Positions 1 through 64,000 of a stretch of 64,000 nucleotides of DNA are shown here, one piece after another. Every line of letters starts with the position of its first letter. The stretch's first letter is position 1. Source of the stretch: an uncultured Thermococci archaeon (GTDB taxonomy: Archaea; Methanobacteriota_B; Thermococci; Thermococcales; Thermococcaceae); NCBI GenBank assembly GCA_964487115.1, contig CAZAPD010000090.1, positions 7,994-71,993 of the forward strand, in the 5' to 3' direction. The notes beneath the pieces are model-generated. The model saw nothing but the letters and a program-made list of their open reading frames with translations, did no database searches and was not told the origin of the DNA. A program made the position numbers and the translations under genes.

Positions 1-1481
1 TCATAGAGCCACACCAAAAGCCGTATGTGAAGCCGATGGTAGAAAACACTTGAAGAATTGTATATGCTTGCATATCTGCTCCAGCTTCCGGTGTCAAAAT
101 AGGGAAGGGCATTTTTAACACTCATTGCGCCATCCCAGAACAGTTTCCATGCAGTCTCCTTCCCACTAACCTCCCAGTAGTAGTAGAGGCCCTGAAGGGC
201 AATTATATGGCCGTTCAAAACGAGCTCTTTCGGATAGTAGTTATACTCAAGATACCATGGACCATATTTCGTTTCAACGACGAAACCATTCTCAGACAAA
301 GGAAGATCAAAGGAATTCAGAAACTCTGTGGCCAACTTCAGATAGCTCTCGTTTCCCGTCAAGTTGTAAGCTTTGGCATAAAGTCCAGCCGCAAGTCCTT
401 GGGCATACCCCGAGACCCATGGAATGCTCGCATTCTGAAACTGAAAGTAGTTCTTGAAGAGGGCATATGTCCTATTGTTATATTCCCCATATTGGATGTA
501 CTTCCTGAGCTCATTGAGAATTTCAAGCATCTCTCTGTAGTCCCCTTTACCGTAGTATATGTGGGCCCAGTGAAGCGCCGCCACAAAATACATGTTGAAT
601 CCCCTTGCCCGATAATAGACAAACGGAAGCTCACTGTGCATCGGACTGTTTTTCACCCTAATAGTACCGTAATAGGGTGAGCTGTTGCCGAAGACCAGTG
701 TGAGATCCTTTCTGCCGGGTTTCTTATATGTGGAATAGTAGAAATTGTTTGCTCTCAGGTTCATCAAAAGGATATTCATTTCCACCTTATTCAGTCTCCT
801 CTCCTTTGCCAGATTGCCAAAGCTTCTGATGGCATAACCTAAATCCCTGTAAATCTGCAGATAGCTGAGATTTCCTGTTTTTTCCCAGAGGCCAAAGTAG
901 TAATCCTTCAGTTCTCTGTTTTTTTTCAGCTCATTGGTTAGTTTTTTGGAGTAGAGCTCTCCAAGTTCGGATGCCTCCTTGATGAGTATCTCCTCATCAC
1001 TCCCAAAGATATCTTCCGGAACCTCTACTCCAACTCTGCCTGATTTCCTTTCATCTATCTTAAGGGTGAATCTACCCGGAACATGAATGGGCTCAAGCAT
1101 GATTACATACCTTCCGGGAGAATGAAGGACATATTCAATCGTGCCGTTGAAGGGAAATTGCAGTTTTTCCCAGTTTTCTGCTCTTCCCTCAAATGAAAGC
1201 TTGACTGTAATTCCCTTTTCAAATTTCGACTGCATATACCCCCCTTTGAGAACAAGGTAAGGCCTCTCAAACTCAGTTATCCCCATGCCCATGAAATCCA
1301 AGTGGAAAGTTGCAATTTCAAAAGCAGCATTTTTCTCCTCGATCATTATATATACCTCAAGATGGCCCATTTTTTTACCCGAAGATGACGATATGGTATT
1401 ATCATTTGATACCTTAGTTATACAACCAGCAGTAAATATAACAATGAGAATTAAAATCACAGCCCCCACTCGCACTTTCAT
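1..1481 (-). CDS. Lipoprotein-like secreted protein with D-glucuronyl C5-epimerase C-terminal-like domain (3' end runs off the window start)
   Basis: Absent from the ORF track because its stop lies outside the window. Manual reverse-complement translation from the ATG at 1481-1479 stays open to position 3. N-terminus is MKVRVGAVILILIVIFTAGC (signal plus lipobox-like Cys). C-terminal motifs WVSGYAQGLAAGLYAKAY, WYLEYNYYPKELVLNGHIIALQGLY, LPYFDTGSWSRY and YHRLHIRLL match my recollection of the GLCE-type C5-epimerase C-terminal domain. Confidence 0.7.
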   Translation of the reverse strand, partial: MKVRVGAVILILIVIFTAGCITKVSNDNTISSSSGKKMGHLEVYIMIEEKNAAFEIATFHLDFMGMGITEFERPYLVLKGGYMQSKFEKGITVKLSFEGRAENWEKLQFPFNGTIEYVLHSPGRYVIMLEPIHVPGRFTLKIDERKSGRVGVEVPEDIFGSDEEILIKEASELGELYSKKLTNELKKNRELKDYYFGLWEKTGNLSYLQIYRDLGYAIRSFGNLAKERRLNKVEMNILLMNLRANNFYYSTYKKPGRKDLTLVFGNSSPYYGTIRVKNSPMHSELPFVYYRARGFNMYFVAALHWAHIYYGKGDYREMLEILNELRKYIQYGEYNNRTYALFKNYFQFQNASIPWVSGYAQGLAAGLYAKAYNLTGNESYLKLATEFLNSFDLPLSENGFVVETKYGPWYLEYNYYPKELVLNGHIIALQGLYYYWEVSGKETAWKLFWDGAMSVKNALPYFDTGSWSRYASIYNSSSVFYHRLHIRLLVWLY

Positions 1482-1524
1482 ACTACTTCCCATAGAAAAA
1501 TAGAGAGAGGGATTATAAGGTTTT

Positions 1525-2939
<1,415 letters not shown>

Positions 2940-3016
2940 TTAAACCTTTTTTAACATTTTTTTGTTCAAGGATAAAACTTATAATCAGGTTTTAGAATCC
3001 TACTACGGGATGGATT

Positions 3017-3910
3017 ATGAAAAGCCCTTGCACATTCTGGTCTGAGGAAATAATGCCTGCCCTTAGAGCGAGGATAGCATATGTCCTGTATTCTTCGGGA
3101 TTCACACAAACTCAAATAGCCGAAATACTGGATATAACCCAAGCAATGGTAAGTAAATATCTCTCAGGGAAATTTAAGAAGCTCGCTCCAAATGTGCAAA
3201 GATTAGTTGACAAGATTGCCGATGAGATAGCGAATCTAATACTATGTGGAGCTGGAAAAGAAGAGTTGATAAAATTTAGTACCCAGAAGTTTATGGAATT
3301 TTTTGAAAATGACGTTGGTTGTAGAGCGTATTTACAATATGCTGGGCTGAAGGACGAGTCTTTCTGCAGAGAGTTATTTAGTATCCCCCCATCCAGAAGC
3401 GGTGTTCTCGAAATGTTAAATCTGGCTGTTGGACAACTCCTCAGCGATAACAAATTCATCGAACTCTTACCCGAGATAAGGAGCAACTTCGTTTATGCCA
3501 TTCCAAATCCAAGAGATTACAGAGATGTTGCAGCAGTTCCCGGAAGGATAACGCTTGTAAAAGGAAAACTTTTTGCTCTACCACCAGAATTCGGTGCCAG
3601 CAAGCATACGGCGGCTATTCTGCTTGAACTATCAAAAATCTTCCCTGAAATAAGGAGCGTTCTAAATATCAAATTCAATGAAAGGATTTCACATGCCATG
3701 AAAAAAGCAGGGTTCAGGGTTACAGAGATAATCGGAGAGGAAAGAGACGAGGAGCAGACAATAAACATGATAGCAGAAAAATTCAGGGGGAAGGAATGGG
3801 ATGCCGTGGTCGACAGAGGAGGATTTGGTATAGAGCCTGTCGTCTATATCTTTGGAAGGAATCCTATGGAAGTTCTTGAAAAGCTTAAAAGGCTGGAGAA
3901 ATTTCTGTAA
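3017..3910 (+). CDS. HTH domain fused to ThiN-type thiamine-phosphate-synthase-like domain (ThiR-like regulator or ThiN enzyme)
   Basis: 297 aa. N-terminal HTH (GFTQTQIAEILDITQAMVSKYLSG). C-terminal ThiN-like motifs VPGRITLV, FGASKHTAAILL and GGFGIEPVVYIFG. Confidence 0.7.
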   Translation: MKSPCTFWSEEIMPALRARIAYVLYSSGFTQTQIAEILDITQAMVSKYLSGKFKKLAPNVQRLVDKIADEIANLILCGAGKEELIKFSTQKFMEFFENDVGCRAYLQYAGLKDESFCRELFSIPPSRSGVLEMLNLAVGQLLSDNKFIELLPEIRSNFVYAIPNPRDYRDVAAVPGRITLVKGKLFALPPEFGASKHTAAILLELSKIFPEIRSVLNIKFNERISHAMKKAGFRVTEIIGEERDEEQTINMIAEKFRGKEWDAVVDRGGFGIEPVVYIFGRNPMEVLEKLKRLEKFL

Positions 3911-3964
3911 GATTTCAATGAAGGTTAAATTTAATAGGCTCAGCTCATACTCTCAGGGGGTGTC

Positions 3965-4381
3965 ATGATGAAAATCGTAAGCAAAGAACTCAGATTTTCA
4001 ACCCGGGGAGAAATTGATTTGGTTGATATAACAGCCGATGTAGAGAGATTTGTCAGGGAAAGTGGGGTTAGAAACGGTCAAGTTCTCGTCTTCGTTCCCG
4101 GAGCGACCGGAGCTGTAGTAACGATAGAACATGAATCAGGTCTGCTTGAGGATTTTAAGAGAGTTTTAAGGCAGCTGGTATCACAGGGAGAGGGTTACCT
4201 TCACGACAGGATTGACAACAATGCACATTCTCACCTGAGGGCGACACTGCTCGGACCAAGCCTTGTTTTGCCGGTTATAGATGGCAAACTCATCAGAGGC
4301 ACATGGCAGCAGATTTTTTTCGTCGAGCTGGACGTGAGGCCGCGACACAGACGGCTCATAGTGCAGGTGGTCGGTGGGTGA
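3965..4381 (+). CDS. YjbQ/UPF0047 family protein (secondary thiamine-phosphate synthase family)
   Basis: 138 aa. Family-typical GATGAVVTIEHESGLLEDF, NAHSHLRATLLGPS and GTWQQIFFVELD. Confidence 0.85.
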   Translation: MMKIVSKELRFSTRGEIDLVDITADVERFVRESGVRNGQVLVFVPGATGAVVTIEHESGLLEDFKRVLRQLVSQGEGYLHDRIDNNAHSHLRATLLGPSLVLPVIDGKLIRGTWQQIFFVELDVRPRHRRLIVQVVGG

Positions 4382-4384
4382 GTT

Positions 4385-4560
4385 CAAGCAGTGCCGCCCT
4401 TTCACCCCAGACTTCCTGCTATCACATCCCCTTGCAGGAGTTCCAGTAAGGTAAATCCCGCCAGCGGGGAGTTACTCCTTTAGAAGAGCTGAAAGGGGGT
4501 AATAACCCGCCCATGTTCATTGACTCCGCCTTCAGCGGTACTCCCCGGGCAGTCTTTAAT
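4385..4560. ncRNA. Candidate structured non-coding RNA (GC-rich island in an AT-rich spacer); identity and strand unknown
   Basis: Hand count gives 97 G+C in 180 nt (54%) for 4381-4560 versus 65 in 180 (36%) for 4561-4740. Complementary arms: GGGGAGT (about 4475) with ACTCCCC (about 4541), GCTGAAAGG with CCTTCAGC, and ACTTCCTGC-N14-GCAGGAGT (about 4411-4441). No ORF longer than about 32 aa. Confidence 0.3.
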
Positions 4561-4725
4561 AGTTTCCAAAGGATATAAAGATTTCCTTGATTCGTCTGCA
4601 CGATTGGAACATTCCAACATTACTTTTTAGTGAAAAACCAAAAACCCTTAACAGAGTTCCATCCCTACACTGGCACCTTCGCCCGTTAAAAGATTCTTAG
4701 TAAAAATCAAACTAAAACCAAAAAC

Positions 4726-4733
4726 TTTTAAAG
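4726..4733 (+). promoter_or_regulatory. TATA box (TTTTAAAG, preceded by an A-rich BRE-like stretch) for tRNA-Ala
   Basis: Centre is about 33 nt upstream of the mature tRNA 5' end. This fits an archaeal TATA at about -26 plus a short leader removed by RNase P. Confidence 0.45.
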
Positions 4734-4761
4734 ACCGGACAGGTCTCATTTAAATAGGCAT

Positions 4762-4839
4762 GGGCCGGTAGCTCAGCCTGGTATGAGCGCCGCCCTCGCA
4801 AGGCGGAGGCCGCGGGTTCAAATCCCGCCCGGTCCACCA
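4762..4839 (+). tRNA. tRNA-Ala (anticodon CGC), CCA encoded
   Basis: Manual cloverleaf: acceptor GGGCCGG/CCGGTCC with the G3:U70 Ala identity pair, D arm GCTC/GAGC, anticodon arm CCGCC-CTCGCAA-GGCGG, T arm GCGGG-TTCAAAT-CCCGC, discriminator A, then CCA. Confidence 0.95.
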
Positions 4840-4889
4840 GCTTCCGGAAAGTCTTTAATCCTTCATGCAGAAACTTTTCTGGTGGTGTT

Positions 4890-5999
4890 ATGTTTGAAAA
4901 AGGTCACATTGATGAGAACTACGTGCGGGTCTCAAGAGATGAGCTCTTCTCTTTCGTCGTGAAAGTTCTCACGAAGCTTGGAGTTCCTGTTAAAGATGCA
5001 GAAATAGTTGCAGACAACCTGATAATGGCAGACCTGAGGGGAATTGAAAGTCACGGCGTTCAGAGGCTTAAGCGTTATGTGGATGGAATCCTCAGCGGCG
5101 GCATAAATCTCAAGCCAGACATTAGAATCGTCAGAGAAGGAGCTTCATATGCCCTGATAGATGGGGATGAAGCTCTTGGACAGGTTGTTGGGTACAAGGC
5201 CATGGACTTGGCAATTAAAAAAGCCAGAGAGAGCGGCATCGGAGTTGTCACAGTAAGAAACAGCAATCACTACGGTATAGCAGGCTACTACGCACTAATG
5301 GCTACCCAAGAAGACATGATAGGAATAAGTATGACGAATTCACGCCCATTAGTTGCTCCAACCGGCGGGATAGAAAGGTTTCTGGGGACGAATCCAATTG
5401 CTTTAGCTGCCCCGACAAAAGATAAACCATTTCTGCTTGATATGGCTACAAGTGTTGTCCCAATCGGGAAGCTTGAGGTTTACCGCAGGAAAGGAGAGCA
5501 CATTCCAGAGGGCTGGGCAATTGATTGCAAAGGTAACATAACAACCAATGTGGAGAAGGTCTTCAACGGAGGAGCTCTTCTCCCCCTCGGAGGCTTTGGA
5601 GAGCTCTTCGGCGGACACAAAGGCTATGGGCTCAGTGTTATGGTCGATATTTTGGCTGGAATCTTGAGCGGTGGAACATGGAGCAGGCATGTCAAAAATA
5701 CAAGCGAAAAGCACAGCGAGGTTGACCACTTCTTCATGGCGATCAACATCGAAGCCTTCCTTCCACTGGAGGAGTTCAAAGAAAAGATGAGCAAGATGAT
5801 TGAAGAACTGAAAACTTCCAAAAAACATCCTGACTTTGAAAAGATATGGATTCACGGAGAAAAGGGTTTTCTAACCACAGAAACTCGCTTAAAAATTGGC
5901 ATCCCAATTTACAGGAAAGTTCTGGATGAACTTAACGGAATTGCAGAAACGGTTGGAGTGCAAAAACTAAAAGTCGGTGACAGAGATGGAAAAGCTTAA
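4890..5999 (+). CDS. Ldh_2 family malate/L-lactate/L-sulfolactate dehydrogenase
   Basis: 369 aa with RGIESHGVQRL, NSNHYGIAGYY and GGHKGYGLS motifs typical of type-2 malate/lactate dehydrogenases. Confidence 0.85.
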   Translation: MFEKGHIDENYVRVSRDELFSFVVKVLTKLGVPVKDAEIVADNLIMADLRGIESHGVQRLKRYVDGILSGGINLKPDIRIVREGASYALIDGDEALGQVVGYKAMDLAIKKARESGIGVVTVRNSNHYGIAGYYALMATQEDMIGISMTNSRPLVAPTGGIERFLGTNPIALAAPTKDKPFLLDMATSVVPIGKLEVYRRKGEHIPEGWAIDCKGNITTNVEKVFNGGALLPLGGFGELFGGHKGYGLSVMVDILAGILSGGTWSRHVKNTSEKHSEVDHFFMAINIEAFLPLEEFKEKMSKMIEELKTSKKHPDFEKIWIHGEKGFLTTETRLKIGIPIYRKVLDELNGIAETVGVQKLKVGDRDGKA

Positions 6000-7293
6000 A
6001 GAAAGGGCTCTATCTTTTCATAGGAACAATTTTCCGGGAAACGGCAAAATTGAGGTAATTCCAAAGGTTTCTCTAAAAACAAGACATGACCTTAGCTTGG
6101 CTTATACTCCGGGAGTTGCAGAGCCATGCAGAGAAATAACCAAAAATCCAGATGCCGTGTATGAATACACGAGCAAAGGTAACCTCGTAGCTGTTGTGAG
6201 TGATGGGAGCAGAATTCTGGGTTTGGGCAACATTGGAGCCTTAGCGGGTTTACCTGTGATGGAAGGGAAAGCCCTGCTTTTCAAGCATTTCGGGGGCGTT
6301 GATGCGTTTCCAATAATGATCAATGAGCAGGAACAGGACAGGTTTGTTGAGATTGTCAAGGCGATAGCACCCACATTTGGAGGTATAAATCTTGAGGACA
6401 TAGCATCACCCAAATGCTTCTACATTCTTGAGAGATTGAGAAAGGAGCTGAACATACCGGTCTTCCATGACGACCAGCAGGGTACAGCAGCTGTTGTCTT
6501 AGCAGGTCTCTTAAACGCTCTCAAGGTCGTTGGCAAAAATTTCAGGGAAATTACAGTCACCATGTTTGGGGCAGGCGCTGCAGGTTTTGCTGTGCTCAGG
6601 ATTCTAACAGAAGCAGGTGTAAAACCTGAAAACGTCAGGATCGTTGAACTTGTCGAGGGTAAGCCAACTGTTTTAACAGATGATATGGATCTGGAGGAAC
6701 TGTTTCCGTACAGGGGCTGGCTTTTAAGCAGAACCAATGCAGAAGGTGTCACAGGGGAGCCTGTAGATGCTGTAAAAGGTGCGGATGTTCTTATATCCTT
6801 CACAAAGCCCGGTCCGGGGGTTATAAAGCCTGAATGGATATCAAAAATGAACGATGATGCCGTAGTCTTTCCGCTGGCAAATCCTGTTCCAGAGATACTC
6901 CCGGATGAGGCCAGAAGAGCCGGAGCCAGAATAGTTGCAACAGGAAGAAGCGACTTTCCAAATCAGGTTAATAATGTCCTTGGATTTCCGGGAATTTTCA
7001 GGGGAGCGTTGGATGTGAGAGCGAGGACCATAACTGATAACATGATAATCGAGGCTGCAAAAGCAATAGCTGATGTTGTCGAGGAGCCCAGCGATGAATA
7101 CATAATACCCTCACCACTTAATCCCGAAGTTCCACCAAAAGTGGCGAGGGCAGTTGCAGAGCAGGCGATGAAAGAGGGCATTGCGAGGAGAAGTGTTAGC
7201 GGAAAATGGGTCGAAGAACATACAAGAAAGCTCAGGGAGTTCTATGAAAATGTCATTGCCCCTGTAAATGAAAGGAGGAGGGATTTCAAGTGA
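5986..7293 (+). CDS. NAD(P)-dependent malic enzyme (short prokaryotic type)
   Basis: ORF track 5977-7293. The ATG at 5986 (MEKLKERAL) is the preferred start. SLAYTPGVAEPC, VVSDGSRILGLGNIG, FHDDQQGTA and GAGAAG motifs. Confidence 0.9.
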   Translation: MEKLKERALSFHRNNFPGNGKIEVIPKVSLKTRHDLSLAYTPGVAEPCREITKNPDAVYEYTSKGNLVAVVSDGSRILGLGNIGALAGLPVMEGKALLFKHFGGVDAFPIMINEQEQDRFVEIVKAIAPTFGGINLEDIASPKCFYILERLRKELNIPVFHDDQQGTAAVVLAGLLNALKVVGKNFREITVTMFGAGAAGFAVLRILTEAGVKPENVRIVELVEGKPTVLTDDMDLEELFPYRGWLLSRTNAEGVTGEPVDAVKGADVLISFTKPGPGVIKPEWISKMNDDAVVFPLANPVPEILPDEARRAGARIVATGRSDFPNQVNNVLGFPGIFRGALDVRARTITDNMIIEAAKAIADVVEEPSDEYIIPSPLNPEVPPKVARAVAEQAMKEGIARRSVSGKWVEEHTRKLREFYENVIAPVNERRRDFK

Positions 7294-8906
7294 AGGTTGT
7301 GGATGCCAAGAGAGCAATCTCCGCAGTTCCAGACGGTGCTACCATAGCCATTTCAGGATTCAACCTGCTGGTTGCTCCCGAGTATCTGCTTATGAAGCTC
7401 TTCGAGCATTACAGGGAAACAGGACATCCGAAGAGGGTTTTTCTTGAGGTAAATCCTATTCCCACTGCCCCAGATAGGGTTCTTGATCGGATAATGGAGG
7501 AGATATATAAAGAAGACGAACAGGAGTTTCTTACAGGCATTCTCGTTACATATCCCGGCTGGTCTCCATATCTCCAGAGGTTGATTCAGGAAAACAGAAT
7601 TGAGGGCTACACATGGTCAATTGGAACAGCCTCGTGGTTTTTCAGGGAAGTTTCAAGAGGCCTACCCGGCGTCATTACAAAGGTGGGTCTCAAAACCTTC
7701 CTCGATCCACGGGAGGATGGTGGTTACCTGAATAACCTCGCCAGAAAAAAGAAGAGATGCAGGATAGAAGTAGTGAAGATACAGGGCGAGGAATATCTCC
7801 TCTATCAGGCTCCAAAACCGAACATTGCTTTTATCAGAGGAACAACGGCAGATGAGATTGGGAACATAACAACCGAGAGAGAGGGAGCATTTACCGAGAT
7901 ACTCAATCTGGCTCAGGCAGCTAAGGCTGAACCGGAGAAGGGTCTCGTAATAGCTCAGGTGGAGAGAATCGCAAGGTATCCCTCTCTGAATCCGCAAGAT
8001 GTTAAAGTTCCCGGTCCGTTAGTGGACTATGTTGTCGTTTCTCCACCAGAATATCACAGACAGAGCGCAAACATATCATACGAACCAACGATTTCAGGGG
8101 AGGTAATTCCACCGATGGATCCCTCATCACTTCCAAGCTCCCCTTTGAATACTCAGAAAGTTATAGCGAGGAGAATCCTGCTCGAAATGATAGAGCTCGT
8201 CAAAAAGCTCAAGAGACCGATCCTCGTAAACCTCGGCATAGGAATACCCGACAAGGTAGCTGGCATAGCAATGGAAGAAGGTGTCTCCGAGTGGGTATTC
8301 ACCACTGTCGAATCTGGGCCTTTCGGCGGTATAGCTCTGGGAGGGCCAGATTTTGGAGCATCAATAGGGCCCTTTGCCATAATATCCCAGCCAGATCAAT
8401 TTGCCAACTATGAAGGTGGGGTTATAGACGCGGCCAGTTTGGGCTTCATGCAGGTTGACGAGAGAGGAAATGTTAACCCCTCGCTCTTACCCGGCAGACT
8501 GCCCGGGCCAGGGGGATTTCCTGTCATCTCATATGGTTCGCCAAGAATGTTCTTTGCCGGCCACTTCACGGCAGGAAAAAAGGAAATCAAGGTGGAAAAC
8601 GGAAGGTTGGAGATAATCAGGGACGGAAGCATCAAAAAGTTCGTCAGGAGAGTGTATAAGGTGGTCTACAATGCTCCCCTTGGTCTTGAAAGAGGTCAGG
8701 AAGTTGCCTACATCACGGAGAGGGCTGTTTTTAGACTTACAGAGAGAGGCCTTGTTCTGGAGGAATATGCTCCGGGGATAGATATCGAGAAAGACATACT
8801 GAAGAAGATGGAATTCAAACCGAAAATAACTCCGGAGTTAAAGGAGATGGATGACAGGCTTTTCAGGTCGGAACCCATGGAGATAAAAGAGGAGCTTCAG
8901 GGGTAG
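7290..8906 (+). CDS. Acyl-CoA:acetate/3-ketoacid CoA-transferase family protein (fused A/B halves)
   Basis: 538 aa. GTG start overlaps the malic enzyme stop (GTGA), with GGAGGAGG 8 nt upstream. AISAVPDGATIAISGF N-terminus and a TVESGPFGG-type glutamate motif. Confidence 0.75.
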   Translation: MKVVDAKRAISAVPDGATIAISGFNLLVAPEYLLMKLFEHYRETGHPKRVFLEVNPIPTAPDRVLDRIMEEIYKEDEQEFLTGILVTYPGWSPYLQRLIQENRIEGYTWSIGTASWFFREVSRGLPGVITKVGLKTFLDPREDGGYLNNLARKKKRCRIEVVKIQGEEYLLYQAPKPNIAFIRGTTADEIGNITTEREGAFTEILNLAQAAKAEPEKGLVIAQVERIARYPSLNPQDVKVPGPLVDYVVVSPPEYHRQSANISYEPTISGEVIPPMDPSSLPSSPLNTQKVIARRILLEMIELVKKLKRPILVNLGIGIPDKVAGIAMEEGVSEWVFTTVESGPFGGIALGGPDFGASIGPFAIISQPDQFANYEGGVIDAASLGFMQVDERGNVNPSLLPGRLPGPGGFPVISYGSPRMFFAGHFTAGKKEIKVENGRLEIIRDGSIKKFVRRVYKVVYNAPLGLERGQEVAYITERAVFRLTERGLVLEEYAPGIDIEKDILKKMEFKPKITPELKEMDDRLFRSEPMEIKEELQG

Positions 8907-9400
8907 ACAGAGTTTCCGTGGGAATCAATTGCAACGAGCAGGGGAAAATCTTTGACCTCAAGCACCCAGATAGCCTCAGGAACTCCAAGATCGAGCCAGA
9001 AAACATCAACCACCCTTTTTATACTTTTAGCGGCTAATGCCCCTGCTCCCCCGGTGAAAGCAAAATACACGGCTCTGCCTTTAAATGGTTCGGCGTCCAT
9101 ACCTCCCTTTCCTATTATGCCTCTAACTCCCATATCCAGAATTCGATTGAGGTAGCGGTTCATTCTCGTGCTCGTGGTTGGTCCGGCAGAAACTACCTCA
9201 TAACCCGCGAAACTTTTCCTGACAATCGGCCCACAGTGGTATATCACTGATCCTTTAAGCTCGATTGGAGCATTCCACTCAATTATCCTCCTGTGGGCCA
9301 TATCTCGTGCGGTATATATAATCCCGGAGAGATAAACTATATCCCCGATCCTGAGCTTTAAGATATCTTCTTGGTTTAGGGGCGTTGTCAGTTTTCTCAT
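8897..9400 (-). CDS. Class I (Fe-S) fumarate hydratase / tartrate dehydratase beta subunit
   Basis: 167 aa. LRIGDIVYLSGIIYTARDMAHRR, IYHCGP and GKGGM motifs of the FumA C-terminal/TtdB family. Converges on the CoA-transferase gene with a 10-nt overlap. Confidence 0.9.
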   Translation of the reverse strand: MRKLTTPLNQEDILKLRIGDIVYLSGIIYTARDMAHRRIIEWNAPIELKGSVIYHCGPIVRKSFAGYEVVSAGPTTSTRMNRYLNRILDMGVRGIIGKGGMDAEPFKGRAVYFAFTGGAGALAAKSIKRVVDVFWLDLGVPEAIWVLEVKDFPLLVAIDSHGNSVYP

Positions 9401-9633
9401 GATATATAAAACACAAAAGTAGGTTTAAAGTGTTTTTGCCCTCATGCTCCACCCGGGTTTGACAATTTCTTTCAAACTCACAACTTAAGTATCAGTATTA
9501 GGCTAATTATCCAATGGGGAGTTCAAATAATACTGCATTCAACTATTAGAGTTGTATACAATTTCGTATAAGCCATGTTAGAAATCAAAACTCAGTTCCT
9601 CCAATCAATTTTAAACCTTGAGGAGGGAGAAAA

Positions 9634-9804
9634 ATGATTTGGGAAGCAGAGCCTGATATTGTGGAGTATATCAATAAAAAAACAGGCATTAATATCGACA
9701 CCATTATTACCATCCTCAATGCAGAGGAAGCTTTTTTCATGATTCAAATTCAGAAAGCCTTGAAGACAAAGAAGAAAAGAGTTAAGGAGGAGTTGGTAAT
9801 ATGA
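9634..9804 (+). CDS. 56-aa hypothetical protein, translationally coupled to the giant ORF
   Basis: Below the ORF-track size cut-off. Sequence is MIWEAEPDIVEYINKKTGINIDTIITILNAEEAFFMIQIQKALKTKKKRVKEELVI. Strong SD GGAGGGAG (9622-9629) lies 4 nt upstream of the ATG. Its TGA (9802-9804) overlaps the ATG (9801-9803) of the giant ORF. Confidence 0.45.
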   Translation: MIWEAEPDIVEYINKKTGINIDTIITILNAEEAFFMIQIQKALKTKKKRVKEELVI

Positions 9805-9875
9805 AAAGAGCAACGACTGCTATGGTGATATTCTTAATACTCTTTTCACTGTTTTCATATCCTCTCCTCGCAGCC
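9801..9875 (+). other. Signal peptide of the giant protein
   Basis: MKRATTAMVIFLILFSLFSYPLLAA: basic n-region, hydrophobic core, A-x-A-like end. Confidence 0.7.
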
Positions 9876-12800
9876 AATATGACTAAAAGTCTCAATTCAA
9901 GCAAAAAGGAAGCCCCGACACTAAGATTAGATGAGGCTAATAATCCAGATGTAGCTGTAACATCGCTTTCATATTCCTATGTAAATGGTAGTCAGATGAT
10001 TGTCTCTGCAAGTGTTGTAAATTACGGAAACACGTCAGAGCCATTTAACACAACGTTTATTGCAATAGAGCCTCAAGAGTTACCTGAACCAAGTGAGGTA
10101 CCGTTTACCTGGATAGATATAAGCCAAATAGTCCAAAATGCCGTTCAGGTTTATAGTGGGGAGTATGTTTCAAACTGGAGTGCTGTACTACATGGGGATG
10201 ATAGTTATTTCATATACAAGCTACCATTTGTTCTCAATTACTTTGGAAGAAAAATAGTAAATATTTCAGTGAGCACAAATGGATATATCGAGCTTTTGGG
10301 CAAATGGGAACAACCAAGGTTCAGATCATCGATAGGTATCTATCCCGATTTAGAAGACTATCACGAAGATGTCATATTGGCGTTGGATGGAGATTTGGAA
10401 ACAGATGACGGCTATCTTGCAGTTGTGGGTTTTGCTGACAAAGTCGTCATAGAGTGGTTTGGTTCAACATTTCAGGATTATAATTCCGCTGATTATCCGA
10501 TAAATGTTCAGGTCATCATCTTCAGGAATGGTACAATTAGATGGAGCTACAAATTCCTTAGGTATTCAAGTGAAGAGTATAACATGTTTGCAGGATATTT
10601 CTCAAAAGTCTCTCTTGAGGATAGGGTAATATCCCAAGGAGAAAGAAAAAGCTTTGAGGTGCAACTTCCAGAGGTTACACCATTGACTATCAAATCCCAG
10701 ACTCCGGGGCTCTTAAATGAAGAGGAGACCACCACTACTATTATGCTTCCAATCAGGGATTTCTATGTGGAAGCTATTGCCGATAATGAAGAAGAGCTTA
10801 ATGATTACTACAGATTCAACAACATTGGAGAATTGTGGATATGGCCTGGCGACTACTGGATAGAGAATGCGACTATCGGAAATCTCACGGTGGGGGAATA
10901 TGTGGAGATTAATTTTACAGTAAAGAGCACATCACACCATCCAGAAACAACAATGATAAAGTTGTTGATGAACAATGAAAGCGTTAGAACTCTTTATGTA
11001 AATAGCTTAGATTTCATAAACGGAACAGCAAGAAAAAGCTTTTCTTGGAGAGTTCAAGGGGGAAAATACAGCCTGATGCTCGAACTTCAAAATCAGGGCG
11101 ATATTAACACAGAGAATAACTTGTTCTTATTAGGAAATTATTCTCTGCCCCAACCTAATTTTAAAGTCTTAAACTATTCAATTTCTATTCCAAACTGCGT
11201 TGGAGATTTAGCGGTTATAACGGCAAACGTGACAAATGATGGAGATGCCAACTGGAGTGATGTTGAAGTTAAATTTGTAGTTGGATACTCAAGTTCAGGG
11301 CAACTACCTATATCCAGAATTTCCTACATATCCCTGCCAGCAGGTGATACTAAGGAGGTATCAGCTTCGTTCTCTTTACAACCGGGTAATATAAGTTGGA
11401 TATACGTCCAAATAGATCCCTACGACAGAGTTATTGAGAGGAATGAAAATGACAACATTCTAAATGAAACATATATGGCAGAAATTTATTATCCAGACTT
11501 TACCGTTGAGTCAATATACACTCCCACAAAACCAAACACCGGAAACAGTTATACTATTAACATTACCATAGACAATCTGGGTCAGTGCTACAATGGAGGT
11601 ATTTATACATACCTCTATGAAAACGGTTCCCGTGTTGGATACAAATATGTTACAGGGATTCTTACCAATCCCAAAAATATTAGTATAGGCTGGACACCGA
11701 GAGAACCGGGTTTAAGGAATTTGACAGTTGTAATTGATCCATATAACTCAATTCCTGAAAAAAACGAAGCAAACAATGCCCTTTCAAAAATGGTATTTGT
11801 TGGAGGCCCAGATTTAATCATAACCAATGTAACCCTGCTCAGCTTTGATGGAATGGCAGGCAGTACAGCCACATTTAACGTTACCATAAAGAACACTGGA
11901 GAAGCCTTTACAGATCCATTCTATGTTGTAGCTAAGAGCTCTCTGGGCTCGGATTATGAATATATAAGAGGTATGAACAAGAATGAGGAGAAATGGATTA
12001 TTCTACAGCCCATTATTAACGGTGGTTCTTACAACCTGACGTTTATAGTAGATTACACGCATAATATTCCAGAGACCTATGAGAGCAATAACATGGCTTT
12101 GTATCCTATAAATGTCCCACGTCCGAATTTTATCATTGAAAGAGTGGAGATTCCTGATAACACTGTTGGAAACGTGCCAATCAACATTACAATCAAAAAC
12201 ATTGGTGCTCCTTATAATGCTACCAGAACTAACGTGATTGTGAAAATACAAGCTTCTGGTTACTCGAGCCTATACTTCGGAGGCATAATTGGGAGCAATG
12301 AAAGTGTCTGGAAAACAGGAGAGGTCGATATCAATCCTCCTGGTGGAACTATCAATGTTACAGTAAATCCATCCAAATTCATAAACGAGACTCACTTCTC
12401 AGACAATTCATATGTCTTGGATCATACAACAGGATACCCGGATTTGACTGTAAAAATCTCCGTTCCAAATGACGTGTCTGCAGGTGAAAGAATTCCAGTA
12501 AATGTAACTGTCAAAAATATCGGAAATGCAACACTAAGAATCTCCAAATATTCCTATTGGTATTATTATCTGCCATTATCGGTGAAGATAGTGTATGAGA
12601 ATGGTGAAACATACACCAGCAGATATGAATTAGCCCCGGCTACATTGGATCCAAATACAAGTATTATGCGCATATCATATTTCACCCTCAATGGCGGTCT
12701 TAACATCCTGAATGCTACTGTTGATGAGAATAATAGGTGGAAAGAATCCAATGAAAGCAATAATTATGCCACAGTTTCATTAAATGTCGCCATGCCAGAT

Positions 12801-15800
12801 TTTGTTGTCTCTAATTATTCTATCCAGGAGAGCCTGCTAAATGGTAGCGCCTATCTCTATAAGACTTATAGTTTGCCAGTTAATGTGACAAATAATGGGG
12901 CAAACTTTAGTTCTTACGTATATGTTCAGCTTTTAGATAACGGTAAATACTCTTCAAGCAGGAGTGTTGGACCGCTGAATCATGGAGAAACAAAAGAAGC
13001 GTTCCTATACTATATCCCTGCTCCCGGCCAGCATCTAATTACGCTCCTCGTAGACCCAGGCAACAACTGGATAGAATCCAACGAAACGAACAACAACAGA
13101 ATTGTAGCGAATTTATCGTTTGGATATCCAGAGTTAGTTCCTCTTGGAGTTACATGGACACCCTATAACTTTACATCCGGAGACAGTGTAACTTTTAAAA
13201 CATATATCAAAAACACCGGGCAAGCGTTCTATAGAAGCTTTTCAGTGCGCTTTGAGGTGTGGAATGAGACTTCAAGACTGACATATGGATATGGCACTCC
13301 TAATCCGTACAGTTGGTACTTCAAGGAAAATGAAACGAAAGAATTTGACTGGAGATGGTATAATGCAAAACCCGGCAATTTAACTCTTAAAATATTCGTG
13401 GATTACTATAATGCTATACCAGAATCGAATGAGAGCAACAACGAATATGAAGCTTATCTTGGGTCAATAGGAACCCCAGATTTTGAATTGAGCAATTTGA
13501 CTGTTGAAAATCTGGAGTATGGCAGGTATGCCAGAATAAATGTTAATCTAAGGAATCTTGGAGAGGCTATCTATAAAAACTTCCCAATAATGTTTAACAT
13601 AAGCAACACCATACGATATGTGTGGATTTATGGCATGAATTCCAATGAATCAAAACTAATAGGCACAAAATGGTATGTTGATAAAGTCGGCAACATTACT
13701 ATTCAAGTAAGAGCTGATCCAAATAACGCCATAATCGAATCTGATGAAGATAACAATGAAGTTTCAGGCAGTTATTATATTGAGGCACCAGATTTGGTCA
13801 TATCCTCCTACAAGTGGATTGAAGATGACCTGAGCAGAGGATATCTGACCTTCAATATTAATGTTACGAATAATGGAGGAAACTGTTACAGAGGATTCTA
13901 CGTTGGAATGTATATCGATGGTGAGCACAAAGCGGATGCATGGATACCCTCACTCATGAAAGGGGAAACCAAAGAAGTTACAGTAAAATGGCACTTTAAT
14001 GTAGGCGGCACTCACAATGTAACTCTAAGAGCGGATACATACGACACCATAGAAGAGAGCGATGAAAATAACAATGAAGTCAATACACAGGTTACAATTG
14101 CGCTCCCTGACCTCACAATTGAGAGCATAAGTCTGCCCGAAAATATGAATGCAAATGCATATTACCCAATTAACATCACGATTAGAAATGATGGGCTTAG
14201 GGATGTTGATGAATACTTTACTGTAGCGGTATTCGATGGGGATAGATTAATAGGAAGCAAAGGGTATAACACACTTAAAGCCGGCCAAAGCACAGCAATA
14301 CAACTTCAGATAAGACCGTATCCCGGAAACAGGACTATCAAAGCTATAGTTGATTATTACAACCACGTCTATGAAGTGAATGAGAGCAATAATGAAGCAG
14401 AGGCAAAAACCTACGTCAGTGCTCCAAATCTCAAAATTTTGTCTGTCTATGTCGGAAATTACACTTTTGCAGGCGATGAGGCAGTATTAACGGCGACCCT
14501 TGAAAACACGGGAGATGCAGAAGCAAAGAACTTCTACATTGGATTTAAGGCTGGGGATGTATATATAGGGGCTGCTCGTGTGGAAAGCTTAGCTCCAAAC
14601 AGCATCAAAAACGTTTCAATAACCTGGAAAATACAGGGGGGAGAGTATCCAATATACGCAATTGCAGACTATGGAAACTATCTGCGTGAATGGAATGAAA
14701 GTGACAACACAGCCAGCACTCCTGTTAAGGTTCCCACTCCAGATTTAACTGTAAGCAATTTAACATGGAGAGGGGAAAAACAGGTAGGGGCATTTATCAA
14801 CTTTTCGGCTGTAATTTCAAACATAGGAAACCCCACGAAGCAAGAATTCTATGTTTCACTGTATGTAGGAAACGAAGCTGTAGACCATGTGAAAGTCAAC
14901 GGACTTGAGGCTGGAGCAAGCATGGAGATAGATTTCCATCCATGGAAGGCAAAATATGGAAACCTAACAGTGGAAGTTAAAGTTGATACTTGGAACTTCG
15001 TTACAGAATCTAATGAGAACAACAATGTGGTTTTAAGCACCATAAACATTAAGGATATCTCAGCTCCTACAATAATGCAGATGTTTCCGGCAAATGGTAG
15101 TATAACGAACAGGAATATAACCGGAGTTTATCTTGTAGATGACGGAGCCGGAGTGGACTACTCTCTGAGCAAAATAGATATTATCAAAAATGGCACTCAA
15201 ATACCTGGGCATAGTGAATTTAGTGGAGGCTGGCTGGTCTTTATACCTGATTCGAAGCTTGGAGATGGTGAATATACAGTAAGAATAAAAGCAGTTGATA
15301 AAGCAGGCAATTCGGCAAACTATACTTACACATACACTCTTGACACAACACCACCAAGAATAAAAATCGAAGGAGTTTCAAATGGAGCAACATATAACTC
15401 CACCATATTCCCCCAAGTAACAGTGATGGACATCCATTTGAAAGAGTATAGCACACTCCTTAATGGGAAACCCTATAACGGTGAGCCTATAAAATTCGAT
15501 GGAAGCTACGTCCTCGAAGTTACCGCCTCTGACGAAGCTGGAAACAGTGCTCATGAAAAGATAACGTTTACCCTCAATGGGATACCTCTACCACCCTCAT
15601 CCCTCACTGTCAAATCTGAAGAAGGCTATGCTATCTTAACATGGAAACCAAGCCCAAGTAAAGATGTTTTGGGGTATTTTGTATATGTTAACGGAGTTAA
15701 GGTAACCCCTGAACCAATAGAAAGGTTAAACTTTACCCTTCCATATCAGGAGGCTGTTTATGAAGTCTCAGCAGTTGATTTTGCAGGACATGAGAGTGAG

Positions 15801-18800
15801 AAGGTACTGGCAGAACCAATAATTGTTTCACTGGTCTCTCCTCAGAATCCCCTACTGGCAGAGAACTATCCCGCAAATCTCACATTCCACCTGAAAAATA
15901 TGAACGGAGCAATAAATGTAAGTGTAGATATACAGCTTATAGACAGCCTTGGAAATGTAATTAAAGATATAGACTATGGTCGTCTCCAATTTGCTCCAAA
16001 TGAGACCAAACAACTTGTCTTAACGTTTATAACCCCTGAGGACCTAAGGGCAGTGCAGGTTATAGTTTCAAACGGTGGTAAAAGCTATACAACATTCCCA
16101 GTAAAGACCTATCGGACATCTCTCCCAAACATAACCATCTCAAGCATACTTTCGAACTTCCCAGAAGTTATACCGGTAAATATAACAAACTTTGGTTCGG
16201 CTGAATTAACCGTCAGCGGTAGTGCTTCACTTGGAAGGATAACAGGTGAAACCAATTACATAAGGCTAAAACCCGGTGAAAATGGGACGTTATATATATA
16301 CCTAACACCCAAGGATATTGGAGAAGAAATACTCACACTCAATCTGACTTACAGAACCTTTGGAGATGCTAAAACATTCAAGATAACAAAAACAATAAAC
16401 GTCACCAGCCCAATTTTGAATCCAATAACCCTAAGTCATGAACAGATTGTCAAAGGCAAAATCGCTACAGTGTTTGCAATATTCAAAAATTTGGGCTCCG
16501 CTCCACTCACAGTAAACAAGGCTATTATCAGATTAGTAGATGGCAACTCGACAATAGTAGAGAAAACAGTGTATAAAACAGCAAGGTTATACAGTGAAGG
16601 TACTATCTCTTTCTACACAACTTTTGTAGTTCCAGCCAATGCTCCAGATTATGCGACATTAGAGGTTACAGTCTATGGTATGGATGGTTACAAATTAAAC
16701 TACTCAAAACGTGAAGAGGTGCAACTCCTTAAGCCTCCTTACAATGCTAACGTCACTATTGGCAAGGAGATTTACAGTCCCGGCGAAACCATACACGTAA
16801 CCGGCTATGCATTTAATGAAAGTGGATTCCTGCCAAATGTAACAGTAAAGCTCAGCTTTGCAAGAGATGATTTTGTCAGAACATTCCTTGTAAAAACGGA
16901 CTCATATGGAAGGTTTACATTTAACTTTACTCCGTATGCAACAGAAGGGGGAACATTTGTTATTAGCGCCACCCATCCAAAAGTTATTTCCCTTGAGCAT
17001 GACGCTCAGTTCAAGGTATTAGGTATCGTTCCATTGGTTAGACATTATACTCTGCAGGTACCAATAAAATTCAGATATAAACTCCAGATTCCACTGAGAA
17101 ACGTAGGTGACGAACCTCTGAATATTACGGTAACTTCAAATTCTTCAATATTCCATGTCGATATTCTTAAAAATATTACACTAATGCCCGGAGAAATAAA
17201 GAGAATCAGCGTCGTTATTTCATCAAATCAATCCAAGAACGAGACATTTAGTTTAACATTCAGAAGCAGGTATAACAATGAAAGTGTTCAGATAAACATC
17301 ATAACACTTCCAGAAAAACCTATCCTAAGAGCTTCACCGAAGGTAATTGATGTAGGAGTAAAGCCCGGAGAAGTCCTCACAAAAAGTGTGGAAGTGGAGA
17401 ATCTTGGATTTGCCCCAGCAGGGAATGTAACGATAATTCTTCCCAATTGGAGCTTTGTCACTCTTGCAAGCAACTTTACAACAATTGAAGCTGGAGAAAA
17501 AGAGGCTTTCACTATCTTTATAGCTCCAACGGAAAATAATACCGGTAAATTCACCGGATATGTGAAACTCTCAGCAAAAGACGCTGAGGTCAAGATACCC
17601 ATCAGAGTCATAGTTACCCCTAACCAGACAGGAAATGTGAGATTTATCTTGGTGGATCCTGAAGGAAACCCAATACCCAACGGTAAAATCACAATATCAA
17701 ACGAATATTATACAGAAACCAAAGTTGCAGATAAAAATGGAACAGTTTTATTCAGCAACGTTCCGGTAGGCCTTTACAAGTACTATGCGTTTGGAGAAGA
17801 AATCGTTCCAAAGGATGGCAATATTATAATAGATGCCGGAATTGAGAAGAATGTAACAGTGATTTTACTTAAATCTCCGTTAAAAGTGGAGTTTGAAGTA
17901 TATCCAGTAACAGTAGATGATGTCTATACCATAGTACATGAGATAGAATATGAGACGTACCTTACGATACCCTACCTCAAAGTTGATTATGGACAGGGAT
18001 ACATAATAGTCAACTCCTCATATCTAAAAGAACATGGTGTGGTAGAATTCAGGGGATACGTTACTATACAAAACACCAACCCCTATCTCTCAGTAGTTAA
18101 CGTAACGTTCAGACCAATAATAGTTGACCACTACACCGAAATAGTCTTTGCAGTGGATAGAATAGATGAGATAAAACCTGGGGAAAATGTAACCGTACCG
18201 TATGTCATAAGGGTGTATCAACACAGATCACCAGATATTGATCCATGTAAGCCTCAGAGGATAGTTATCAGCCTCCCATCATTGGCTTACTGTGAGGATG
18301 GCAAATGGCATGTGCCCCCTGCAGATGAAATTTCCTTTACAATAAAACTCGCATGTGTGGACTGTTTCTGGTCTATAACAGCTGTTATAAAAGATGTTGC
18401 AGTCGCTCTCAGTGGCCCATTAGGAGACGTTATCCAAGGAGGAGTCAAAATTGGGAAAGCAGGAATAATGATAGTGCGCACTTCCAAAGTTGTAGGAGAC
18501 GTTGCGGATAAAATCCTCAACATTCAGGGGCAGATAGATTTCGGAGCAAAGTGTTATGCAGCCGCCACAAGCGGTTGTCAGGAGGATGCAAGTAGCTGTA
18601 TTCAGAAAGTTGTTGATACTATAATCGGATTTATCCCAGTGGTGAATGATATTTGGGGTATCTACAACGATATAAAAGGTGCTATTGAAAACTGTGGAAA
18701 CTGTTTATTCAAAGATAGCTGTGTCAAAAAATGTACTCCAATACAGGTCCCTCCAATAAATTCAATTCCAATATACATTGGAATAAGCGGCGGCGGGGAT

Positions 18801-21800
18801 GTTGGAGGCATTGGCGGAGGAGGCGGAGATGGTATCAGTTATGAAGTCCAAGAATGTGAAAAAACAGAGGGTATAGCTCCAACACCCCAGAGTTCATCCA
18901 CCCGTATCAGTAAAGGAAGTATCCCAGATGTTAATGGAAAGAGCTGTGCATTTTTAAGAAATGTACCCGGAGAAGAGATATTACCAGCACAAACTGTTAA
19001 TCCCAATGAAGATCATAAAAACATGGTCTGCACTCGGATAAAACTTGAAATAAGACAGAGATTGACAATGGAGAGACAGGGTTTCAGAGCAGATTTGAAA
19101 TTCACCAACCTAGCAGGATACACAATAAGAAATCTAACGGTATACATTAAGTTCTTCGACGAAAACGGCACAGTTGCAGATGATAAATTCTTTGTCAGAG
19201 TGCTAACATTAGAGGGAATAAATTCCTTAAATGGTTCGTCTTTAGTTCCCAATGGAACAGGAATAGTCAATTGGCTGATAATACCAAAACCAGGAGCAGC
19301 TGGAGCATTGAGCACGCACTACACAGTCAAAGCATACATATTTGGAAAAGTCGGTAACACCACCTTGGAATACGAGAGCTGGCCTGAAGAGATAACTGTT
19401 GAACCTATGCCTATCCTACAGTTGGATTACATGCTCCCGAGATACGTGTATGGTGACAATCCAAAAACGCCAGAGGTAGAACCCCCAATACCCTTTGTCT
19501 TTGGAGTCAGAGTGAAGAACATAGGATACGGAGATGCCAAAAATCTGAGAATAGAGTCTGCTCAACCAAAGATAATAAGCAGTAACGTCCCAGCATATAT
19601 ATCATTCCGCATAATTGGAACATATATTAACGGAATTAAAGCGGCCAACAGTCTAACAGTTGACTTTGGAGATATACCTGCAGGGGAGAGCGCAACCGCA
19701 GCATGGATAATGACCGCTCAAGTAAGTGGGGAATTCGTGAGCTACAACGCTACATTTATCCATGAGGACCTATTGGGTGGAAACGAAACATCTCTAATAA
19801 GAACCCTAAGAACTCACACCCTATTCAAAGCTTTCAATGACACCATAAGAAATGATGGGATGATGGACTTTTTGGTTGATGATAATAGAGATCTGATTCC
19901 CGAGAGGATAATAGACTCCACTGGAGCAGATTTCGAGGTACTCCATGTAAATGCCACGATGAGAACAGAGTCAGACATGAAGATAATCGTACCAACAGCC
20001 ATATTTATAGACAAATGGACATACATAGGACTCAAATTCAATCCCGGGACTACGTTCAGGATTGTGCGCTCAGATGGCAGTATGCCCGTTTCATACTGGT
20101 ATGATGGTAAAACACTCCATATTTTAGATTATGGGACTCCAGAATTTTACTATATTAAGAGCAATAGAAAACCAGTGGCTCAAGCGACAATAACCTCACC
20201 GACAATTGCCAATAGGAGCGTAACTTTCGACGCTTCCTTAAGTTATGATCCGGATGGAAAAATAACGGATTATGCATGGAAAATAGGTAATCTAACCTTC
20301 CATCGGAAAGTATTGAACTACACCTTCACCAAACCGGGAATTTATAATGTCACACTTACCGTTAGAGATGATGGTGGTCTCTCAGCAACTAAATCCTTTA
20401 TTGTTACAGTTTATCTCGGGCCAAGATTTACTGAGAACTTCAGTGTGTCACCAAAATTGGGAGTTGTACCATTCAACATAACCGCAGTGTTAAATGTAAC
20501 AAATAGTGGGGATGCTGAAGGCATATACTCAGCAGCATTTTCAGTTGATGGAAAGCTCTTAAACATTTCCCAGGTAAGCATACAGCCAGATACAACGTAT
20601 TCCTTCGAATTCCGTGCGAAAATTTCAGAAATCGGTTATCACAATGTGACCATTAATAACTTCACTCAAGTCGTGGAAGCATACAAGAACGTTAGTATAT
20701 CTCAAATTAACAGGCAGAATTATTCAAAATACTTTGGATATTACAATTCGCTTCAATGGGATGAATTTAAGAAAGATTTTGAAAACTGGAGTGCCAACAT
20801 TCTTTCAAATATCACACTGCCTGTGGAGGAATTTGACAGGGTCATCTACATGAAAACAGGAAACTGGAGTATTGCAGAATATATTGAGAATCTTAACAAG
20901 ACTGAAGAGTCAGGATGGATTAAAGCTGTTTATACAAGAAATGTTACTTTAATTGGAATTACCAAGTGGAATTATACAGAGCTCCACCTAACACAAGTTG
21001 CAGAACTCTATGGAAACGCCACACACAAACTTGATGTAACAGCTCCTTCACTAACGGTGAGTCCAAGTAGCGGAATCTATCAATATATCCCAGAATTCAA
21101 TGTCACAGTCTGCGATGAAAGTAATGTCACCGTATGGGGCATTAGTATTACCAAAGGGACAAAAACGGCATTCACTTTGATTTCCATCAACAACACATGT
21201 TCCCTATGGAGAGGAATCTTACCACTGGATATTGCCAATAATACGGTAACAATAATAGCCGAAGACGAATTTGGAAACAGGGCTAATGAGACCCTGTGGA
21301 TATACATTAATCCAACAACACCAATAATCTACATTGAAAGTCCCAAATCCACAGTTTACAACAAAAAAACGCTTTGGTTCAATTATACAGTTATAGATAC
21401 CGATTTAATTGGTGTGAGAGCCTATTTAGATGGAACTCTAACAAGTACCTCAGTCAATGTCTCCAAACAACTAACAATGGACTACGGATACCATAACTTT
21501 ACAGTTACTGCATGGGATGTCTCATATAATGTTAGTAGAACCGTAATCTTCAGGATAAACAAACCCCCTATAGCCAACTTCACATGGACAGCAAACCATC
21601 TGAGGGTTAATTTCACGAGCACAAGTACAGATGAAGACGGCATAATACGTTATCTATGGGATTTCGGTGATGGTTCAAGTTCAAATGAAACAAACCCAAC
21701 CCATGTATATCCAAGGGGCGGCAGGTATAATGTAACACTAACAGTATGGGATGCCTACAGTGCCACTTCCACGATAACCAGAGCTATCCAAGTATTTGCA

Positions 21801-23198
21801 AATGTTAGCGAGAACAAAGAAGAAAAACACTTATTCACAAAATACTTTGGATTTTACAACACATCTTCATGGGAACCATTTAGAGAAGATTTTGGGCAGT
21901 GGAGCAGCGATATACTTAAAAACATGACTATACCAGAAGAGGAGCTCGATAGTATTTACTCCACAATTATTTCAAATTGGAGTCTCACATCCTACAGGGA
22001 AAACCTGATTATAGGAGCTTCTACAGGCTGGATAAACGCTACTTACAGAAGAGAGGTAATCATTAAAGGCTTCAGGGGATATGAAAATATTACACTGTCA
22101 ATAATTCAAACAGTTCATCTGTTCGGCAACGCAACACATGTTCCCGATACAGAGCCTCCCGAGATATCCATAACCTATCCAGAAAATAAGACTTACGACC
22201 ACAATATCACGTTAATTAAAGTTCAGGTCTATGATGTTTCTCCAGTTAAATGGGTCAGAGCGGAGCTGGATGGGAGAATATACCCAATGAATCACGTAAA
22301 TGATTCATGGTTGGCAACCGTTAATATCGGAGATGGAAAACACCTTCTCACAGTGTATGCCTCGGATGTATACGGGAATACTGGATATACCAACATTACA
22401 TTCACAGTCAATACCAGCATCAGAATAGTGGAAAGCAACAATACTACAGTTCAAGTGATTCCCGGTGAAGCTGAGAGTCAAATCCAAATCGGTGGCAGCT
22501 CAGTGACTATTAATATTAGCATTCAAGGTGTTGAATATTCATTTATATTCCATGCCCAGCCCTTGATTACAGTAGATGAGAGGATTAACAGCAAACCATG
22601 GATGATGATTTACAGTAACGCACAAATGGGAGAAACAGAAGAAAAAACTGAGGAGATCACCCAAGGAGGGACGGTTTATAGAGTGAGAAGAATTACAATT
22701 GAACTTCAAGTGGCGGAAGATGGATACGCTGTTTTAGTAGTACCGCTCCATCAGATGAAGCCAACGGAGATTAAGATAGATAAGGATGGCGTCGAGTACA
22801 AATTAACAAGAGAAAAGAGGGAATATGGTTACTTTGGAGTATTTGGGGACTATTTATACATAGTGGTTTTTGATGATCCAGTTATTAAAATAACAATGGA
22901 AGAGATAGACAGAACACGCACAATAGAATTACATAAAAGAATATGGACCAATCTCGGCATCATATGGGAAGCATATTATCTCAGAATGAATGAAAGATTC
23001 AACGAACTGGAAGCCAACATAACAAATATAAGCAGAATCCAGAAAGCTTTGAGCCTCCATAAGAAAGCACAAAGCTACTTTGATAAAGCAAATACCTACG
23101 ATCCAAGGATTAATCCAGCGATGTATGCAATATACATGAGAAAAGCATATATCACAGAAAAAAGGGCCCTGAAGCTACTTATTGAAAATCTCCATTAA
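9801..23198 (+). CDS. Giant secreted multi-domain surface protein (4465 aa): CARDB-like x13, Ig/FN3-like, CarboxypepD_reg-like, Cys-rich module, PKD x2
   Basis: Uninterrupted 13,398-nt ORF. AAGGAGG lies 10 nt upstream of the ATG. N-terminal signal peptide, domain motifs as listed in the sub-features, and very frequent N-x-S/T sequons. T6 terminator-like run just downstream. Confidence 0.9.
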   Translation: MKRATTAMVIFLILFSLFSYPLLAANMTKSLNSSKKEAPTLRLDEANNPDVAVTSLSYSYVNGSQMIVSASVVNYGNTSEPFNTTFIAIEPQELPEPSEVPFTWIDISQIVQNAVQVYSGEYVSNWSAVLHGDDSYFIYKLPFVLNYFGRKIVNISVSTNGYIELLGKWEQPRFRSSIGIYPDLEDYHEDVILALDGDLETDDGYLAVVGFADKVVIEWFGSTFQDYNSADYPINVQVIIFRNGTIRWSYKFLRYSSEEYNMFAGYFSKVSLEDRVISQGERKSFEVQLPEVTPLTIKSQTPGLLNEEETTTTIMLPIRDFYVEAIADNEEELNDYYRFNNIGELWIWPGDYWIENATIGNLTVGEYVEINFTVKSTSHHPETTMIKLLMNNESVRTLYVNSLDFINGTARKSFSWRVQGGKYSLMLELQNQGDINTENNLFLLGNYSLPQPNFKVLNYSISIPNCVGDLAVITANVTNDGDANWSDVEVKFVVGYSSSGQLPISRISYISLPAGDTKEVSASFSLQPGNISWIYVQIDPYDRVIERNENDNILNETYMAEIYYPDFTVESIYTPTKPNTGNSYTINITIDNLGQCYNGGIYTYLYENGSRVGYKYVTGILTNPKNISIGWTPREPGLRNLTVVIDPYNSIPEKNEANNALSKMVFVGGPDLIITNVTLLSFDGMAGSTATFNVTIKNTGEAFTDPFYVVAKSSLGSDYEYIRGMNKNEEKWIILQPIINGGSYNLTFIVDYTHNIPETYESNNMALYPINVPRPNFIIERVEIPDNTVGNVPINITIKNIGAPYNATRTNVIVKIQASGYSSLYFGGIIGSNESVWKTGEVDINPPGGTINVTVNPSKFINETHFSDNSYVLDHTTGYPDLTVKISVPNDVSAGERIPVNVTVKNIGNATLRISKYSYWYYYLPLSVKIVYENGETYTSRYELAPATLDPNTSIMRISYFTLNGGLNILNATVDENNRWKESNESNNYATVSLNVAMPDFVVSNYSIQESLLNGSAYLYKTYSLPVNVTNNGANFSSYVYVQLLDNGKYSSSRSVGPLNHGETKEAFLYYIPAPGQHLITLLVDPGNNWIESNETNNNRIVANLSFGYPELVPLGVTWTPYNFTSGDSVTFKTYIKNTGQAFYRSFSVRFEVWNETSRLTYGYGTPNPYSWYFKENETKEFDWRWYNAKPGNLTLKIFVDYYNAIPESNESNNEYEAYLGSIGTPDFELSNLTVENLEYGRYARINVNLRNLGEAIYKNFPIMFNISNTIRYVWIYGMNSNESKLIGTKWYVDKVGNITIQVRADPNNAIIESDEDNNEVSGSYYIEAPDLVISSYKWIEDDLSRGYLTFNINVTNNGGNCYRGFYVGMYIDGEHKADAWIPSLMKGETKEVTVKWHFNVGGTHNVTLRADTYDTIEESDENNNEVNTQVTIALPDLTIESISLPENMNANAYYPINITIRNDGLRDVDEYFTVAVFDGDRLIGSKGYNTLKAGQSTAIQLQIRPYPGNRTIKAIVDYYNHVYEVNESNNEAEAKTYVSAPNLKILSVYVGNYTFAGDEAVLTATLENTGDAEAKNFYIGFKAGDVYIGAARVESLAPNSIKNVSITWKIQGGEYPIYAIADYGNYLREWNESDNTASTPVKVPTPDLTVSNLTWRGEKQVGAFINFSAVISNIGNPTKQEFYVSLYVGNEAVDHVKVNGLEAGASMEIDFHPWKAKYGNLTVEVKVDTWNFVTESNENNNVVLSTINIKDISAPTIMQMFPANGSITNRNITGVYLVDDGAGVDYSLSKIDIIKNGTQIPGHSEFSGGWLVFIPDSKLGDGEYTVRIKAVDKAGNSANYTYTYTLDTTPPRIKIEGVSNGATYNSTIFPQVTVMDIHLKEYSTLLNGKPYNGEPIKFDGSYVLEVTASDEAGNSAHEKITFTLNGIPLPPSSLTVKSEEGYAILTWKPSPSKDVLGYFVYVNGVKVTPEPIERLNFTLPYQEAVYEVSAVDFAGHESEKVLAEPIIVSLVSPQNPLLAENYPANLTFHLKNMNGAINVSVDIQLIDSLGNVIKDIDYGRLQFAPNETKQLVLTFITPEDLRAVQVIVSNGGKSYTTFPVKTYRTSLPNITISSILSNFPEVIPVNITNFGSAELTVSGSASLGRITGETNYIRLKPGENGTLYIYLTPKDIGEEILTLNLTYRTFGDAKTFKITKTINVTSPILNPITLSHEQIVKGKIATVFAIFKNLGSAPLTVNKAIIRLVDGNSTIVEKTVYKTARLYSEGTISFYTTFVVPANAPDYATLEVTVYGMDGYKLNYSKREEVQLLKPPYNANVTIGKEIYSPGETIHVTGYAFNESGFLPNVTVKLSFARDDFVRTFLVKTDSYGRFTFNFTPYATEGGTFVISATHPKVISLEHDAQFKVLGIVPLVRHYTLQVPIKFRYKLQIPLRNVGDEPLNITVTSNSSIFHVDILKNITLMPGEIKRISVVISSNQSKNETFSLTFRSRYNNESVQINIITLPEKPILRASPKVIDVGVKPGEVLTKSVEVENLGFAPAGNVTIILPNWSFVTLASNFTTIEAGEKEAFTIFIAPTENNTGKFTGYVKLSAKDAEVKIPIRVIVTPNQTGNVRFILVDPEGNPIPNGKITISNEYYTETKVADKNGTVLFSNVPVGLYKYYAFGEEIVPKDGNIIIDAGIEKNVTVILLKSPLKVEFEVYPVTVDDVYTIVHEIEYETYLTIPYLKVDYGQGYIIVNSSYLKEHGVVEFRGYVTIQNTNPYLSVVNVTFRPIIVDHYTEIVFAVDRIDEIKPGENVTVPYVIRVYQHRSPDIDPCKPQRIVISLPSLAYCEDGKWHVPPADEISFTIKLACVDCFWSITAVIKDVAVALSGPLGDVIQGGVKIGKAGIMIVRTSKVVGDVADKILNIQGQIDFGAKCYAAATSGCQEDASSCIQKVVDTIIGFIPVVNDIWGIYNDIKGAIENCGNCLFKDSCVKKCTPIQVPPINSIPIYIGISGGGDVGGIGGGGGDGISYEVQECEKTEGIAPTPQSSSTRISKGSIPDVNGKSCAFLRNVPGEEILPAQTVNPNEDHKNMVCTRIKLEIRQRLTMERQGFRADLKFTNLAGYTIRNLTVYIKFFDENGTVADDKFFVRVLTLEGINSLNGSSLVPNGTGIVNWLIIPKPGAAGALSTHYTVKAYIFGKVGNTTLEYESWPEEITVEPMPILQLDYMLPRYVYGDNPKTPEVEPPIPFVFGVRVKNIGYGDAKNLRIESAQPKIISSNVPAYISFRIIGTYINGIKAANSLTVDFGDIPAGESATAAWIMTAQVSGEFVSYNATFIHEDLLGGNETSLIRTLRTHTLFKAFNDTIRNDGMMDFLVDDNRDLIPERIIDSTGADFEVLHVNATMRTESDMKIIVPTAIFIDKWTYIGLKFNPGTTFRIVRSDGSMPVSYWYDGKTLHILDYGTPEFYYIKSNRKPVAQATITSPTIANRSVTFDASLSYDPDGKITDYAWKIGNLTFHRKVLNYTFTKPGIYNVTLTVRDDGGLSATKSFIVTVYLGPRFTENFSVSPKLGVVPFNITAVLNVTNSGDAEGIYSAAFSVDGKLLNISQVSIQPDTTYSFEFRAKISEIGYHNVTINNFTQVVEAYKNVSISQINRQNYSKYFGYYNSLQWDEFKKDFENWSANILSNITLPVEEFDRVIYMKTGNWSIAEYIENLNKTEESGWIKAVYTRNVTLIGITKWNYTELHLTQVAELYGNATHKLDVTAPSLTVSPSSGIYQYIPEFNVTVCDESNVTVWGISITKGTKTAFTLISINNTCSLWRGILPLDIANNTVTIIAEDEFGNRANETLWIYINPTTPIIYIESPKSTVYNKKTLWFNYTVIDTDLIGVRAYLDGTLTSTSVNVSKQLTMDYGYHNFTVTAWDVSYNVSRTVIFRINKPPIANFTWTANHLRVNFTSTSTDEDGIIRYLWDFGDGSSSNETNPTHVYPRGGRYNVTLTVWDAYSATSTITRAIQVFANVSENKEEKHLFTKYFGFYNTSSWEPFREDFGQWSSDILKNMTIPEEELDSIYSTIISNWSLTSYRENLIIGASTGWINATYRREVIIKGFRGYENITLSIIQTVHLFGNATHVPDTEPPEISITYPENKTYDHNITLIKVQVYDVSPVKWVRAELDGRIYPMNHVNDSWLATVNIGDGKHLLTVYASDVYGNTGYTNITFTVNTSIRIVESNNTTVQVIPGEAESQIQIGGSSVTINISIQGVEYSFIFHAQPLITVDERINSKPWMMIYSNAQMGETEEKTEEITQGGTVYRVRRITIELQVAEDGYAVLVVPLHQMKPTEIKIDKDGVEYKLTREKREYGYFGVFGDYLYIVVFDDPVIKITMEEIDRTRTIELHKRIWTNLGIIWEAYYLRMNERFNELEANITNISRIQKALSLHKKAQSYFDKANTYDPRINPAMYAIYMRKAYITEKRALKLLIENLH
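10848..15056 (+). repeat. Array of 13 tandem, diverged CARDB-like domain units (period about 312-357 nt)
   Basis: Each unit opens with P[DN][FL]xhxxh (PDFTVESIY, PDLIITNVT, PDLTVKISV...). Each contains N.G (NDGDA, NTGEA, NIGNA...) and ends in an acidic/Asn cap. The caps are NTENN (about 11110), ERNENDN (11447), EKNEANN (11770), TYESNN (12082), ETHFSDNS (12395), ESNESNN (12752), ESNETNN (13082), ESNESNN (13433), ESDEDNN (13746), ESDENNN (14063), VNESNN (14382), WNESDN (14700) and ESNENNN (15015). Confidence 0.8.
15057..15830 (+). other. Ig-like domains followed by an FN3-like domain
   Basis: DISAPTI...YTVRIKAVDKAGNS...DTTPPRIKIEGV...LEVTASDEAGNS, then PPSSLTVKSEEGYAILTWKPSPSKDVLGYFVYVNG (FN3-like). 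Confidence 0.5.
17631..17872 (+). other. Carboxypeptidase-regulatory-like (CarboxypepD_reg) beta-sandwich domain
   Basis: GNVRFILVDPEGNPIPNGKITISNEYYTETKVADKNGTVLFSNVPVGLYKYYAF. Confidence 0.6.
18240..19030 (+). other. Cys-rich module with embedded Gly-rich linker (18784-18840)
   Basis: 14 Cys within about 265 aa (CKPQ, AYCED, ACVDC, AKCY, SGCQ, SSCI, ENCGNC, DSCVKKC, QECE, KSCA, VCTR) in a protein otherwise almost Cys-free. Includes GISGGGDVGGIGGGGGDGIS. Confidence 0.7.
20170..20415 (+). other. PKD domain 1
   Basis: VTFDASLSYDPDGKITDYAWKIGN...YNVTLTVRDDGGLSAT. Confidence 0.8.
21558..21797 (+). other. PKD domain 2
   Basis: VNFTSTSTDEDGIIRYLWDFGDGSSSNETNPTHVYPRGGRYNVTLTVWDAYSAT. Confidence 0.85.
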
Positions 23199-23206
23199 CT
23201 TTTAAA

Positions 23207-23212
23207 TTTTTT
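23207..23212 (+). terminator. Oligo-T (T6) archaeal-type terminator candidate after the giant ORF
   Basis: TTTAAATTTTTTAC lies 9 nt after the stop codon. Confidence 0.4.
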
Positions 23213-23310
23213 ACAGATTTTAATTTATGTTATGTTGCATCCTATCCTCCATGATTTCTGCACCATCATATCTTGGGATGTTCTAAATTCGCTAAATATA
23301 ATACGATGGA

Positions 23311-23324
23311 TATAAAAATATAAA
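23311..23324 (+). promoter_or_regulatory. TATA-box candidate for the STAND gene pair
   Basis: TATAAAAATATAAA lies 28-41 nt upstream of the preferred ATG at 23352, with an AGAGGG SD in between. Confidence 0.35.
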
Positions 23325-23351
23325 GTGCATAATTACATAGAGGGTTCATGT

Positions 23352-25613
23352 ATGAGTATGAAAGCCTCATTATTAATGAGATCATTATCCAACGAAACTA
23401 ATCTGCATATACTCTCCATACTTAAATCCGGCGCGTTTAATCCCAGAGAACTTGCCCGCATTCTGCAAAAAGATGAAACGGATATTTCAAGAAGACTAAG
23501 ACTGCTGGAAAAGGCAGGATTAGTGAAAGGTCAGTGGATGCGAATAGGAAAAAAGAATGTAAAAGTGTATTCGCTGAAGGTAGATGAAGTCAAAATAAGC
23601 TTCAAGCCAACAGAAGTGATAATAAGAACGACTACAAATGAAAACTACCAGATACCTATATTTGACAGGAAAGTTCCTGAGGTTAATATGTTCTTTGGAC
23701 GGCAAGCTGAAATAGAAAAAATAACATCAACTCCAGCTCGTGTCATACTCATCTATGGAATAGCAGGTATTGGAAAGACAACTCTAATAGCAAAAATATT
23801 CAATAATGCTTTTTGGTACCAGATAAATGAGCTCGATAGCTTTGACTATATCATATGGCAGTTTGGTTTATACCTCAACACCCTCGGATATTCTCTACTC
23901 CTTGATTATCTACGCAGCGGAGGGAAAAATGAGAGGGATATATTCGAACTCATACTCGATGGAATGGAAACAACGGGAGCTCAGGTAGTTATTGATGATG
24001 CCCATAAATGCTCTGACGATAAGATAATACAGCTCTTTACGTATCTGACACCAAGGCTTCAAAAAGCAAAGCTTGTAATAATATCAAGGGAAAGGATAAA
24101 TTTAGGTTTGAAAAATGTGATGTATTTACATCTCAAAGGTTTAAGTGCAGAGGATGCCTATCAGCTTTTGATATCCAAAGGAGCAAGAATAGAACCGGAA
24201 AAATTTGCAGAGATCTACCACATAAGTTATGGACACCCTCTAATATTGCTCCTATTTGCTGAAACATATCCTGATGAAGAGGTCAAGATGCACAACTTCC
24301 TTGATTTCTTGTTTACTGAAATCTACCAAAAGCTGAAAGAGGATGAAAAGTTAATGATTCAAATACTCTCTCTTTTTGATGAACCTTTAGAATACGAGGA
24401 GATAAGGGCCTTATATCAAAAAAAGAATGTTTTTACAGTTCTATACTCCCTTACAAACAAGGGAATAGTGGAAAAAAGGGGAGAGGCTTATGCGCTCCAT
24501 GATCTACTGAGAGGACTTGCAAAAGAACTTACAGACATCGATGAGCGAGAATACTACTTAAAATACATTAATCATCTGCTGACAAAGAAAACAGCCAAAG
24601 CTTTTATGAAAGCTCTCCAGTATGCCGTCAAACTTGGGGACGAGGAGAAGATTAGGGAACTAATCGAAATCAGGCTAAGAAGATTCAAACGGATAATTCA
24701 AGATTTTCCAGATTCGTATATGCGAATTTTAATTCAAATCAAGGATAATCCTTATGCCAAAGAGGAGCTCGGTAATATATACTTCCAGAAAGGTCTATTC
24801 AATAAAGCCCTTACTCTCTGGCTTGAAATTAAGGACAAAGTCGAAGGTATTCACAAAGGCGATGTTCTAAGCTCTTTGGTTGATATATACATAGAATTAA
24901 ACGAATTTGAAAAAGCTGAGGAATATCTCAGGGAACTGGAAAAACTTTTAGCCAAAACGCCAGATTTAAAAATTCAACTTTGGTATTATATCCAACTTAC
25001 AAAATTTGAATATTACAAAAATAACCATGAAAATGCTCTCAAAAGCGCATTTAAAGAGCTTGAAATAGTAAGGAAAATGAGCCCATATCCAGAGCTTGAA
25101 AGTCTCGTATTACTTCACATCGGGGATATATATACAGGCATGGAAAAGGTTAAAGATGGAATCAAATATTACATCCAATCCCTCAAACTGGCTAAGGCAT
25201 ATAATCTGGCATTCTTAGAGCATGTCTCATATATGGAGCTAACAAAAGCATATTTCATCCTTAAAGATTATAGAAGAGCTATAGAATATGGAACAAAAGC
25301 AGTTCAATACTTCATCAGGGTCAGAAACTATCGTAGGGCTATCGACGCATTGGCATATAGATGCCTCTCATACGCTGGATTACTAAAGCTCAAAGAAGCC
25401 GAAAAGGATGCCGAAGAAATGATAAAGATAGCCCAAACAACAAACTATCCATTAGCATGGGCAGGATACATATTCTTAGGAGTAATTAAAGAGTTAAGGG
25501 GAGAGAATGGGCAGGAATATTTCAAACTGGGTGAAGAGAGACTGAAAGAATATCCTTGGTTGTATGAGTCAGTTATGGAAGAGGTTAACAGGGTGGAATT
25601 AAAGGAGGAGTAG
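23352..25613 (+). CDS. Winged-HTH + STAND (NB-ARC/archaeal-ATPase-like) P-loop NTPase + TPR-repeat protein, paralog 1
   Basis: ORF track 23325-25613. The ATG at 23352 is preferred because it gives the same 13-aa lead before NETNL as paralog 2. ArsR-like wHTH (NLHILSILKSGAFNPRELARILQKDETDISRRLRLLEKAGLV). FFGRQAEIEKI then Walker A GIAGIGKTT. Walker B VVIDDAH. NB-ARC-type GxP motif YGHPLILLL. C-terminal about 300 aa are TPR-like helical repeats. Confidence 0.8.
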   Translation: MSMKASLLMRSLSNETNLHILSILKSGAFNPRELARILQKDETDISRRLRLLEKAGLVKGQWMRIGKKNVKVYSLKVDEVKISFKPTEVIIRTTTNENYQIPIFDRKVPEVNMFFGRQAEIEKITSTPARVILIYGIAGIGKTTLIAKIFNNAFWYQINELDSFDYIIWQFGLYLNTLGYSLLLDYLRSGGKNERDIFELILDGMETTGAQVVIDDAHKCSDDKIIQLFTYLTPRLQKAKLVIISRERINLGLKNVMYLHLKGLSAEDAYQLLISKGARIEPEKFAEIYHISYGHPLILLLFAETYPDEEVKMHNFLDFLFTEIYQKLKEDEKLMIQILSLFDEPLEYEEIRALYQKKNVFTVLYSLTNKGIVEKRGEAYALHDLLRGLAKELTDIDEREYYLKYINHLLTKKTAKAFMKALQYAVKLGDEEKIRELIEIRLRRFKRIIQDFPDSYMRILIQIKDNPYAKEELGNIYFQKGLFNKALTLWLEIKDKVEGIHKGDVLSSLVDIYIELNEFEKAEEYLRELEKLLAKTPDLKIQLWYYIQLTKFEYYKNNHENALKSAFKELEIVRKMSPYPELESLVLLHIGDIYTGMEKVKDGIKYYIQSLKLAKAYNLAFLEHVSYMELTKAYFILKDYRRAIEYGTKAVQYFIRVRNYRRAIDALAYRCLSYAGLLKLKEAEKDAEEMIKIAQTTNYPLAWAGYIFLGVIKELRGENGQEYFKLGEERLKEYPWLYESVMEEVNRVELKEE

Positions 25614-27904
25614 TGGTGACGCAGGACATTTCATTTTTAAGGAGCATTCTCAATGAGACTAATCTTCAGATACTAACCCTTCTGAGAACCACCTCTCTTA
25701 ACACAAGAGAAATAGCACGACTTCTCCAGAAGGATGAAACTTATATCTCAAGATGCTTAAGGACACTTGAAAGGCTTGGGATTGTCGAAGGCGAATGGAT
25801 GCGAGTTAGAGGAAAAAATGTGAGGATATATTCTTTAAAACTTGAAGAACTCAAAATAAGCTTTGGTTTGGAGGGTTTAAAAGTTATTATCGGAAAGAGA
25901 CACCTACAATACTCCCCTCCCCTCTTCTCGAACAGAGCTCCAGAGGTCAAAGTTTTTGTTGGACGGAAAAAAGAACTGGAATTCCTATCCAGCAGTTATC
26001 CCGTGGTTATTGTATATGGGATGGCGGGTATTGGCAAATCCACATTAGTTGCCAAGGCATATAGAGATGCATTTTGGTATCGAATAAATGGAGATGAGAG
26101 CATTGAATATGTAATCTGGCAGTTGGCTCTATATCTAAACCTCCTTGGATATTCTGATGTTATCGAATATCTCAGAGGGGGTGGGAAGGAATTAGCTGTT
26201 ATAAAGGAGCTAACCGCAGAAGGTATCAACAGAACGAAAGGTATTATAGTTTTTGATGACCTTCATAGATGTGATGATGAGGATATCATGTCATTCATAA
26301 GATTTTTAGCCTCAAATATTGAAAATGGAAAATTAATCCTTATCTCACGAGAAAAACCTCAGATAGGATACAACGAAAAGATGCTGGTAATACATCTAAA
26401 GGGATTAGAGAGTAGAGATGCCTATGAACTTTTGAAACTCAAACTGCCAAATCTCACACTTGATGAATTCACGAAAATTTATCATGCCACTTTCGGCCAC
26501 CCTCTGGCACTTTTGTTGGCATCAGAAATGCCCGATTTTCACGGAGGGAACTTTTTTGAATATCTCTTTAGAGAGGTTTATGAAACACTAAAAGAAGATG
26601 AGAAATTAATGCTACAGATACTTTCTCTCTTTGATGAACCTGTTGAATATGAAATCTTAAAAAAACTCTCTGGTCATAATACGTTTTTGACCCTTTACTC
26701 TCTTCTGAATAAAGGACTTGTTGAAAGAGTGGGAGATAGTTATCATGTCCATGACCTCCTTAGAGCCCTCCTCAATGAGGTAAGAGACATCGAAGAAAAA
26801 AAGTATTATAGCAAATATATCTCGTATCTGCTCAAAAAGAACAACGCCAAAGATTTTCTAACGGCATTTAAATATGCAATACGCCTTGAAGATGAGGAAC
26901 TTATTAAGAAGTTAACTGAGGTGAGAATCCGGGAATATTGGAGGATTGCCCTCGATTTTCCCACCGCATATTTAAAGCTTCTCGATAGAATCAAACATAT
27001 TCCTTATGCCAAAAAAGAAATCGCAAGGATATACTTTAACAAAGGATTCTTTGAAAAAGCCCTACAGCTGTGGCTTGAAGCCAGTGATAAGGTTGAAGAG
27101 GATTTTCATAAATTTGATGTTATTATGATGCTTATAGATGTCTTCTGTGAGCTTGGTAAAATTGACGAGGCTGAGAAATATATGACAGAGCTTGAGGAAA
27201 TATACTTAAGAAATGCAGAAGACCCCTATATCAGATTGGGCTATTATATTGAGCTAACAAAAATAGCCACATTTAAAAGAGAACGCGAGAGAGCCTTGGA
27301 AAACGCATTTAAAGAGCTTGAGGCAGTTCGAAATTACCCAAAGGTGTATCCTGAGCTGGAGGCACTTGTACTTTATCACATTGGATATCTCTATGTTGAA
27401 CTCGGTGAATTAGAAAAAGCTTCAAAATATTACGGGGAGGGTTTAAAGGTTTCTAAGGCATATTCCCTGCCTTTTATGGAAAATCTTGGATACATCCAGC
27501 TCGGAATAATTAACTACACACTGGGAGATTACGAAACCGCAGTCTTCCATTCAGAAAAAGCTGCAAAATACTTTTTACATACTAAGAACTACAGGCGAGC
27601 AATCGATGCACTTTTTAGAATAACACTTTCGCTTATGGGTTTAAAACAGTTTAAAGAAGCTGAAGAGAAGGCAAAGGAAATTTTGGAGCTTGCTCAAACA
27701 ACTAATTATCCCCTCGGATGGTGCGCTTATGTGCTTTTGGGCATTGCAAAGGAACTGCAGGGAAAAGAGGGAAAAACAGAGATAGAACAGGGATTAGAAA
27801 AAATTAAAGACAACACGTATCTGCATAAGGGGCTCTTTGAAGAGCTTTCTTTAGTTCTTGATGAAAACAGCCTTAAGAGATTGTTCTCTACTGCCAGATT
27901 CTGA
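25613..27904 (+). CDS. Winged-HTH + STAND P-loop NTPase + TPR-repeat protein, paralog 2
   Basis: 763 aa, collinear with paralog 1; roughly half the residues are identical by eye over the N-terminal 300 aa. Walker A GMAGIGKST, Walker B IIVFDDLH, FGHPLALLL. GTG start overlaps the TAG of paralog 1 by 1 nt. The 3' end overlaps the convergent fumarase alpha gene by 17 nt. Confidence 0.8.
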   Translation: MVTQDISFLRSILNETNLQILTLLRTTSLNTREIARLLQKDETYISRCLRTLERLGIVEGEWMRVRGKNVRIYSLKLEELKISFGLEGLKVIIGKRHLQYSPPLFSNRAPEVKVFVGRKKELEFLSSSYPVVIVYGMAGIGKSTLVAKAYRDAFWYRINGDESIEYVIWQLALYLNLLGYSDVIEYLRGGGKELAVIKELTAEGINRTKGIIVFDDLHRCDDEDIMSFIRFLASNIENGKLILISREKPQIGYNEKMLVIHLKGLESRDAYELLKLKLPNLTLDEFTKIYHATFGHPLALLLASEMPDFHGGNFFEYLFREVYETLKEDEKLMLQILSLFDEPVEYEILKKLSGHNTFLTLYSLLNKGLVERVGDSYHVHDLLRALLNEVRDIEEKKYYSKYISYLLKKNNAKDFLTAFKYAIRLEDEELIKKLTEVRIREYWRIALDFPTAYLKLLDRIKHIPYAKKEIARIYFNKGFFEKALQLWLEASDKVEEDFHKFDVIMMLIDVFCELGKIDEAEKYMTELEEIYLRNAEDPYIRLGYYIELTKIATFKRERERALENAFKELEAVRNYPKVYPELEALVLYHIGYLYVELGELEKASKYYGEGLKVSKAYSLPFMENLGYIQLGIINYTLGDYETAVFHSEKAAKYFLHTKNYRRAIDALFRITLSLMGLKQFKEAEEKAKEILELAQTTNYPLGWCAYVLLGIAKELQGKEGKTEIEQGLEKIKDNTYLHKGLFEELSLVLDENSLKRLFSTARF

Positions 27905-28751
27905 TCTTTCCATCCGCCCTTACCTCCAGAAAAGCCCTCCTGTGAGCCCAGCATTGAACAACCAGCCCAGCTGGGAACGATGCCGGATGTCTGTGGGCGT
28001 ATTCGATCTTAACATCAAGTGCAGTTGTCACCCCACCCATTCCCATTGCACCAATTCCGAGGGAGTTGACCTCCTCAAGGAGTTCCTCCTCAAACCGAGC
28101 AATTTTTCTGTTTTCATGTCTAATCCCAAGAGGCCTTAAAAGAGCCTTTTTGGCGAGAATTAAAGCTATATCCGCACCACCACCAATGCCAATGCCGAGA
28201 ATTACCGGCGGACAGGGTTTCCCACCACATTCCCTAACCTTCTCCACGACAAATTTCCTAATACCCATAAGGCCATCTGAAGGACTGAGCATTGCCATAG
28301 CCGAACAGTTTTCACTCCCACCACCTTTAGGTAGGACTGCAATTCTGAGTGTATCATCATCAACAAGCTCCCAGTGGATTACTGGAACAAAACGACCTGT
28401 ATTATCACCTGAATTTTTATTTGAGAGCAAATCAACTGCATTTGGTCTTAGGGGAACTTCTTCCGTTGCCCTCCTTGTGGCTTCAATCAGGGCTTTTTTC
28501 AGAGATCCAATGTAGGGATTTTTTATTCCTGCCTCGACAAAGAACGTTATCGTCCCGGTGTCCTGACAGATCGGGATTCCCTCTTCCCTCCCTATTTCAA
28601 TGGTTTTCAGGATATTGTAGAGATTAAAACGAGCTATTGGATTTTTCTCCTCAGAATATGCTCTCCGAATCGCTCCTACAACATCCTCCGGTAGCTTTGT
28701 GACTGCTAAGCGGATGGCATTGATTATCGATTCTGTGATTTCTTCAGACAA
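27888..28751 (-). CDS. Class I (Fe-S) fumarate hydratase / tartrate dehydratase alpha subunit
   Basis: 287 aa. PICQDTGTITFFVEAG, VLPKGGGSEN and GIGIGG motifs of the FumA N-terminal/TtdA family. Apparent TTG start. Confidence 0.9.
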   Translation of the reverse strand: MSEEITESIINAIRLAVTKLPEDVVGAIRRAYSEEKNPIARFNLYNILKTIEIGREEGIPICQDTGTITFFVEAGIKNPYIGSLKKALIEATRRATEEVPLRPNAVDLLSNKNSGDNTGRFVPVIHWELVDDDTLRIAVLPKGGGSENCSAMAMLSPSDGLMGIRKFVVEKVRECGGKPCPPVILGIGIGGGADIALILAKKALLRPLGIRHENRKIARFEEELLEEVNSLGIGAMGMGGVTTALDVKIEYAHRHPASFPAGLVVQCWAHRRAFLEVRADGKIRIWQ

Positions 28752-28909
28752 TTAACATTCACCAGTTTAAAATGGGATAGGAAGCTTAAAAAGTTAATAT
28801 CACAACCCAAAAGCTATCGAACCACTCTTTTATTGGGTTTCTTAAATCCCAACCTGCTACAAACTTCCGAACAATACAGAGTAAATAGTAAATAGCAAAA
28901 AGAAAAACA

Positions 28910-29824
28910 TCACCCCTTCAAAATCTCGACTATCTGTTCTGCCACCTGAACTCCAGCGCGCATCTGTGCTTCAACCGTTGATGCCCCTATATGTGGTGTT
29001 AAAACAACGTTGTCAAGCTCTGTCAGGGGATGGCCTTTAGGCAGGGGCTCCTCCTCATAAACATCAAGTCCAGCTCCAGCAATCCATCCTTCTTTCAGGG
29101 CCTTAACGAGAGCGTTAGTATCTACAATAGCCCCTCTGGCTGCATTGATAAGTATGGCGTTCTTCTTCATGAGCTTTAGCCTTTCTTCATTGATGAGGTG
29201 ATACGTCGAATCGAGCAGAGGGACATGTAATGTAACGACGTCGCTTTCTTTCAGAAGTTCCTCAAGCTCAACGAATTTTCCTCCAACCTCTTTGGCCCTC
29301 TCAAAGTTAGGATATGGGTCATAGAGGAGGAGATTCATCCCGATGGCTTTTGCAATTTTAGCTATCTGGTAACCTATCCTTCCAAAGCCAATTATTCCGA
29401 GGGTCTTACCCTCAAGCTCAATGCCCATACACTGCTTTTTCGCCCACAGCCCTTCCCGCATCTTTCTGTCAGCAAAGGCTATCTTCCTCGCCACGTTAAA
29501 CATCATAGCAACCGCAAGTTCCGCAACACTCCGACTTGAAGCGGCAGGACTATTGACGACCTTTATCCCACGCTCTTTGGCAGCTTCAAGATCTATGTTG
29601 TCCAGCCCAACGCCGGCTCTTCCGATGACCCTGAGCTTCAGGGCGGCCTCGATGACCCTCCTCGTAACCTTTGGCTTGCTCCTTACTATTATGGCCTCAA
29701 CATCCTCCACAAGCTCAAGGAGCCTTTCCTCATCCGGATATTCCTCATACAAAATCTCAAACCCCGCATTTCTCAAAACCTCAAAAGCCTTCTCATGCAA
29801 AGGTGCCGCAACCAAAATCTTCAT
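28910..29824 (-). CDS. D-isomer-specific 2-hydroxyacid dehydrogenase (short D-3-phosphoglycerate dehydrogenase-like)
   Basis: 304 aa. GIIGFGRIGYQIA Rossmann motif, INAARG, LTPHIGAST. Confidence 0.85.
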   Translation of the reverse strand: MKILVAAPLHEKAFEVLRNAGFEILYEEYPDEERLLELVEDVEAIIVRSKPKVTRRVIEAALKLRVIGRAGVGLDNIDLEAAKERGIKVVNSPAASSRSVAELAVAMMFNVARKIAFADRKMREGLWAKKQCMGIELEGKTLGIIGFGRIGYQIAKIAKAIGMNLLLYDPYPNFERAKEVGGKFVELEELLKESDVVTLHVPLLDSTYHLINEERLKLMKKNAILINAARGAIVDTNALVKALKEGWIAGAGLDVYEEEPLPKGHPLTELDNVVLTPHIGASTVEAQMRAGVQVAEQIVEILKG

Positions 29825-29825
29825 A

Positions 29826-30473
29826 TCAACCCCTCCTTTTTATTGCCATGAGCATGACCTGATCGGAAGCATCTTCAGCCCTATCAGCTATATCTCCAAT
29901 TTTGGTTAGAATCTGATTCCATATGAGCTTTGCATACGTGCTTATCGTTTCACTTTCAAATGCCTTCCTCTTTGCATCATATTCCAGCTCATCCGCCTTT
30001 TCCTCGGCATCCTCTGTCTTTTTAGCATATTCCAGAGCTTTATTCACATCGACGTTTAGATTCTTTACCCCCATCATGAGGGTCTCGTAGGTTTTAAGTG
30101 CCGCATCTACAAGAGCTATGATCTCATCCTTTATTTCAAGGGGCACCTTCGGTCTGGCAAGAATTAACGTGTGGGCCGCACTTTCAGCGGCATCCGCAAC
30201 CTGATCAATCTCCTCAGATAGCCTGACATAATCTCCCCTGCTCGCAGGTAGAAAAGCTCCCTCATAGAGCATAGTCTCTATTTCCCTCCTCAGTGTGTCT
30301 GCCTCGCTCTCAAGCTTGCCCACCTGAATTTCCAGCTCCCGAGCCTTTTCCAAGTCTTCATCAAGATAAGCCACCATCATATCTCTGAATTTTTCCAAAG
30401 TGACCTTCACAACATTCATATGTCTGTCAATGGCACCGAAGACACTGTTTTCCTTTCCGCCAAATATTGGCAT
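29826..30473 (-). CDS. DUF47 / PhoU-like (TIGR00153-type) protein
   Basis: 215 aa, all-helical. ESEADTLRREI and RGDYVRLSEEIDQVAD motifs typical of the DUF47 partners of Pit transporters. Confidence 0.7.
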   Translation of the reverse strand: MPIFGGKENSVFGAIDRHMNVVKVTLEKFRDMMVAYLDEDLEKARELEIQVGKLESEADTLRREIETMLYEGAFLPASRGDYVRLSEEIDQVADAAESAAHTLILARPKVPLEIKDEIIALVDAALKTYETLMMGVKNLNVDVNKALEYAKKTEDAEEKADELEYDAKRKAFESETISTYAKLIWNQILTKIGDIADRAEDASDQVMLMAIKRRG

Positions 30474-30498
30474 TTTAATCCCCCCGAGTAGATAATAA

Positions 30499-31416
30499 TC
30501 AATCTGCCTTATTTATCTTCCGCTCCTTCGCCTTCACGAGGCTCCAGAGAAGAGCATTCATCGGGGCTTTCAATCCTATCCCCTCGGCATATTCAACAAT
30601 TTTACCGTTGATGTAGTCTATTTCGGTTTTTTTGCCCCTCCTAATATCCTGAAGCATAGAATTATAGTTATCCCGCGTTTTTTCAAGGGTGTTCCAGAGG
30701 AGCTCCAGAGGATGAACCTCAAATTCTATTCCATACTGTTGGGCTGTTATACACCCTTCTCTCGCTATTTCCACAGCAATTCCCTGAAGATAGTCATTCT
30801 CAAGAATAAAACCGTTTTTAACCTCCAGCAGAGTCCCTATGGGATTTATGACAGAGTTGACGATGACCTTGGCCCACTTCCAGCCTATGATGTTGTCGGT
30901 AACATATGTCTCGATACCAGCCTCATTGAAAATCTCTGCAACCTTCTCAACGAAACTATTTATACCCCGAGGATAGAGGCCGATGGTGGTTATACCCTTT
31001 CCTGTCCATCTTACGAGACCCCATTCACTCAGCATCGCACCATTTGTTGTGATTCCTCCAAGAACCTTTTTTGTATGTTTTAAAGCCATATCTTCATTTC
31101 CAAGGCCATTCTGGATGCTTAAAATCCATGTTTTCCTCCCGATGCACCCCGAGGCACACCTCAGGGCATATGCAGTTGAGTAGGATTTCGTTGCGATGAT
31201 CATTAAATCAGGCTCCTCTTCAGGAGCATAGGTTAGAGCCTCGGGATAAACCGTGAAGTTCTCAACCCCAAAAATTCTGAGGCCCTGTTCATTTATTGCT
31301 CTGACATGTTCCTCGCGTCCTATGAGGATTACATCATTCCCTGCCCTTGCCAGCAGAGCCCCAAAAAGGGAGCCTATCGATCCAGCTCCAAGCACACAGA
31401 TTTTCACCATTATCAC
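30499..31416 (-). CDS. 2-dehydropantoate 2-reductase (ketopantoate reductase)
   Basis: 305 aa. [20 protein letters not shown]-terminal Rossmann motif, ApbA/PanE-type C-terminal domain. Alternative start at 31410 ([10 protein letters not shown]). Confidence 0.85.
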
Positions 31417-32102
31417 CTCAGAAGCTTCTTCAGCGGAATTAAAGAGTATGCCAGCAGGACTACAGAAACCGCCCAGAAATACTGCCAGAACACCAGATTC
31501 AGAGCATAGAATGCGTATGCCGCTGAACAGTAGAAAAACACCAAAAAGGGTATGCCTCCGCTTGATATCACTCTGTTTTTGGAGAACAGGAGCAAAATTC
31601 CCACTGCTCCTATCAGAAACACAAGTAGCTTTAGTCCCTCAGGCCATGCAGACCATGTAAAGTTCCACACCTCCAGCATAACAGTGGCTGTGGCAATGCT
31701 TAGAATGATATTTGTAGCTCTTTCCTTCCGGCTCACCTGCTGATTCTCTCCCGGAAATCCTACTATAAGCGCAAGGATGGAAAACCCAAGTCCTCCAAGA
31801 AACAGCAGAGATGCTCTGATATCCATCCTTTGGAAGAGCGTCAGAGAGAATGCTGAGAACAGCGAAGCAGAACAGAAAAATCCCGCCTTCCGCTTGAAAA
31901 ATACTGTCGAGAGAAGAATCAGGATCAGAACAGGTGCTTCCAGCATCATCAGAGTATGGCCACCTACATTTCTGCCCAGGATAATCGCCTTACCTACTAT
32001 GAGCACCATAACAAGTCCAATTACCATGTAAATTGAGATTACAAAAGCGGAAAAGCAAAGAAGTAACATGAGATTCTCCTTTTTTGATCTTTCCTTTTTC
32101 AT
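31413..32102 (-). CDS. Integral membrane protein, unknown function
   Basis: 229 aa with about 7 hydrophobic segments. Abuts or overlaps the downstream reductase gene. Confidence 0.6.
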
Positions 32103-32154
32103 TCTCCCACCGCAAGCATTTTAATCCCCCACCTTAAATCTTTTTCCGATAAAG

Positions 32155-32871
32155 ATGAAGCTCGCAGTAATTCTTGTGGAGCCCGAATATCAAATGAACA
32201 TCGGATTCGTGGCAAGAGTTATGAAAAACTTTGGCGTAAGGGATCTGATACTCGTCAATCCTCCAGAAATCAAAGGCGAGGCCTACAAGTTCGCAATGCA
32301 TGCCCGAGATGTCCTTGAGAATGCAAAAATTATGGAGAGCCTTAATGATGCTCTGGCTGTGGTCGACTTGGCTGTCGGCACCACCTCTATCGTCGGAAAA
32401 AAGTACATTCCAGAGAGAGCTCCCCTTAAGCCCCGTGACCTCAAAGAAAAACTTAGGGAATATCCTGGAAGAGTAGGATTGTTCTTTGGAAGGGAAAGCA
32501 GAGGATTGGATAACAGGGAGCTTGAGCTTATGGATCTGACTGTCACAATTCCAACCAGTGGAGCATATCCCACGATGAATTTAAGCCATGCAGTTGCGGT
32601 GATACTCTATGAGCTCTACGATGAAAGTCCCTGTGAGGTTAAGCGTTCTTTAGAACCGGCGACATGGCAGGAAAAGGAAGTTCTTGTCAGAATATGGGGA
32701 GAGCTCCTCGAAGTTCTCGATTATCCTAAAGACCCTGTACGGAAGGAATATTTCAAAATAATATTCAGGCGCTTCCTTGGAAGGGCTTTCCTCTACGGTA
32801 GAGAGGCTCATTCCATTGCAGGACCATTAAGAAAAGCAGTTGAGGAACTTAAGAGGTGCAGAAAATGCTGA
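32155..32871 (+). CDS. SpoU/TrmH-family RNA 2'-O-methyltransferase (TrmJ-like)
   Basis: 238 aa. LVEPEYQMNIGFVARVMKNFG, FGRESRGL and MNLSHAVAVILYE SPOUT motifs. Confidence 0.8.
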   Translation: MKLAVILVEPEYQMNIGFVARVMKNFGVRDLILVNPPEIKGEAYKFAMHARDVLENAKIMESLNDALAVVDLAVGTTSIVGKKYIPERAPLKPRDLKEKLREYPGRVGLFFGRESRGLDNRELELMDLTVTIPTSGAYPTMNLSHAVAVILYELYDESPCEVKRSLEPATWQEKEVLVRIWGELLEVLDYPKDPVRKEYFKIIFRRFLGRAFLYGREAHSIAGPLRKAVEELKRCRKC

Positions 32872-33392
32872 ACGTGCAGAAATTTCGGATTTCAGGTCGG
32901 GATTTCTGGATTGCCCTCATTTTTGATGAAAGAATTGAGGGCCTGACCTTTTCTCTGGATGATAGAGACTATCTAATGGAGAGGATAGACTCCCTTGTAG
33001 AGTTTCTGGTCAAACGGAATGTTCATGTGAATTTGGAGGAGAAAAAATCTCCGTTTACAGAACTCGTATATGAGGTTGCGGTTGGGAAACTTGACAATGA
33101 GGAGGCTATAAAATACCTCAGCTTCAGAGGAGTGACGTCTTTTGAGCGGAAAGTTTATGAAATACTCACAAAAAATGTTAAAAGAGGAAATGTGATAACT
33201 TACGGTGAATTGGCTGAGCTTGCCGGGACTTCACCAAGAGCTGTTGGCGGAGCCATGAAGCGGAATCCATACCCTATAATTGTTCCATGTCACAGAGTGA
33301 TATCATCCAAGGGGATAGGATTTTACACGCCAAATATAGAGTACAAGAAGTTCCTGCTAAGTTTGGAGGGGGTGAAAGAATGGACAGAATAA
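32865..33392 (+). CDS. ogt: Methylated-DNA-protein-cysteine methyltransferase (MGMT)
   Basis: ORF track 32856-33392. The MLNVQKF start is preferred by analogy to Thermococcus MGMT. Active-site PCHRV and GGAMKRNPYPIIVPCHRVI. Confidence 0.9.
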   Translation: MLNVQKFRISGRDFWIALIFDERIEGLTFSLDDRDYLMERIDSLVEFLVKRNVHVNLEEKKSPFTELVYEVAVGKLDNEEAIKYLSFRGVTSFERKVYEILTKNVKRGNVITYGELAELAGTSPRAVGGAMKRNPYPIIVPCHRVISSKGIGFYTPNIEYKKFLLSLEGVKEWTE

Positions 33393-34399
33393 AGGCATAC
33401 TTGATAGGTTTTCTAATAGCGGTCATCGCCATAGCCGCTGGCGTAGTCTGGTATGGAGGATGGAAATTATTGCTTCAAGTAATATTAACGCTTGGTTTTC
33501 TTGGTGTCACATTAATGTTGCTCTTCTTCACGGGACTCACGCTCTATGCAGAGAGCTGGAAGTACGGGATAATACTGGCAATATTTACAGTGATAAGCGG
33601 CTACGGTCTCTACTTGAGCATAAAATGGCGGAATCTTTACCATATCCTTGCAATAATAATCTTCTTCGTGGCTGTCTTAGCTTTTGGCATCTGGTACATA
33701 AGCGAGCCTGATCTTAGCATCTCTGATCGCTTTAGAAGTGCAGGAAGCCTTGAAAGTGCAGGTAAATATAAAGCCGCTGCCAGAAAATATGAAAAAGCCG
33801 GCAACTACCTGAAAGCGGCTGAAATGTACGAGAAGCTTGGCTGGATGGAAAGCGCGGCATGGGCATATGAAAAAGCGAAGAAATATGAGAAAGCTGCCGA
33901 AATCTATGAACAACTTTATGAGAAAGAGAACGACACATATTATCTGAAGGAGGCCCACGAGTACTGGAAGAAAGCAGGAAACATGGACAGGGCTGCCAAA
34001 GCCCTTGAGCGCTATGCAGAGGAAGAACCATGGTTCTGGGAAGATGTTGCTAAGCTATATGAAGAGCTCAGAAATGAAGAGAAGACCAAAGAGGCGTGGG
34101 AAAAGGCCTTGGAATACTATCAGAGGGAAGCCGAGGAAGAGGGAGTTTTCTGGGAAGACGTTGGAAACATAGCAAGGAAACTCGGGAGGGAGGAGCTGGC
34201 GAGGGAAGCCTACAAGAAGTTCCTTGAATATTGCCTGAAGGAAGCCGAGGAAGATCCAATGTGGTGGAAGCATGTTGCAGAGGCATATGAGTACCTTGGT
34301 GAAAAGGAGAAGGCTGAGGAAGCCAAAAAGAAGTACGAGGAATACAGGCAGAAAATCATGAAAACGAATTCCAAGTCTCCAGAGGATAAAACGGATTAG
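33380..34399 (+). CDS. Membrane-anchored protein with a cytoplasmic acidic/aromatic helical-repeat (TPR-like) domain
   Basis: The ORF-track start at 33287 lies inside ogt; the ATG at 33380 (MDRIKAYLIG) is preferred. About 4 N-terminal TM segments. Then YEKA-type repeats and three units carrying EEEPWFWEDVAKLYEEL / EEEGVFWEDVGNIARKL / EEDPMWWKHVAEAYEYL. Confidence 0.6.
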   Translation: MDRIKAYLIGFLIAVIAIAAGVVWYGGWKLLLQVILTLGFLGVTLMLLFFTGLTLYAESWKYGIILAIFTVISGYGLYLSIKWRNLYHILAIIIFFVAVLAFGIWYISEPDLSISDRFRSAGSLESAGKYKAAARKYEKAGNYLKAAEMYEKLGWMESAAWAYEKAKKYEKAAEIYEQLYEKENDTYYLKEAHEYWKKAGNMDRAAKALERYAEEEPWFWEDVAKLYEELRNEEKTKEAWEKALEYYQREAEEEGVFWEDVGNIARKLGREELAREAYKKFLEYCLKEAEEDPMWWKHVAEAYEYLGEKEKAEEAKKKYEEYRQKIMKTNSKSPEDKTD

Positions 34400-34404
34400 C
34401 GGAG

Positions 34405-34587
34405 TTAATAAAGCCCCCCTTCCTCTTCAGATTCTTTGAGTTCCCTTTCCTTCTTTCGAATATATGCATCCATGAGCGTAGTATAAATATGCATAACGAC
34501 ATAGAAAACAACTATAACCAAAATAATCGCAAGCACGCTTTTATCGCTTACATTCCCATATGGAATGAACGGCATCTTACCTCCCAA
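34405..34587 (-). CDS. Small single-pass membrane protein (60 aa)
   Basis: One hydrophobic segment (VLAIILVIVVFYVVMHIY) followed by a charged tail. Weak support beyond ORF length. Confidence 0.35.
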   Translation of the reverse strand: MGGKMPFIPYGNVSDKSVLAIILVIVVFYVVMHIYTTLMDAYIRKKERELKESEEEGGLY

Positions 34588-34670
34588 TTAAACTCTAAGC
34601 ACCTCAACTATTTAAGCTCTTGCCCAACATTTTTAAAATCCTGCTCAGAACTTTTCTGTGGTGGTAAAGA

Positions 34671-35003
34671 ATGATGGGAATGAATCCAAGGCAGATGAAG
34701 AAGCTCATGCGTCAAATGGGAATCAGGATGGAGGAACTTGATGGTGTCAGAGAAGTTGTAATCAAGCTGGAGAATAAGGAAATAATTATCAGGGAACCTG
34801 TTGTTACTGTTATAACTGCCCATGGAGAAAGAAGCTATCAGGTGGTTGGAGAAGAAGAGGTCAGAGAAATCCTGAGCATTCCAGAGGAGGATATAAAACT
34901 CGTTATGGAACAGACAGGCGTTGATTATGAAACTGCTAAAAAAGTATTGGAAGAAACAAAAGGAGATTTAGCAGAGGCCATTATTAAACTTGGAGGAGCC
35001 TAA
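34671..35003 (+). CDS. nac: Nascent polypeptide-associated complex protein (archaeal NAC)
   Basis: 110 aa. [14 protein letters not shown]-terminus, NAC beta-barrel segment, C-terminal UBA-like [20 protein letters not shown]. Confidence 0.9.
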
Positions 35004-35371
35004 CTTTCTCCATGCTCTTTTTCAAAGGCCTCTATTGCTTTCATAAGTGGAATTAGATGCATCAGAGCCGGTCCACCCGCCATAAGTACTGCAACTAACC
35101 CAGCTTCAATTAATTCCTCCTTTGTTGCACCTGCTTCGAGGGCTTTTTGGGTGTGAAGATAAATGCACCATTCACAGCCAGCAGAGATTCCCAAAGCTAA
35201 AGCTATAAGCTCCTTCTCCCTTGTGGTAAGAGCTTTGGTTTCGGCGACCTCTCTAAGAAATCTTGAGAATGCCGAAATTTCCTTTGGATGTTTCTTTCCC
35301 AAGGTATTTAAAAGCTCTTCAATTTCGGAAAGTTTAACCTTAACATCGTCATACTCCATACTTACCACCAA
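35000..35371 (-). CDS. Carboxymuconolactone decarboxylase / AhpD-like family protein
   Basis: 123 aa with the CEWCIYLH CxxC motif and [12 protein letters not shown]. Confidence 0.8.
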
Positions 35372-35429
35372 TACAACCTTGTTTTATGGATTTAAAGCTC
35401 TATCTCTAACATTTGGTTGTTAACCAACA

Positions 35430-36779
35430 ATGAATCATAGTACAGTCACCATAAGAGTATTAAAGGCAAGTAATAATGCCCTCATGATGAAAGCAATAGG
35501 AATAATAAGACATCCCCCTAAGAAAAAGGTCAGCAAGGAGGAATTTGAGGAATTACTGGAGGGCGCAGGATACAAAGTTCTTGCACTGTTTGAACAGGTC
35601 AGAGAGGAGCATCCAAAGTTCAATATCGGTCCTGGAAAGCTCAAAGAAATAAAGGAGCTAATAGAAGAGCTTCAACCAGACAAGGTAATCTTCGCAAATA
35701 AGCTCACGCCATCTCAAGCATACAACCTGACAAAGGAACTGGGGGTTGAGGTGATTGACAAATGGCAGCTTGTTCTTGAGATTTTTGAGCAGAGGGCTCA
35801 TTCAAAAGAGGCAAAGCTTCAGGTAGAGCTTGCAAACCTCCAGTATCAGCTTCCCCATGTTAAAGAGGCAATCAGAAGGATAAAGATGGGAGATAGGGCA
35901 GGCTTTAAGGGTATGGGTGAATACCAGACCCAGCAGTATCTCAAACATATCAGATATAGAATGGGTAGGATAAGAAAAGAGCTGGAGAAGGTCAGGGAGG
36001 ACAGGGAAGTCAAGAGAAAAAGGAGAGAAGAAGTCGGATTCATCCTCATTGCTCTGGCCGGATATACAAATGCAGGAAAATCTACGCTTCTGAATGTTCT
36101 TGCAGGAGAGGAGATAGAGGTCAGAAACCAGATGTTCACAACGCTGGCCACGACAACGAGAAGGTTTAAACTCGGTGGAAAGAAGGTTCTTCTAACAGAT
36201 ACTGTAGGCTTTATAGACAACCTGCCACCGTTTATAGTCGAAGCCTTTCATTCAACACTTGAGGAAATAGCAAAGGCGGATGTAATTCTCTTAGTTCTGG
36301 ATGCCAGTGAGCCGTGGGGAGAGGTGAGGAGAAAGTTTCTGGCATCCCTTAGGATCCTGAGAGAGTTAAAAACTCTCGATAAACCTCTGATAGCAGTTTT
36401 GAATAAGATGGATCTCACAGAGAGGGATGATATCGAGGACAAAAAGAGGAGAATAAAAGCTATCGCAGAGGAGAGGGGGATTTATCTTTTTGATGTGGTT
36501 TCAATATCCGCAAAGCTCCCCCGACTCGATGAGCTCTACTCTGCCCTTGAGAGAGTAATTTTGACCCTCCCAAAATACAAGCTTTTTGAAATAGTAATTT
36601 CCGAAAAAGAGAAAGTTCCTCAAATAATGGCATTGCTAAACTCCATTGGTGAAATTCTGGAAGTTGAATATGGCGAGAAGACCCGGATAGAAGCCTTTGT
36701 GCAGACAGGAATGATAAGGGAGCTAACAAAGCTTGGGGTTGAGATAAAAAGGCTTTCAGCTGATGGGGAATGCACCTAA
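35430..36779 (+). CDS. hflX: GTPase HflX
   Basis: 449 aa. HflX N-terminal domain (GPGKLKEIKELI), G1 GYTNAGKST, G3 DTVGF, G4 NKMD. Alternative start at 35484 (MMKAIGII). Confidence 0.9.
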   Translation: MNHSTVTIRVLKASNNALMMKAIGIIRHPPKKKVSKEEFEELLEGAGYKVLALFEQVREEHPKFNIGPGKLKEIKELIEELQPDKVIFANKLTPSQAYNLTKELGVEVIDKWQLVLEIFEQRAHSKEAKLQVELANLQYQLPHVKEAIRRIKMGDRAGFKGMGEYQTQQYLKHIRYRMGRIRKELEKVREDREVKRKRREEVGFILIALAGYTNAGKSTLLNVLAGEEIEVRNQMFTTLATTTRRFKLGGKKVLLTDTVGFIDNLPPFIVEAFHSTLEEIAKADVILLVLDASEPWGEVRRKFLASLRILRELKTLDKPLIAVLNKMDLTERDDIEDKKRRIKAIAEERGIYLFDVVSISAKLPRLDELYSALERVILTLPKYKLFEIVISEKEKVPQIMALLNSIGEILEVEYGEKTRIEAFVQTGMIRELTKLGVEIKRLSADGECT

Positions 36780-37738
36780 ACAAGCCCTACAGCGGAGAAT
36801 AGATTAAATATCACGAGGGCTATAATTATAGCCGTCGTCGGCGTTGCAACCCAGCCGAAGATCACGTCTTTGATAACGGATTTATTTACGCGCTCTCCTG
36901 CGGCTATGCCAACCCCTATGACTCCCCCAACAATAGCCTGACTTGAGCTAACTGGCAGACCAAAAACATTTGCCAAGCTAACAGCCATCGCAGAGCCGAA
37001 CTGAGCGGCAAAAGCCGATGTTGGGCCGAGAGCAGTTATTTTCTTTCCTACAGTGTGCATCACTGCATAGCTGAAAGTTAAGGCTCCTGTTGAGAGTGCC
37101 AATGCCCCAAATATTCCCGCTATTTTTGGTTCCACAAAACCAGCTCCAACCAGAGGGCCTGAGGCATTGGCCACCTCATTAGTCCCAAAGTTAAATGCCA
37201 TATACACGCCTCCCAGAACCGCCAGCCATTTATATAAAAGCTCAATCATGCTTATACTCTTCATTCTCCCAATTATATAGCCATAGAATCTGTAGAGAAT
37301 CATGGCCAGAAGACCTGCGATTATTGGTGATAGAACCCATGCCCCTGCAATTTTCTCCAGAGTTCTCCAGTTAACGGGAGCATGGATTGCAAGACCGACC
37401 CCTACGACTCCTCCTATAATCGCCTGTGTCGTCGAAACGGGTAACCCCTTTATCGTCGCTATTGTAACCCAGACTCCAGCAGCTAAGAGAGCTATTATTG
37501 CCACTTCAATTGTTAGATATCCCTCTGGGACTATTCCCCGTCCTACCGTCTTCATGACCTTGTAACCCCGAAGATATGCCCCCATAAGAACGAATATCGC
37601 TATTGTTAGGGTTGCCTGACGGAAGCTCAGCACGCCAGCACCGACGGCTGTCCCCATAGCGTTTGCAGAATCATTAGAGCCTATGTTCCACGCGATGTAG
37701 AATGCTATTGCAATCGCTGTTATTGCAAGAACCTCCAT
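36776..37738 (-). CDS. Inorganic phosphate transporter, PiT (PHO4) family
   Basis: 320 aa, polytopic. WNIGSNDSANAMGTAVG and the repeated GTNEVANASGPLVG signature. Confidence 0.9.
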   Translation of the reverse strand: MEVLAITAIAIAFYIAWNIGSNDSANAMGTAVGAGVLSFRQATLTIAIFVLMGAYLRGYKVMKTVGRGIVPEGYLTIEVAIIALLAAGVWVTIATIKGLPVSTTQAIIGGVVGVGLAIHAPVNWRTLEKIAGAWVLSPIIAGLLAMILYRFYGYIIGRMKSISMIELLYKWLAVLGGVYMAFNFGTNEVANASGPLVGAGFVEPKIAGIFGALALSTGALTFSYAVMHTVGKKITALGPTSAFAAQFGSAMAVSLANVFGLPVSSSQAIVGGVIGVGIAAGERVNKSVIKDVIFGWVATPTTAIIIALVIFNLFSAVGLV

Positions 37739-37762
37739 GCTACCACCTCTATAGATTATATA

Positions 37763-37776
37763 GACCTATATAGGTC
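37763..37776. promoter_or_regulatory. Perfect 14-bp palindrome GACCTATATAGGTC in the PiT promoter region
   Basis: Lies 25-38 nt upstream of the PiT ATG (minus strand). It is downstream of a TTTAAAT TATA candidate and upstream of the GAGGTGG SD. Confidence 0.3.
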
Positions 37777-37959
37777 AAAATCCATTTAAAAATTTTCTGG
37801 GAAAAATTTTCGAGAAACAATGTCCGGGTTTAAACATTAAAAACTAATTGGGTTCATTCCTACCCAAAGACAGTTGCCGAGACTTCCTTCTCCTTATACC
37901 GAAAGGCAAATAAATGCATTTAGGGAATAATAACTGAAAAAAGTTTAGGAGGCAGGAAG

Positions 37960-38517
37960 ATGATAGAGATTCGTTTTCATGGTAGAGGTGGACAAGGCGC
38001 AGTTACCGCCGCAAACATATTAGCTTCAGCAGCATTCCTTGAAGGAAAATATGTTCAGGCATTTCCGTTTTTCGGAGTCGAGAGAAGAGGTGCTCCAGTT
38101 ACGGCATTTACAAGAATAGACGAAAAACCGATAAGAATTAAGACTCAGATTTATGAACCGGATGTTGTCGTTGTCCTCGATCCCTCATTGTTAGATACCG
38201 TCGATGTCACTGCAGGTCTGAAAGACGGCGGAACTGTCATCATCAACACAGAAAAAAGCAAGGAGGAAGTTCTTGAGAAGCTCAAGAAGAAACCAGCTAA
38301 GCTTGCACTTGTCGATGCCACAACAATAGCCCTCGAAGTTCTTGGATTACCAATTACAAACACGGCAATCCTTGGGGCAGTGGCAAAGGCTACAGGCGTT
38401 GTAACCCTTGAACATGTCCAAAAGGCCATTCAAGAAGTTTTCTCTGGAGCTCTTGGTGAGAAGAACGCCAAAGCAGCGGCAGAGGCTTTTGAAAAGACAG
38501 AAACTTACGAGCTTTGA
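37960..38517 (+). CDS. porG: 2-oxoacid:ferredoxin oxidoreductase gamma subunit (shared POR/VOR gamma)
   Basis: 185 aa starting [22 protein letters not shown]. First gene of a gamma-deltaAB-deltaAB arrangement, as described for Pyrococcus furiosus (from memory). Confidence 0.9.
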
Positions 38518-38562
38518 TTCTCTTTCCTTTAACATTACTTAAAAACCATTGAGGTGAGAAGC

Positions 38563-38880
38563 TTGAATACTCTATTTGGAGAAAGGAAAAGCAATGCCAA
38601 AAGGATAGTCTTTAAGTCTGTGGATGAGTATCCAGAAGCCCCTATAAGTCTTGGAACTACTCTCATAAACTTCACAGGAGACTGGAGGACATTCATACCT
38701 GTTGTGAATGACGAGAAGTGCGTTAAATGCTACATCTGCTGGAAATTCTGCCCCGAACCGGCGATATTCATCAGAGAAGATGGTTATGTTAGCATAGACT
38801 ACGACTACTGCAAAGGGTGTGGAATCTGTGCAAACGAATGTCCAACAAGGGCAATAACCATGGTAAAAGAAGAGAAGTGA
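38563..38880 (+). CDS. vorD: 2-ketoisovalerate:ferredoxin oxidoreductase delta subunit (2x[4Fe-4S] ferredoxin-like)
   Basis: ORF track 38554-38880. A TTG at 38563 (MNTLFGE) after the GAGGTGAG SD is preferred. CVKCYICWKFCP and CKGCGICANECP cluster motifs. The VOR versus POR assignment rests on gene order only. Confidence 0.8.
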   Translation: MNTLFGERKSNAKRIVFKSVDEYPEAPISLGTTLINFTGDWRTFIPVVNDEKCVKCYICWKFCPEPAIFIREDGYVSIDYDYCKGCGICANECPTRAITMVKEEK

Positions 38881-38881
38881 G

Positions 38882-40078
38882 GTGGTAGCTGTGGAGTATA
38901 AACCGATTAAAAAGGTCATAAGCGGTAACTATGCTGCTGCATATGCTGCAAAAGATGCTCGCGTTGAAGTTGTTGCCGCTTACCCGATCACGCCGCAGAC
39001 GAGTATCATTGAAAAGATATCCGAATTTCTTGCCAATGGAGAGGTTGAGAACCTCCAGTATGTACCAGTCGAAAGCGAGCATTCAGCCATGGCGGCATGT
39101 ATAGGCGCTTCAGCAGCAGGTGCGAGAACATTCACAGCAACCTCAGCTCAGGGCCTTGCCTTGATGCATGAAATGCTTCACTGGGCGAGCGGTGCCAGAT
39201 TACCCGTGGTTATGGTCGATGTGAACCGTGCCATGGCTCCCCCATGGAGCGTCTGGGATGACCAGACGGATAGCTTAGCCCAAAGAGATACTGGCTGGAT
39301 GCAGTTCTATGCGGAAAACAATCAGGAAGTCTACGATGGTGTGCTCATGGCATTTAAGGTAGCTGAAACAGTTAACCTCCCTGCAATGATAATTGAGAGT
39401 GCTTTCATCCTCAGCCACACCTACGATGTCGTTGAGATGGTTCCACAGGAGCTCGTCGATGAGTTCCTCCCGCCAAGAAAGCCGCTTTACACATTGACGG
39501 ACTTTGACAACCCAATAGCTGTTGGTGCCCTCGGAACACCAGCTGACTACTATGAGTTCAGATACAAAATCGAAAAAGCTATGGCGGAAGCCAGAAAAGT
39601 CATCAAAAATGTCGGAAAAGAATTTGGTGAGAGATTTGGAAGGGATTACAGCCAGATGATTGAGCTCTATCGCACAGAGGACGCCGATTTTGTATTCATG
39701 GGGCTTGGTTCATTAATGGGAACAGTCAAGCAGGCTGTGGATGTCCTCAGAAGCGAAGGTTATAAGGTTGGAGCAGCTAAGGTTAGATGGTTCAGACCAT
39801 TTCCAAAGGAGGAGCTTTATGAATTAGCAAGACACGTAGAGGGCATAGCTGTTCTCGACAGGAACTTCTCATTCGGTCAGGAGGGAATACTCTTCAACGA
39901 AGCCAAGGGAGTTCTCTACAACACAGATGCCCATCCAGCCATGAAGAACTATATAGTGGGGTTAGGAGGAAGAGACTTCACAGTGGACGACGTTAGGAAG
40001 ATTGCAGAGGATATGAAGACAATCATAGAGTGCAAAAAGATTGACAAAGAAGTTGAGTGGTACCATTTGAAGAGGTGA
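38882..40078 (+). CDS. vorA: 2-ketoisovalerate:ferredoxin oxidoreductase alpha subunit
   Basis: 398 aa with YPITPQTSIIE and ESEHSAMAACIGASAAGARTFTATSAQGL. Alternative GTG start at 38891. Confidence 0.85.
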   Translation: MVAVEYKPIKKVISGNYAAAYAAKDARVEVVAAYPITPQTSIIEKISEFLANGEVENLQYVPVESEHSAMAACIGASAAGARTFTATSAQGLALMHEMLHWASGARLPVVMVDVNRAMAPPWSVWDDQTDSLAQRDTGWMQFYAENNQEVYDGVLMAFKVAETVNLPAMIIESAFILSHTYDVVEMVPQELVDEFLPPRKPLYTLTDFDNPIAVGALGTPADYYEFRYKIEKAMAEARKVIKNVGKEFGERFGRDYSQMIELYRTEDADFVFMGLGSLMGTVKQAVDVLRSEGYKVGAAKVRWFRPFPKEELYELARHVEGIAVLDRNFSFGQEGILFNEAKGVLYNTDAHPAMKNYIVGLGGRDFTVDDVRKIAEDMKTIIECKKIDKEVEWYHLKR

Positions 40079-40083
40079 GAGAG

Positions 40084-41019
40084 ATGGAAATTCCTGAGAA
40101 CGTTAAGAGAAGATTATCCCTGCCCTTTGAAGAGAACTTTTATGCTGGTCACACTGCCTGTCAGGGATGTGCTGCTGCGCTCGGACTGAGATATGTCCTC
40201 AAGGCATATGGCAAAAAAGCCATCTTCGCAATTCCCGCATGCTGTTCCACAATTATAGCCGGGCCATGGCCCTATTCAGCTTTCAACGCTCCCCTATTCC
40301 ACACAGCCTTCGAGACAACAGGTGCTGTCATAAGTGGAATTGAAGCTGCACTCAAAGCCAAAGGCTATAAGGTTAAGGGTGAGGAAGGCATAATGGTCGT
40401 TGGCTGGGCAGGAGACGGGGGCACTGCGGATATAGGTCTTCAGGCCCTCTCAGGATTCCTTGAGAGAGGACATGATGGGCTCTACATAATGTATGATAAC
40501 GAGGCATATATGAACACTGGTATCCAGAGGTCGAGCTCAACCCCCTACGGAGCATGGACAACCAACACCCCCGGAGGAAAGAAGCACTTTCTTGAGAGGA
40601 GACACAAGAAGAAGGTCATAGACATAGTCATCGCCCATAAAATACCTTATGCTGCTACAGCAAGCGTAGCTTTCCCGGAAGATTTAATGAGAAAGCTGAA
40701 AAAGGCCCAGAGGATACCCGGACCGAGCTTCATACAGCTCTTCGCACCATGTCCAACAGGCTGGAGGAGCCCAACGGATAAGAGCATTGAACTCGCAAGA
40801 CTTGCTGTTCAGACAGCATACTTCCCGCTCTTTGAATACGAAAACGGTAAATACAAGATAAACATGCCGTCAACTAAGAAGGAGCCGAAACCACTTGAGG
40901 AGTTCCTCAAGCTCCAAGGAAGATTTAAGTACATGTCCAAGGAAGACATTGAAGTACTCCAAAAATGGGTGCTAATGGAGTGGGAAGAGCTTAAAAAGAA
41001 AGCTGAAGTCTTTGGTTGA
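40084..41019 (+). CDS. vorB: 2-ketoisovalerate:ferredoxin oxidoreductase beta subunit (TPP-binding)
   Basis: The ORF-track start at 40057 overlaps vorA; the ATG at 40084 after GAGGTGAG is preferred. GDGGTADIG and [24 protein letters not shown] motifs. Confidence 0.85.
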   Translation: MEIPENVKRRLSLPFEENFYAGHTACQGCAAALGLRYVLKAYGKKAIFAIPACCSTIIAGPWPYSAFNAPLFHTAFETTGAVISGIEAALKAKGYKVKGEEGIMVVGWAGDGGTADIGLQALSGFLERGHDGLYIMYDNEAYMNTGIQRSSSTPYGAWTTNTPGGKKHFLERRHKKKVIDIVIAHKIPYAATASVAFPEDLMRKLKKAQRIPGPSFIQLFAPCPTGWRSPTDKSIELARLAVQTAYFPLFEYENGKYKINMPSTKKEPKPLEEFLKLQGRFKYMSKEDIEVLQKWVLMEWEELKKKAEVFG

Positions 41020-41067
41020 TTGGTCTTTATTTATTTTGTTGTTAAATCCCGTAAAGAGGTGGTAGAA

Positions 41068-41385
41068 ATGGCTGAAAGCCCCTTTAAGGCGGATATTGAG
41101 AGAGTTGAAAAGGAGTATAGTGAAAAAATGACTCCCGGAGCAATAGTCTACCTCCCCGGAAGCAGCGTTGTGAACAAGACCGGTTCATGGAGAGTCTTTA
41201 TGCCTGAGTTCCACAAGGATAAGTGCGTTAGATGCTATCTCTGCTATATTTACTGCCCAGAGCCAGCTATATACTTAGATGAAGAGAACTATCCAATCTT
41301 TGATTATGACTACTGTAAGGGTTGCGGAGTTTGTGCAAACGAATGCCCAACAAAAGCAATAGTTATGGTTAGGGAGAAGAAGTGA
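41068..41385 (+). CDS. porD: Pyruvate:ferredoxin oxidoreductase delta subunit
   Basis: ORF-track start is 41020; the ATG at 41068 (MAESPFK) after GAGGTGG is preferred. Two CxxCxxCxxxCP motifs. Confidence 0.85.
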   Translation: MAESPFKADIERVEKEYSEKMTPGAIVYLPGSSVVNKTGSWRVFMPEFHKDKCVRCYLCYIYCPEPAIYLDEENYPIFDYDYCKGCGVCANECPTKAIVMVREKK

Positions 41386-41395
41386 GGTGGTGAAG

Positions 41396-42580
41396 ATGCC
41401 GATAAAAAAGGTTATGAAAGCTAACGAAGCCGCTGCTTGGGCTGCCAAGCTTGCGAAGCCAAAAGTCATAGCTGCCTTCCCAATTACACCCTCAACACTC
41501 GTTCCTGAGAAAATTAGTGAGTTCGTTGCAGATGGAGAACTGGATGCTGAGTTCATCAAAGTTGAAAGCGAACACTCAGCTATCTCAGCCTGTGTTGGTG
41601 CCTCAGCTGCTGGTGTTAGAGTCTTTACAGCGACAGCTTCACAGGGTTTGGCTTTGATGCACGAGATACTCTTCATAGCTGCTGGCATGAGACTTCCAAT
41701 TGTCATAGCAATTGGCAACAGATCCCTGAGTGCTCCAATTAACATCTGGAATGACTGGCAGGACAGCATAAGCGAGCGCGACACCGGCTGGATACAGTTC
41801 TATGCCGAGAACAACCAAGAAGCTTTAGATCTCATCATAGCCGCATATAAAGTAGCCGAAGACGAGAGAGTTCTGCTCCCAGCAATGGTTGGATTTGATG
41901 CCTTTATCCTGACACACACTGTCGAGCCGGTGGAAATACCCGACCAAGAAGTCGTTGATAGATTCCTTGGCGAATATGTTCCGAAGCATGCATATCTTGA
42001 TCCAAAGAGACCGGTTACACAGGGTGCCCTTGGATTCCCTGCACACTACATGGAAACCAGATACAAAGTCTGGGAAGCAATGGAAAATGCCAGAGAAGTC
42101 ATAAAAGAAGTTTTTGATGAGTTTGAAAAGACCTTTGGAAGAAGGTACCACATAATTGAAGAGTACAAAACAGATGATGCTGAGATAGTCCTTGTGACCA
42201 TGGGATCCCTCGCTGGAACAGTTAAGGAGTTCGTCGACAAGAAGAGAGCAGAGGGAGTTAAGATTGGTGCCGCCAAGATAACAGTCTACAGACCGTTCCC
42301 GATTGAAGAGATAAGGGCTTTAGCCAAGAAGACAAAAGTTTTAGCCCTTCTTGAGAAGGATATCAGCTTCAGTGTTGGCGGAGCAGTATTTGCCGACACC
42401 AGCAGAGCACTCATCAACGAGAAAGAGAAGCCAATAATTCTGGACTTCATACTCGGCCTTGGTGGCAGGGATGTTACATTCGAGAACTTGGAGGAAGTCG
42501 TTGACATAGCAAAGAAGGCTCTTGAAGAGGGAGTAGAAGAAGAGGTCTACTGGATTGGCTTGAGAAAGGAGATTTTGTGA
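41396..42580 (+). CDS. porA: Pyruvate:ferredoxin oxidoreductase alpha subunit
   Basis: ORF-track start is 41387; the ATG at 41396 ([18 protein letters not shown]) is preferred. [11 protein letters not shown] and [29 protein letters not shown]. Confidence 0.9.
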
Positions 42581-42590
42581 GGTGAGAAAG

Positions 42591-43574
42591 ATGGCTGTAA
42601 GAAAACCTCCTATCACAACTCGCGAGTATTGGGCACCCGGTCATGCTGCATGTGCCGGATGTGGATGTGCTACCGCTTTAAGGCTCGCTACTAAGGCCTT
42701 CAGCGAAGCCATGGAAGAGAAATATGGAGATCCAAACGCCTTTGCCATCGCTCAGGCAACTGGATGTATGGAAGTCGTGAGTGCAGTCTTCCCATACACA
42801 GCCTGGAAAGCCCCATGGATCCACGTTGCTTTTGAAAATGCAGCTGCAGCTGCCAGTGGTGTTGAGGCAGCATGGAAGAAGCTCGGATACAAAGGTAAAA
42901 TCCTTGCCATAGGCGGTGATGGTGGTACAGCCGATATAGGTATCCAAGCGCTGAGTGGTATGCTTGAGAGGTGGCACAACGTCGTTTACCTGATGTACGA
43001 CAACGAGGCATACATGAACACCGGAATCCAGAGGTCGTCATCAACACCATACGGAGCATGGACAACCACTTCACCTCCAGGAAAGTACTCAATCGGTGAA
43101 GACAAACCCAAGAAGTGGGTGGCTTTAATAGCCGCCGCTCATATAGTTCCGTATGTTGCCACAGCCAGCATTGGGAATCCATTTGACTTCGTTAAGAAGA
43201 TGAAGAAGGCTGCGAAAGTAGATGGCCCAGCATTCGTTCAGGTTCAGTGTACCTGCCCGACAGGATGGAAGAGCCCGCTTGAAAAGGGTGTCGAAATAGC
43301 TCGTCTCGCCATTGAGACAGGTGTCTGGCCGCTCTTTGAGATAGAAAATGGTGACTTCCACAACATCAAGATTCAGAGTCCGGGAGGAGGAGCAAAGGTC
43401 AAGAGGGAAGGAGGCAGAGTGGTTGCCATCGAGTTCAAAAAGCCAGTTGAGGAATACCTCAAGCTCCAGGGAAGATTTAAACACCTCTTCAAGCAACCCG
43501 AAGCCATACAGGTCATGAAAGAGCAGATTAAGGCCATGTGGAAGGTTCTCGGCGTCGATGTTACACTTCCGTGA
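42591..43574 (+). CDS. porB: Pyruvate:ferredoxin oxidoreductase beta subunit (TPP-binding)
   Basis: ORF-track start is 42582; the ATG at 42591 (MAVRKPP) after GAGGTGAG is preferred. [18 protein letters not shown] and [24 protein letters not shown]. Confidence 0.9.
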
Positions 43575-43587
43575 ACTCTTTACCTTC

Positions 43588-43604
43588 CTCTTTTTAATTT
43601 TAAT
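43588..43604 (+). terminator. T-rich terminator candidate after porB
   Basis: CTCTTTTTAATTTTAATTT begins 14 nt after the porB stop. Confidence 0.4.
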
Positions 43605-43711
43605 TTGCAAATGATTGCACATTTCTGTCCTATATTGTCATATTTCGGGACAAAGCTTATAAGCCAGCTCCTGTACTCTGAATTAGAATTGCCTAAAAAG
43701 AGGTGATATGC

Positions 43712-44590
43712 ATGACAATTAAAACTCCTCCAACCCTTAACATATCCGGTCTCGGCGCTGATCCCCTAACCCAGAGGATAAATGAAAAACAGCAGAAATG
43801 GAAGTACAAAATAGCAGTCTTAAGCGGTAAAGGAGGCGTGGGTAAATCAACAGTTGCTGTCAACTTAGTAGCGGCTCTTGCTAAGAAGGGCTACTTTGTG
43901 GGAATACTCGATGCTGATGTTCACGGCCCCAATATCGCCAAGATGCTTGGGGTTGAAAAAGCCGAAGTTTTGGCAGAAAAGCTTGAAGATGGTCGTTTTG
44001 AAATGATCCCCCCAGTAAACGACTTTATGGGACAGACAACACCTATAAAAATCATGAGCATGGGTTTTCTCGTGAAAGAGGACCAGCCTATAATCTGGCG
44101 TGGAGCCCTTGTGACAAAAGCCATCAAACAGCTTCTCGGTGATGTTAAATGGGGCAACTTAGATTTCATGATTGTAGATTTCCCACCGGGAACCGGTGAT
44201 GAGATTTTGACTGTTGTGCAGAGCTTGAAGCTCGATGCAGCTATAATAGTAACGACTCCTCAGGAAGTTGCTCTCCTTGATACAGGAAAAGCAGTGAACA
44301 TGATGAAACAAATGGAAATCCCATATATTGCCGTTATTGAGAATATGAGCTACCTCATATGTCCACACTGCGGCAAGAAGATAGATCTCTTCGGAGAAGG
44401 TGGTGGCGAGAAATTAGCCAAGAAAGAAGGCGTTGAATTCTTGGGAAAAATACCTATAGATCTAAAAGCAAGAGAAGCCAGCGACTTCGGGATACCAATA
44501 GTCCTCTATGAAAACACACCCGCAGCAAAAGCCTTCATGGAGATAGCTGACAAACTTACTGCAAAGCTTGAAAAAGCCAATGGAGAATAA
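43712..44590 (+). CDS. Mrp/NBP35/ApbC-family Fe-S cluster carrier ATPase
   Basis: ORF-track start is 43703; the ATG at 43712 is preferred. Deviant Walker A SGKGGVGKST, DFPPGTGD, and the CPHCGKKIDLFG CxxC motif. Confidence 0.9.
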   Translation: MTIKTPPTLNISGLGADPLTQRINEKQQKWKYKIAVLSGKGGVGKSTVAVNLVAALAKKGYFVGILDADVHGPNIAKMLGVEKAEVLAEKLEDGRFEMIPPVNDFMGQTTPIKIMSMGFLVKEDQPIIWRGALVTKAIKQLLGDVKWGNLDFMIVDFPPGTGDEILTVVQSLKLDAAIIVTTPQEVALLDTGKAVNMMKQMEIPYIAVIENMSYLICPHCGKKIDLFGEGGGEKLAKKEGVEFLGKIPIDLKAREASDFGIPIVLYENTPAAKAFMEIADKLTAKLEKANGE

Positions 44591-44670
44591 AAGGCTCTTC
44601 TTTTCCATCCTCCAATTTCAACCGTTGCATTAAATTTTTAACTTTCTTTAACAATTCTGTAGGGAGGGAG

Positions 44671-46041
44671 ATGATGAAAAAACTGTTGATTTTCATAATA
44701 CTGCTAACGTTCCTTATTCCCCTTGTATCTGCCCAAGATATGAGTTATTACCCCAGCAAGGTAGCTTTTAATAAATTTATCAACTCCACATCCTCCTACA
44801 CAGTCATCCCCGGAAATTCAGAGTGGTCGATTAGCTGGGCGCACTACATAGACAGCAAACTATCCCGGTTCAAACCAAGAGGACATGATGTCATTGTCTT
44901 GGTGGGTAATGTTTATGATAATCCCAAGATGAAAAAATTCTGGAGCATGACCAATCTCTCTCCTGAAAAATCTTTAGATCCAATGATTATTACAACCGGG
45001 AAGTATGTCTTTATAACAGGAAGCAAAGAAAATATATATTTAACTGAAAAGGCTTTTTCTGCTTTTTATCGTTTTACCCCAAGAGAAAAATGGGCTGCAA
45101 TTCTTATCTTTATGTTAATTGTGCTCCTCTTTTCATATGCACTGAAGAAAAGCGGCTATTCAAGTATCTTCTATTTAATTCTGGCGTTTCTCTTTGCGAT
45201 GTGGATGGTTAATTCGAAGCCATTTCCTCTCAGCAGTAGCATGTTGTCTCTTTTTGAGAAAAGTATTGAATTTGCATATTTCGGAAGAGTCTCTTCGCCT
45301 CTTTCAGTGATCATTGGTTCATGGTTCAAACTGCTTTCTCCAACAGAGGAGGCTTTCTCCATTCTCCAAGCTGCATGCGTTCTCCTGATAATTTCTTTCC
45401 TTTATTATCTTGCTCCAAAACGTCATCGTGAATATGGATTCATAATCTCCGCCCTTGTACTCTCATCTCCAACCTTTAGATCATATCTAACCACGATCAG
45501 CACGTACCCTATATCAATCCTTATTTTTACTCTAACCCTTGCAGTTGCTCTCAACTTTACATTTAATCCTCAGAAAGTCACGGCAGTCTGTGAAACGCTG
45601 CTATTTGCGCTGCTAACTATAGCTTTAGTGTATTTTATACCATGGTTCCTTTTTCTTCCTTTGATTTTTGTGATAGCATTTCCAAAAAGACATGTGAGGA
45701 ATTATATGTATCTACTCCTATCAGCCATTGGCATTTCAATCATATACATACAATCGCCATTTTCATTAGCACTACCCGAACATTTACCTCATAATAGCAT
45801 CACGGTTATATCCAGATTCCTCGAAGAAAGTCTGATTCAGTTACTTCTGATTTTATATCTGTCCAAAATCTTCATAAAACAAGGGATAAGAAAAACGAAG
45901 GGACAGATTCCATTTCTGATGATGTTGCTCGTTATATATACTTACATCACCCTGTGGAATTCTTCACTTCTACCTTTCGATTACATATTGATCTCAGCAC
46001 TTTCGATTAGAATGCTTTCCCAGTTTATTCCTCAAACTTAA
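44671..46041 (+). CDS. Polytopic membrane protein with an N-terminal signal peptide and extracytoplasmic domain, unknown function
   Basis: 456 aa. GGAGGGAG SD. MMKKLLIFIILLTFLIPLVSA signal, about 130-aa soluble segment, then about 9 hydrophobic segments. Confidence 0.6.
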   Translation: MMKKLLIFIILLTFLIPLVSAQDMSYYPSKVAFNKFINSTSSYTVIPGNSEWSISWAHYIDSKLSRFKPRGHDVIVLVGNVYDNPKMKKFWSMTNLSPEKSLDPMIITTGKYVFITGSKENIYLTEKAFSAFYRFTPREKWAAILIFMLIVLLFSYALKKSGYSSIFYLILAFLFAMWMVNSKPFPLSSSMLSLFEKSIEFAYFGRVSSPLSVIIGSWFKLLSPTEEAFSILQAACVLLIISFLYYLAPKRHREYGFIISALVLSSPTFRSYLTTISTYPISILIFTLTLAVALNFTFNPQKVTAVCETLLFALLTIALVYFIPWFLFLPLIFVIAFPKRHVRNYMYLLLSAIGISIIYIQSPFSLALPEHLPHNSITVISRFLEESLIQLLLILYLSKIFIKQGIRKTKGQIPFLMMLLVIYTYITLWNSSLLPFDYILISALSIRMLSQFIPQT

Positions 46042-46771
46042 TAGCACCTATAACAGCTGGCTTTATCAAGGGGCCTATTTCCTTAATTATGCCGGGAGCT
46101 TGAGTTCCCTTTTTAAGAACCAGAAGTGTTTCCATCAGACCAAGCTCTTCCAATCTCTTAACATCCCTTCCATGTCCCGTTTGTATAAGGGCCTGTTCAA
46201 TTCTCTCGCTAACAGTCCCAACGATGAACAGCTTATCATGGCTATCGCCCAGCCATTTTCTAATAGTTCTGAGCTGTTTCTCCGAGAATTCAACCTCAAC
46301 ACTTCTCGTTCCAAATTCAACCTCTTTAATCCTGACTTCCACTGGAAGATAGTCTACCCATCCAAACTTCCTTATCATCTTCCTGACCGGCATTTCACCA
46401 AAGGTTCTTTTCAAGTAGTAAAGGGGCAGAAGTGCATCCTTGGGCGAGGGAGAGAAAATTCCTATATCGACATATACACCATATCCAACCTTCCCAAGAT
46501 CTATAAAACGTCCTTTGTAAGTCTCTCCATTTTTTATACGGCTTAACTTGTAAGGAACTTCCCCAAATTCCTTTCTCAAAAGATTTGCAGATATCTCCTC
46601 GTCCTCACCTTTAAGGCTCACCTTGACCCATTGTTTCTGTGTAATTGAGAGCTTCCATTTAACCTCAAGTTCCCCAATTAGGGACTTGAGCTTTCTGTTT
46701 AGCTTTTCAAAGCCGCTTCGGTCTCCATAAACCTTTTCCAAAATAACAATGTCAGTATCAATATCAGCCAT
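46025..46771 (-). CDS. Conserved archaeal hypothetical protein (DUF2110-like by recollection)
   Basis: 248-aa ORF just downstream of tfe on the same strand. The family name is a recollection, not verified. Confidence 0.5.
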   Translation of the reverse strand: MADIDTDIVILEKVYGDRSGFEKLNRKLKSLIGELEVKWKLSITQKQWVKVSLKGEDEEISANLLRKEFGEVPYKLSRIKNGETYKGRFIDLGKVGYGVYVDIGIFSPSPKDALLPLYYLKRTFGEMPVRKMIRKFGWVDYLPVEVRIKEVEFGTRSVEVEFSEKQLRTIRKWLGDSHDKLFIVGTVSERIEQALIQTGHGRDVKRLEELGLMETLLVLKKGTQAPGIIKEIGPLIKPAVIGAIKFEE

Positions 46772-46795
46772 AAAATACCATCCCCGAAGTTCATA

Positions 46796-47350
46796 TCATT
46801 TCTTTTCCTTCTTTTTTGTTCTCTTTTTTTTCGGCTTTTTTCTGAGTCCCAATTCTATTTCAAGCTCTTCTATGCGTTTTTTTAACTCAGCGACAATCTC
46901 GGTGTTATCGTACTGCATGAGCATCTGCCCACATATAGGACACTGAAACTCATATTCCATTGCCTCGTCAAATGTTAGCTTCGGATGTCCGGAGGTCCCA
47001 CAGTGGTAGTATATCTCACTCGTCTCTTCTTCAAGCATTTTTTTAAGCTTGTTAAGCTCTGCCATCTTTTTTGCTCTCAATATCTCAGGCAACCTCCTGG
47101 TCTCAAGATGCCAGTAATAGTAATACCACCCTGTCTCCTTATCTCTCGTTCTCCTGAACTCGGCAAGTTGATTGTCATAGAAGATATATAGAATTTTTCT
47201 CACAGTATTGACTCTGATGCCAGTTATTTCAGCCAGTTCTTCATCAGTTGCTTCGCCTTTTTTTTCTAAAGCCTTGATTACCTCAACAGCTTCTTCGCCT
47301 GCAATGTCCATTGCGAGCTCAAGGAGTTCTTTGTTTTTCTTTCTGGCCAT
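46796..47350 (-). CDS. tfe: Transcription factor E (TFIIE-alpha homolog)
   Basis: 184 aa. Winged-helix N-terminus ([20 protein letters not shown]), GWYYYYW, zinc-ribbon-like YYHC...CPICG, Lys-rich tail. Confidence 0.9.
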
Positions 47351-47484
47351 AATAACAAACCTCCAGAACCATTTCAGCGGAATAATTTGAGATTCCTGAA
47401 GTACTCAATAATAACCTATATCTTTAAGGCTATATATAGGTTTTTGTCAAAATAGGGGGGATGATGAACAGAAAAGACCATTGG

Positions 47485-47781
47485 CTAATCAGTAAAGTAC
47501 TCCTCTAACAACTCTTTTGCAGAAGGTTTGTAAAGCTCAACCACCTGAATATCCTCAATGACATTGCCTTCCCTGAGTTTAAGTTTTACTTTGCCCCCAT
47601 AAACTTGGAGATCCAACAAACCATAGATAGCATCCTCAGCCTCCAAGGGGCTCTTGAATTTCATTATGTACTCCCCACTTTCATCAATGAGCTTGACCCA
47701 GTACTCATTTTTTCTTTTGAAGGGTCGAGTAATTTTGGGTTTGAACTTGTCAAGAGTTATTTCCAAGGAAGCCACCTCCAC
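47485..47781 (-). CDS. Hypothetical protein (98 aa)
   Basis: ORF only; no family recognised. Confidence 0.4.
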   Translation of the reverse strand: MEVASLEITLDKFKPKITRPFKRKNEYWVKLIDESGEYIMKFKSPLEAEDAIYGLLDLQVYGGKVKLKLREGNVIEDIQVVELYKPSAKELLEEYFTD

Positions 47782-47920
47782 TGATGACTAAAAGTTTTCA
47801 ATCGTTCTAAATTTTTTAGATTACATCTTTTAAGGATTTCTGAGGTGTTATAGTTTAAGAACTTAACGATGTAAATAAAAGTTTATATGATATTCATTCA
47901 AGCAGAAGATGGTGGCGTGA

Positions 47921-48895
47921 GTGCATGCCATTGAAGTAACAGAATTAAAAAAGAGATATCCCCAGAAGATACCCATGCCATTAAGGAAGATTAAATGGAT
48001 TGAAGCAGTTAAGGGAATTAGCTTCAATGTGAAGAGAGGAGAGCTCTTTGGCCTCCTTGGACCAAACGGTGCCGGGAAGACCACTACAATAAAAATGCTC
48101 ACAACACTCCTTGAGCCAAGTGGAGGAACAGCAGAGATTCTCGGATATGACATTCGCAGAGATGCAAGAGAAATCAGAAAAAGGATAAATCTCGTCGCTG
48201 AAGGGGAAAGAACCCTTTACTGGCGCCTATCAGCATATGAGAATCTGAAGTATTTTGCGAGAATCTATTATGTTCCCAAAAGTAAAGAAAAGAAGCGGAT
48301 TGAAAGGCTTTTAAAACTGGTTGGGCTCTGGGAAAGGAGGAATGACCTTGTCATGAACTATTCGCGGGGTATGAAGCAGAGATTGGCTATAGCAAAGGCT
48401 TTAATAAACGATCCAGAGGTTCTCTTTCTTGATGAGCCTACTTTGGGTCTTGATGTCCAGAGCGCTCTATTTGTGAGAGAGTTCATAAGGAAACTCGTTG
48501 ATAAGCAGAAAAAGACAGTTCTTCTAACAACACACTACATGGCCGAGGCTGAGGAACTCTGCGACAGAATTGCCATAATCGACCACGGCAAAATAATTGC
48601 CCTCGATACTCCAGAGGGTCTGAAAAAGTTCGTAAGGGATGAAACTGCCGTTGAGATAAAGGTAAGAGATTTCTCCGCTCAAAAGGTGGAAAAATCCCCA
48701 TGGAAACTCGTGGTAGTAAGGGAAGACACCGAGCGAAGCATAACAACCCTCAGAGGACATATTGATGAGGAAGAGTTGCCGAAGGTTGTTGAACTTTTAG
48801 TAAAGAGCGGTGCGAGAATTCTGAGTGTTGAGCAGAAGGAACCAACGCTTGAAGATGTGTTTATTAAGCTAACAGGTAGAGCCTTGAGGGATTGA
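47921..48895 (+). CDS. ABC transporter ATP-binding protein (ABC-2/DrrA-like)
   Basis: 324 aa. Walker A GPNGAGKTT, signature-like YSRGMKQR, Walker B LFLDEPTLGLD. Confidence 0.9.
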   Translation: MHAIEVTELKKRYPQKIPMPLRKIKWIEAVKGISFNVKRGELFGLLGPNGAGKTTTIKMLTTLLEPSGGTAEILGYDIRRDAREIRKRINLVAEGERTLYWRLSAYENLKYFARIYYVPKSKEKKRIERLLKLVGLWERRNDLVMNYSRGMKQRLAIAKALINDPEVLFLDEPTLGLDVQSALFVREFIRKLVDKQKKTVLLTTHYMAEAEELCDRIAIIDHGKIIALDTPEGLKKFVRDETAVEIKVRDFSAQKVEKSPWKLVVVREDTERSITTLRGHIDEEELPKVVELLVKSGARILSVEQKEPTLEDVFIKLTGRALRD

Positions 48896-49701
48896 AGATG
48901 CCTGTTATCGCAGTAATTGAAAAGGAATTCAGAATGTTCTTCCGCTATCCCCTCAGGGTTTTCAGCTCAATCTTAGTCGGTATCGTTTTCCTTCTCCAGT
49001 TTGTTTTCTTTGGACAGGCAGTGCTCGGAGGAAGATATTCTCAGCTCCTCGCATCTTCAACAGGAATAGGAGATTATCCCACGTACGCGCTGGTAGGTTA
49101 CGTCCTCTGGTGGCTGTCAGTTTCCCCTATGGAAGCATATGTCTGGGGGATCCGACGGGAGCTTCAGAGAGGCACATTTGAGACAAACATAGCAGCCCCG
49201 GTAAGAATCACCGAACTTCTTCTTGGTCTTGCTCTGAGCTGGCTACTCATGGATTCCATCCTGATGGCAGTGGTTTTTGCATTAGGTGCTATAATTTTCC
49301 ACATTTCCGTGACATTATCCATTCTGCTGAAGTCTCTGCCAGTTCTGCTGTTATCATTCTTGGCTTTTCTCGGTTTTGGTTTCATCTTCGCAGGCTTGGT
49401 AATGATAATGAAGAATATAGGACCCTTTGCTCAGATTTTTGAGTTTTCAATGCTCTTCTTTTCAGGTGTTTTCTTCCCACTCAATGTGATGCCAAGAGCC
49501 GTGGTTGAGTTCTCCAAGCTCCTCCCCCTCACACATTCAGTAGACGCTGTCAGAGGAATATTCACAGGAAAGAGTTATCCAGCAATTCTTCCATCAGTAA
49601 GCTGGCTCATCCTCTTGGTTATTCTCTACTGGTTGATCGGCTATGCCATCTTCAAATGGGCTGATGGGGTAACACGGGTGATGGGCTATGGGGGTTACTG
49701 A
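48892..49701 (+). CDS. ABC-2 type transporter permease
   Basis: 269 aa with about 6 TM segments; 4-nt overlap with the ATPase gene. Confidence 0.8.
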   Translation: MKMPVIAVIEKEFRMFFRYPLRVFSSILVGIVFLLQFVFFGQAVLGGRYSQLLASSTGIGDYPTYALVGYVLWWLSVSPMEAYVWGIRRELQRGTFETNIAAPVRITELLLGLALSWLLMDSILMAVVFALGAIIFHISVTLSILLKSLPVLLLSFLAFLGFGFIFAGLVMIMKNIGPFAQIFEFSMLFFSGVFFPLNVMPRAVVEFSKLLPLTHSVDAVRGIFTGKSYPAILPSVSWLILLVILYWLIGYAIFKWADGVTRVMGYGGY

Positions 49702-50509
49702 AGAGCTGAGAGCATTATACGGTGTTGCTGTTAAAAGCTGGCGAATCTTCTTGAGCTACAGAATGTGGATGGTGAGCGATATAATGCTCGGCTTCTTCTT
49801 TGTTGGACAGGCTTTACTCATAGGAATCGGCCTGACAGGAGGGAGAAATTCCCCCGCTCTGCAGAGGATAACGGGTTATTCTGACTACTTGACGTTTGCT
49901 GTCTTAGGCTTCATGGTTCTTGCATTTGGTCTAACATTCCTGAGTGGCTTTGTATGGAGCGTCGTCGATGAACTTTACGCAGGAACCCTCGAATACTCCT
50001 TTGCTTCACCAATGAGAAGAATAACGTTCTTTCTTGGCAATGTTCTGGTTAGGATATTCCTATCTTTTCTTTATATGGCGGTGTATATCCCTCTCTTCAT
50101 CCTCATTTTTGACGTGCATATAAATCCGGTGGGTTTTCTCAGAAGCATGCCTGTACTCCTCATCGGAACAGTAGGAATGATCGGACTTGGGATGAGTGCC
50201 GCTGGGCTTGTACTTTACCTGAGAGATCCCGGGCCATTTATAAACATCTTAGAAATGCTCGTTTTTGCCCTAAGTGGGGCAATGTATCCTGTAACAATCC
50301 TGCCAGAGCCGCTCCAGCTTCTGGCAAGAGCGATGCCCTACGCCCCAACGAGTGAGGCTGTGAGAAAGGTTGTAGCTTTTGGATATTCAAATGCAGGGAG
50401 AGAGCTGAGTTATCTCATATTTATCTCCATGCTCTATGCGATACTCGGATATTTGACATACAGATGGAGCGAAAAACAGGCAAGGGTTGTTGGGCTGAAA
50501 AACTATTGA
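49688..50509 (+). CDS. ABC-2 type transporter permease (second paralog)
   Basis: 273 aa with about 6 TM segments; overlaps the preceding permease gene by 14 nt. Confidence 0.8.
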
Positions 50510-51393
50510 AAAGGTAAGCCAAGACTTAACTCTCCAGATTTCCTCTTTATTTCTTCGAGAGGAATTATCGCGCTTCTTGCACCGATTTTCTGAACAGTTA
50601 AATATGCAAGGAACATCCCCAACTTTACAGCATCTCTGAGATTCCAGCCCTTTATAATACCATATATTAGGCCAGCATCAAAGGCATCTCCTGCTCCGGT
50701 GGAATCCACAACCTCAGCACTCAACCCCCTGATCTCATATAACTCCATGTTGCTATCCCTCACGAGAGCTCCCCCTCCATTCAGAGTTACAATAAGGTTC
50801 CTTGCATTTACAGCATTCAGATTAAGGCTTCCAAATTTTCTTCTGTATTCATCTTCATTCATTAGGAGATAGTCAATTTTATCTATTATCCCTTCAGGCA
50901 GCTTTGCCTCTCCTATATCCAGAGAGACCGTTATGCCATGTTCATGAGCGAAATCTATTGTCATCTTCAATATCTCAGGAGGATTTGATGATAGATGGAT
51001 GTGCCTCGTCCTTTTTAGGTACTCGAAGTCCAGTTCTTTCAGTGCATTTGCTCCAGAAAACTTCACTATTCTCTTGTCATCCCCTTTTACCATCACCAAG
51101 GCCATTCCAGAATGTGTGCTCACAATTTTTATGCCGTTTGTATCAACACCAATTTTTTTGAAGTAGGATATATGGGCCTCGCCTATCTCATCCTCACCAA
51201 CAGCTCCAAGAAATCCTGTCTTCAACCCCATATTAGCCAGCCATGAAATTGTGTTTGCAGCAGCACCACCCAATCCAAAGAAAGCATCTTTTGCTTGTAT
51301 TTTCTCATGAAATTCCGGAAATCTCTCCACAAGCATGATAATATCATAATTCAGGTTTCCAATTCCAATCACGTCAAATCTATCCATTCCCAT
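50503..51393 (-). CDS. PfkB-family carbohydrate/nucleoside kinase
   Basis: The ORF track extends to 51507. The ATG at 51393 ([17 protein letters not shown]) is preferred and leaves room for the divergent promoter. GGAAANT and DSTGAGDAF motifs. Confidence 0.85.
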
Positions 51394-51509
51394 CACCCTC
51401 TTAGAATTCAGGTATATCCTGCATAACTTTAAATTTTTCTCTACAAGTTGACTAAGGGAAAAGCTTAAATATCCATTTCTACCCAGTTCTGTATAAGAGG
51501 TGATCAAAA

Positions 51510-52103
51510 ATGATGCTTATACTGGAGGCATACTTCAAGAATTATCCTGCCAGAAGAAAGGTCGCAGAGTTCCTATTTGAAAATGGGCTGAGTGTTAAAA
51601 AAGGTAAGATATATCTCAGAAATGTTGAACTACCCATCAGCGAGCTTTCAAGGATCATTGGAGTTAATAGGAAGATAATTTACCATACGATTGATTACAT
51701 AGAAAAGACCTATCCATTAAAGCTCATATTTGAGAAGCTCAATCCTCTGCCGAGTCTGATAGATGTTGCCCCGATAATGGGGTGGGAGGTTTTAGAGCTC
51801 GAACTGGAGAAAGAATACTATATCCAAGCCCTTTCAGAGGTGTTAAAGCTATTAAGTAAAAACGGAGTTCCAGTTATGGAGTTCTTTAGCAGGAATCTCA
51901 GACAGGAGGAAAGCAAAGCATACATAGTCATAGATGGAACTCTTCCAGTGGATGTGTTTGTCAAAATAAAGGATTTACCAGGTTTTAAAAAGCTGATTCT
52001 GCACACACCGGAAAAAGACAAGGAAAAATATGTGTGTAAATATTGCGAAGTTAAATACTGTCCCAAAAGGGTTCTTGTGGAGAAAATGGAGGCACAGGCA
52101 TAA
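51510..52103 (+). CDS. Predicted regulator with an ACT-like domain (COG2150-like by recollection)
   Basis: 197 aa. N-terminal [22 protein letters not shown] with HTH-like [20 protein letters not shown]-terminal [10 protein letters not shown]. Confidence 0.55.
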
Positions 52104-52106
52104 AAC

Positions 52107-52382
52107 TCAGCCAACAACTCTAAATCCCCTTTCCCCTTTTGGCTCTTCCCACTTCACATCAACCCTGGTAACCCGGGCTAAGAGCGGCCCCTGATATGCC
52201 CAACCTATTAAAGCTTCCACTCTTTCTCTTTCTCCTTCAACAACAGCTTCAACTTTTCCATTCGGCAAATTTCTAACCCAGCCATTTACACCGAGCTTTC
52301 TGGCTTCACGCTGCATACTCCATCTGAAGCCCACCCCTTGAACCCTTCCATGAATCAGGAGATGTGCCCTAACGATCCCCAT
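52107..52382 (-). CDS. acyP: Acylphosphatase
   Basis: The ORF track extends to 52394; the MGIVRAHL start is preferred. [10 protein letters not shown] and GWVRN signatures. Confidence 0.9.
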
Positions 52383-52462
52383 ATCCCTCCCCATTTATTC
52401 TTTCAACATAAGGGATTTAAGCTTATCCTTGAAAGACTTTATCGGTGGACAGGATGGGGGAG

Positions 52463-52768
52463 ATGATAATGGTATATACAACATTTCCTGACTGGGAAAG
52501 TGCTGAAAAAACTGCAAAAAAGCTCCTTGAGGAAAAACTAATTGCTTGCGCCAATCTTAGAGAGCATAAGGCTTTTTACTGGTGGGAAGGCAGTGTGGAG
52601 GAGAGCAATGAAGTCGGAGCCATTCTAAAGACCAAGGTTGAGCTCTGGAAATCATTGAAAGAGAGACTCAAAGAGCTCCATCCATATACAGTACCAGCGA
52701 TCATCAGGGTTGATGTTGATAATGTAAATGCCGAATATCTCAACTGGCTCTTAGAGGTTCTCAAATGA
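52463..52768 (+). CDS. cutA: Divalent-cation tolerance protein CutA
   Basis: ORF-track start is 52445; the MIMVYTTFP start is preferred. LIACANL, YWWEG and HPYTVPAII motifs. Confidence 0.9.
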
Positions 52769-53343
52769 TAAGGAAAGTGAAAAATCAGATCAGGGTCATC
52801 GGCTTTGATGACGGCACCTTCAGATTCAAAGGAAGAGGGAAAACCATCCTTATAGGGGTTATTATGAAAGGATCACAGGAAGTCGTTGGTGTTCTCTCAA
52901 GGTGGATTACAGTTGATGGCATGGATGCAACAGAGAATATGATAGATTCAATAATTGCATCCAGATTTGAAGACTTGAGGGTTATAATGCTGAAGGGTAT
53001 AACATATGCAGGCTTCAACATAGTCGACGTGCAACGACTCAGCGAAAAAACAGGTTTGCCTGTTGTAGTTGTCATTCGAAAAAAGCCCGACCTGAATGCA
53101 ATGAAAGAAGCCCTGAAGAAACACTTTCAAGACTGGAATGAGAGGATTGAACTGCTGAATAAAGCCGGTGAGGTATTTGAGCTGATTCCCGGAAAGCTTT
53201 ACTACCAGCCCATCAACATCTCCCCAAAACAAGCAGCTGAAATCATAAAAATCACTCAGAAGGCCTCTTTGATTCCCGAACCTCTCAGGCTGGCACATAT
53301 GATAGCATCGGCGGTTATGACTGGAGAAAGCAAGAGGGAGTGA
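52765..53343 (+). CDS. UPF0215/DUF99 family protein
   Basis: 192 aa. [11 protein letters not shown] and [10 protein letters not shown] family-typical segments. 4-nt overlap with cutA. Confidence 0.75.
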
Positions 53344-53378
53344 GGAATCTTTTTAAGGTCAAGATTGAAGATAGAAAC

Positions 53379-53441
53379 AACCGATGATGGCAACAGGGTA
53401 GCTACCGAATCTTGATGTGGAAGCCGTTCCAGTCTGAGGTT
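53379..53441 (+). ncRNA. Possible C/D-box sRNA (low confidence)
   Basis: Layout: AACC-ATGATGG(C)-14 nt-CCGA(D')-AAT-TTGATGT(C')-15 nt-CTGA(D)-GGTT. Terminal AACC/GGTT stem, followed by CTTTT. It exactly fills the gap between the convergent DUF99 and USP genes. Caveat: the spacers are 14-15 nt, not the usual 12. Confidence 0.3.
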
Positions 53442-53446
53442 GCTTT

Positions 53447-54301
53447 TCAGGATTCGCATGGCACCAGAAGCACGGAAAGCCTCGAATCTCTGATCACTCT
53501 CTCTGCTGTGCTCCCAAGCAGGAGGTCAGCTAAAACATTTCGGCCCTTCTTCCCCATCACGATCAAGGTTGCGTTCTTGGTTAAGGAAAGTCCAAGAATC
53601 GCCTTGGATGCTGATCCAGTCATGATCTCCATCTCCACCTCAAAAGACAGCATTTTAGAGTATTTCTCAAGCGTATCATTCGCCTTTTTTATGTTCTTTT
53701 CAAGTTCATCAGCACTGCCATAATCTATAGAGTGCACCAAAATGCCAGAGAGAGGTAGTTCTTCAAATTTTTTAACCGTTTTTATGATGTTATCCGAGCA
53801 TTTTGAGAAATCAAGAGCTATGAGGGGTTTTTCAAACAATCTCTCAGGAGGTACTGAAAATCTTATCTCCCTCTTTCCATCTTCCTGCAAAATCTCACAC
53901 TTCACAAGCAGAACGGGTTTTTTTGTTGTTCTCGCAAGATTTGAAGCTGTACTCCCCAGAAACATCTGCCTCCATATGTTCTCCCCCTTGGATGGAATGA
54001 CCGTAAGGTCAATATCCTTTTCCGCAGCAAGCTCTTCAATCTCCATGGAGGGGATGCCAAGCTTGACAATAGGCTCAACGTCTATTCCTCTCGCCCTTAA
54101 CTCTTCAGCAAGTTTCTTAACCTCCTCCTCATCTATCTCAGCCAGCTCAATGGCCTGAATATCCGTGGCTGTGATATCGACCACATGAAGTAAGTACAGT
54201 TTTTTAGCTCCCATCTCAAAGAGCTTTGGGATGCACTCCCTGAGAGCATAGAGAGATACTTCAGAAAAATCCGTCGGGAATAAAATTTTTTCGAACATCA
54301 A
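53447..54301 (-). CDS. Tandem-domain universal stress protein (UspA family)
   Basis: 284 aa starting MMFEKILFPTDFSE. Two USP halves, each ending in a G-x2-G-x9-GS-type motif (LGSTAS..., LGSTAERV). Confidence 0.85.
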   Translation of the reverse strand: MMFEKILFPTDFSEVSLYALRECIPKLFEMGAKKLYLLHVVDITATDIQAIELAEIDEEEVKKLAEELRARGIDVEPIVKLGIPSMEIEELAAEKDIDLTVIPSKGENIWRQMFLGSTASNLARTTKKPVLLVKCEILQEDGKREIRFSVPPERLFEKPLIALDFSKCSDNIIKTVKKFEELPLSGILVHSIDYGSADELEKNIKKANDTLEKYSKMLSFEVEMEIMTGSASKAILGLSLTKNATLIVMGKKGRNVLADLLLGSTAERVIRDSRLSVLLVPCES

Positions 54302-54390
54302 GCTTCACCATTAATATATACGGCACTGAGGTATTTAGACCTTGCTTTATTTATACCCACATTTCATTGTACTTTGTGAAGCTTTGTCTT

Positions 54391-54930
54391 TCAGACATGC
54401 TTGTATTTCATGCGCTTTGTGAAGAGCTTCGGGCTTGAAACTGCCGGCAGTATCAGCTTCTTCTGAATTATAGTTCTGCCCTCAAGGAAATTGTCAATAG
54501 TCTTCTTAAGGTCTTTGAAGTCCTTATCGAAGAACTTCAGAACTATGTCATATTCACCAATATATTCATCAATCTCAAATATTTTCTTATTGCTTATGGC
54601 TTCTTTTATGAACTCCTCTATCTCCTCCTTTGAAGCATCTTCTTTAAACTTTAAGATGACATCTGCAGATGCTAATCCAAACTCCTCGAATATGAAAAGT
54701 GCCATGATCTGCACATACCCTCTTTCCTGGAGGCTCATCCTGTGCCTCCTCGCGGTAGGAACAGAAACTCCTGTTATCCGGGCAAGTTCGGTGTCAGGAA
54801 GTCTACCGTTTTCTCTAAGTGCAAGGAAAATTTTGACGTCCAAATCGCTCAATTCCCCCTTGCTCATCTCCTTCCAGAATGCAATATCCTCTTTGCTCCA
54901 CTTCCATGTATTTTCTTTTTTGTTCACCAA
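54391..54930 (-). CDS. Lrp/AsnC-family transcriptional regulator with an N-terminal extension
   Basis: 179 aa. HTH LDVKIFLALRENGRLPDTELARITGVSVPTARRHRMSLQERGYV followed by a RAM-like domain. Confidence 0.75.
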   Translation of the reverse strand: MVNKKENTWKWSKEDIAFWKEMSKGELSDLDVKIFLALRENGRLPDTELARITGVSVPTARRHRMSLQERGYVQIMALFIFEEFGLASADVILKFKEDASKEEIEEFIKEAISNKKIFEIDEYIGEYDIVLKFFDKDFKDLKKTIDNFLEGRTIIQKKLILPAVSSPKLFTKRMKYKHV

Positions 54931-54968
54931 TGCATACCACCTTAATAAAAGATGAGAGAAAAGTTGCC

Positions 54969-55271
54969 TTAAGTTTTTTGATTTTTGATAATTTTTGCCA
55001 GTTGTCTTGTGAGATTATCCAATAGTCTGATGAATTCCTCCTCATCATACATAAGAATATCGATGTTTTCCTCTATCAACTCTTTGAGTTTCGAAATCTC
55101 ATCGGTGCTCTTCCCTTCCTCTTCCATGATCTCGATTAACCGTGAAGCAGCATCAAGCAATCTCAACGGCCCATATAGCTTTGGCTCATCAACACAACCT
55201 CTGGCACTGGTTATCAAAAATGACAGAAGCTGAAAATGTTTATCCCTCAAAATGCTTTCCGTACTCTTCAA
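54969..55271 (-). CDS. Small helical hypothetical protein (100 aa)
   Basis: ORF only. Overlaps the 3' end of the nitroreductase gene by 32 nt on the same strand. Confidence 0.45.
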   Translation of the reverse strand: MKSTESILRDKHFQLLSFLITSARGCVDEPKLYGPLRLLDAASRLIEIMEEEGKSTDEISKLKELIEENIDILMYDEEEFIRLLDNLTRQLAKIIKNQKT

Positions 55272-55776
55272 CGTGAACCACCTCCCTCAGGGGTCTCCTC
55301 CTCGGCGGTTTAGGCCAGAACTTTGGATAACCAAAACTTAAGATCAAAACTGGTTCAACAAAATCAGGAATATTCAAAAGCTCTCTGAGAGCTGTTTTGC
55401 TGAAGGACACTACTGGACATGAGCCAATACCAAGGGAATAGGCCATCAACATCATGTTCTGAGCCGCCATTGAAATGTCCATCAAAGCAGTGGTCTGTCC
55501 CAGCTCACCTCCTTTCTCAGCTCTTTTCCTATTGATACAGAGCACTACCAAAGTCTGGGGATTACCAAAAAGCCCCGGGGAGATTAGCTTAATCCTCTCA
55601 ATGTTCTCCTTTTCTGTGACTAAGATGAATTCCCACGGCTGAACGTTGCTTCCACTCGGTGCCCAGACTCCAGCTTCCAGAATTTTTTTCAAATGCTCCA
55701 CGGGGATAGGTTCCTCTCGAAACCTCCTGACAGCCCTACGACCTTTAATCAGCTCAATTAATTCCAAAAATACCAC
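55240..55776 (-). CDS. Nitroreductase family protein
   Basis: 178 aa. RRAVRRFREEPIP and APSGSNVQPWEFILV motifs. Confidence 0.85.
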   Translation of the reverse strand: MVFLELIELIKGRRAVRRFREEPIPVEHLKKILEAGVWAPSGSNVQPWEFILVTEKENIERIKLISPGLFGNPQTLVVLCINRKRAEKGGELGQTTALMDISMAAQNMMLMAYSLGIGSCPVVSFSKTALRELLNIPDFVEPVLILSFGYPKFWPKPPRRRPLREVVHVEEYGKHFEG

Positions 55777-55809
55777 CTCCGCTTTTGATGGGAATATCTG
55801 AATGCCAGC

Positions 55810-56810
55810 TTACTGGGAGATTACTCCTAACTCCACAAGGAGTTCCACAACTTTAAAAGCTACAGGTCCCGGTTCAAGTACAGGGACTCCCGGTTTCTCC
55901 TGTAATTCTTTTCCAATACTAATAAGGTTTCCGCAGCTTAAAATTATAACCTCAACATCATCTTCTCCCGTTGCCTTCTTTGATTCTTCCAAAAGCTCTT
56001 TCCCCATTTTCTTGATATCCATTGTAATCTTCAACACCAGAAATTTAGTCCCCCTTATTGAGGCGAGCTTAACATCGTATGTTTCTCCCTCCAGATTTTT
56101 GTCTCCGACGTCAACTATCGGGAATTTTCTCTCCAACGTTGATGCTACATGAATGCTGGATTCCCTCAAGCCAACGACAGGAATCTTGGGCTTCTCCCTT
56201 GCCGCAAATAATCCCAGATCACTGAAGCAATAGGTTATAACAGCATCATAACCCTTTTTCTCTGCTTTTTCTGCTTCTCTTAACGTTTCAAGTTCTGCCC
56301 AAACAAATTTTATATCAGTTCCTGCGGGAGTTGCAGCTCCAATATGATCCCCTTTTTGTGTTATTTCAGCTATTTTCCCAGGAAATTCAGCGCGTTTCTT
56401 TATTTCCACTTTTCCTATTGTTCTGACCATCGTGTCTGGATTCATGCCTACAAGACATATGTATCCAATATCCCTGTTCTCTTTCATCACCATATCAAAA
56501 ACTGTTAAGTAAAGTATCCACTGATAGTTGAATTCAATCCACACATGCATATTGTTTAATGCTCCACTCAAGGCGTTTTGTGGCAACATTGGATCAGCTA
56601 TCTTCCCAACCCCCCAAGAGTTGCCATCCACATCACTAAAGGTTTTGTTCTAATCCCGAAAACTGCTCTTGCTGTGGCATTCACAGCATCTTCATGAGAT
56701 AAGGTATCAGCAGTAATTCCTACAATCTCTCCCGGCTGGACATCCAAAATATCTCTAACCAACTTTTTGGCAGCCAACTTCAAATTCATAATAACCCCAT
56801 CCCTGTGCAC
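55810..56810 (-). pseudogene. Frameshifted chimeric gene: M29/NicX-like N-terminal half joined to an Asp/Glu/hydantoin-racemase-like C-terminal part
   Basis: ORFs 56598-56810 and 55810-56631 overlap in different frames at a C6 run (56610-56615; G6 on the coding strand). One extra G would fuse them: ...VMWMATLGG/VGKIADPML.... The N part aligns with the N-half of the 58459-59430 protein (ITADT..., ATPAGTDIKF versus TTELGTNLSF). From about 56290 downward the sequence is racemase-like (GYDAVITYCFSDLGLFAAREKPKIPVVGL, ILSCGNL). Confidence 0.55.
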
Positions 56811-56864
56811 TTCTTGTTAGCTCTGGAAAAGGGTTTAGGTAAAAGAAAAAGAATAAGACTGGTG

Positions 56865-58454
56865 TCACTTCTTTCCAAGTTTCAGCGTCGAGGTGAAGAA
56901 GCTAACCAAGGTTGCTCCTGCTATCAATCCTGCACCCAGTATATACAGAACCCTCTTTCCTTCTTCTTTATATACATGCTCTATTATTGCTCTAATGGCA
57001 ATTGCTACTAATACTGTGACTCCTGCGATTGGATATTTTATGAGTAAACCTGTTGCAAACAAGATTCCGATTTGTCTATCAGGCCCACCTATCCACTGAA
57101 CAATAGCCCCGGGTATTGCCCATATGAGTAGATATTTTGCTATCTCTGGTGTGGCTCCAGCTTGTATAGTTGTCACATAGACCCTATCCACCGGTGGAAC
57201 AAGATTCTGAACGAGATAGGTCTTGGCAAAGACAGCCACCATAACAGCAGCAACTATGAGACCAGTAAGTTCAGCAAAGTACTGCTGTTTTCTTCCCTCA
57301 AACTCGAATTTCTTGTCCTTTCCTTCTCCCCTGATAATCCATCCTGTTTTTAGATCATATCCCATATCCGCAAATGCTGGTCCTGTAGCTGCAGTGAATC
57401 CTACCAGCAATCCCAGAGCAGGAGCAGGGAACTTCATCAGCACCCCGAGAATTAGGAAGATCAGTGCTGTTGCAAATGCTGGGAACCATCCGGCATGCAT
57501 TGCCGAGAGACCTACAATCAGTTCCGAAACAATTGCTGCTATTGCCGCAAATATAAACCACCATACGAACATTCCCGCTGACATCCCTGTATATAAGCCT
57601 CCCATAAGAGCTAACAGTAGAGCTATTGCTAAATAAATTGCAAATCCTCTTGTTAATGCAAATTTTATATGTTCCTCACTCCTTGTGAATTCGTACCCCT
57701 CTTCTCCTGACTCTTTCATGGCCTTTGTTTTCTTTGAAATTATGCCAATTATCTGGATTAATGCAACAAGCCCTGCACCTATCATTACTCCATGGGGAAC
57801 ATAGTACTTGTTTATATCTACTCCAAATAGCTTAACAGAATACCCTCTGACTATCAGACCAATCCCAAACATTGTTAATGCCCAGATGTTTCCAATCCAA
57901 GCAACACCGGCAATATCCGCTGGGATTGCAAAGAAATACTTGGCTATTGCACCACCAACAATTCCATATAAAAGATAAAGTGCTCTTTTCCCCTTGCTGG
58001 CAGCAGCGATCAACGTCTCTGCAGTGGCGATTCCCGGAGGCCATGGATTTTTAGCAGGGAAAACTCTCGTATCAAATAACCAGTATATCATAGTCATGTC
58101 TACAAAGGCTGCTGCTGTTGCTCCAATGAACATTGGCCAGAATAAGTCTGGTCTCTTGAGTAACCATGTAACACCAAGAGGTAAGAATATTGCATTGGCA
58201 GCACCAAATGTAGCTCCTGAAATTGCAGTCTGGACAAGATTCTGTCTGTTTAAGTCCAGGAATTCTTTCAGTACATGGTAAGGTATTCTGGCTACAAGAA
58301 TTGCTATCAGAGCGCCAATTATTGATGTGTTTGTAGATATACCCAAGCGCGTGATAAGCTCCAATCCAATAATAGCACCCCACGCAGCTAAGATCAAGTT
58401 TAATATTAAGATTTTCAACTCAAACGCCGAGGGGTGTTTTTTAACTTGCTCCAT
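56865..58454 (-). CDS. OPT-family oligopeptide transporter
   Basis: The ORF track extends to 58502, into the upstream gene. The ATG at 58454 (MEQVKKHP) is preferred. About 16 TM segments; OPT-like N-terminus LNLILAAWGAIIGLELITRLGISTNTSIIGAL. Confidence 0.75.
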   Translation of the reverse strand: MEQVKKHPSAFELKILILNLILAAWGAIIGLELITRLGISTNTSIIGALIAILVARIPYHVLKEFLDLNRQNLVQTAISGATFGAANAIFLPLGVTWLLKRPDLFWPMFIGATAAAFVDMTMIYWLFDTRVFPAKNPWPPGIATAETLIAAASKGKRALYLLYGIVGGAIAKYFFAIPADIAGVAWIGNIWALTMFGIGLIVRGYSVKLFGVDINKYYVPHGVMIGAGLVALIQIIGIISKKTKAMKESGEEGYEFTRSEEHIKFALTRGFAIYLAIALLLALMGGLYTGMSAGMFVWWFIFAAIAAIVSELIVGLSAMHAGWFPAFATALIFLILGVLMKFPAPALGLLVGFTAATGPAFADMGYDLKTGWIIRGEGKDKKFEFEGRKQQYFAELTGLIVAAVMVAVFAKTYLVQNLVPPVDRVYVTTIQAGATPEIAKYLLIWAIPGAIVQWIGGPDRQIGILFATGLLIKYPIAGVTVLVAIAIRAIIEHVYKEEGKRVLYILGAGLIAGATLVSFFTSTLKLGKK

Positions 58455-58458
58455 TATC

Positions 58459-59430
58459 CTACACCACCAGTTTTCCGTCTTTAAATAAATACTTTTCATC
58501 AATCAAAACAGTTGGTTTCTCAACTATCCCATCCAGATGTATCGGTGCTTTTACCCTCCCACCAAAGTCATAATTGCTCCCTAAAGCTATGTGAATAGTT
58601 CCAAAGACTTTTTCATCTTCTAAAATATTCCCGCTTACTCTCGCTTTTGGATTGGTTCCCACCCCAAACTCTGCTATATTTCTTGCTTCCATTCCGTATT
58701 TTGACAATATTCTCTCCAATTTTCTTGCCTCATCACCTCCTTCAATTTTTTCAACAAACCCTTCCTTAATATTGAGCTTAATAGGCTCCCCCAGTACTCC
58801 AATTCCAGCCATAGAACCATCTACAACGACCACACCATTTGCAGTCCCTTCAACAGGAGCAATATAAGCCTCAGCCCCCGGTAAGTTCCCACATTCTCCG
58901 GGATTTTTATACACCCCAGTACTTCTCCTGGCCAACCTGCCTTCTATTGAAAAACTCAAATTCGTGCCGAGTTCTGTTGTTATGTGAACCTCTCTTCCCT
59001 GATCGAGAATATCAGCAATCTTGTGTGTCAAAGCAAGTATTTCATTATAATCAACGCTCATGGTTCGTATGAACATCTCCTCTGTAATGCCGGGGAGCGT
59101 TGCAATTCTCGTTCCTCCCTCACATGCCTCTTTCTTCGCCATTGTATGGGTTATTGATTTCGATGTAGGAGCAACTACAACATCCGCACTTTTCATAGCC
59201 TCGGCAACAGGTTTTGGTGGCTCTTCTCCATGCATTTCTCTTGGAATTATTTCCATGTATACTGCATCTGTTCCGAGCTCCTTCGCTTTGAGCCATAGAT
59301 GATATCCAATATTCCTCTCTGGCTCATCCGCAATTACCACAACGTTTTCTCCTTCTTTAACACCCATACACTGTTTTAAAGCAATTTCACAGGCTTTATA
59401 GAGATCCTCTCTAAAAGTGATGTTCATCAT
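58459..59430 (-). CDS. M29-family aminopeptidase-like protein (AmpS/aminopeptidase T, COG2309-like)
   Basis: 323 aa. GENVVVIADEP, NLPGAEAYIAPVEG, AEFGVGTNP and HIALG motifs. Confidence 0.75.
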   Translation of the reverse strand: MMNITFREDLYKACEIALKQCMGVKEGENVVVIADEPERNIGYHLWLKAKELGTDAVYMEIIPREMHGEEPPKPVAEAMKSADVVVAPTSKSITHTMAKKEACEGGTRIATLPGITEEMFIRTMSVDYNEILALTHKIADILDQGREVHITTELGTNLSFSIEGRLARRSTGVYKNPGECGNLPGAEAYIAPVEGTANGVVVVDGSMAGIGVLGEPIKLNIKEGFVEKIEGGDEARKLERILSKYGMEARNIAEFGVGTNPKARVSGNILEDEKVFGTIHIALGSNYDFGGRVKAPIHLDGIVEKPTVLIDEKYLFKDGKLVV

Positions 59431-60092
59431 AATTCCAACACCTCCACAAGCTCTCCAATGACCCTACCCATCAAAGTTCTCGGAAGTAAAACAGGCTTTT
59501 CTGTGACAGCCCTTACAATAGCCTTCGCTCTCATAGAATAACCTATGCAGTCAAGCACTATTAGATCACAATCTTTTATGCTCTCTGCGGCTCTTCTTAG
59601 GTTTTCTTCATTACCGACGTATGGAGAAACTGCCTCAACTCTGATTTCTTCAATGATACTGCCCCATTTTCTTTTTGTGATCTCTATCTGTTTCTTGTCT
59701 GGGATGATTACACCAAGTTTCCTTACAGGAATAGCCTCCACGGTTTTTAAAAGGAGCAAAGATGGCTCAATCAATAACTTACTCGATTTCAGTTCCGGAA
59801 ATTCTCCAGTGCACAGAACTCCAATGACGTCAACCTCCTTTTCAAGCTTATCAATACATCCTTGAAGCCTTTTCACAATTTTATTTCTGCTGAGTTTCAC
59901 TTGGGTACCATCCCTAAGTCTCGTGACAAGGAGATAGTCCTCCTCCAAAGGAGCCAACTCCTGAATTTCTTTCATGGTAAGACCATCCAAAGCTCCACAT
60001 TCCAGTATCTCCAGATTTCCAAGAAGGGGCTTTATTTCAGGGACAACATCTACCCTTGGAGATTGACCGATAGTCACAAAGCCCACTTTCAT
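59427..60092 (-). CDS. AroM-family protein (Asp/Glu racemase-like fold)
   Basis: 221 aa. MKVGFVTIGQSPRVDV and VLCTGEF motifs. ATGA overlaps on both sides. Confidence 0.7.
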   Translation of the reverse strand: MKVGFVTIGQSPRVDVVPEIKPLLGNLEILECGALDGLTMKEIQELAPLEEDYLLVTRLRDGTQVKLSRNKIVKRLQGCIDKLEKEVDVIGVLCTGEFPELKSSKLLIEPSLLLLKTVEAIPVRKLGVIIPDKKQIEITKRKWGSIIEEIRVEAVSPYVGNEENLRRAAESIKDCDLIVLDCIGYSMRAKAIVRAVTEKPVLLPRTLMGRVIGELVEVLEL

Positions 60093-61027
60093 CTCTTCTG
60101 CCTCCCCAATGTTTGGAGGTGATTCATAGAACCATAGAGCTCTATTAAATGATTAAACTCTTCTTCGTCGTAGAACTTCACTTTACCCGTACCAAATCCC
60201 TTAGCTACTTCAATACAGAATCTTGAGGCCTGCTCAATGTCGATTACATTACTGGCTCCTGTTGCACATCCCGGAACAGGGATTTCTGCTGTTATTGCTA
60301 CTCCCACTACAGGAGCACTTGTTGCAGTCGCAGGTTGAAGAATGCTGTTAATGTGGTAAACCCCATTTCCATAAGGAGTTATGTCCTGCATGGTTATAGG
60401 GAGAACTGCGGGCAGTTTTCCGGTTACATTCTGCATGATATCAAGCAAATCATCGCTGACCTTCAATATCCACCCTTCTTTTACCGTTGGAGTTATTGCA
60501 AACCCCCTGACATTTATTACTCTGTTGCCCTTCGTGGTATCTATTGAAAGGATAGCATCCATTCCCGGATCTACTTCATATTTATTCATGGTAGTCATGT
60601 CAACAGGGGACCCCATGAAGGGAACAGGGTCATGAGGTATGGTTGGGGCATTGGGGCATATGTGTGTTGCTATTATCACATCACCCTCCAGAATATCTCC
60701 AGTTCCCTGCATATCTGCGAGCTTCAGAGCAGCTGCTATCGCTGTTACAGCACCATCCCCATCGGAGACTAATCCAACCATTTCCGGTCTTGCTCCAATC
60801 CCCCCAAGTCTGCCGATTATGCCTAATGTAGGGGCGTTACCCCCACTTAGCTTTCCATTCTTCCCGGGCACTACAATCTTTATGAAATCTGTTGAACCCT
60901 TTTCTCCCTTTATTGTCGTAACCTCTACATGTTCTAATCCACGCTCTTTCAGCACTTCAGCCACTCTAAGGCCATCCACATATGCACTGTCCAAAAGTTC
61001 ATATGCTTCAATAACCTGCTTCATCAT
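60089..61027 (-). CDS. DUF1177-like protein (by recollection)
   Basis: ORF track extends to 61051; the MMKQVIEAYELL start is preferred. The family name is recalled from bacterial OPT/AroM/DUF917 clusters and is not verified. Confidence 0.5.
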   Translation of the reverse strand: MMKQVIEAYELLDSAYVDGLRVAEVLKERGLEHVEVTTIKGEKGSTDFIKIVVPGKNGKLSGGNAPTLGIIGRLGGIGARPEMVGLVSDGDGAVTAIAAALKLADMQGTGDILEGDVIIATHICPNAPTIPHDPVPFMGSPVDMTTMNKYEVDPGMDAILSIDTTKGNRVINVRGFAITPTVKEGWILKVSDDLLDIMQNVTGKLPAVLPITMQDITPYGNGVYHINSILQPATATSAPVVGVAITAEIPVPGCATGASNVIDIEQASRFCIEVAKGFGTGKVKFYDEEEFNHLIELYGSMNHLQTLGRQKR

Positions 61028-62105
61028 TTTGACCACCCACAACCTGCTCAACTGTTTTTAAAACATCGGGATCTTTAACTCCCGCACCAAGAATGAGTTT
61101 TTTCTTAGGAATAACGACCAAAGCTACCTTATTCCCCCTTCTGATCTCGGCAGAAGTCAAAGGAAGCGAATTATCAATGTCTATAGCAACGATTAAATCT
61201 GGAAAAGTGCCATATCTATTTCCGTCTGAATCTTCAAGGCTCATAAATTCATTCCAGAAAATTAGTTCATATCTGGTATCTCTACTTTTTACAATAACCT
61301 TTCCTATATCAAAGCCACCTCTCGTTTCCAGCAGAACCTTCTCCACCTCACCTCTGTCAATTAATTCTCCTCCTCCAAGATGCTCTATAATTTTTTTAAT
61401 CATCTGCTCTGGGTCATTTTTGTGTGCTCGAATTATCCTTCCAACTTCAATAGCCTGAGTAATTCCCCCAACCGCAGCATTTTTCTTAAGATACTCTGGT
61501 GTTACTGGATTTCTTGTAACTGCCACCAACCCTCCTGCTTGAACTGCAGCCTCTCTAATAATTTTGGCTGTCTTCTCCAGAGAACCCTTTGCTATTACCT
61601 CCACATATCTCCCAAGTTCTTTACTTCCTCCTACTGCAGTCTGAATTGAGATATAGTCCGGGATCTTATGCAGGCCAATGGCCCCCATTACACCGGTTGG
61701 GTGAGCCCTTCCATCTGCAGGTGCATCGACAATAGGAATCCCTAAAAGGGCCGATTGTATCCATCCATTTATTGTGGAGTATCCCCCATTCTCTGAGGAT
61801 ATTATCCCACCAAGGGGTAATTGTCCTACATCAATAAAAAGTTCTGTAGAGCGCAGAGCATGGGCAGGTACGAGATATTTTTCTTTTGCGGCTGGAGCCC
61901 CTACCATTGAGGCCGTAACAACAAACTTGTCCTCTGGAATACTACCCACATCTACTATGAGCACCTCTCCAAGCTGAACTGCAAGTTTCGCATGTCTCAA
62001 ACCCAATCTTAAATCGCCACCACCACCCCCACCAAAGAAAGCACCTCCAAGAACTGCAGCCTCAGCAACCTCTTCATCCACCTTAATCACACTCTTAGCC
62101 TTCAT
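61008..62105 (-). CDS. DUF917-family protein (hydantoinase-like / S-Me-THD-like fold)
   Basis: ORF track extends to 62144; the ATG at 62105 (MKAKSVIK), 6 nt after GGAGGG, is preferred. GGAFFGGGGGG glycine loop and SMVGAPA motif. Confidence 0.6.
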   Translation of the reverse strand: MKAKSVIKVDEEVAEAAVLGGAFFGGGGGGDLRLGLRHAKLAVQLGEVLIVDVGSIPEDKFVVTASMVGAPAAKEKYLVPAHALRSTELFIDVGQLPLGGIISSENGGYSTINGWIQSALLGIPIVDAPADGRAHPTGVMGAIGLHKIPDYISIQTAVGGSKELGRYVEVIAKGSLEKTAKIIREAAVQAGGLVAVTRNPVTPEYLKKNAAVGGITQAIEVGRIIRAHKNDPEQMIKKIIEHLGGGELIDRGEVEKVLLETRGGFDIGKVIVKSRDTRYELIFWNEFMSLEDSDGNRYGTFPDLIVAIDIDNSLPLTSAEIRRGNKVALVVIPKKKLILGAGVKDPDVLKTVEQVVGGQNDEAGY

Positions 62106-62754
62106 CCAGAACCCTCCGTCTAAGCGCATATAATGTAACAGCACCAGAGGCTATAACAGGATCCAACACTGGGATTCCAACAGCTTCCTCCAAAACAGGA
62201 GCTATCCTTATTGTTGAGAGCCCAGTACATCCCAAAACGATGACTTCAGCACCCCTTCTCTTTAGTCTTTTTGCAGCTTTTATGACCTCTCTCTTACCCC
62301 ATTCAGTCATTAAATCCAATGTATTCCTGACACCTTCCGGATGATCCTCGGCAATTAAATTCTTTCCAAGAATCCGTTTGATGACCTTTGGGGTTTCTTC
62401 AGTTAAGTTCAAGACACCGATTCCAGTTCCATATGCTAAGGCCAAGGCAGAAACTGCAGACCCAGCACCGATAACTGGGACAGAAACTACCTCCCTGGCT
62501 TCTTCCACGGCAGGATCAGCCGCACAGCTTATTATGATGGCGTTGACACCTTCTTTTTCAAACTCCTTTACTAACTTCAAGATTTTTGGTTTGGCAATTT
62601 CCTCTGTTTTATCATCATATATGCCCTTTGGTTGATCTTCGATGCATCTGGTGACAACCTTTAATTCAGGGAAAGCCCTTTCAATAAGCCTTCCATGCAG
62701 ATTAAGGAGCTTTTCATCCTCCAACGTCAAAACCCTAATCAATCCTATCTTCAT
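62095..62754 (-). CDS. Asp/Glu/hydantoin racemase-family protein
   Basis: 219 aa. GVNAIIISCAADPAVEEAREVVSVPVIGAG and VIVLGCTGLS, the two catalytic-Cys motifs. Confidence 0.75.
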   Translation of the reverse strand: MKIGLIRVLTLEDEKLLNLHGRLIERAFPELKVVTRCIEDQPKGIYDDKTEEIAKPKILKLVKEFEKEGVNAIIISCAADPAVEEAREVVSVPVIGAGSAVSALALAYGTGIGVLNLTEETPKVIKRILGKNLIAEDHPEGVRNTLDLMTEWGKREVIKAAKRLKRRGAEVIVLGCTGLSTIRIAPVLEEAVGIPVLDPVIASGAVTLYALRRRVLDEG

Positions 62755-62918
62755 AATATTGCCTCCAAAGGGTTTTCGATGTATAGTATTTATCCATTAT
62801 TAGACCAAAGTGATCTTTGTAGAATTCCTCTGTTGGACTAATTTTTATTTGAATAATAACCTTTTAGACGAAATTTTTATTAAGTTACAACAACATTGAA
62901 GTTATTAGTGGTGGAGAT

Positions 62919-63398
62919 ATGAGAAAAAGATTATCAAAAAGAGATTGGCAAATTATAAGATTACTTAAAGAAAATGCAAGGATAAGCGATGCGGAAATTG
63001 GAAGACGTATAGGGCTTTCAAAATCTGCTGTGAGATGGAGACGGATAAACCTGCAGAGGAAAGGATATCTCTTTATCTCAGCGTATTTGAGGTTTGATAA
63101 ACTTGGATACAGCTATGCATTTGCTTTAATTAAACTAAAACCAAGTGCCAACAGAACCCAAATTCTCTCATTTAAAAGAAAACTCATGGAGAACAATTAC
63201 ACATTTGAAGTATATGAGATTTGGGGAGATTATGATCTCTTAGTCGGATTCTTTGGAGAGGATCTCTCAAGCCTGAGGAAAGCCATCTCAGAAACCCTGC
63301 AGGAAGAGAGATGCATACACACTTACAAAATAATATTCGGGGTCAAAACTTTAAAGGGGCTTGAAATTCCATTTCATGACATACTCCCAGAGCTCTGA
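62919..63398 (+). CDS. Lrp/AsnC-family transcriptional regulator
   Basis: 159 aa. HTH DWQIIRLLKENARISDAEIGRRIGLSKSAVRWRRINLQRKGY plus a RAM domain. Divergent from the racemase operon. Confidence 0.85.
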   Translation: MRKRLSKRDWQIIRLLKENARISDAEIGRRIGLSKSAVRWRRINLQRKGYLFISAYLRFDKLGYSYAFALIKLKPSANRTQILSFKRKLMENNYTFEVYEIWGDYDLLVGFFGEDLSSLRKAISETLQEERCIHTYKIIFGVKTLKGLEIPFHDILPEL

Positions 63399-63425
63399 TA
63401 GAAAGGAAAAACAAAGAATCCCAGC

Positions 63426-64000
63426 CTATACCATTAAATCCTCAACCAAGCTCTTCAGTTTAGGATGCACATACTCCCCATCCTTTATGATGTATTCTCC
63501 ATCCCCCTTAACTGTAGGGGCAAGACATATACCATCCGTGTGACTCTTTGCAGGGCCGAATTTCCCTTTAAAACTCTCCGCCTGATTGCCTAAACCCCAT
63601 TCGACAGCGCCCCACACCCGTTCGTCCTCAAGTATGTTGCCTGTGAGTTTTGCTCCCGGATTGCAGCCATAGGAGAGATGAGCTATGTTAAACATGTTTG
63701 GATCATTGAAACTTTTCAGCCATCTTTCGAATACCCTCGCTTCCCATCCTCCTTCGATATTAACCACCTTTCCCGCCTCAACTTCAAGAAAAATAGGCTC
63801 TTTAAGTACCCCCAGCTCTTGGGGCGGCCATACAGAACCGTCAAAAACTATAGTCCCGTTGATGCTTTCCTCTATCGGTGCCCAGTCAACCTGACCGAAG
63901 AGCATATAATCTCCGGGTCCATTCACATCCCCTTCGGCAAAGATAGGTCTCTCAGGATCGTTTTCAAACTCAACTTTCATCCCAGCCGGACTTGTAATCT
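63426..64000 (-). CDS. M29/NicX-like protein (5' part beyond the window end)
   Basis: The frame stays open upstream of the listed Met (..ITSPAG-MKVEFEN) to the window edge. C-terminal half motifs NIAHLSYGCNPGA, GNILEDERVWGAVEWGLG and HTDGI. Paralogous to 58459-59430. Confidence 0.7.
   Translation of the reverse strand, partial: ITSPAGMKVEFENDPERPIFAEGDVNGPGDYMLFGQVDWAPIEESINGTIVFDGSVWPPQELGVLKEPIFLEVEAGKVVNIEGGWEARVFERWLKSFNDPNMFNIAHLSYGCNPGAKLTGNILEDERVWGAVEWGLGNQAESFKGKFGPAKSHTDGICLAPTVKGDGEYIIKDGEYVHPKLKSLVEDLMV

Follow-up and report, generated by a model that had tools for sequence, protein, structure and literature searches.

Genes A and B, which stand in tandem at positions 23352 to 27904 of the window (the whole 64-kb stretch of DNA that was analysed), encode two paralogous members of the already described and crystallised PH0952 family of archaeal STAND regulators. 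The family is not new; what is new is its conserved neighbourhood, which consists of an ORF of about 50 aa, genes for secreted/surface proteins and a palindrome. The constant company of the tiny partner gene, the surface genes and the palindrome suggests what this STAND family controls. In the best overall explanation, A and B probably oligomerise under the control of a ligand and so activate the adjacent surface-protein operon, with this operon as the presumed target and activation as the presumed mode.

The gene pair and the PH0952 family

The features of the gene pair are as follows.

23303..23336, + strand: promoter-like element of the A-B operon, cgatgGATATAAAAATATAAAGTGCATAATT; BRE/TATA-like box and conserved downstream ATGCATAAT
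23352..25613, + strand: gene A, 753 aa from ATG 23352; putative STAND transcription factor of the PH0952 clade
25613..27904, + strand: gene B, 763 aa (762 aa from GTG 25616); B-clade paralogue

A and B are on the same strand, share the same architecture and are nearly equal in length. Their products were 48% identical (70% positives) over 747 aa with 12 gaps (BLASTP, E = 0), in agreement with the preliminary description, in which they were regarded as copies about half identical. The ATG of gene A at 23352 is preceded by GAGGG 7 nt upstream, and the earliest start given by the ORF lister was the GTG at 23325. The letters at the A/B junction are GGAGGAG-TAG-TG-GTG. Gene B can thus start either at a GTG that shares one base with the TAG stop of gene A or at the GTG 2 nt past this TAG, of which the latter (25616) has the better spacing from GGAGG. 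An exact look-up of the 763-aa form returned no record and the 762-aa form, which is the choice of public gene callers, is on record, so the alternative start was recognised. The two genes abut under either start. Of the coupling by a TAGTG overlap that had been proposed earlier, the abutting genes therefore stand, and the overlap is one of two start readings. In three related lineages, the corresponding junctions were -11, -8 and +5 nt. A and B would be co-transcribed and translationally coupled. At its 3' end, gene B runs 17 nt into the convergent fumarase alpha gene. The GC content of the block was lower than that of the flanking DNA.

A T-rich, terminator-like tract (23199-23230) lies after the stop of the upstream giant gene and before the promoter-like element of A and B. 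Archaeal promoters follow a BRE/TATA consensus, and read against this consensus the element at 23303..23336 is a predicted promoter. Its motif recurs upstream of the A-type gene in five other loci (L002, L009, L010, L012 and L045). The string ATAAARTGCATAATT, which is conserved in the A promoter, was also considered as a regulon motif and rejected, as it had no other occurrence beyond chance within the window and thus provides no evidence for a regulon.

The structure of PH0952 from Pyrococcus horikoshii was reported previously (Lisa et al., 2019, Nucleic Acids Res 47:3795; PMC6468293; PDB 6MFV). B matched 6MFV with an E-value of 6.6e-161 over residues 105-753, and the identities to PH0952 were 49% for A and 43% for B (743 aligned columns). 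The homology of A and B with PH0952 is collinear and full-length (about 750 aa), including the ArsR-like domain, the arm and the TPR sensor. In a neighbour-joining tree with P0028 as the outgroup, A grouped with PH0952 and B formed a sister clade inside the Thermococcales group; the archaeal origin suggested earlier for the pair was confirmed. The domains of A were mapped from PH0952, and those of B are given from its domain map.

23355-23657, + strand: A, winged helix-turn-helix (wHTH)
23658-24143, + strand: A, NBD, with Walker A at 23757-23780 and Walker B at 23985-23999
24144-24305, + strand: A, HD, with GHPL at 24231-24242
24306-24539, + strand: A, WHD, with His at 24498-24500
24540-24848, + strand: A, arm
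24849-25607, + strand: A, TPR sensor
25616-25921, + strand: B, wHTH
25922-26407, + strand: B, NBD, with Walker A at 26018-26041 and Walker B at 26246-26260
26408-26560, + strand: B, HD, with GHPL at 26495-26506
26561-26791, + strand: B, WHD, with His at 26750-26752
26792-27103, + strand: B, arm
27104-27868, + strand: B, TPR sensor

All motifs quoted in the preliminary description were found in A and B. The Walker A (GIAGIGKT in A, GMAGIGKS in B) and Walker B motifs (VVIDD in A, IVFDD in B) are kept in all homologues. GHPL, which is the GxP motif of both proteins, and (L/V)HDLL, the WHD histidine motif (LHDLL in A, VHDLL in B), are invariant across the alignment and correspond to PH0952 residue 296 and His382, respectively, and the F/VGR leader corresponds to the L0 loop of PH0952. 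In the PH0952 crystal, ADP is bound and is contacted by the L0 loop, the P-loop, GxP and the WHD His382 (PMC6468293). These ADP-contact elements are kept in both A and B. By analogy, A and B are putative switches that may exchange ADP for ATP and oligomerise on inducer.

The Pfam scores of the two proteins were 27.5 and 28.8 bits for NB-ARC (gathering threshold 23.5) and 23.9 and 27.3 bits for HTH_5 (threshold 22), and TPR_12 was above its gathering threshold in both. The full-length AF2 model of B (pLDDT 86) shows secondary structures in the order NBD-HD-WHD. A Foldseek search with this model returned 6MFV first (E 5e-36) and MalT (8BOB) second, with Avs5 and the Roq1 NLR lower. Despite the E-value of 5e-36, the global superposition of the model on 6MFV was poor (TM 0.45-0.52, rmsd 32 Å), and its domain arrangement is unlike the closed crystal form of 6MFV. 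Judged by sequence and structural criteria, A and B belong to the STAND class, with an NBD, an HD with GxP and a WHD. Thus, Pfam, the 6MFV match and Foldseek agree with the earlier assignment of wHTH, NB-ARC-like STAND NTPase and TPR, and the NB-ARC scores above threshold together with the top match to 6MFV place the NTPase inside the STAND class.

The N-terminal domain is an ArsR/SmtB-type winged helix-turn-helix according to its profile and topology. Residues 2-74 of the full-length AF2 model form four helices and a beta-hairpin, with block pLDDT values of 52-86 (74-86 for residues 11-74), and phmmer gave weak matches to HlyU and NmtR. A single-sequence AF2 model of the N-terminal 105 aa of A (pLDDT 65) had no significant Foldseek match, the best E-value being 0.09; the weak matches of this isolated domain included the ArsR-like Phr (2P4W), BigR (3PQJ) and 1UB9, and this poor model was set aside in the assignment. 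An identity as ArsR/SmtB metal sensors was rejected. The NCBIfam HTH_metalloreg scores were 34.7 and 26.2 bits, which are below the cut-off of 55, and A and B have no more than the fold in common with these regulators, so they are not classed as metal sensors.

PH0952 serves as the structural archetype for TPR-sensor STAND proteins and has been used to explain the autoinhibition of MalT. It was termed a "putative" regulator in 2019, and the words operon, neighbour and target gene are absent from the text of that paper, in which neither a target or inducer nor a partner gene or operator is described (PMC6468293). Neither this structural paper nor the literature searched reports a biological role, inducer, DNA site or target genes for PH0952, and searches for the neighbouring P. 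horikoshii locus tags and for Thermococcus with NB-ARC found nothing relevant. Similar to the window, the PH0952-like gene is preceded in its locus by PKD-rich proteins homologous to the giant protein described below. Different from the tandem pair in the window, PH0952 is single-copy in its own locus. B further differs from PH0952 in its separate clade, its altered recognition helix and its clade-specific sensor residues.

The neighbouring module and its palindrome

Three features upstream of gene A are relevant to its possible function.

9455..9479, no strand assigned: palindrome, candidate operator/upstream activating site, GGGTTTGACAATTTCTTTCAAACTC, that is GGGTTTGAC-N7-TTCAAAC
9634..9804, + strand: small ORF, 56 aa, MIWEAEPDIVEYINKKTGINIDTIITILNAEEAFFMIQIQKALK...; conserved partner gene of PH0952-family STAND genes
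9801..23198, + strand: giant secreted/surface protein gene, 4465 aa; proposed regulatory target

The TGA of the small ORF overlaps the ATG of the giant gene (ATGA). The giant protein has an N-terminal signal-like hydrophobic segment, 11 CARDB matches (Pfam CARDB E 1.7e-154), PKD domains (PKD_4 E 4e-30), Big domains and a conserved C-terminal helical tail. Orthologues of its gene adjoin the STAND gene in L002-L010, L014, L015 and L017 as well as in Pyrococcus sp. ST04 and a P. horikoshii-like contig. The chromosomal surroundings in which the STAND gene, the small ORF and the surface-protein genes were found together are of at least five kinds. The block is located between the fumarase beta and alpha genes in many Thermococcus genomes; in ST04, the P. 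horikoshii-like contig, Thermococcus sp. AM4 and T. profundus, all three are found outside the fumarase context. The T. barophilus locus (L050) has genes for proteins of 539, 206 and 49 aa and one for a protein of 1727 aa. The 535- and 205-aa cassette proteins had no homologue in the window and no Pfam family, and no Rfam match was found in or near the locus. Similar to the window, the VARTIG module of Thermococcales is built around a large Ig/CARDB-domain surface protein (Makarova et al., 2021; PMC8416519). The locus is, however, not a VARTIG module, which has a protein of another family (arCOG07710) at its centre and another organisation, and no STAND, ArsR or TPR is mentioned for it (PMC8416519).

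Homologues of the small ORF, ranging from 47 to 72 aa, were present in every module. The small ORF has no Pfam family and, when used alone in a word-indexed search, matched only itself. An exhaustive phmmer search found nine representatives, including two long proteins (631 and 6093 aa) that each matched several times, and a profile made from ten homologues found 27 clusters. The T. barophilus and T. profundus loci, which were retrieved via the small protein, each contained a STAND gene, and in L049 a small ORF homologue (E 4e-9) is located beside a distant STAND homologue that is 32% identical to B. A regulatory role for the small protein is possible.

The palindrome was discovered only through the comparison of loci. 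It is the sole match within the 64-kb window and was found at the equivalent position in all 12 of the 12 loci that hold the 5' end of the module, a count that includes loci located elsewhere on the chromosome and the two that were retrieved independently via the small ORF, and leaves out those whose giant gene runs off the retrieved DNA. In the divergent arrangements (L014, L017 and T. profundus), it is located between the STAND gene and the module. The palindrome moves with the module and the module moves with the STAND gene. The A-B promoter region of the window contains no copy of it, and repeat searches of two intergenic regions found only weak AT-rich matches. A weak TATA-like box (TAAGTA, about 9487-9492) lies 6-7 nt downstream, and the position of the palindrome just upstream of such a box fits an activator. 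The distance from the TATA-like box to the small ORF is about 140 nt in the window versus about 45 nt in cassette-type loci, so the promoter geometry in the window is uncertain. The palindrome is a candidate site for the STAND wHTH; alternatively, the small protein or some other factor could bind there.

Duplication and divergence of A and B

Both copies are under strong purifying selection and neither is a pseudogene. The dN/dS values were 0.076 for A (versus its L002 orthologue) and 0.063 for B, which are at the level of the flanking housekeeping genes, and both ORFs are full-length with intact motifs. The tightly coupled A-B pair (-11 to +5 nt) was found in four Thermococcaceae lineages. 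The earlier suggestion of an old duplication with both copies maintained is therefore accepted, with the exact age uncertain, because a long-branch effect may account for the position of B as the sister of the whole A clade in the neighbour-joining tree. B arose by duplication of A within (or before) a Thermococcus subclade. B orthologues are kept in at least six lineages, among them T. indicus and T. camini, in whose loci B was the sole copy seen, and only an A-type gene was found in T. paralvinellae, AM4, ST04, the P. horikoshii-like contig and T. barophilus. This status refers to the loci retrieved and one protein search; P. horikoshii and T. paralvinellae were missed by the genome-contig scan and were added via protein look-ups.

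The fixed, clade-specific changes comprise three in the wHTH, seven in the TPR sensor and three in the whole NOD and arm. All A-clade proteins have the recognition helix DETD-SRRL, and the helix of the B clade differs from it, with one Asp and one Arg of the A clade missing. The concentration of these changes in the wHTH and the TPR sensor makes two different inputs a better fit than a heteromer. Moreover, A and B are each probably self-sufficient, since both types were found alone beside the same module and palindrome. Most likely, one promoter would receive two different signals through the pair, and mixed oligomers may form facultatively.

Possible mechanism and alternative explanations

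In the proposed mechanism, binding of a ligand to the TPR sensor would release inhibition, ADP would be swapped for ATP and the protein would oligomerise. The clustered winged helices would then bind promoter DNA, for which the palindrome GGGTTTGAC-N7-TTCAAAC is the proposed site, and the most likely target would be the adjacent 56-aa ORF with the 4465-aa CARDB/PKD surface-protein gene. By analogy, A and B probably work like MalT of E. coli (8BOB, with MalY), which shares the STAND NOD and a TPR-like sensor, was the second Foldseek match, undergoes inducer- and ATP-dependent oligomerisation and activates from repeated sites upstream of a weak promoter. Their matches to the MalT and TPR_MalT profiles were weak, and MalT orthology was rejected, as the scores for the NCBIfam MalT equivalog (24.1 and 29.1 bits) were below its cut-off of 537. 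Neither protein had a Pfam match to the LuxR/GerE domain; different from the C-terminal LuxR-type HTH of MalT, their DNA-binding domain is an N-terminal ArsR-type wHTH. In the 2019 phylogeny, the PH0952 clade is sister to APAF1, and the contacts between the NOD and the arm of PH0952 are very similar to those of APAF1 (PMC6468293). A and B also share the NB-ARC match, the GxP motif and the WHD His with the APAF1/NB-ARC (AP-ATPase) clade. However, their sensor is TPR instead of WD40, their effector is a wHTH instead of a CARD and their output is presumably transcription.

An obligate or preferential hetero-oligomer, that is a mixed STAND hub with one sensor and one helper or DNA binder as in paired plant NLRs or NAIP/NLRC4, would agree with the tight A/B coupling in four lineages, with the equal length and architecture and intact NOD motifs of the two proteins, and with the missing Asp and Arg of the B helix, which could mean weaker autonomous DNA binding. 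It is nevertheless unlikely, as A-type genes are alone in most loci and B-type genes are alone in T. indicus and T. camini, each beside the same module and palindrome, and as both proteins retain a full sensor and effector with no specialisation through domain loss. Since some loci are A-type only and some B-type only, a heteromer would be possible and not obligate, and an obligate A/B heteromer is unlikely. It is very improbable that B is decaying or redundant, or that it acts as a dominant-negative modulator with no signalling of its own. The long B-clade branch and the altered recognition helix would fit such a role, but B is an intact full-length ORF that keeps every catalytic and nucleotide-contact motif, with the dN/dS and the lone occurrences described above, and its status as a pseudogene is largely refuted.

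The targets of the STAND proteins may also be elsewhere, such as fumarase, central metabolism or distant genes, with a merely positional linkage to the module. The location of the block between the fumarase genes in many Thermococcus, the overlap of gene B with the fumarase alpha gene and the lack of the palindrome in the A-B promoter of the window are in line with this explanation. It is improbable, though, because ST04, the P. horikoshii-like contig, AM4 and T. profundus left the fumarase context and kept the small ORF and surface genes, and because the palindrome travels along. A role as an antiviral or defence sensor of the Avs or bacterial NLR type, in which detection of a viral protein by the TPR would set off an immune response, is extremely improbable. 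The Avs comparison made in the preliminary description draws on a shared STAND NTPase with a repeat sensor, here of TPR type; EfAvs5 (9JAP), a remote match, and a plant resistosome were among the weaker Foldseek matches, and the block has the lower GC noted above. However, no PADLOC Avs model matched either protein (E <= 1), so that this comparison was not upheld, and the PADLOC matches obtained were the Csa3/CasR wHTH, one generic TPR model and a very weak IetA for A (E 0.0065). Moreover, both proteins have a DNA-binding wHTH as their effector instead of a nuclease, protease, SIR2, TIR or other toxic domain. The genes hold a stable chromosomal position among metabolic genes in many species under strong purifying selection, and their neighbours are metabolic and surface-protein genes, with no known defence genes adjacent and no defence-island context.

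Ligand-gated activation of the surface-protein operon by A and B thus remains the preferred explanation. An orthologue of PH0952 and a maintained paralogue are ordinary in themselves; the comparison of loci adds a candidate operator, a conserved 50-aa partner and, as a candidate regulon, giant CARDB/PKD proteins or other secreted ones. A broader and tentative proposal, which we consider doubtful as a whole, is that these form one conserved, relocatable Thermococcales module of a PH0952-type STAND protein, a cytoplasmic partner of about 50 aa, a palindromic operator and a changeable giant or secreted surface cargo. The small protein, whose gene is coupled to the surface gene, may be the TPR ligand or an anti-activator in a feedback loop, and A and B together may act on this operator as a hub that takes two inputs and is possibly hetero-oligomeric. 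If true, this module would be the first case in which an archaeal STAND transcription factor has a target, an operator and a partner assigned to it. The natural A/B pair also lends itself to the question of how one promoter is shared between duplicated STAND sensors. If confirmed, the results would mean that a hyperthermophilic archaeon toggles very large surface proteins via an NLR-like ATP switch.

The gene pair and its family

Genes A and B are abutting open reading frames (ORFs) on the same strand, together spanning 23352-27904:

23352-25613, plus strand: gene A, 753 aa, ATG start
25613-27904, plus strand: gene B, 763 aa from a GTG overlapping the TAG stop of A by one base

A GAGGG Shine-Dalgarno-like element is located 7 nt 5' of the ATG of A. 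The TAGTG overlap proposed in the preliminary description is one possible reading of the junction; B may instead start at the GTG at 25616, which gives 762 aa and is the start used in public gene calls. A and B were 48% identical and 70% similar over 747 compared residues with just 12 gaps, which bears out the proposal that this region holds diverged tandem paralogues, and every motif quoted for them was found in the sequence. A search for a third paralogue across the 64-kb window found none.

In both proteins, NB-ARC (27.5 bits in A and 28.8 in B against a threshold of 23.5), the ArsR-type HTH_5 (23.9 and 27.3 against 22) and TPR_12 passed the Pfam gathering thresholds. NACHT, nSTAND6 and TPR_MalT matched A and B alike below threshold, and AAA_16 was sub-threshold in A only, with B scoring 32.6 bits at the 32.6 cut-off. 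In NCBIfam, both proteins had partial, weak matches to MalT (24–29 bits against a cut-off of 537) and, also under cut-off, to ArsR metalloregulator models. PADLOC matches were to the Csa3/CasR winged helix-turn-helix (wHTH), to a generic TPR model and, very weakly and in A alone, to IetA; its Avs models matched neither A nor B.

At the level of homology, the decisive result for the identity of A and B came from the search of solved structures, in which B matched PDB 6MFV, "tetratricopeptide repeat sensor PH0952" of Pyrococcus horikoshii, over residues 105-753 (E 6.6e-161). PH0952 was crystallized with its effector left out in a closed, ADP-bound form, in which ADP is contacted by the L0 loop (114-118), the P-loop, the GxP motif and His382 (Lisa et al., 2019; PMC6468293). 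These ADP-contact residues were kept in A, B and the orthologues of both. An AlphaFold2 model of B from 26 homologues had a mean pLDDT of 86 and secondary-structure elements in the expected order, with four helices and a beta-hairpin in the N-terminal domain. Foldseek with this model ranked 6MFV first and MalT (8BOB) second, with one Avs5 and one plant resistosome further down. The match to 6MFV had an E of 5e-36, yet the global TM-score was just 0.45–0.52 and the rmsd 32 Å; the modelled domain arrangement differs from that of the closed crystal, which may reflect either an open state or a modelling error. The earlier assignment of a wHTH, an NB-ARC-like STAND NTPase and TPRs was right by Pfam, the 6MFV match, AlphaFold2 and Foldseek. 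A and B almost certainly belong to the PH0952 family, which was previously known and has a solved structure, and share its nucleotide-contact motifs. A is an orthologue and B a clade-B paralogue, both new to this structurally characterized family.

The small ORF and its associated cargo

The pair belongs to a block bordered by the two fumarase genes:

8897-9400, minus strand: fumarase beta gene, class I fumarase subunit, one flank of the block
9634-9804, plus strand: small ORF, 56 aa, unannotated-looking, immediately 5' of the giant gene
9801-23198, plus strand: giant-protein gene, 4465 aa, signal-like N-terminus, 11 CARDB matches, PKD and Big domains
27888-28751, minus strand: fumarase alpha gene, class I fumarase subunit, other flank of the block

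The giant gene is the direct 5' neighbour of A, and its start overlaps the stop of the small ORF (ATGA). The GC content of the block at 9634-27904 (18.5 kb between the fumarase genes) was 0.37–0.41, compared with 0.42–0.47 in the flanks. The beta and alpha genes are also split, with other cargo, in T. paralvinellae, T. indicus, T. camini and T. barophilus, which suggests that this gap is an old insertion hotspot. The giant secreted protein has a stretch rich in Cys and Gly around residue 3000, and its conserved C-terminal tail (…YAIYMRKAYITEKRALKLL) is common to all giant orthologues and to a truncated remnant in locus L012. This remnant, a short ORF at about 9140-9860 flanked by the small ORF and the STAND gene, resembles the C-terminal part of the giant alone (Ig-like domain and conserved helical tail) and may have arisen from the giant gene by deletion.

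The cargo found with the STAND gene across Thermococcales was of two types. The giant CARDB/PKD protein was found in the window, L002-L010, L014, L015, L017, Pyrococcus sp. ST04 and a P. horikoshii-like contig, and a cassette of three genes (about 535, 205 and 48 aa) in T. paralvinellae, T. indicus, T. camini, AM4, L011, L012 and L016. Cassette coordinates in individual loci were:

L043, 6113-8486
L045, 7339-9739
L047, 7521-9909
L048, 7572-9942
L050, 7759-10150
L051, 7655-10213

The 48-aa protein is a homologue of the 56-aa ORF of the window, and the ~205-aa protein has a signal peptide and a C-terminal transmembrane segment. No Pfam family was found for the ~535-aa protein, the ~205-aa protein or the small ORF, whose family has no Pfam model. 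The ~535-aa protein is secreted, with a Gly/Asn-rich linker, and its Cys...His motif (DKSGTCIDLALW...PGHAFP) recalls by eye a transglutaminase-like core.

The small-ORF family was present in all 14 loci holding the relevant DNA, always beside a PH0952-type STAND gene. These include L049, where the homologue (E 4e-9) adjoins, in unrelated surroundings, a STAND homologue sharing only 32% identity with B. In L014 and L017, it lies 5' of a divergently oriented giant gene. Loci retrieved via the small protein, not via the STAND gene, provided an independent test. That of T. barophilus contained the cassette, the small ORF, a 1727-aa NosD/beta-helix repeat protein (L050, 10204-15387) and then the STAND gene; in that of T. 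profundus, at a further chromosomal position, the STAND gene was divergent from the cassette. Because the 1727-aa protein fills the slot of the CARDB/PKD giant, the cargo is exchangeable, with the regulator, small ORF and palindrome constant.

A word-indexed profile search found the small protein solely as proteins of 45–72 aa, and all source-named matches were Thermococcus hypothetical proteins. With the small ORF as query, an exhaustive search gave just 9 representatives, of which two are long: P0076 (631 aa, 11 matched stretches) and P0079 (6093 aa, 8 matched stretches). Given these multiple stretches, the ~45-aa helical unit may also occur as a repeat within large proteins. In T. indicus, an inserted IS605-type OrfB/TnpB gene (L043, 8600-9910) separates the cassette from the B-type STAND gene, at the expected site of an A-type gene. 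A similar gene of T. camini (L047, 4442-5350) is outside the module, about 2 kb upstream of the cassette and beyond fumarase beta.

The palindrome and promoter-like elements

Alignment of module 5' regions revealed a palindrome, GGGTTTGA(C/T)-N7/8-(T/G)TCAAACC, as a candidate operator. The corresponding elements of the window were:

9455-9479: palindrome, GGGTTTGAC-N7-TTCAAAC, with TAAGTA at about 9487-9492
23303-23336: promoter-like element of A-B, separate from that of the module and conserved among close relatives

This pattern has a single match in the 64-kb window. TAAGTA follows it by about 6 nt, and in cassette loci the start codon comes about 45 nt later. All 12 loci with an available module 5' end had the palindrome at the corresponding position, including two retrieved independently and loci elsewhere in genomes; where the STAND gene and the module are divergent, it is found in the region separating them. 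Archaeal activator sites are usually directly upstream of a weak TATA-like box, as is the palindrome, and MalT boxes similarly precede weak promoters. The distance from the palindrome to the small ORF of the window is about 140 nt, whereas the first gene of cassette loci is about 45 nt away, and the longer leader of the window may be what is left of cassette genes that were deleted. The A-B element follows the T-rich tract that trails the giant gene and contains no copy of the palindrome. A palindrome-like match in T. indicus (L043, 9863-9885; GGCTTTGG...CAAAC) may be due to chance. The sole Rfam matches over the window, the C/D-box sRNA sR22 (53380-53439, plus strand, 74 bits) and a tRNA (4762-4836, plus strand), are unrelated to the STAND pair.

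Evolution and proposed function of A and B

Among about 30 related loci compared, the tandem A-B was found in four species-level lineages (the window, L002-L006, L007 and L008). A lone A-type gene was the arrangement in most Thermococcales loci, and a lone B-type gene was found in T. indicus and T. camini. In a neighbour-joining tree, A clustered with PH0952 and all single-copy genes except those of T. indicus and T. camini, which formed a separate clade with the B copies. The basal placement of this clade could be a long-branch effect, as B was 6–7 points closer to nearby A-type genes than to Pyrococcus genes. Divergence between A and B covered all domains (39–61% identity per domain). The positions fixed differently between the two clades were, however, mainly in the wHTH (three) and the TPR sensor (seven), compared with three in the nucleotide-binding NOD and arm together. 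The recognition helix was invariant in the A clade, DETD(I/V)SRRL, and was DE(T/S)[Y/Q/L]ISR[C/S/G]L in the B clade. The A/B junctions of the four lineages were -1/+2, -11, +5 and -8 nt, each with a Shine-Dalgarno-like element inside the 3' end of A, pointing to conserved co-transcription and translational coupling.

The possibility that one copy is decaying was refuted by dN/dS values of 0.076 for A and 0.063 for B (window versus an 81%-identical relative), similar to those of the flanking fumarase and dehydrogenase genes, and by the intact motifs; both copies are maintained, as initially suggested. An obligate A-B heteromer is disfavoured by the loci with A alone and those with B alone. Since the same module and palindrome accompany each type where it is the only copy, neither seems to require the other. 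Loci in which the STAND gene is outside the fumarase context and the module is still kept contradict the idea that the pair regulates the fumarase neighbourhood, and an Avs-like antiviral role found no support in profiles, effector or context.

The sequence comparisons establish that A and B are homologous to a solved, ADP-bound STAND protein, keep their nucleotide-switch motifs intact, carry an ArsR-type wHTH and are under purifying selection, and that the STAND gene is linked in a conserved way with the small ORF, the surface-protein genes and the palindrome. Resting A and B would be autoinhibited, ADP-bound monomers, and ligand binding to the TPR sensor would trigger ATP-dependent oligomerization. 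The clustered wHTH domains would then bind the palindrome and activate the operon of the small ORF and giant protein. The pair would more likely provide two inputs to one promoter, and mixed oligomers might also form. Because peptides or proteins are common ligands of TPR sensors, the small protein may be a ligand of the sensor or modulate it. Whether the adjacent module is the target, via the palindrome, is evenly balanced in our judgement; the combined statement of family membership with this target and operator is somewhat better than balanced.

The words operon, neighbour and target gene are all absent from the text of Lisa et al. (2019; PMC6468293), and the VARTIG paper on Thermococcales Ig-domain modules (PMC8416519) does not cover the A/B locus. 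The tandem duplication, small partner ORF, giant surface-protein cargo and palindrome appear to be undescribed in the literature searched, and they are modest, directly testable additions.
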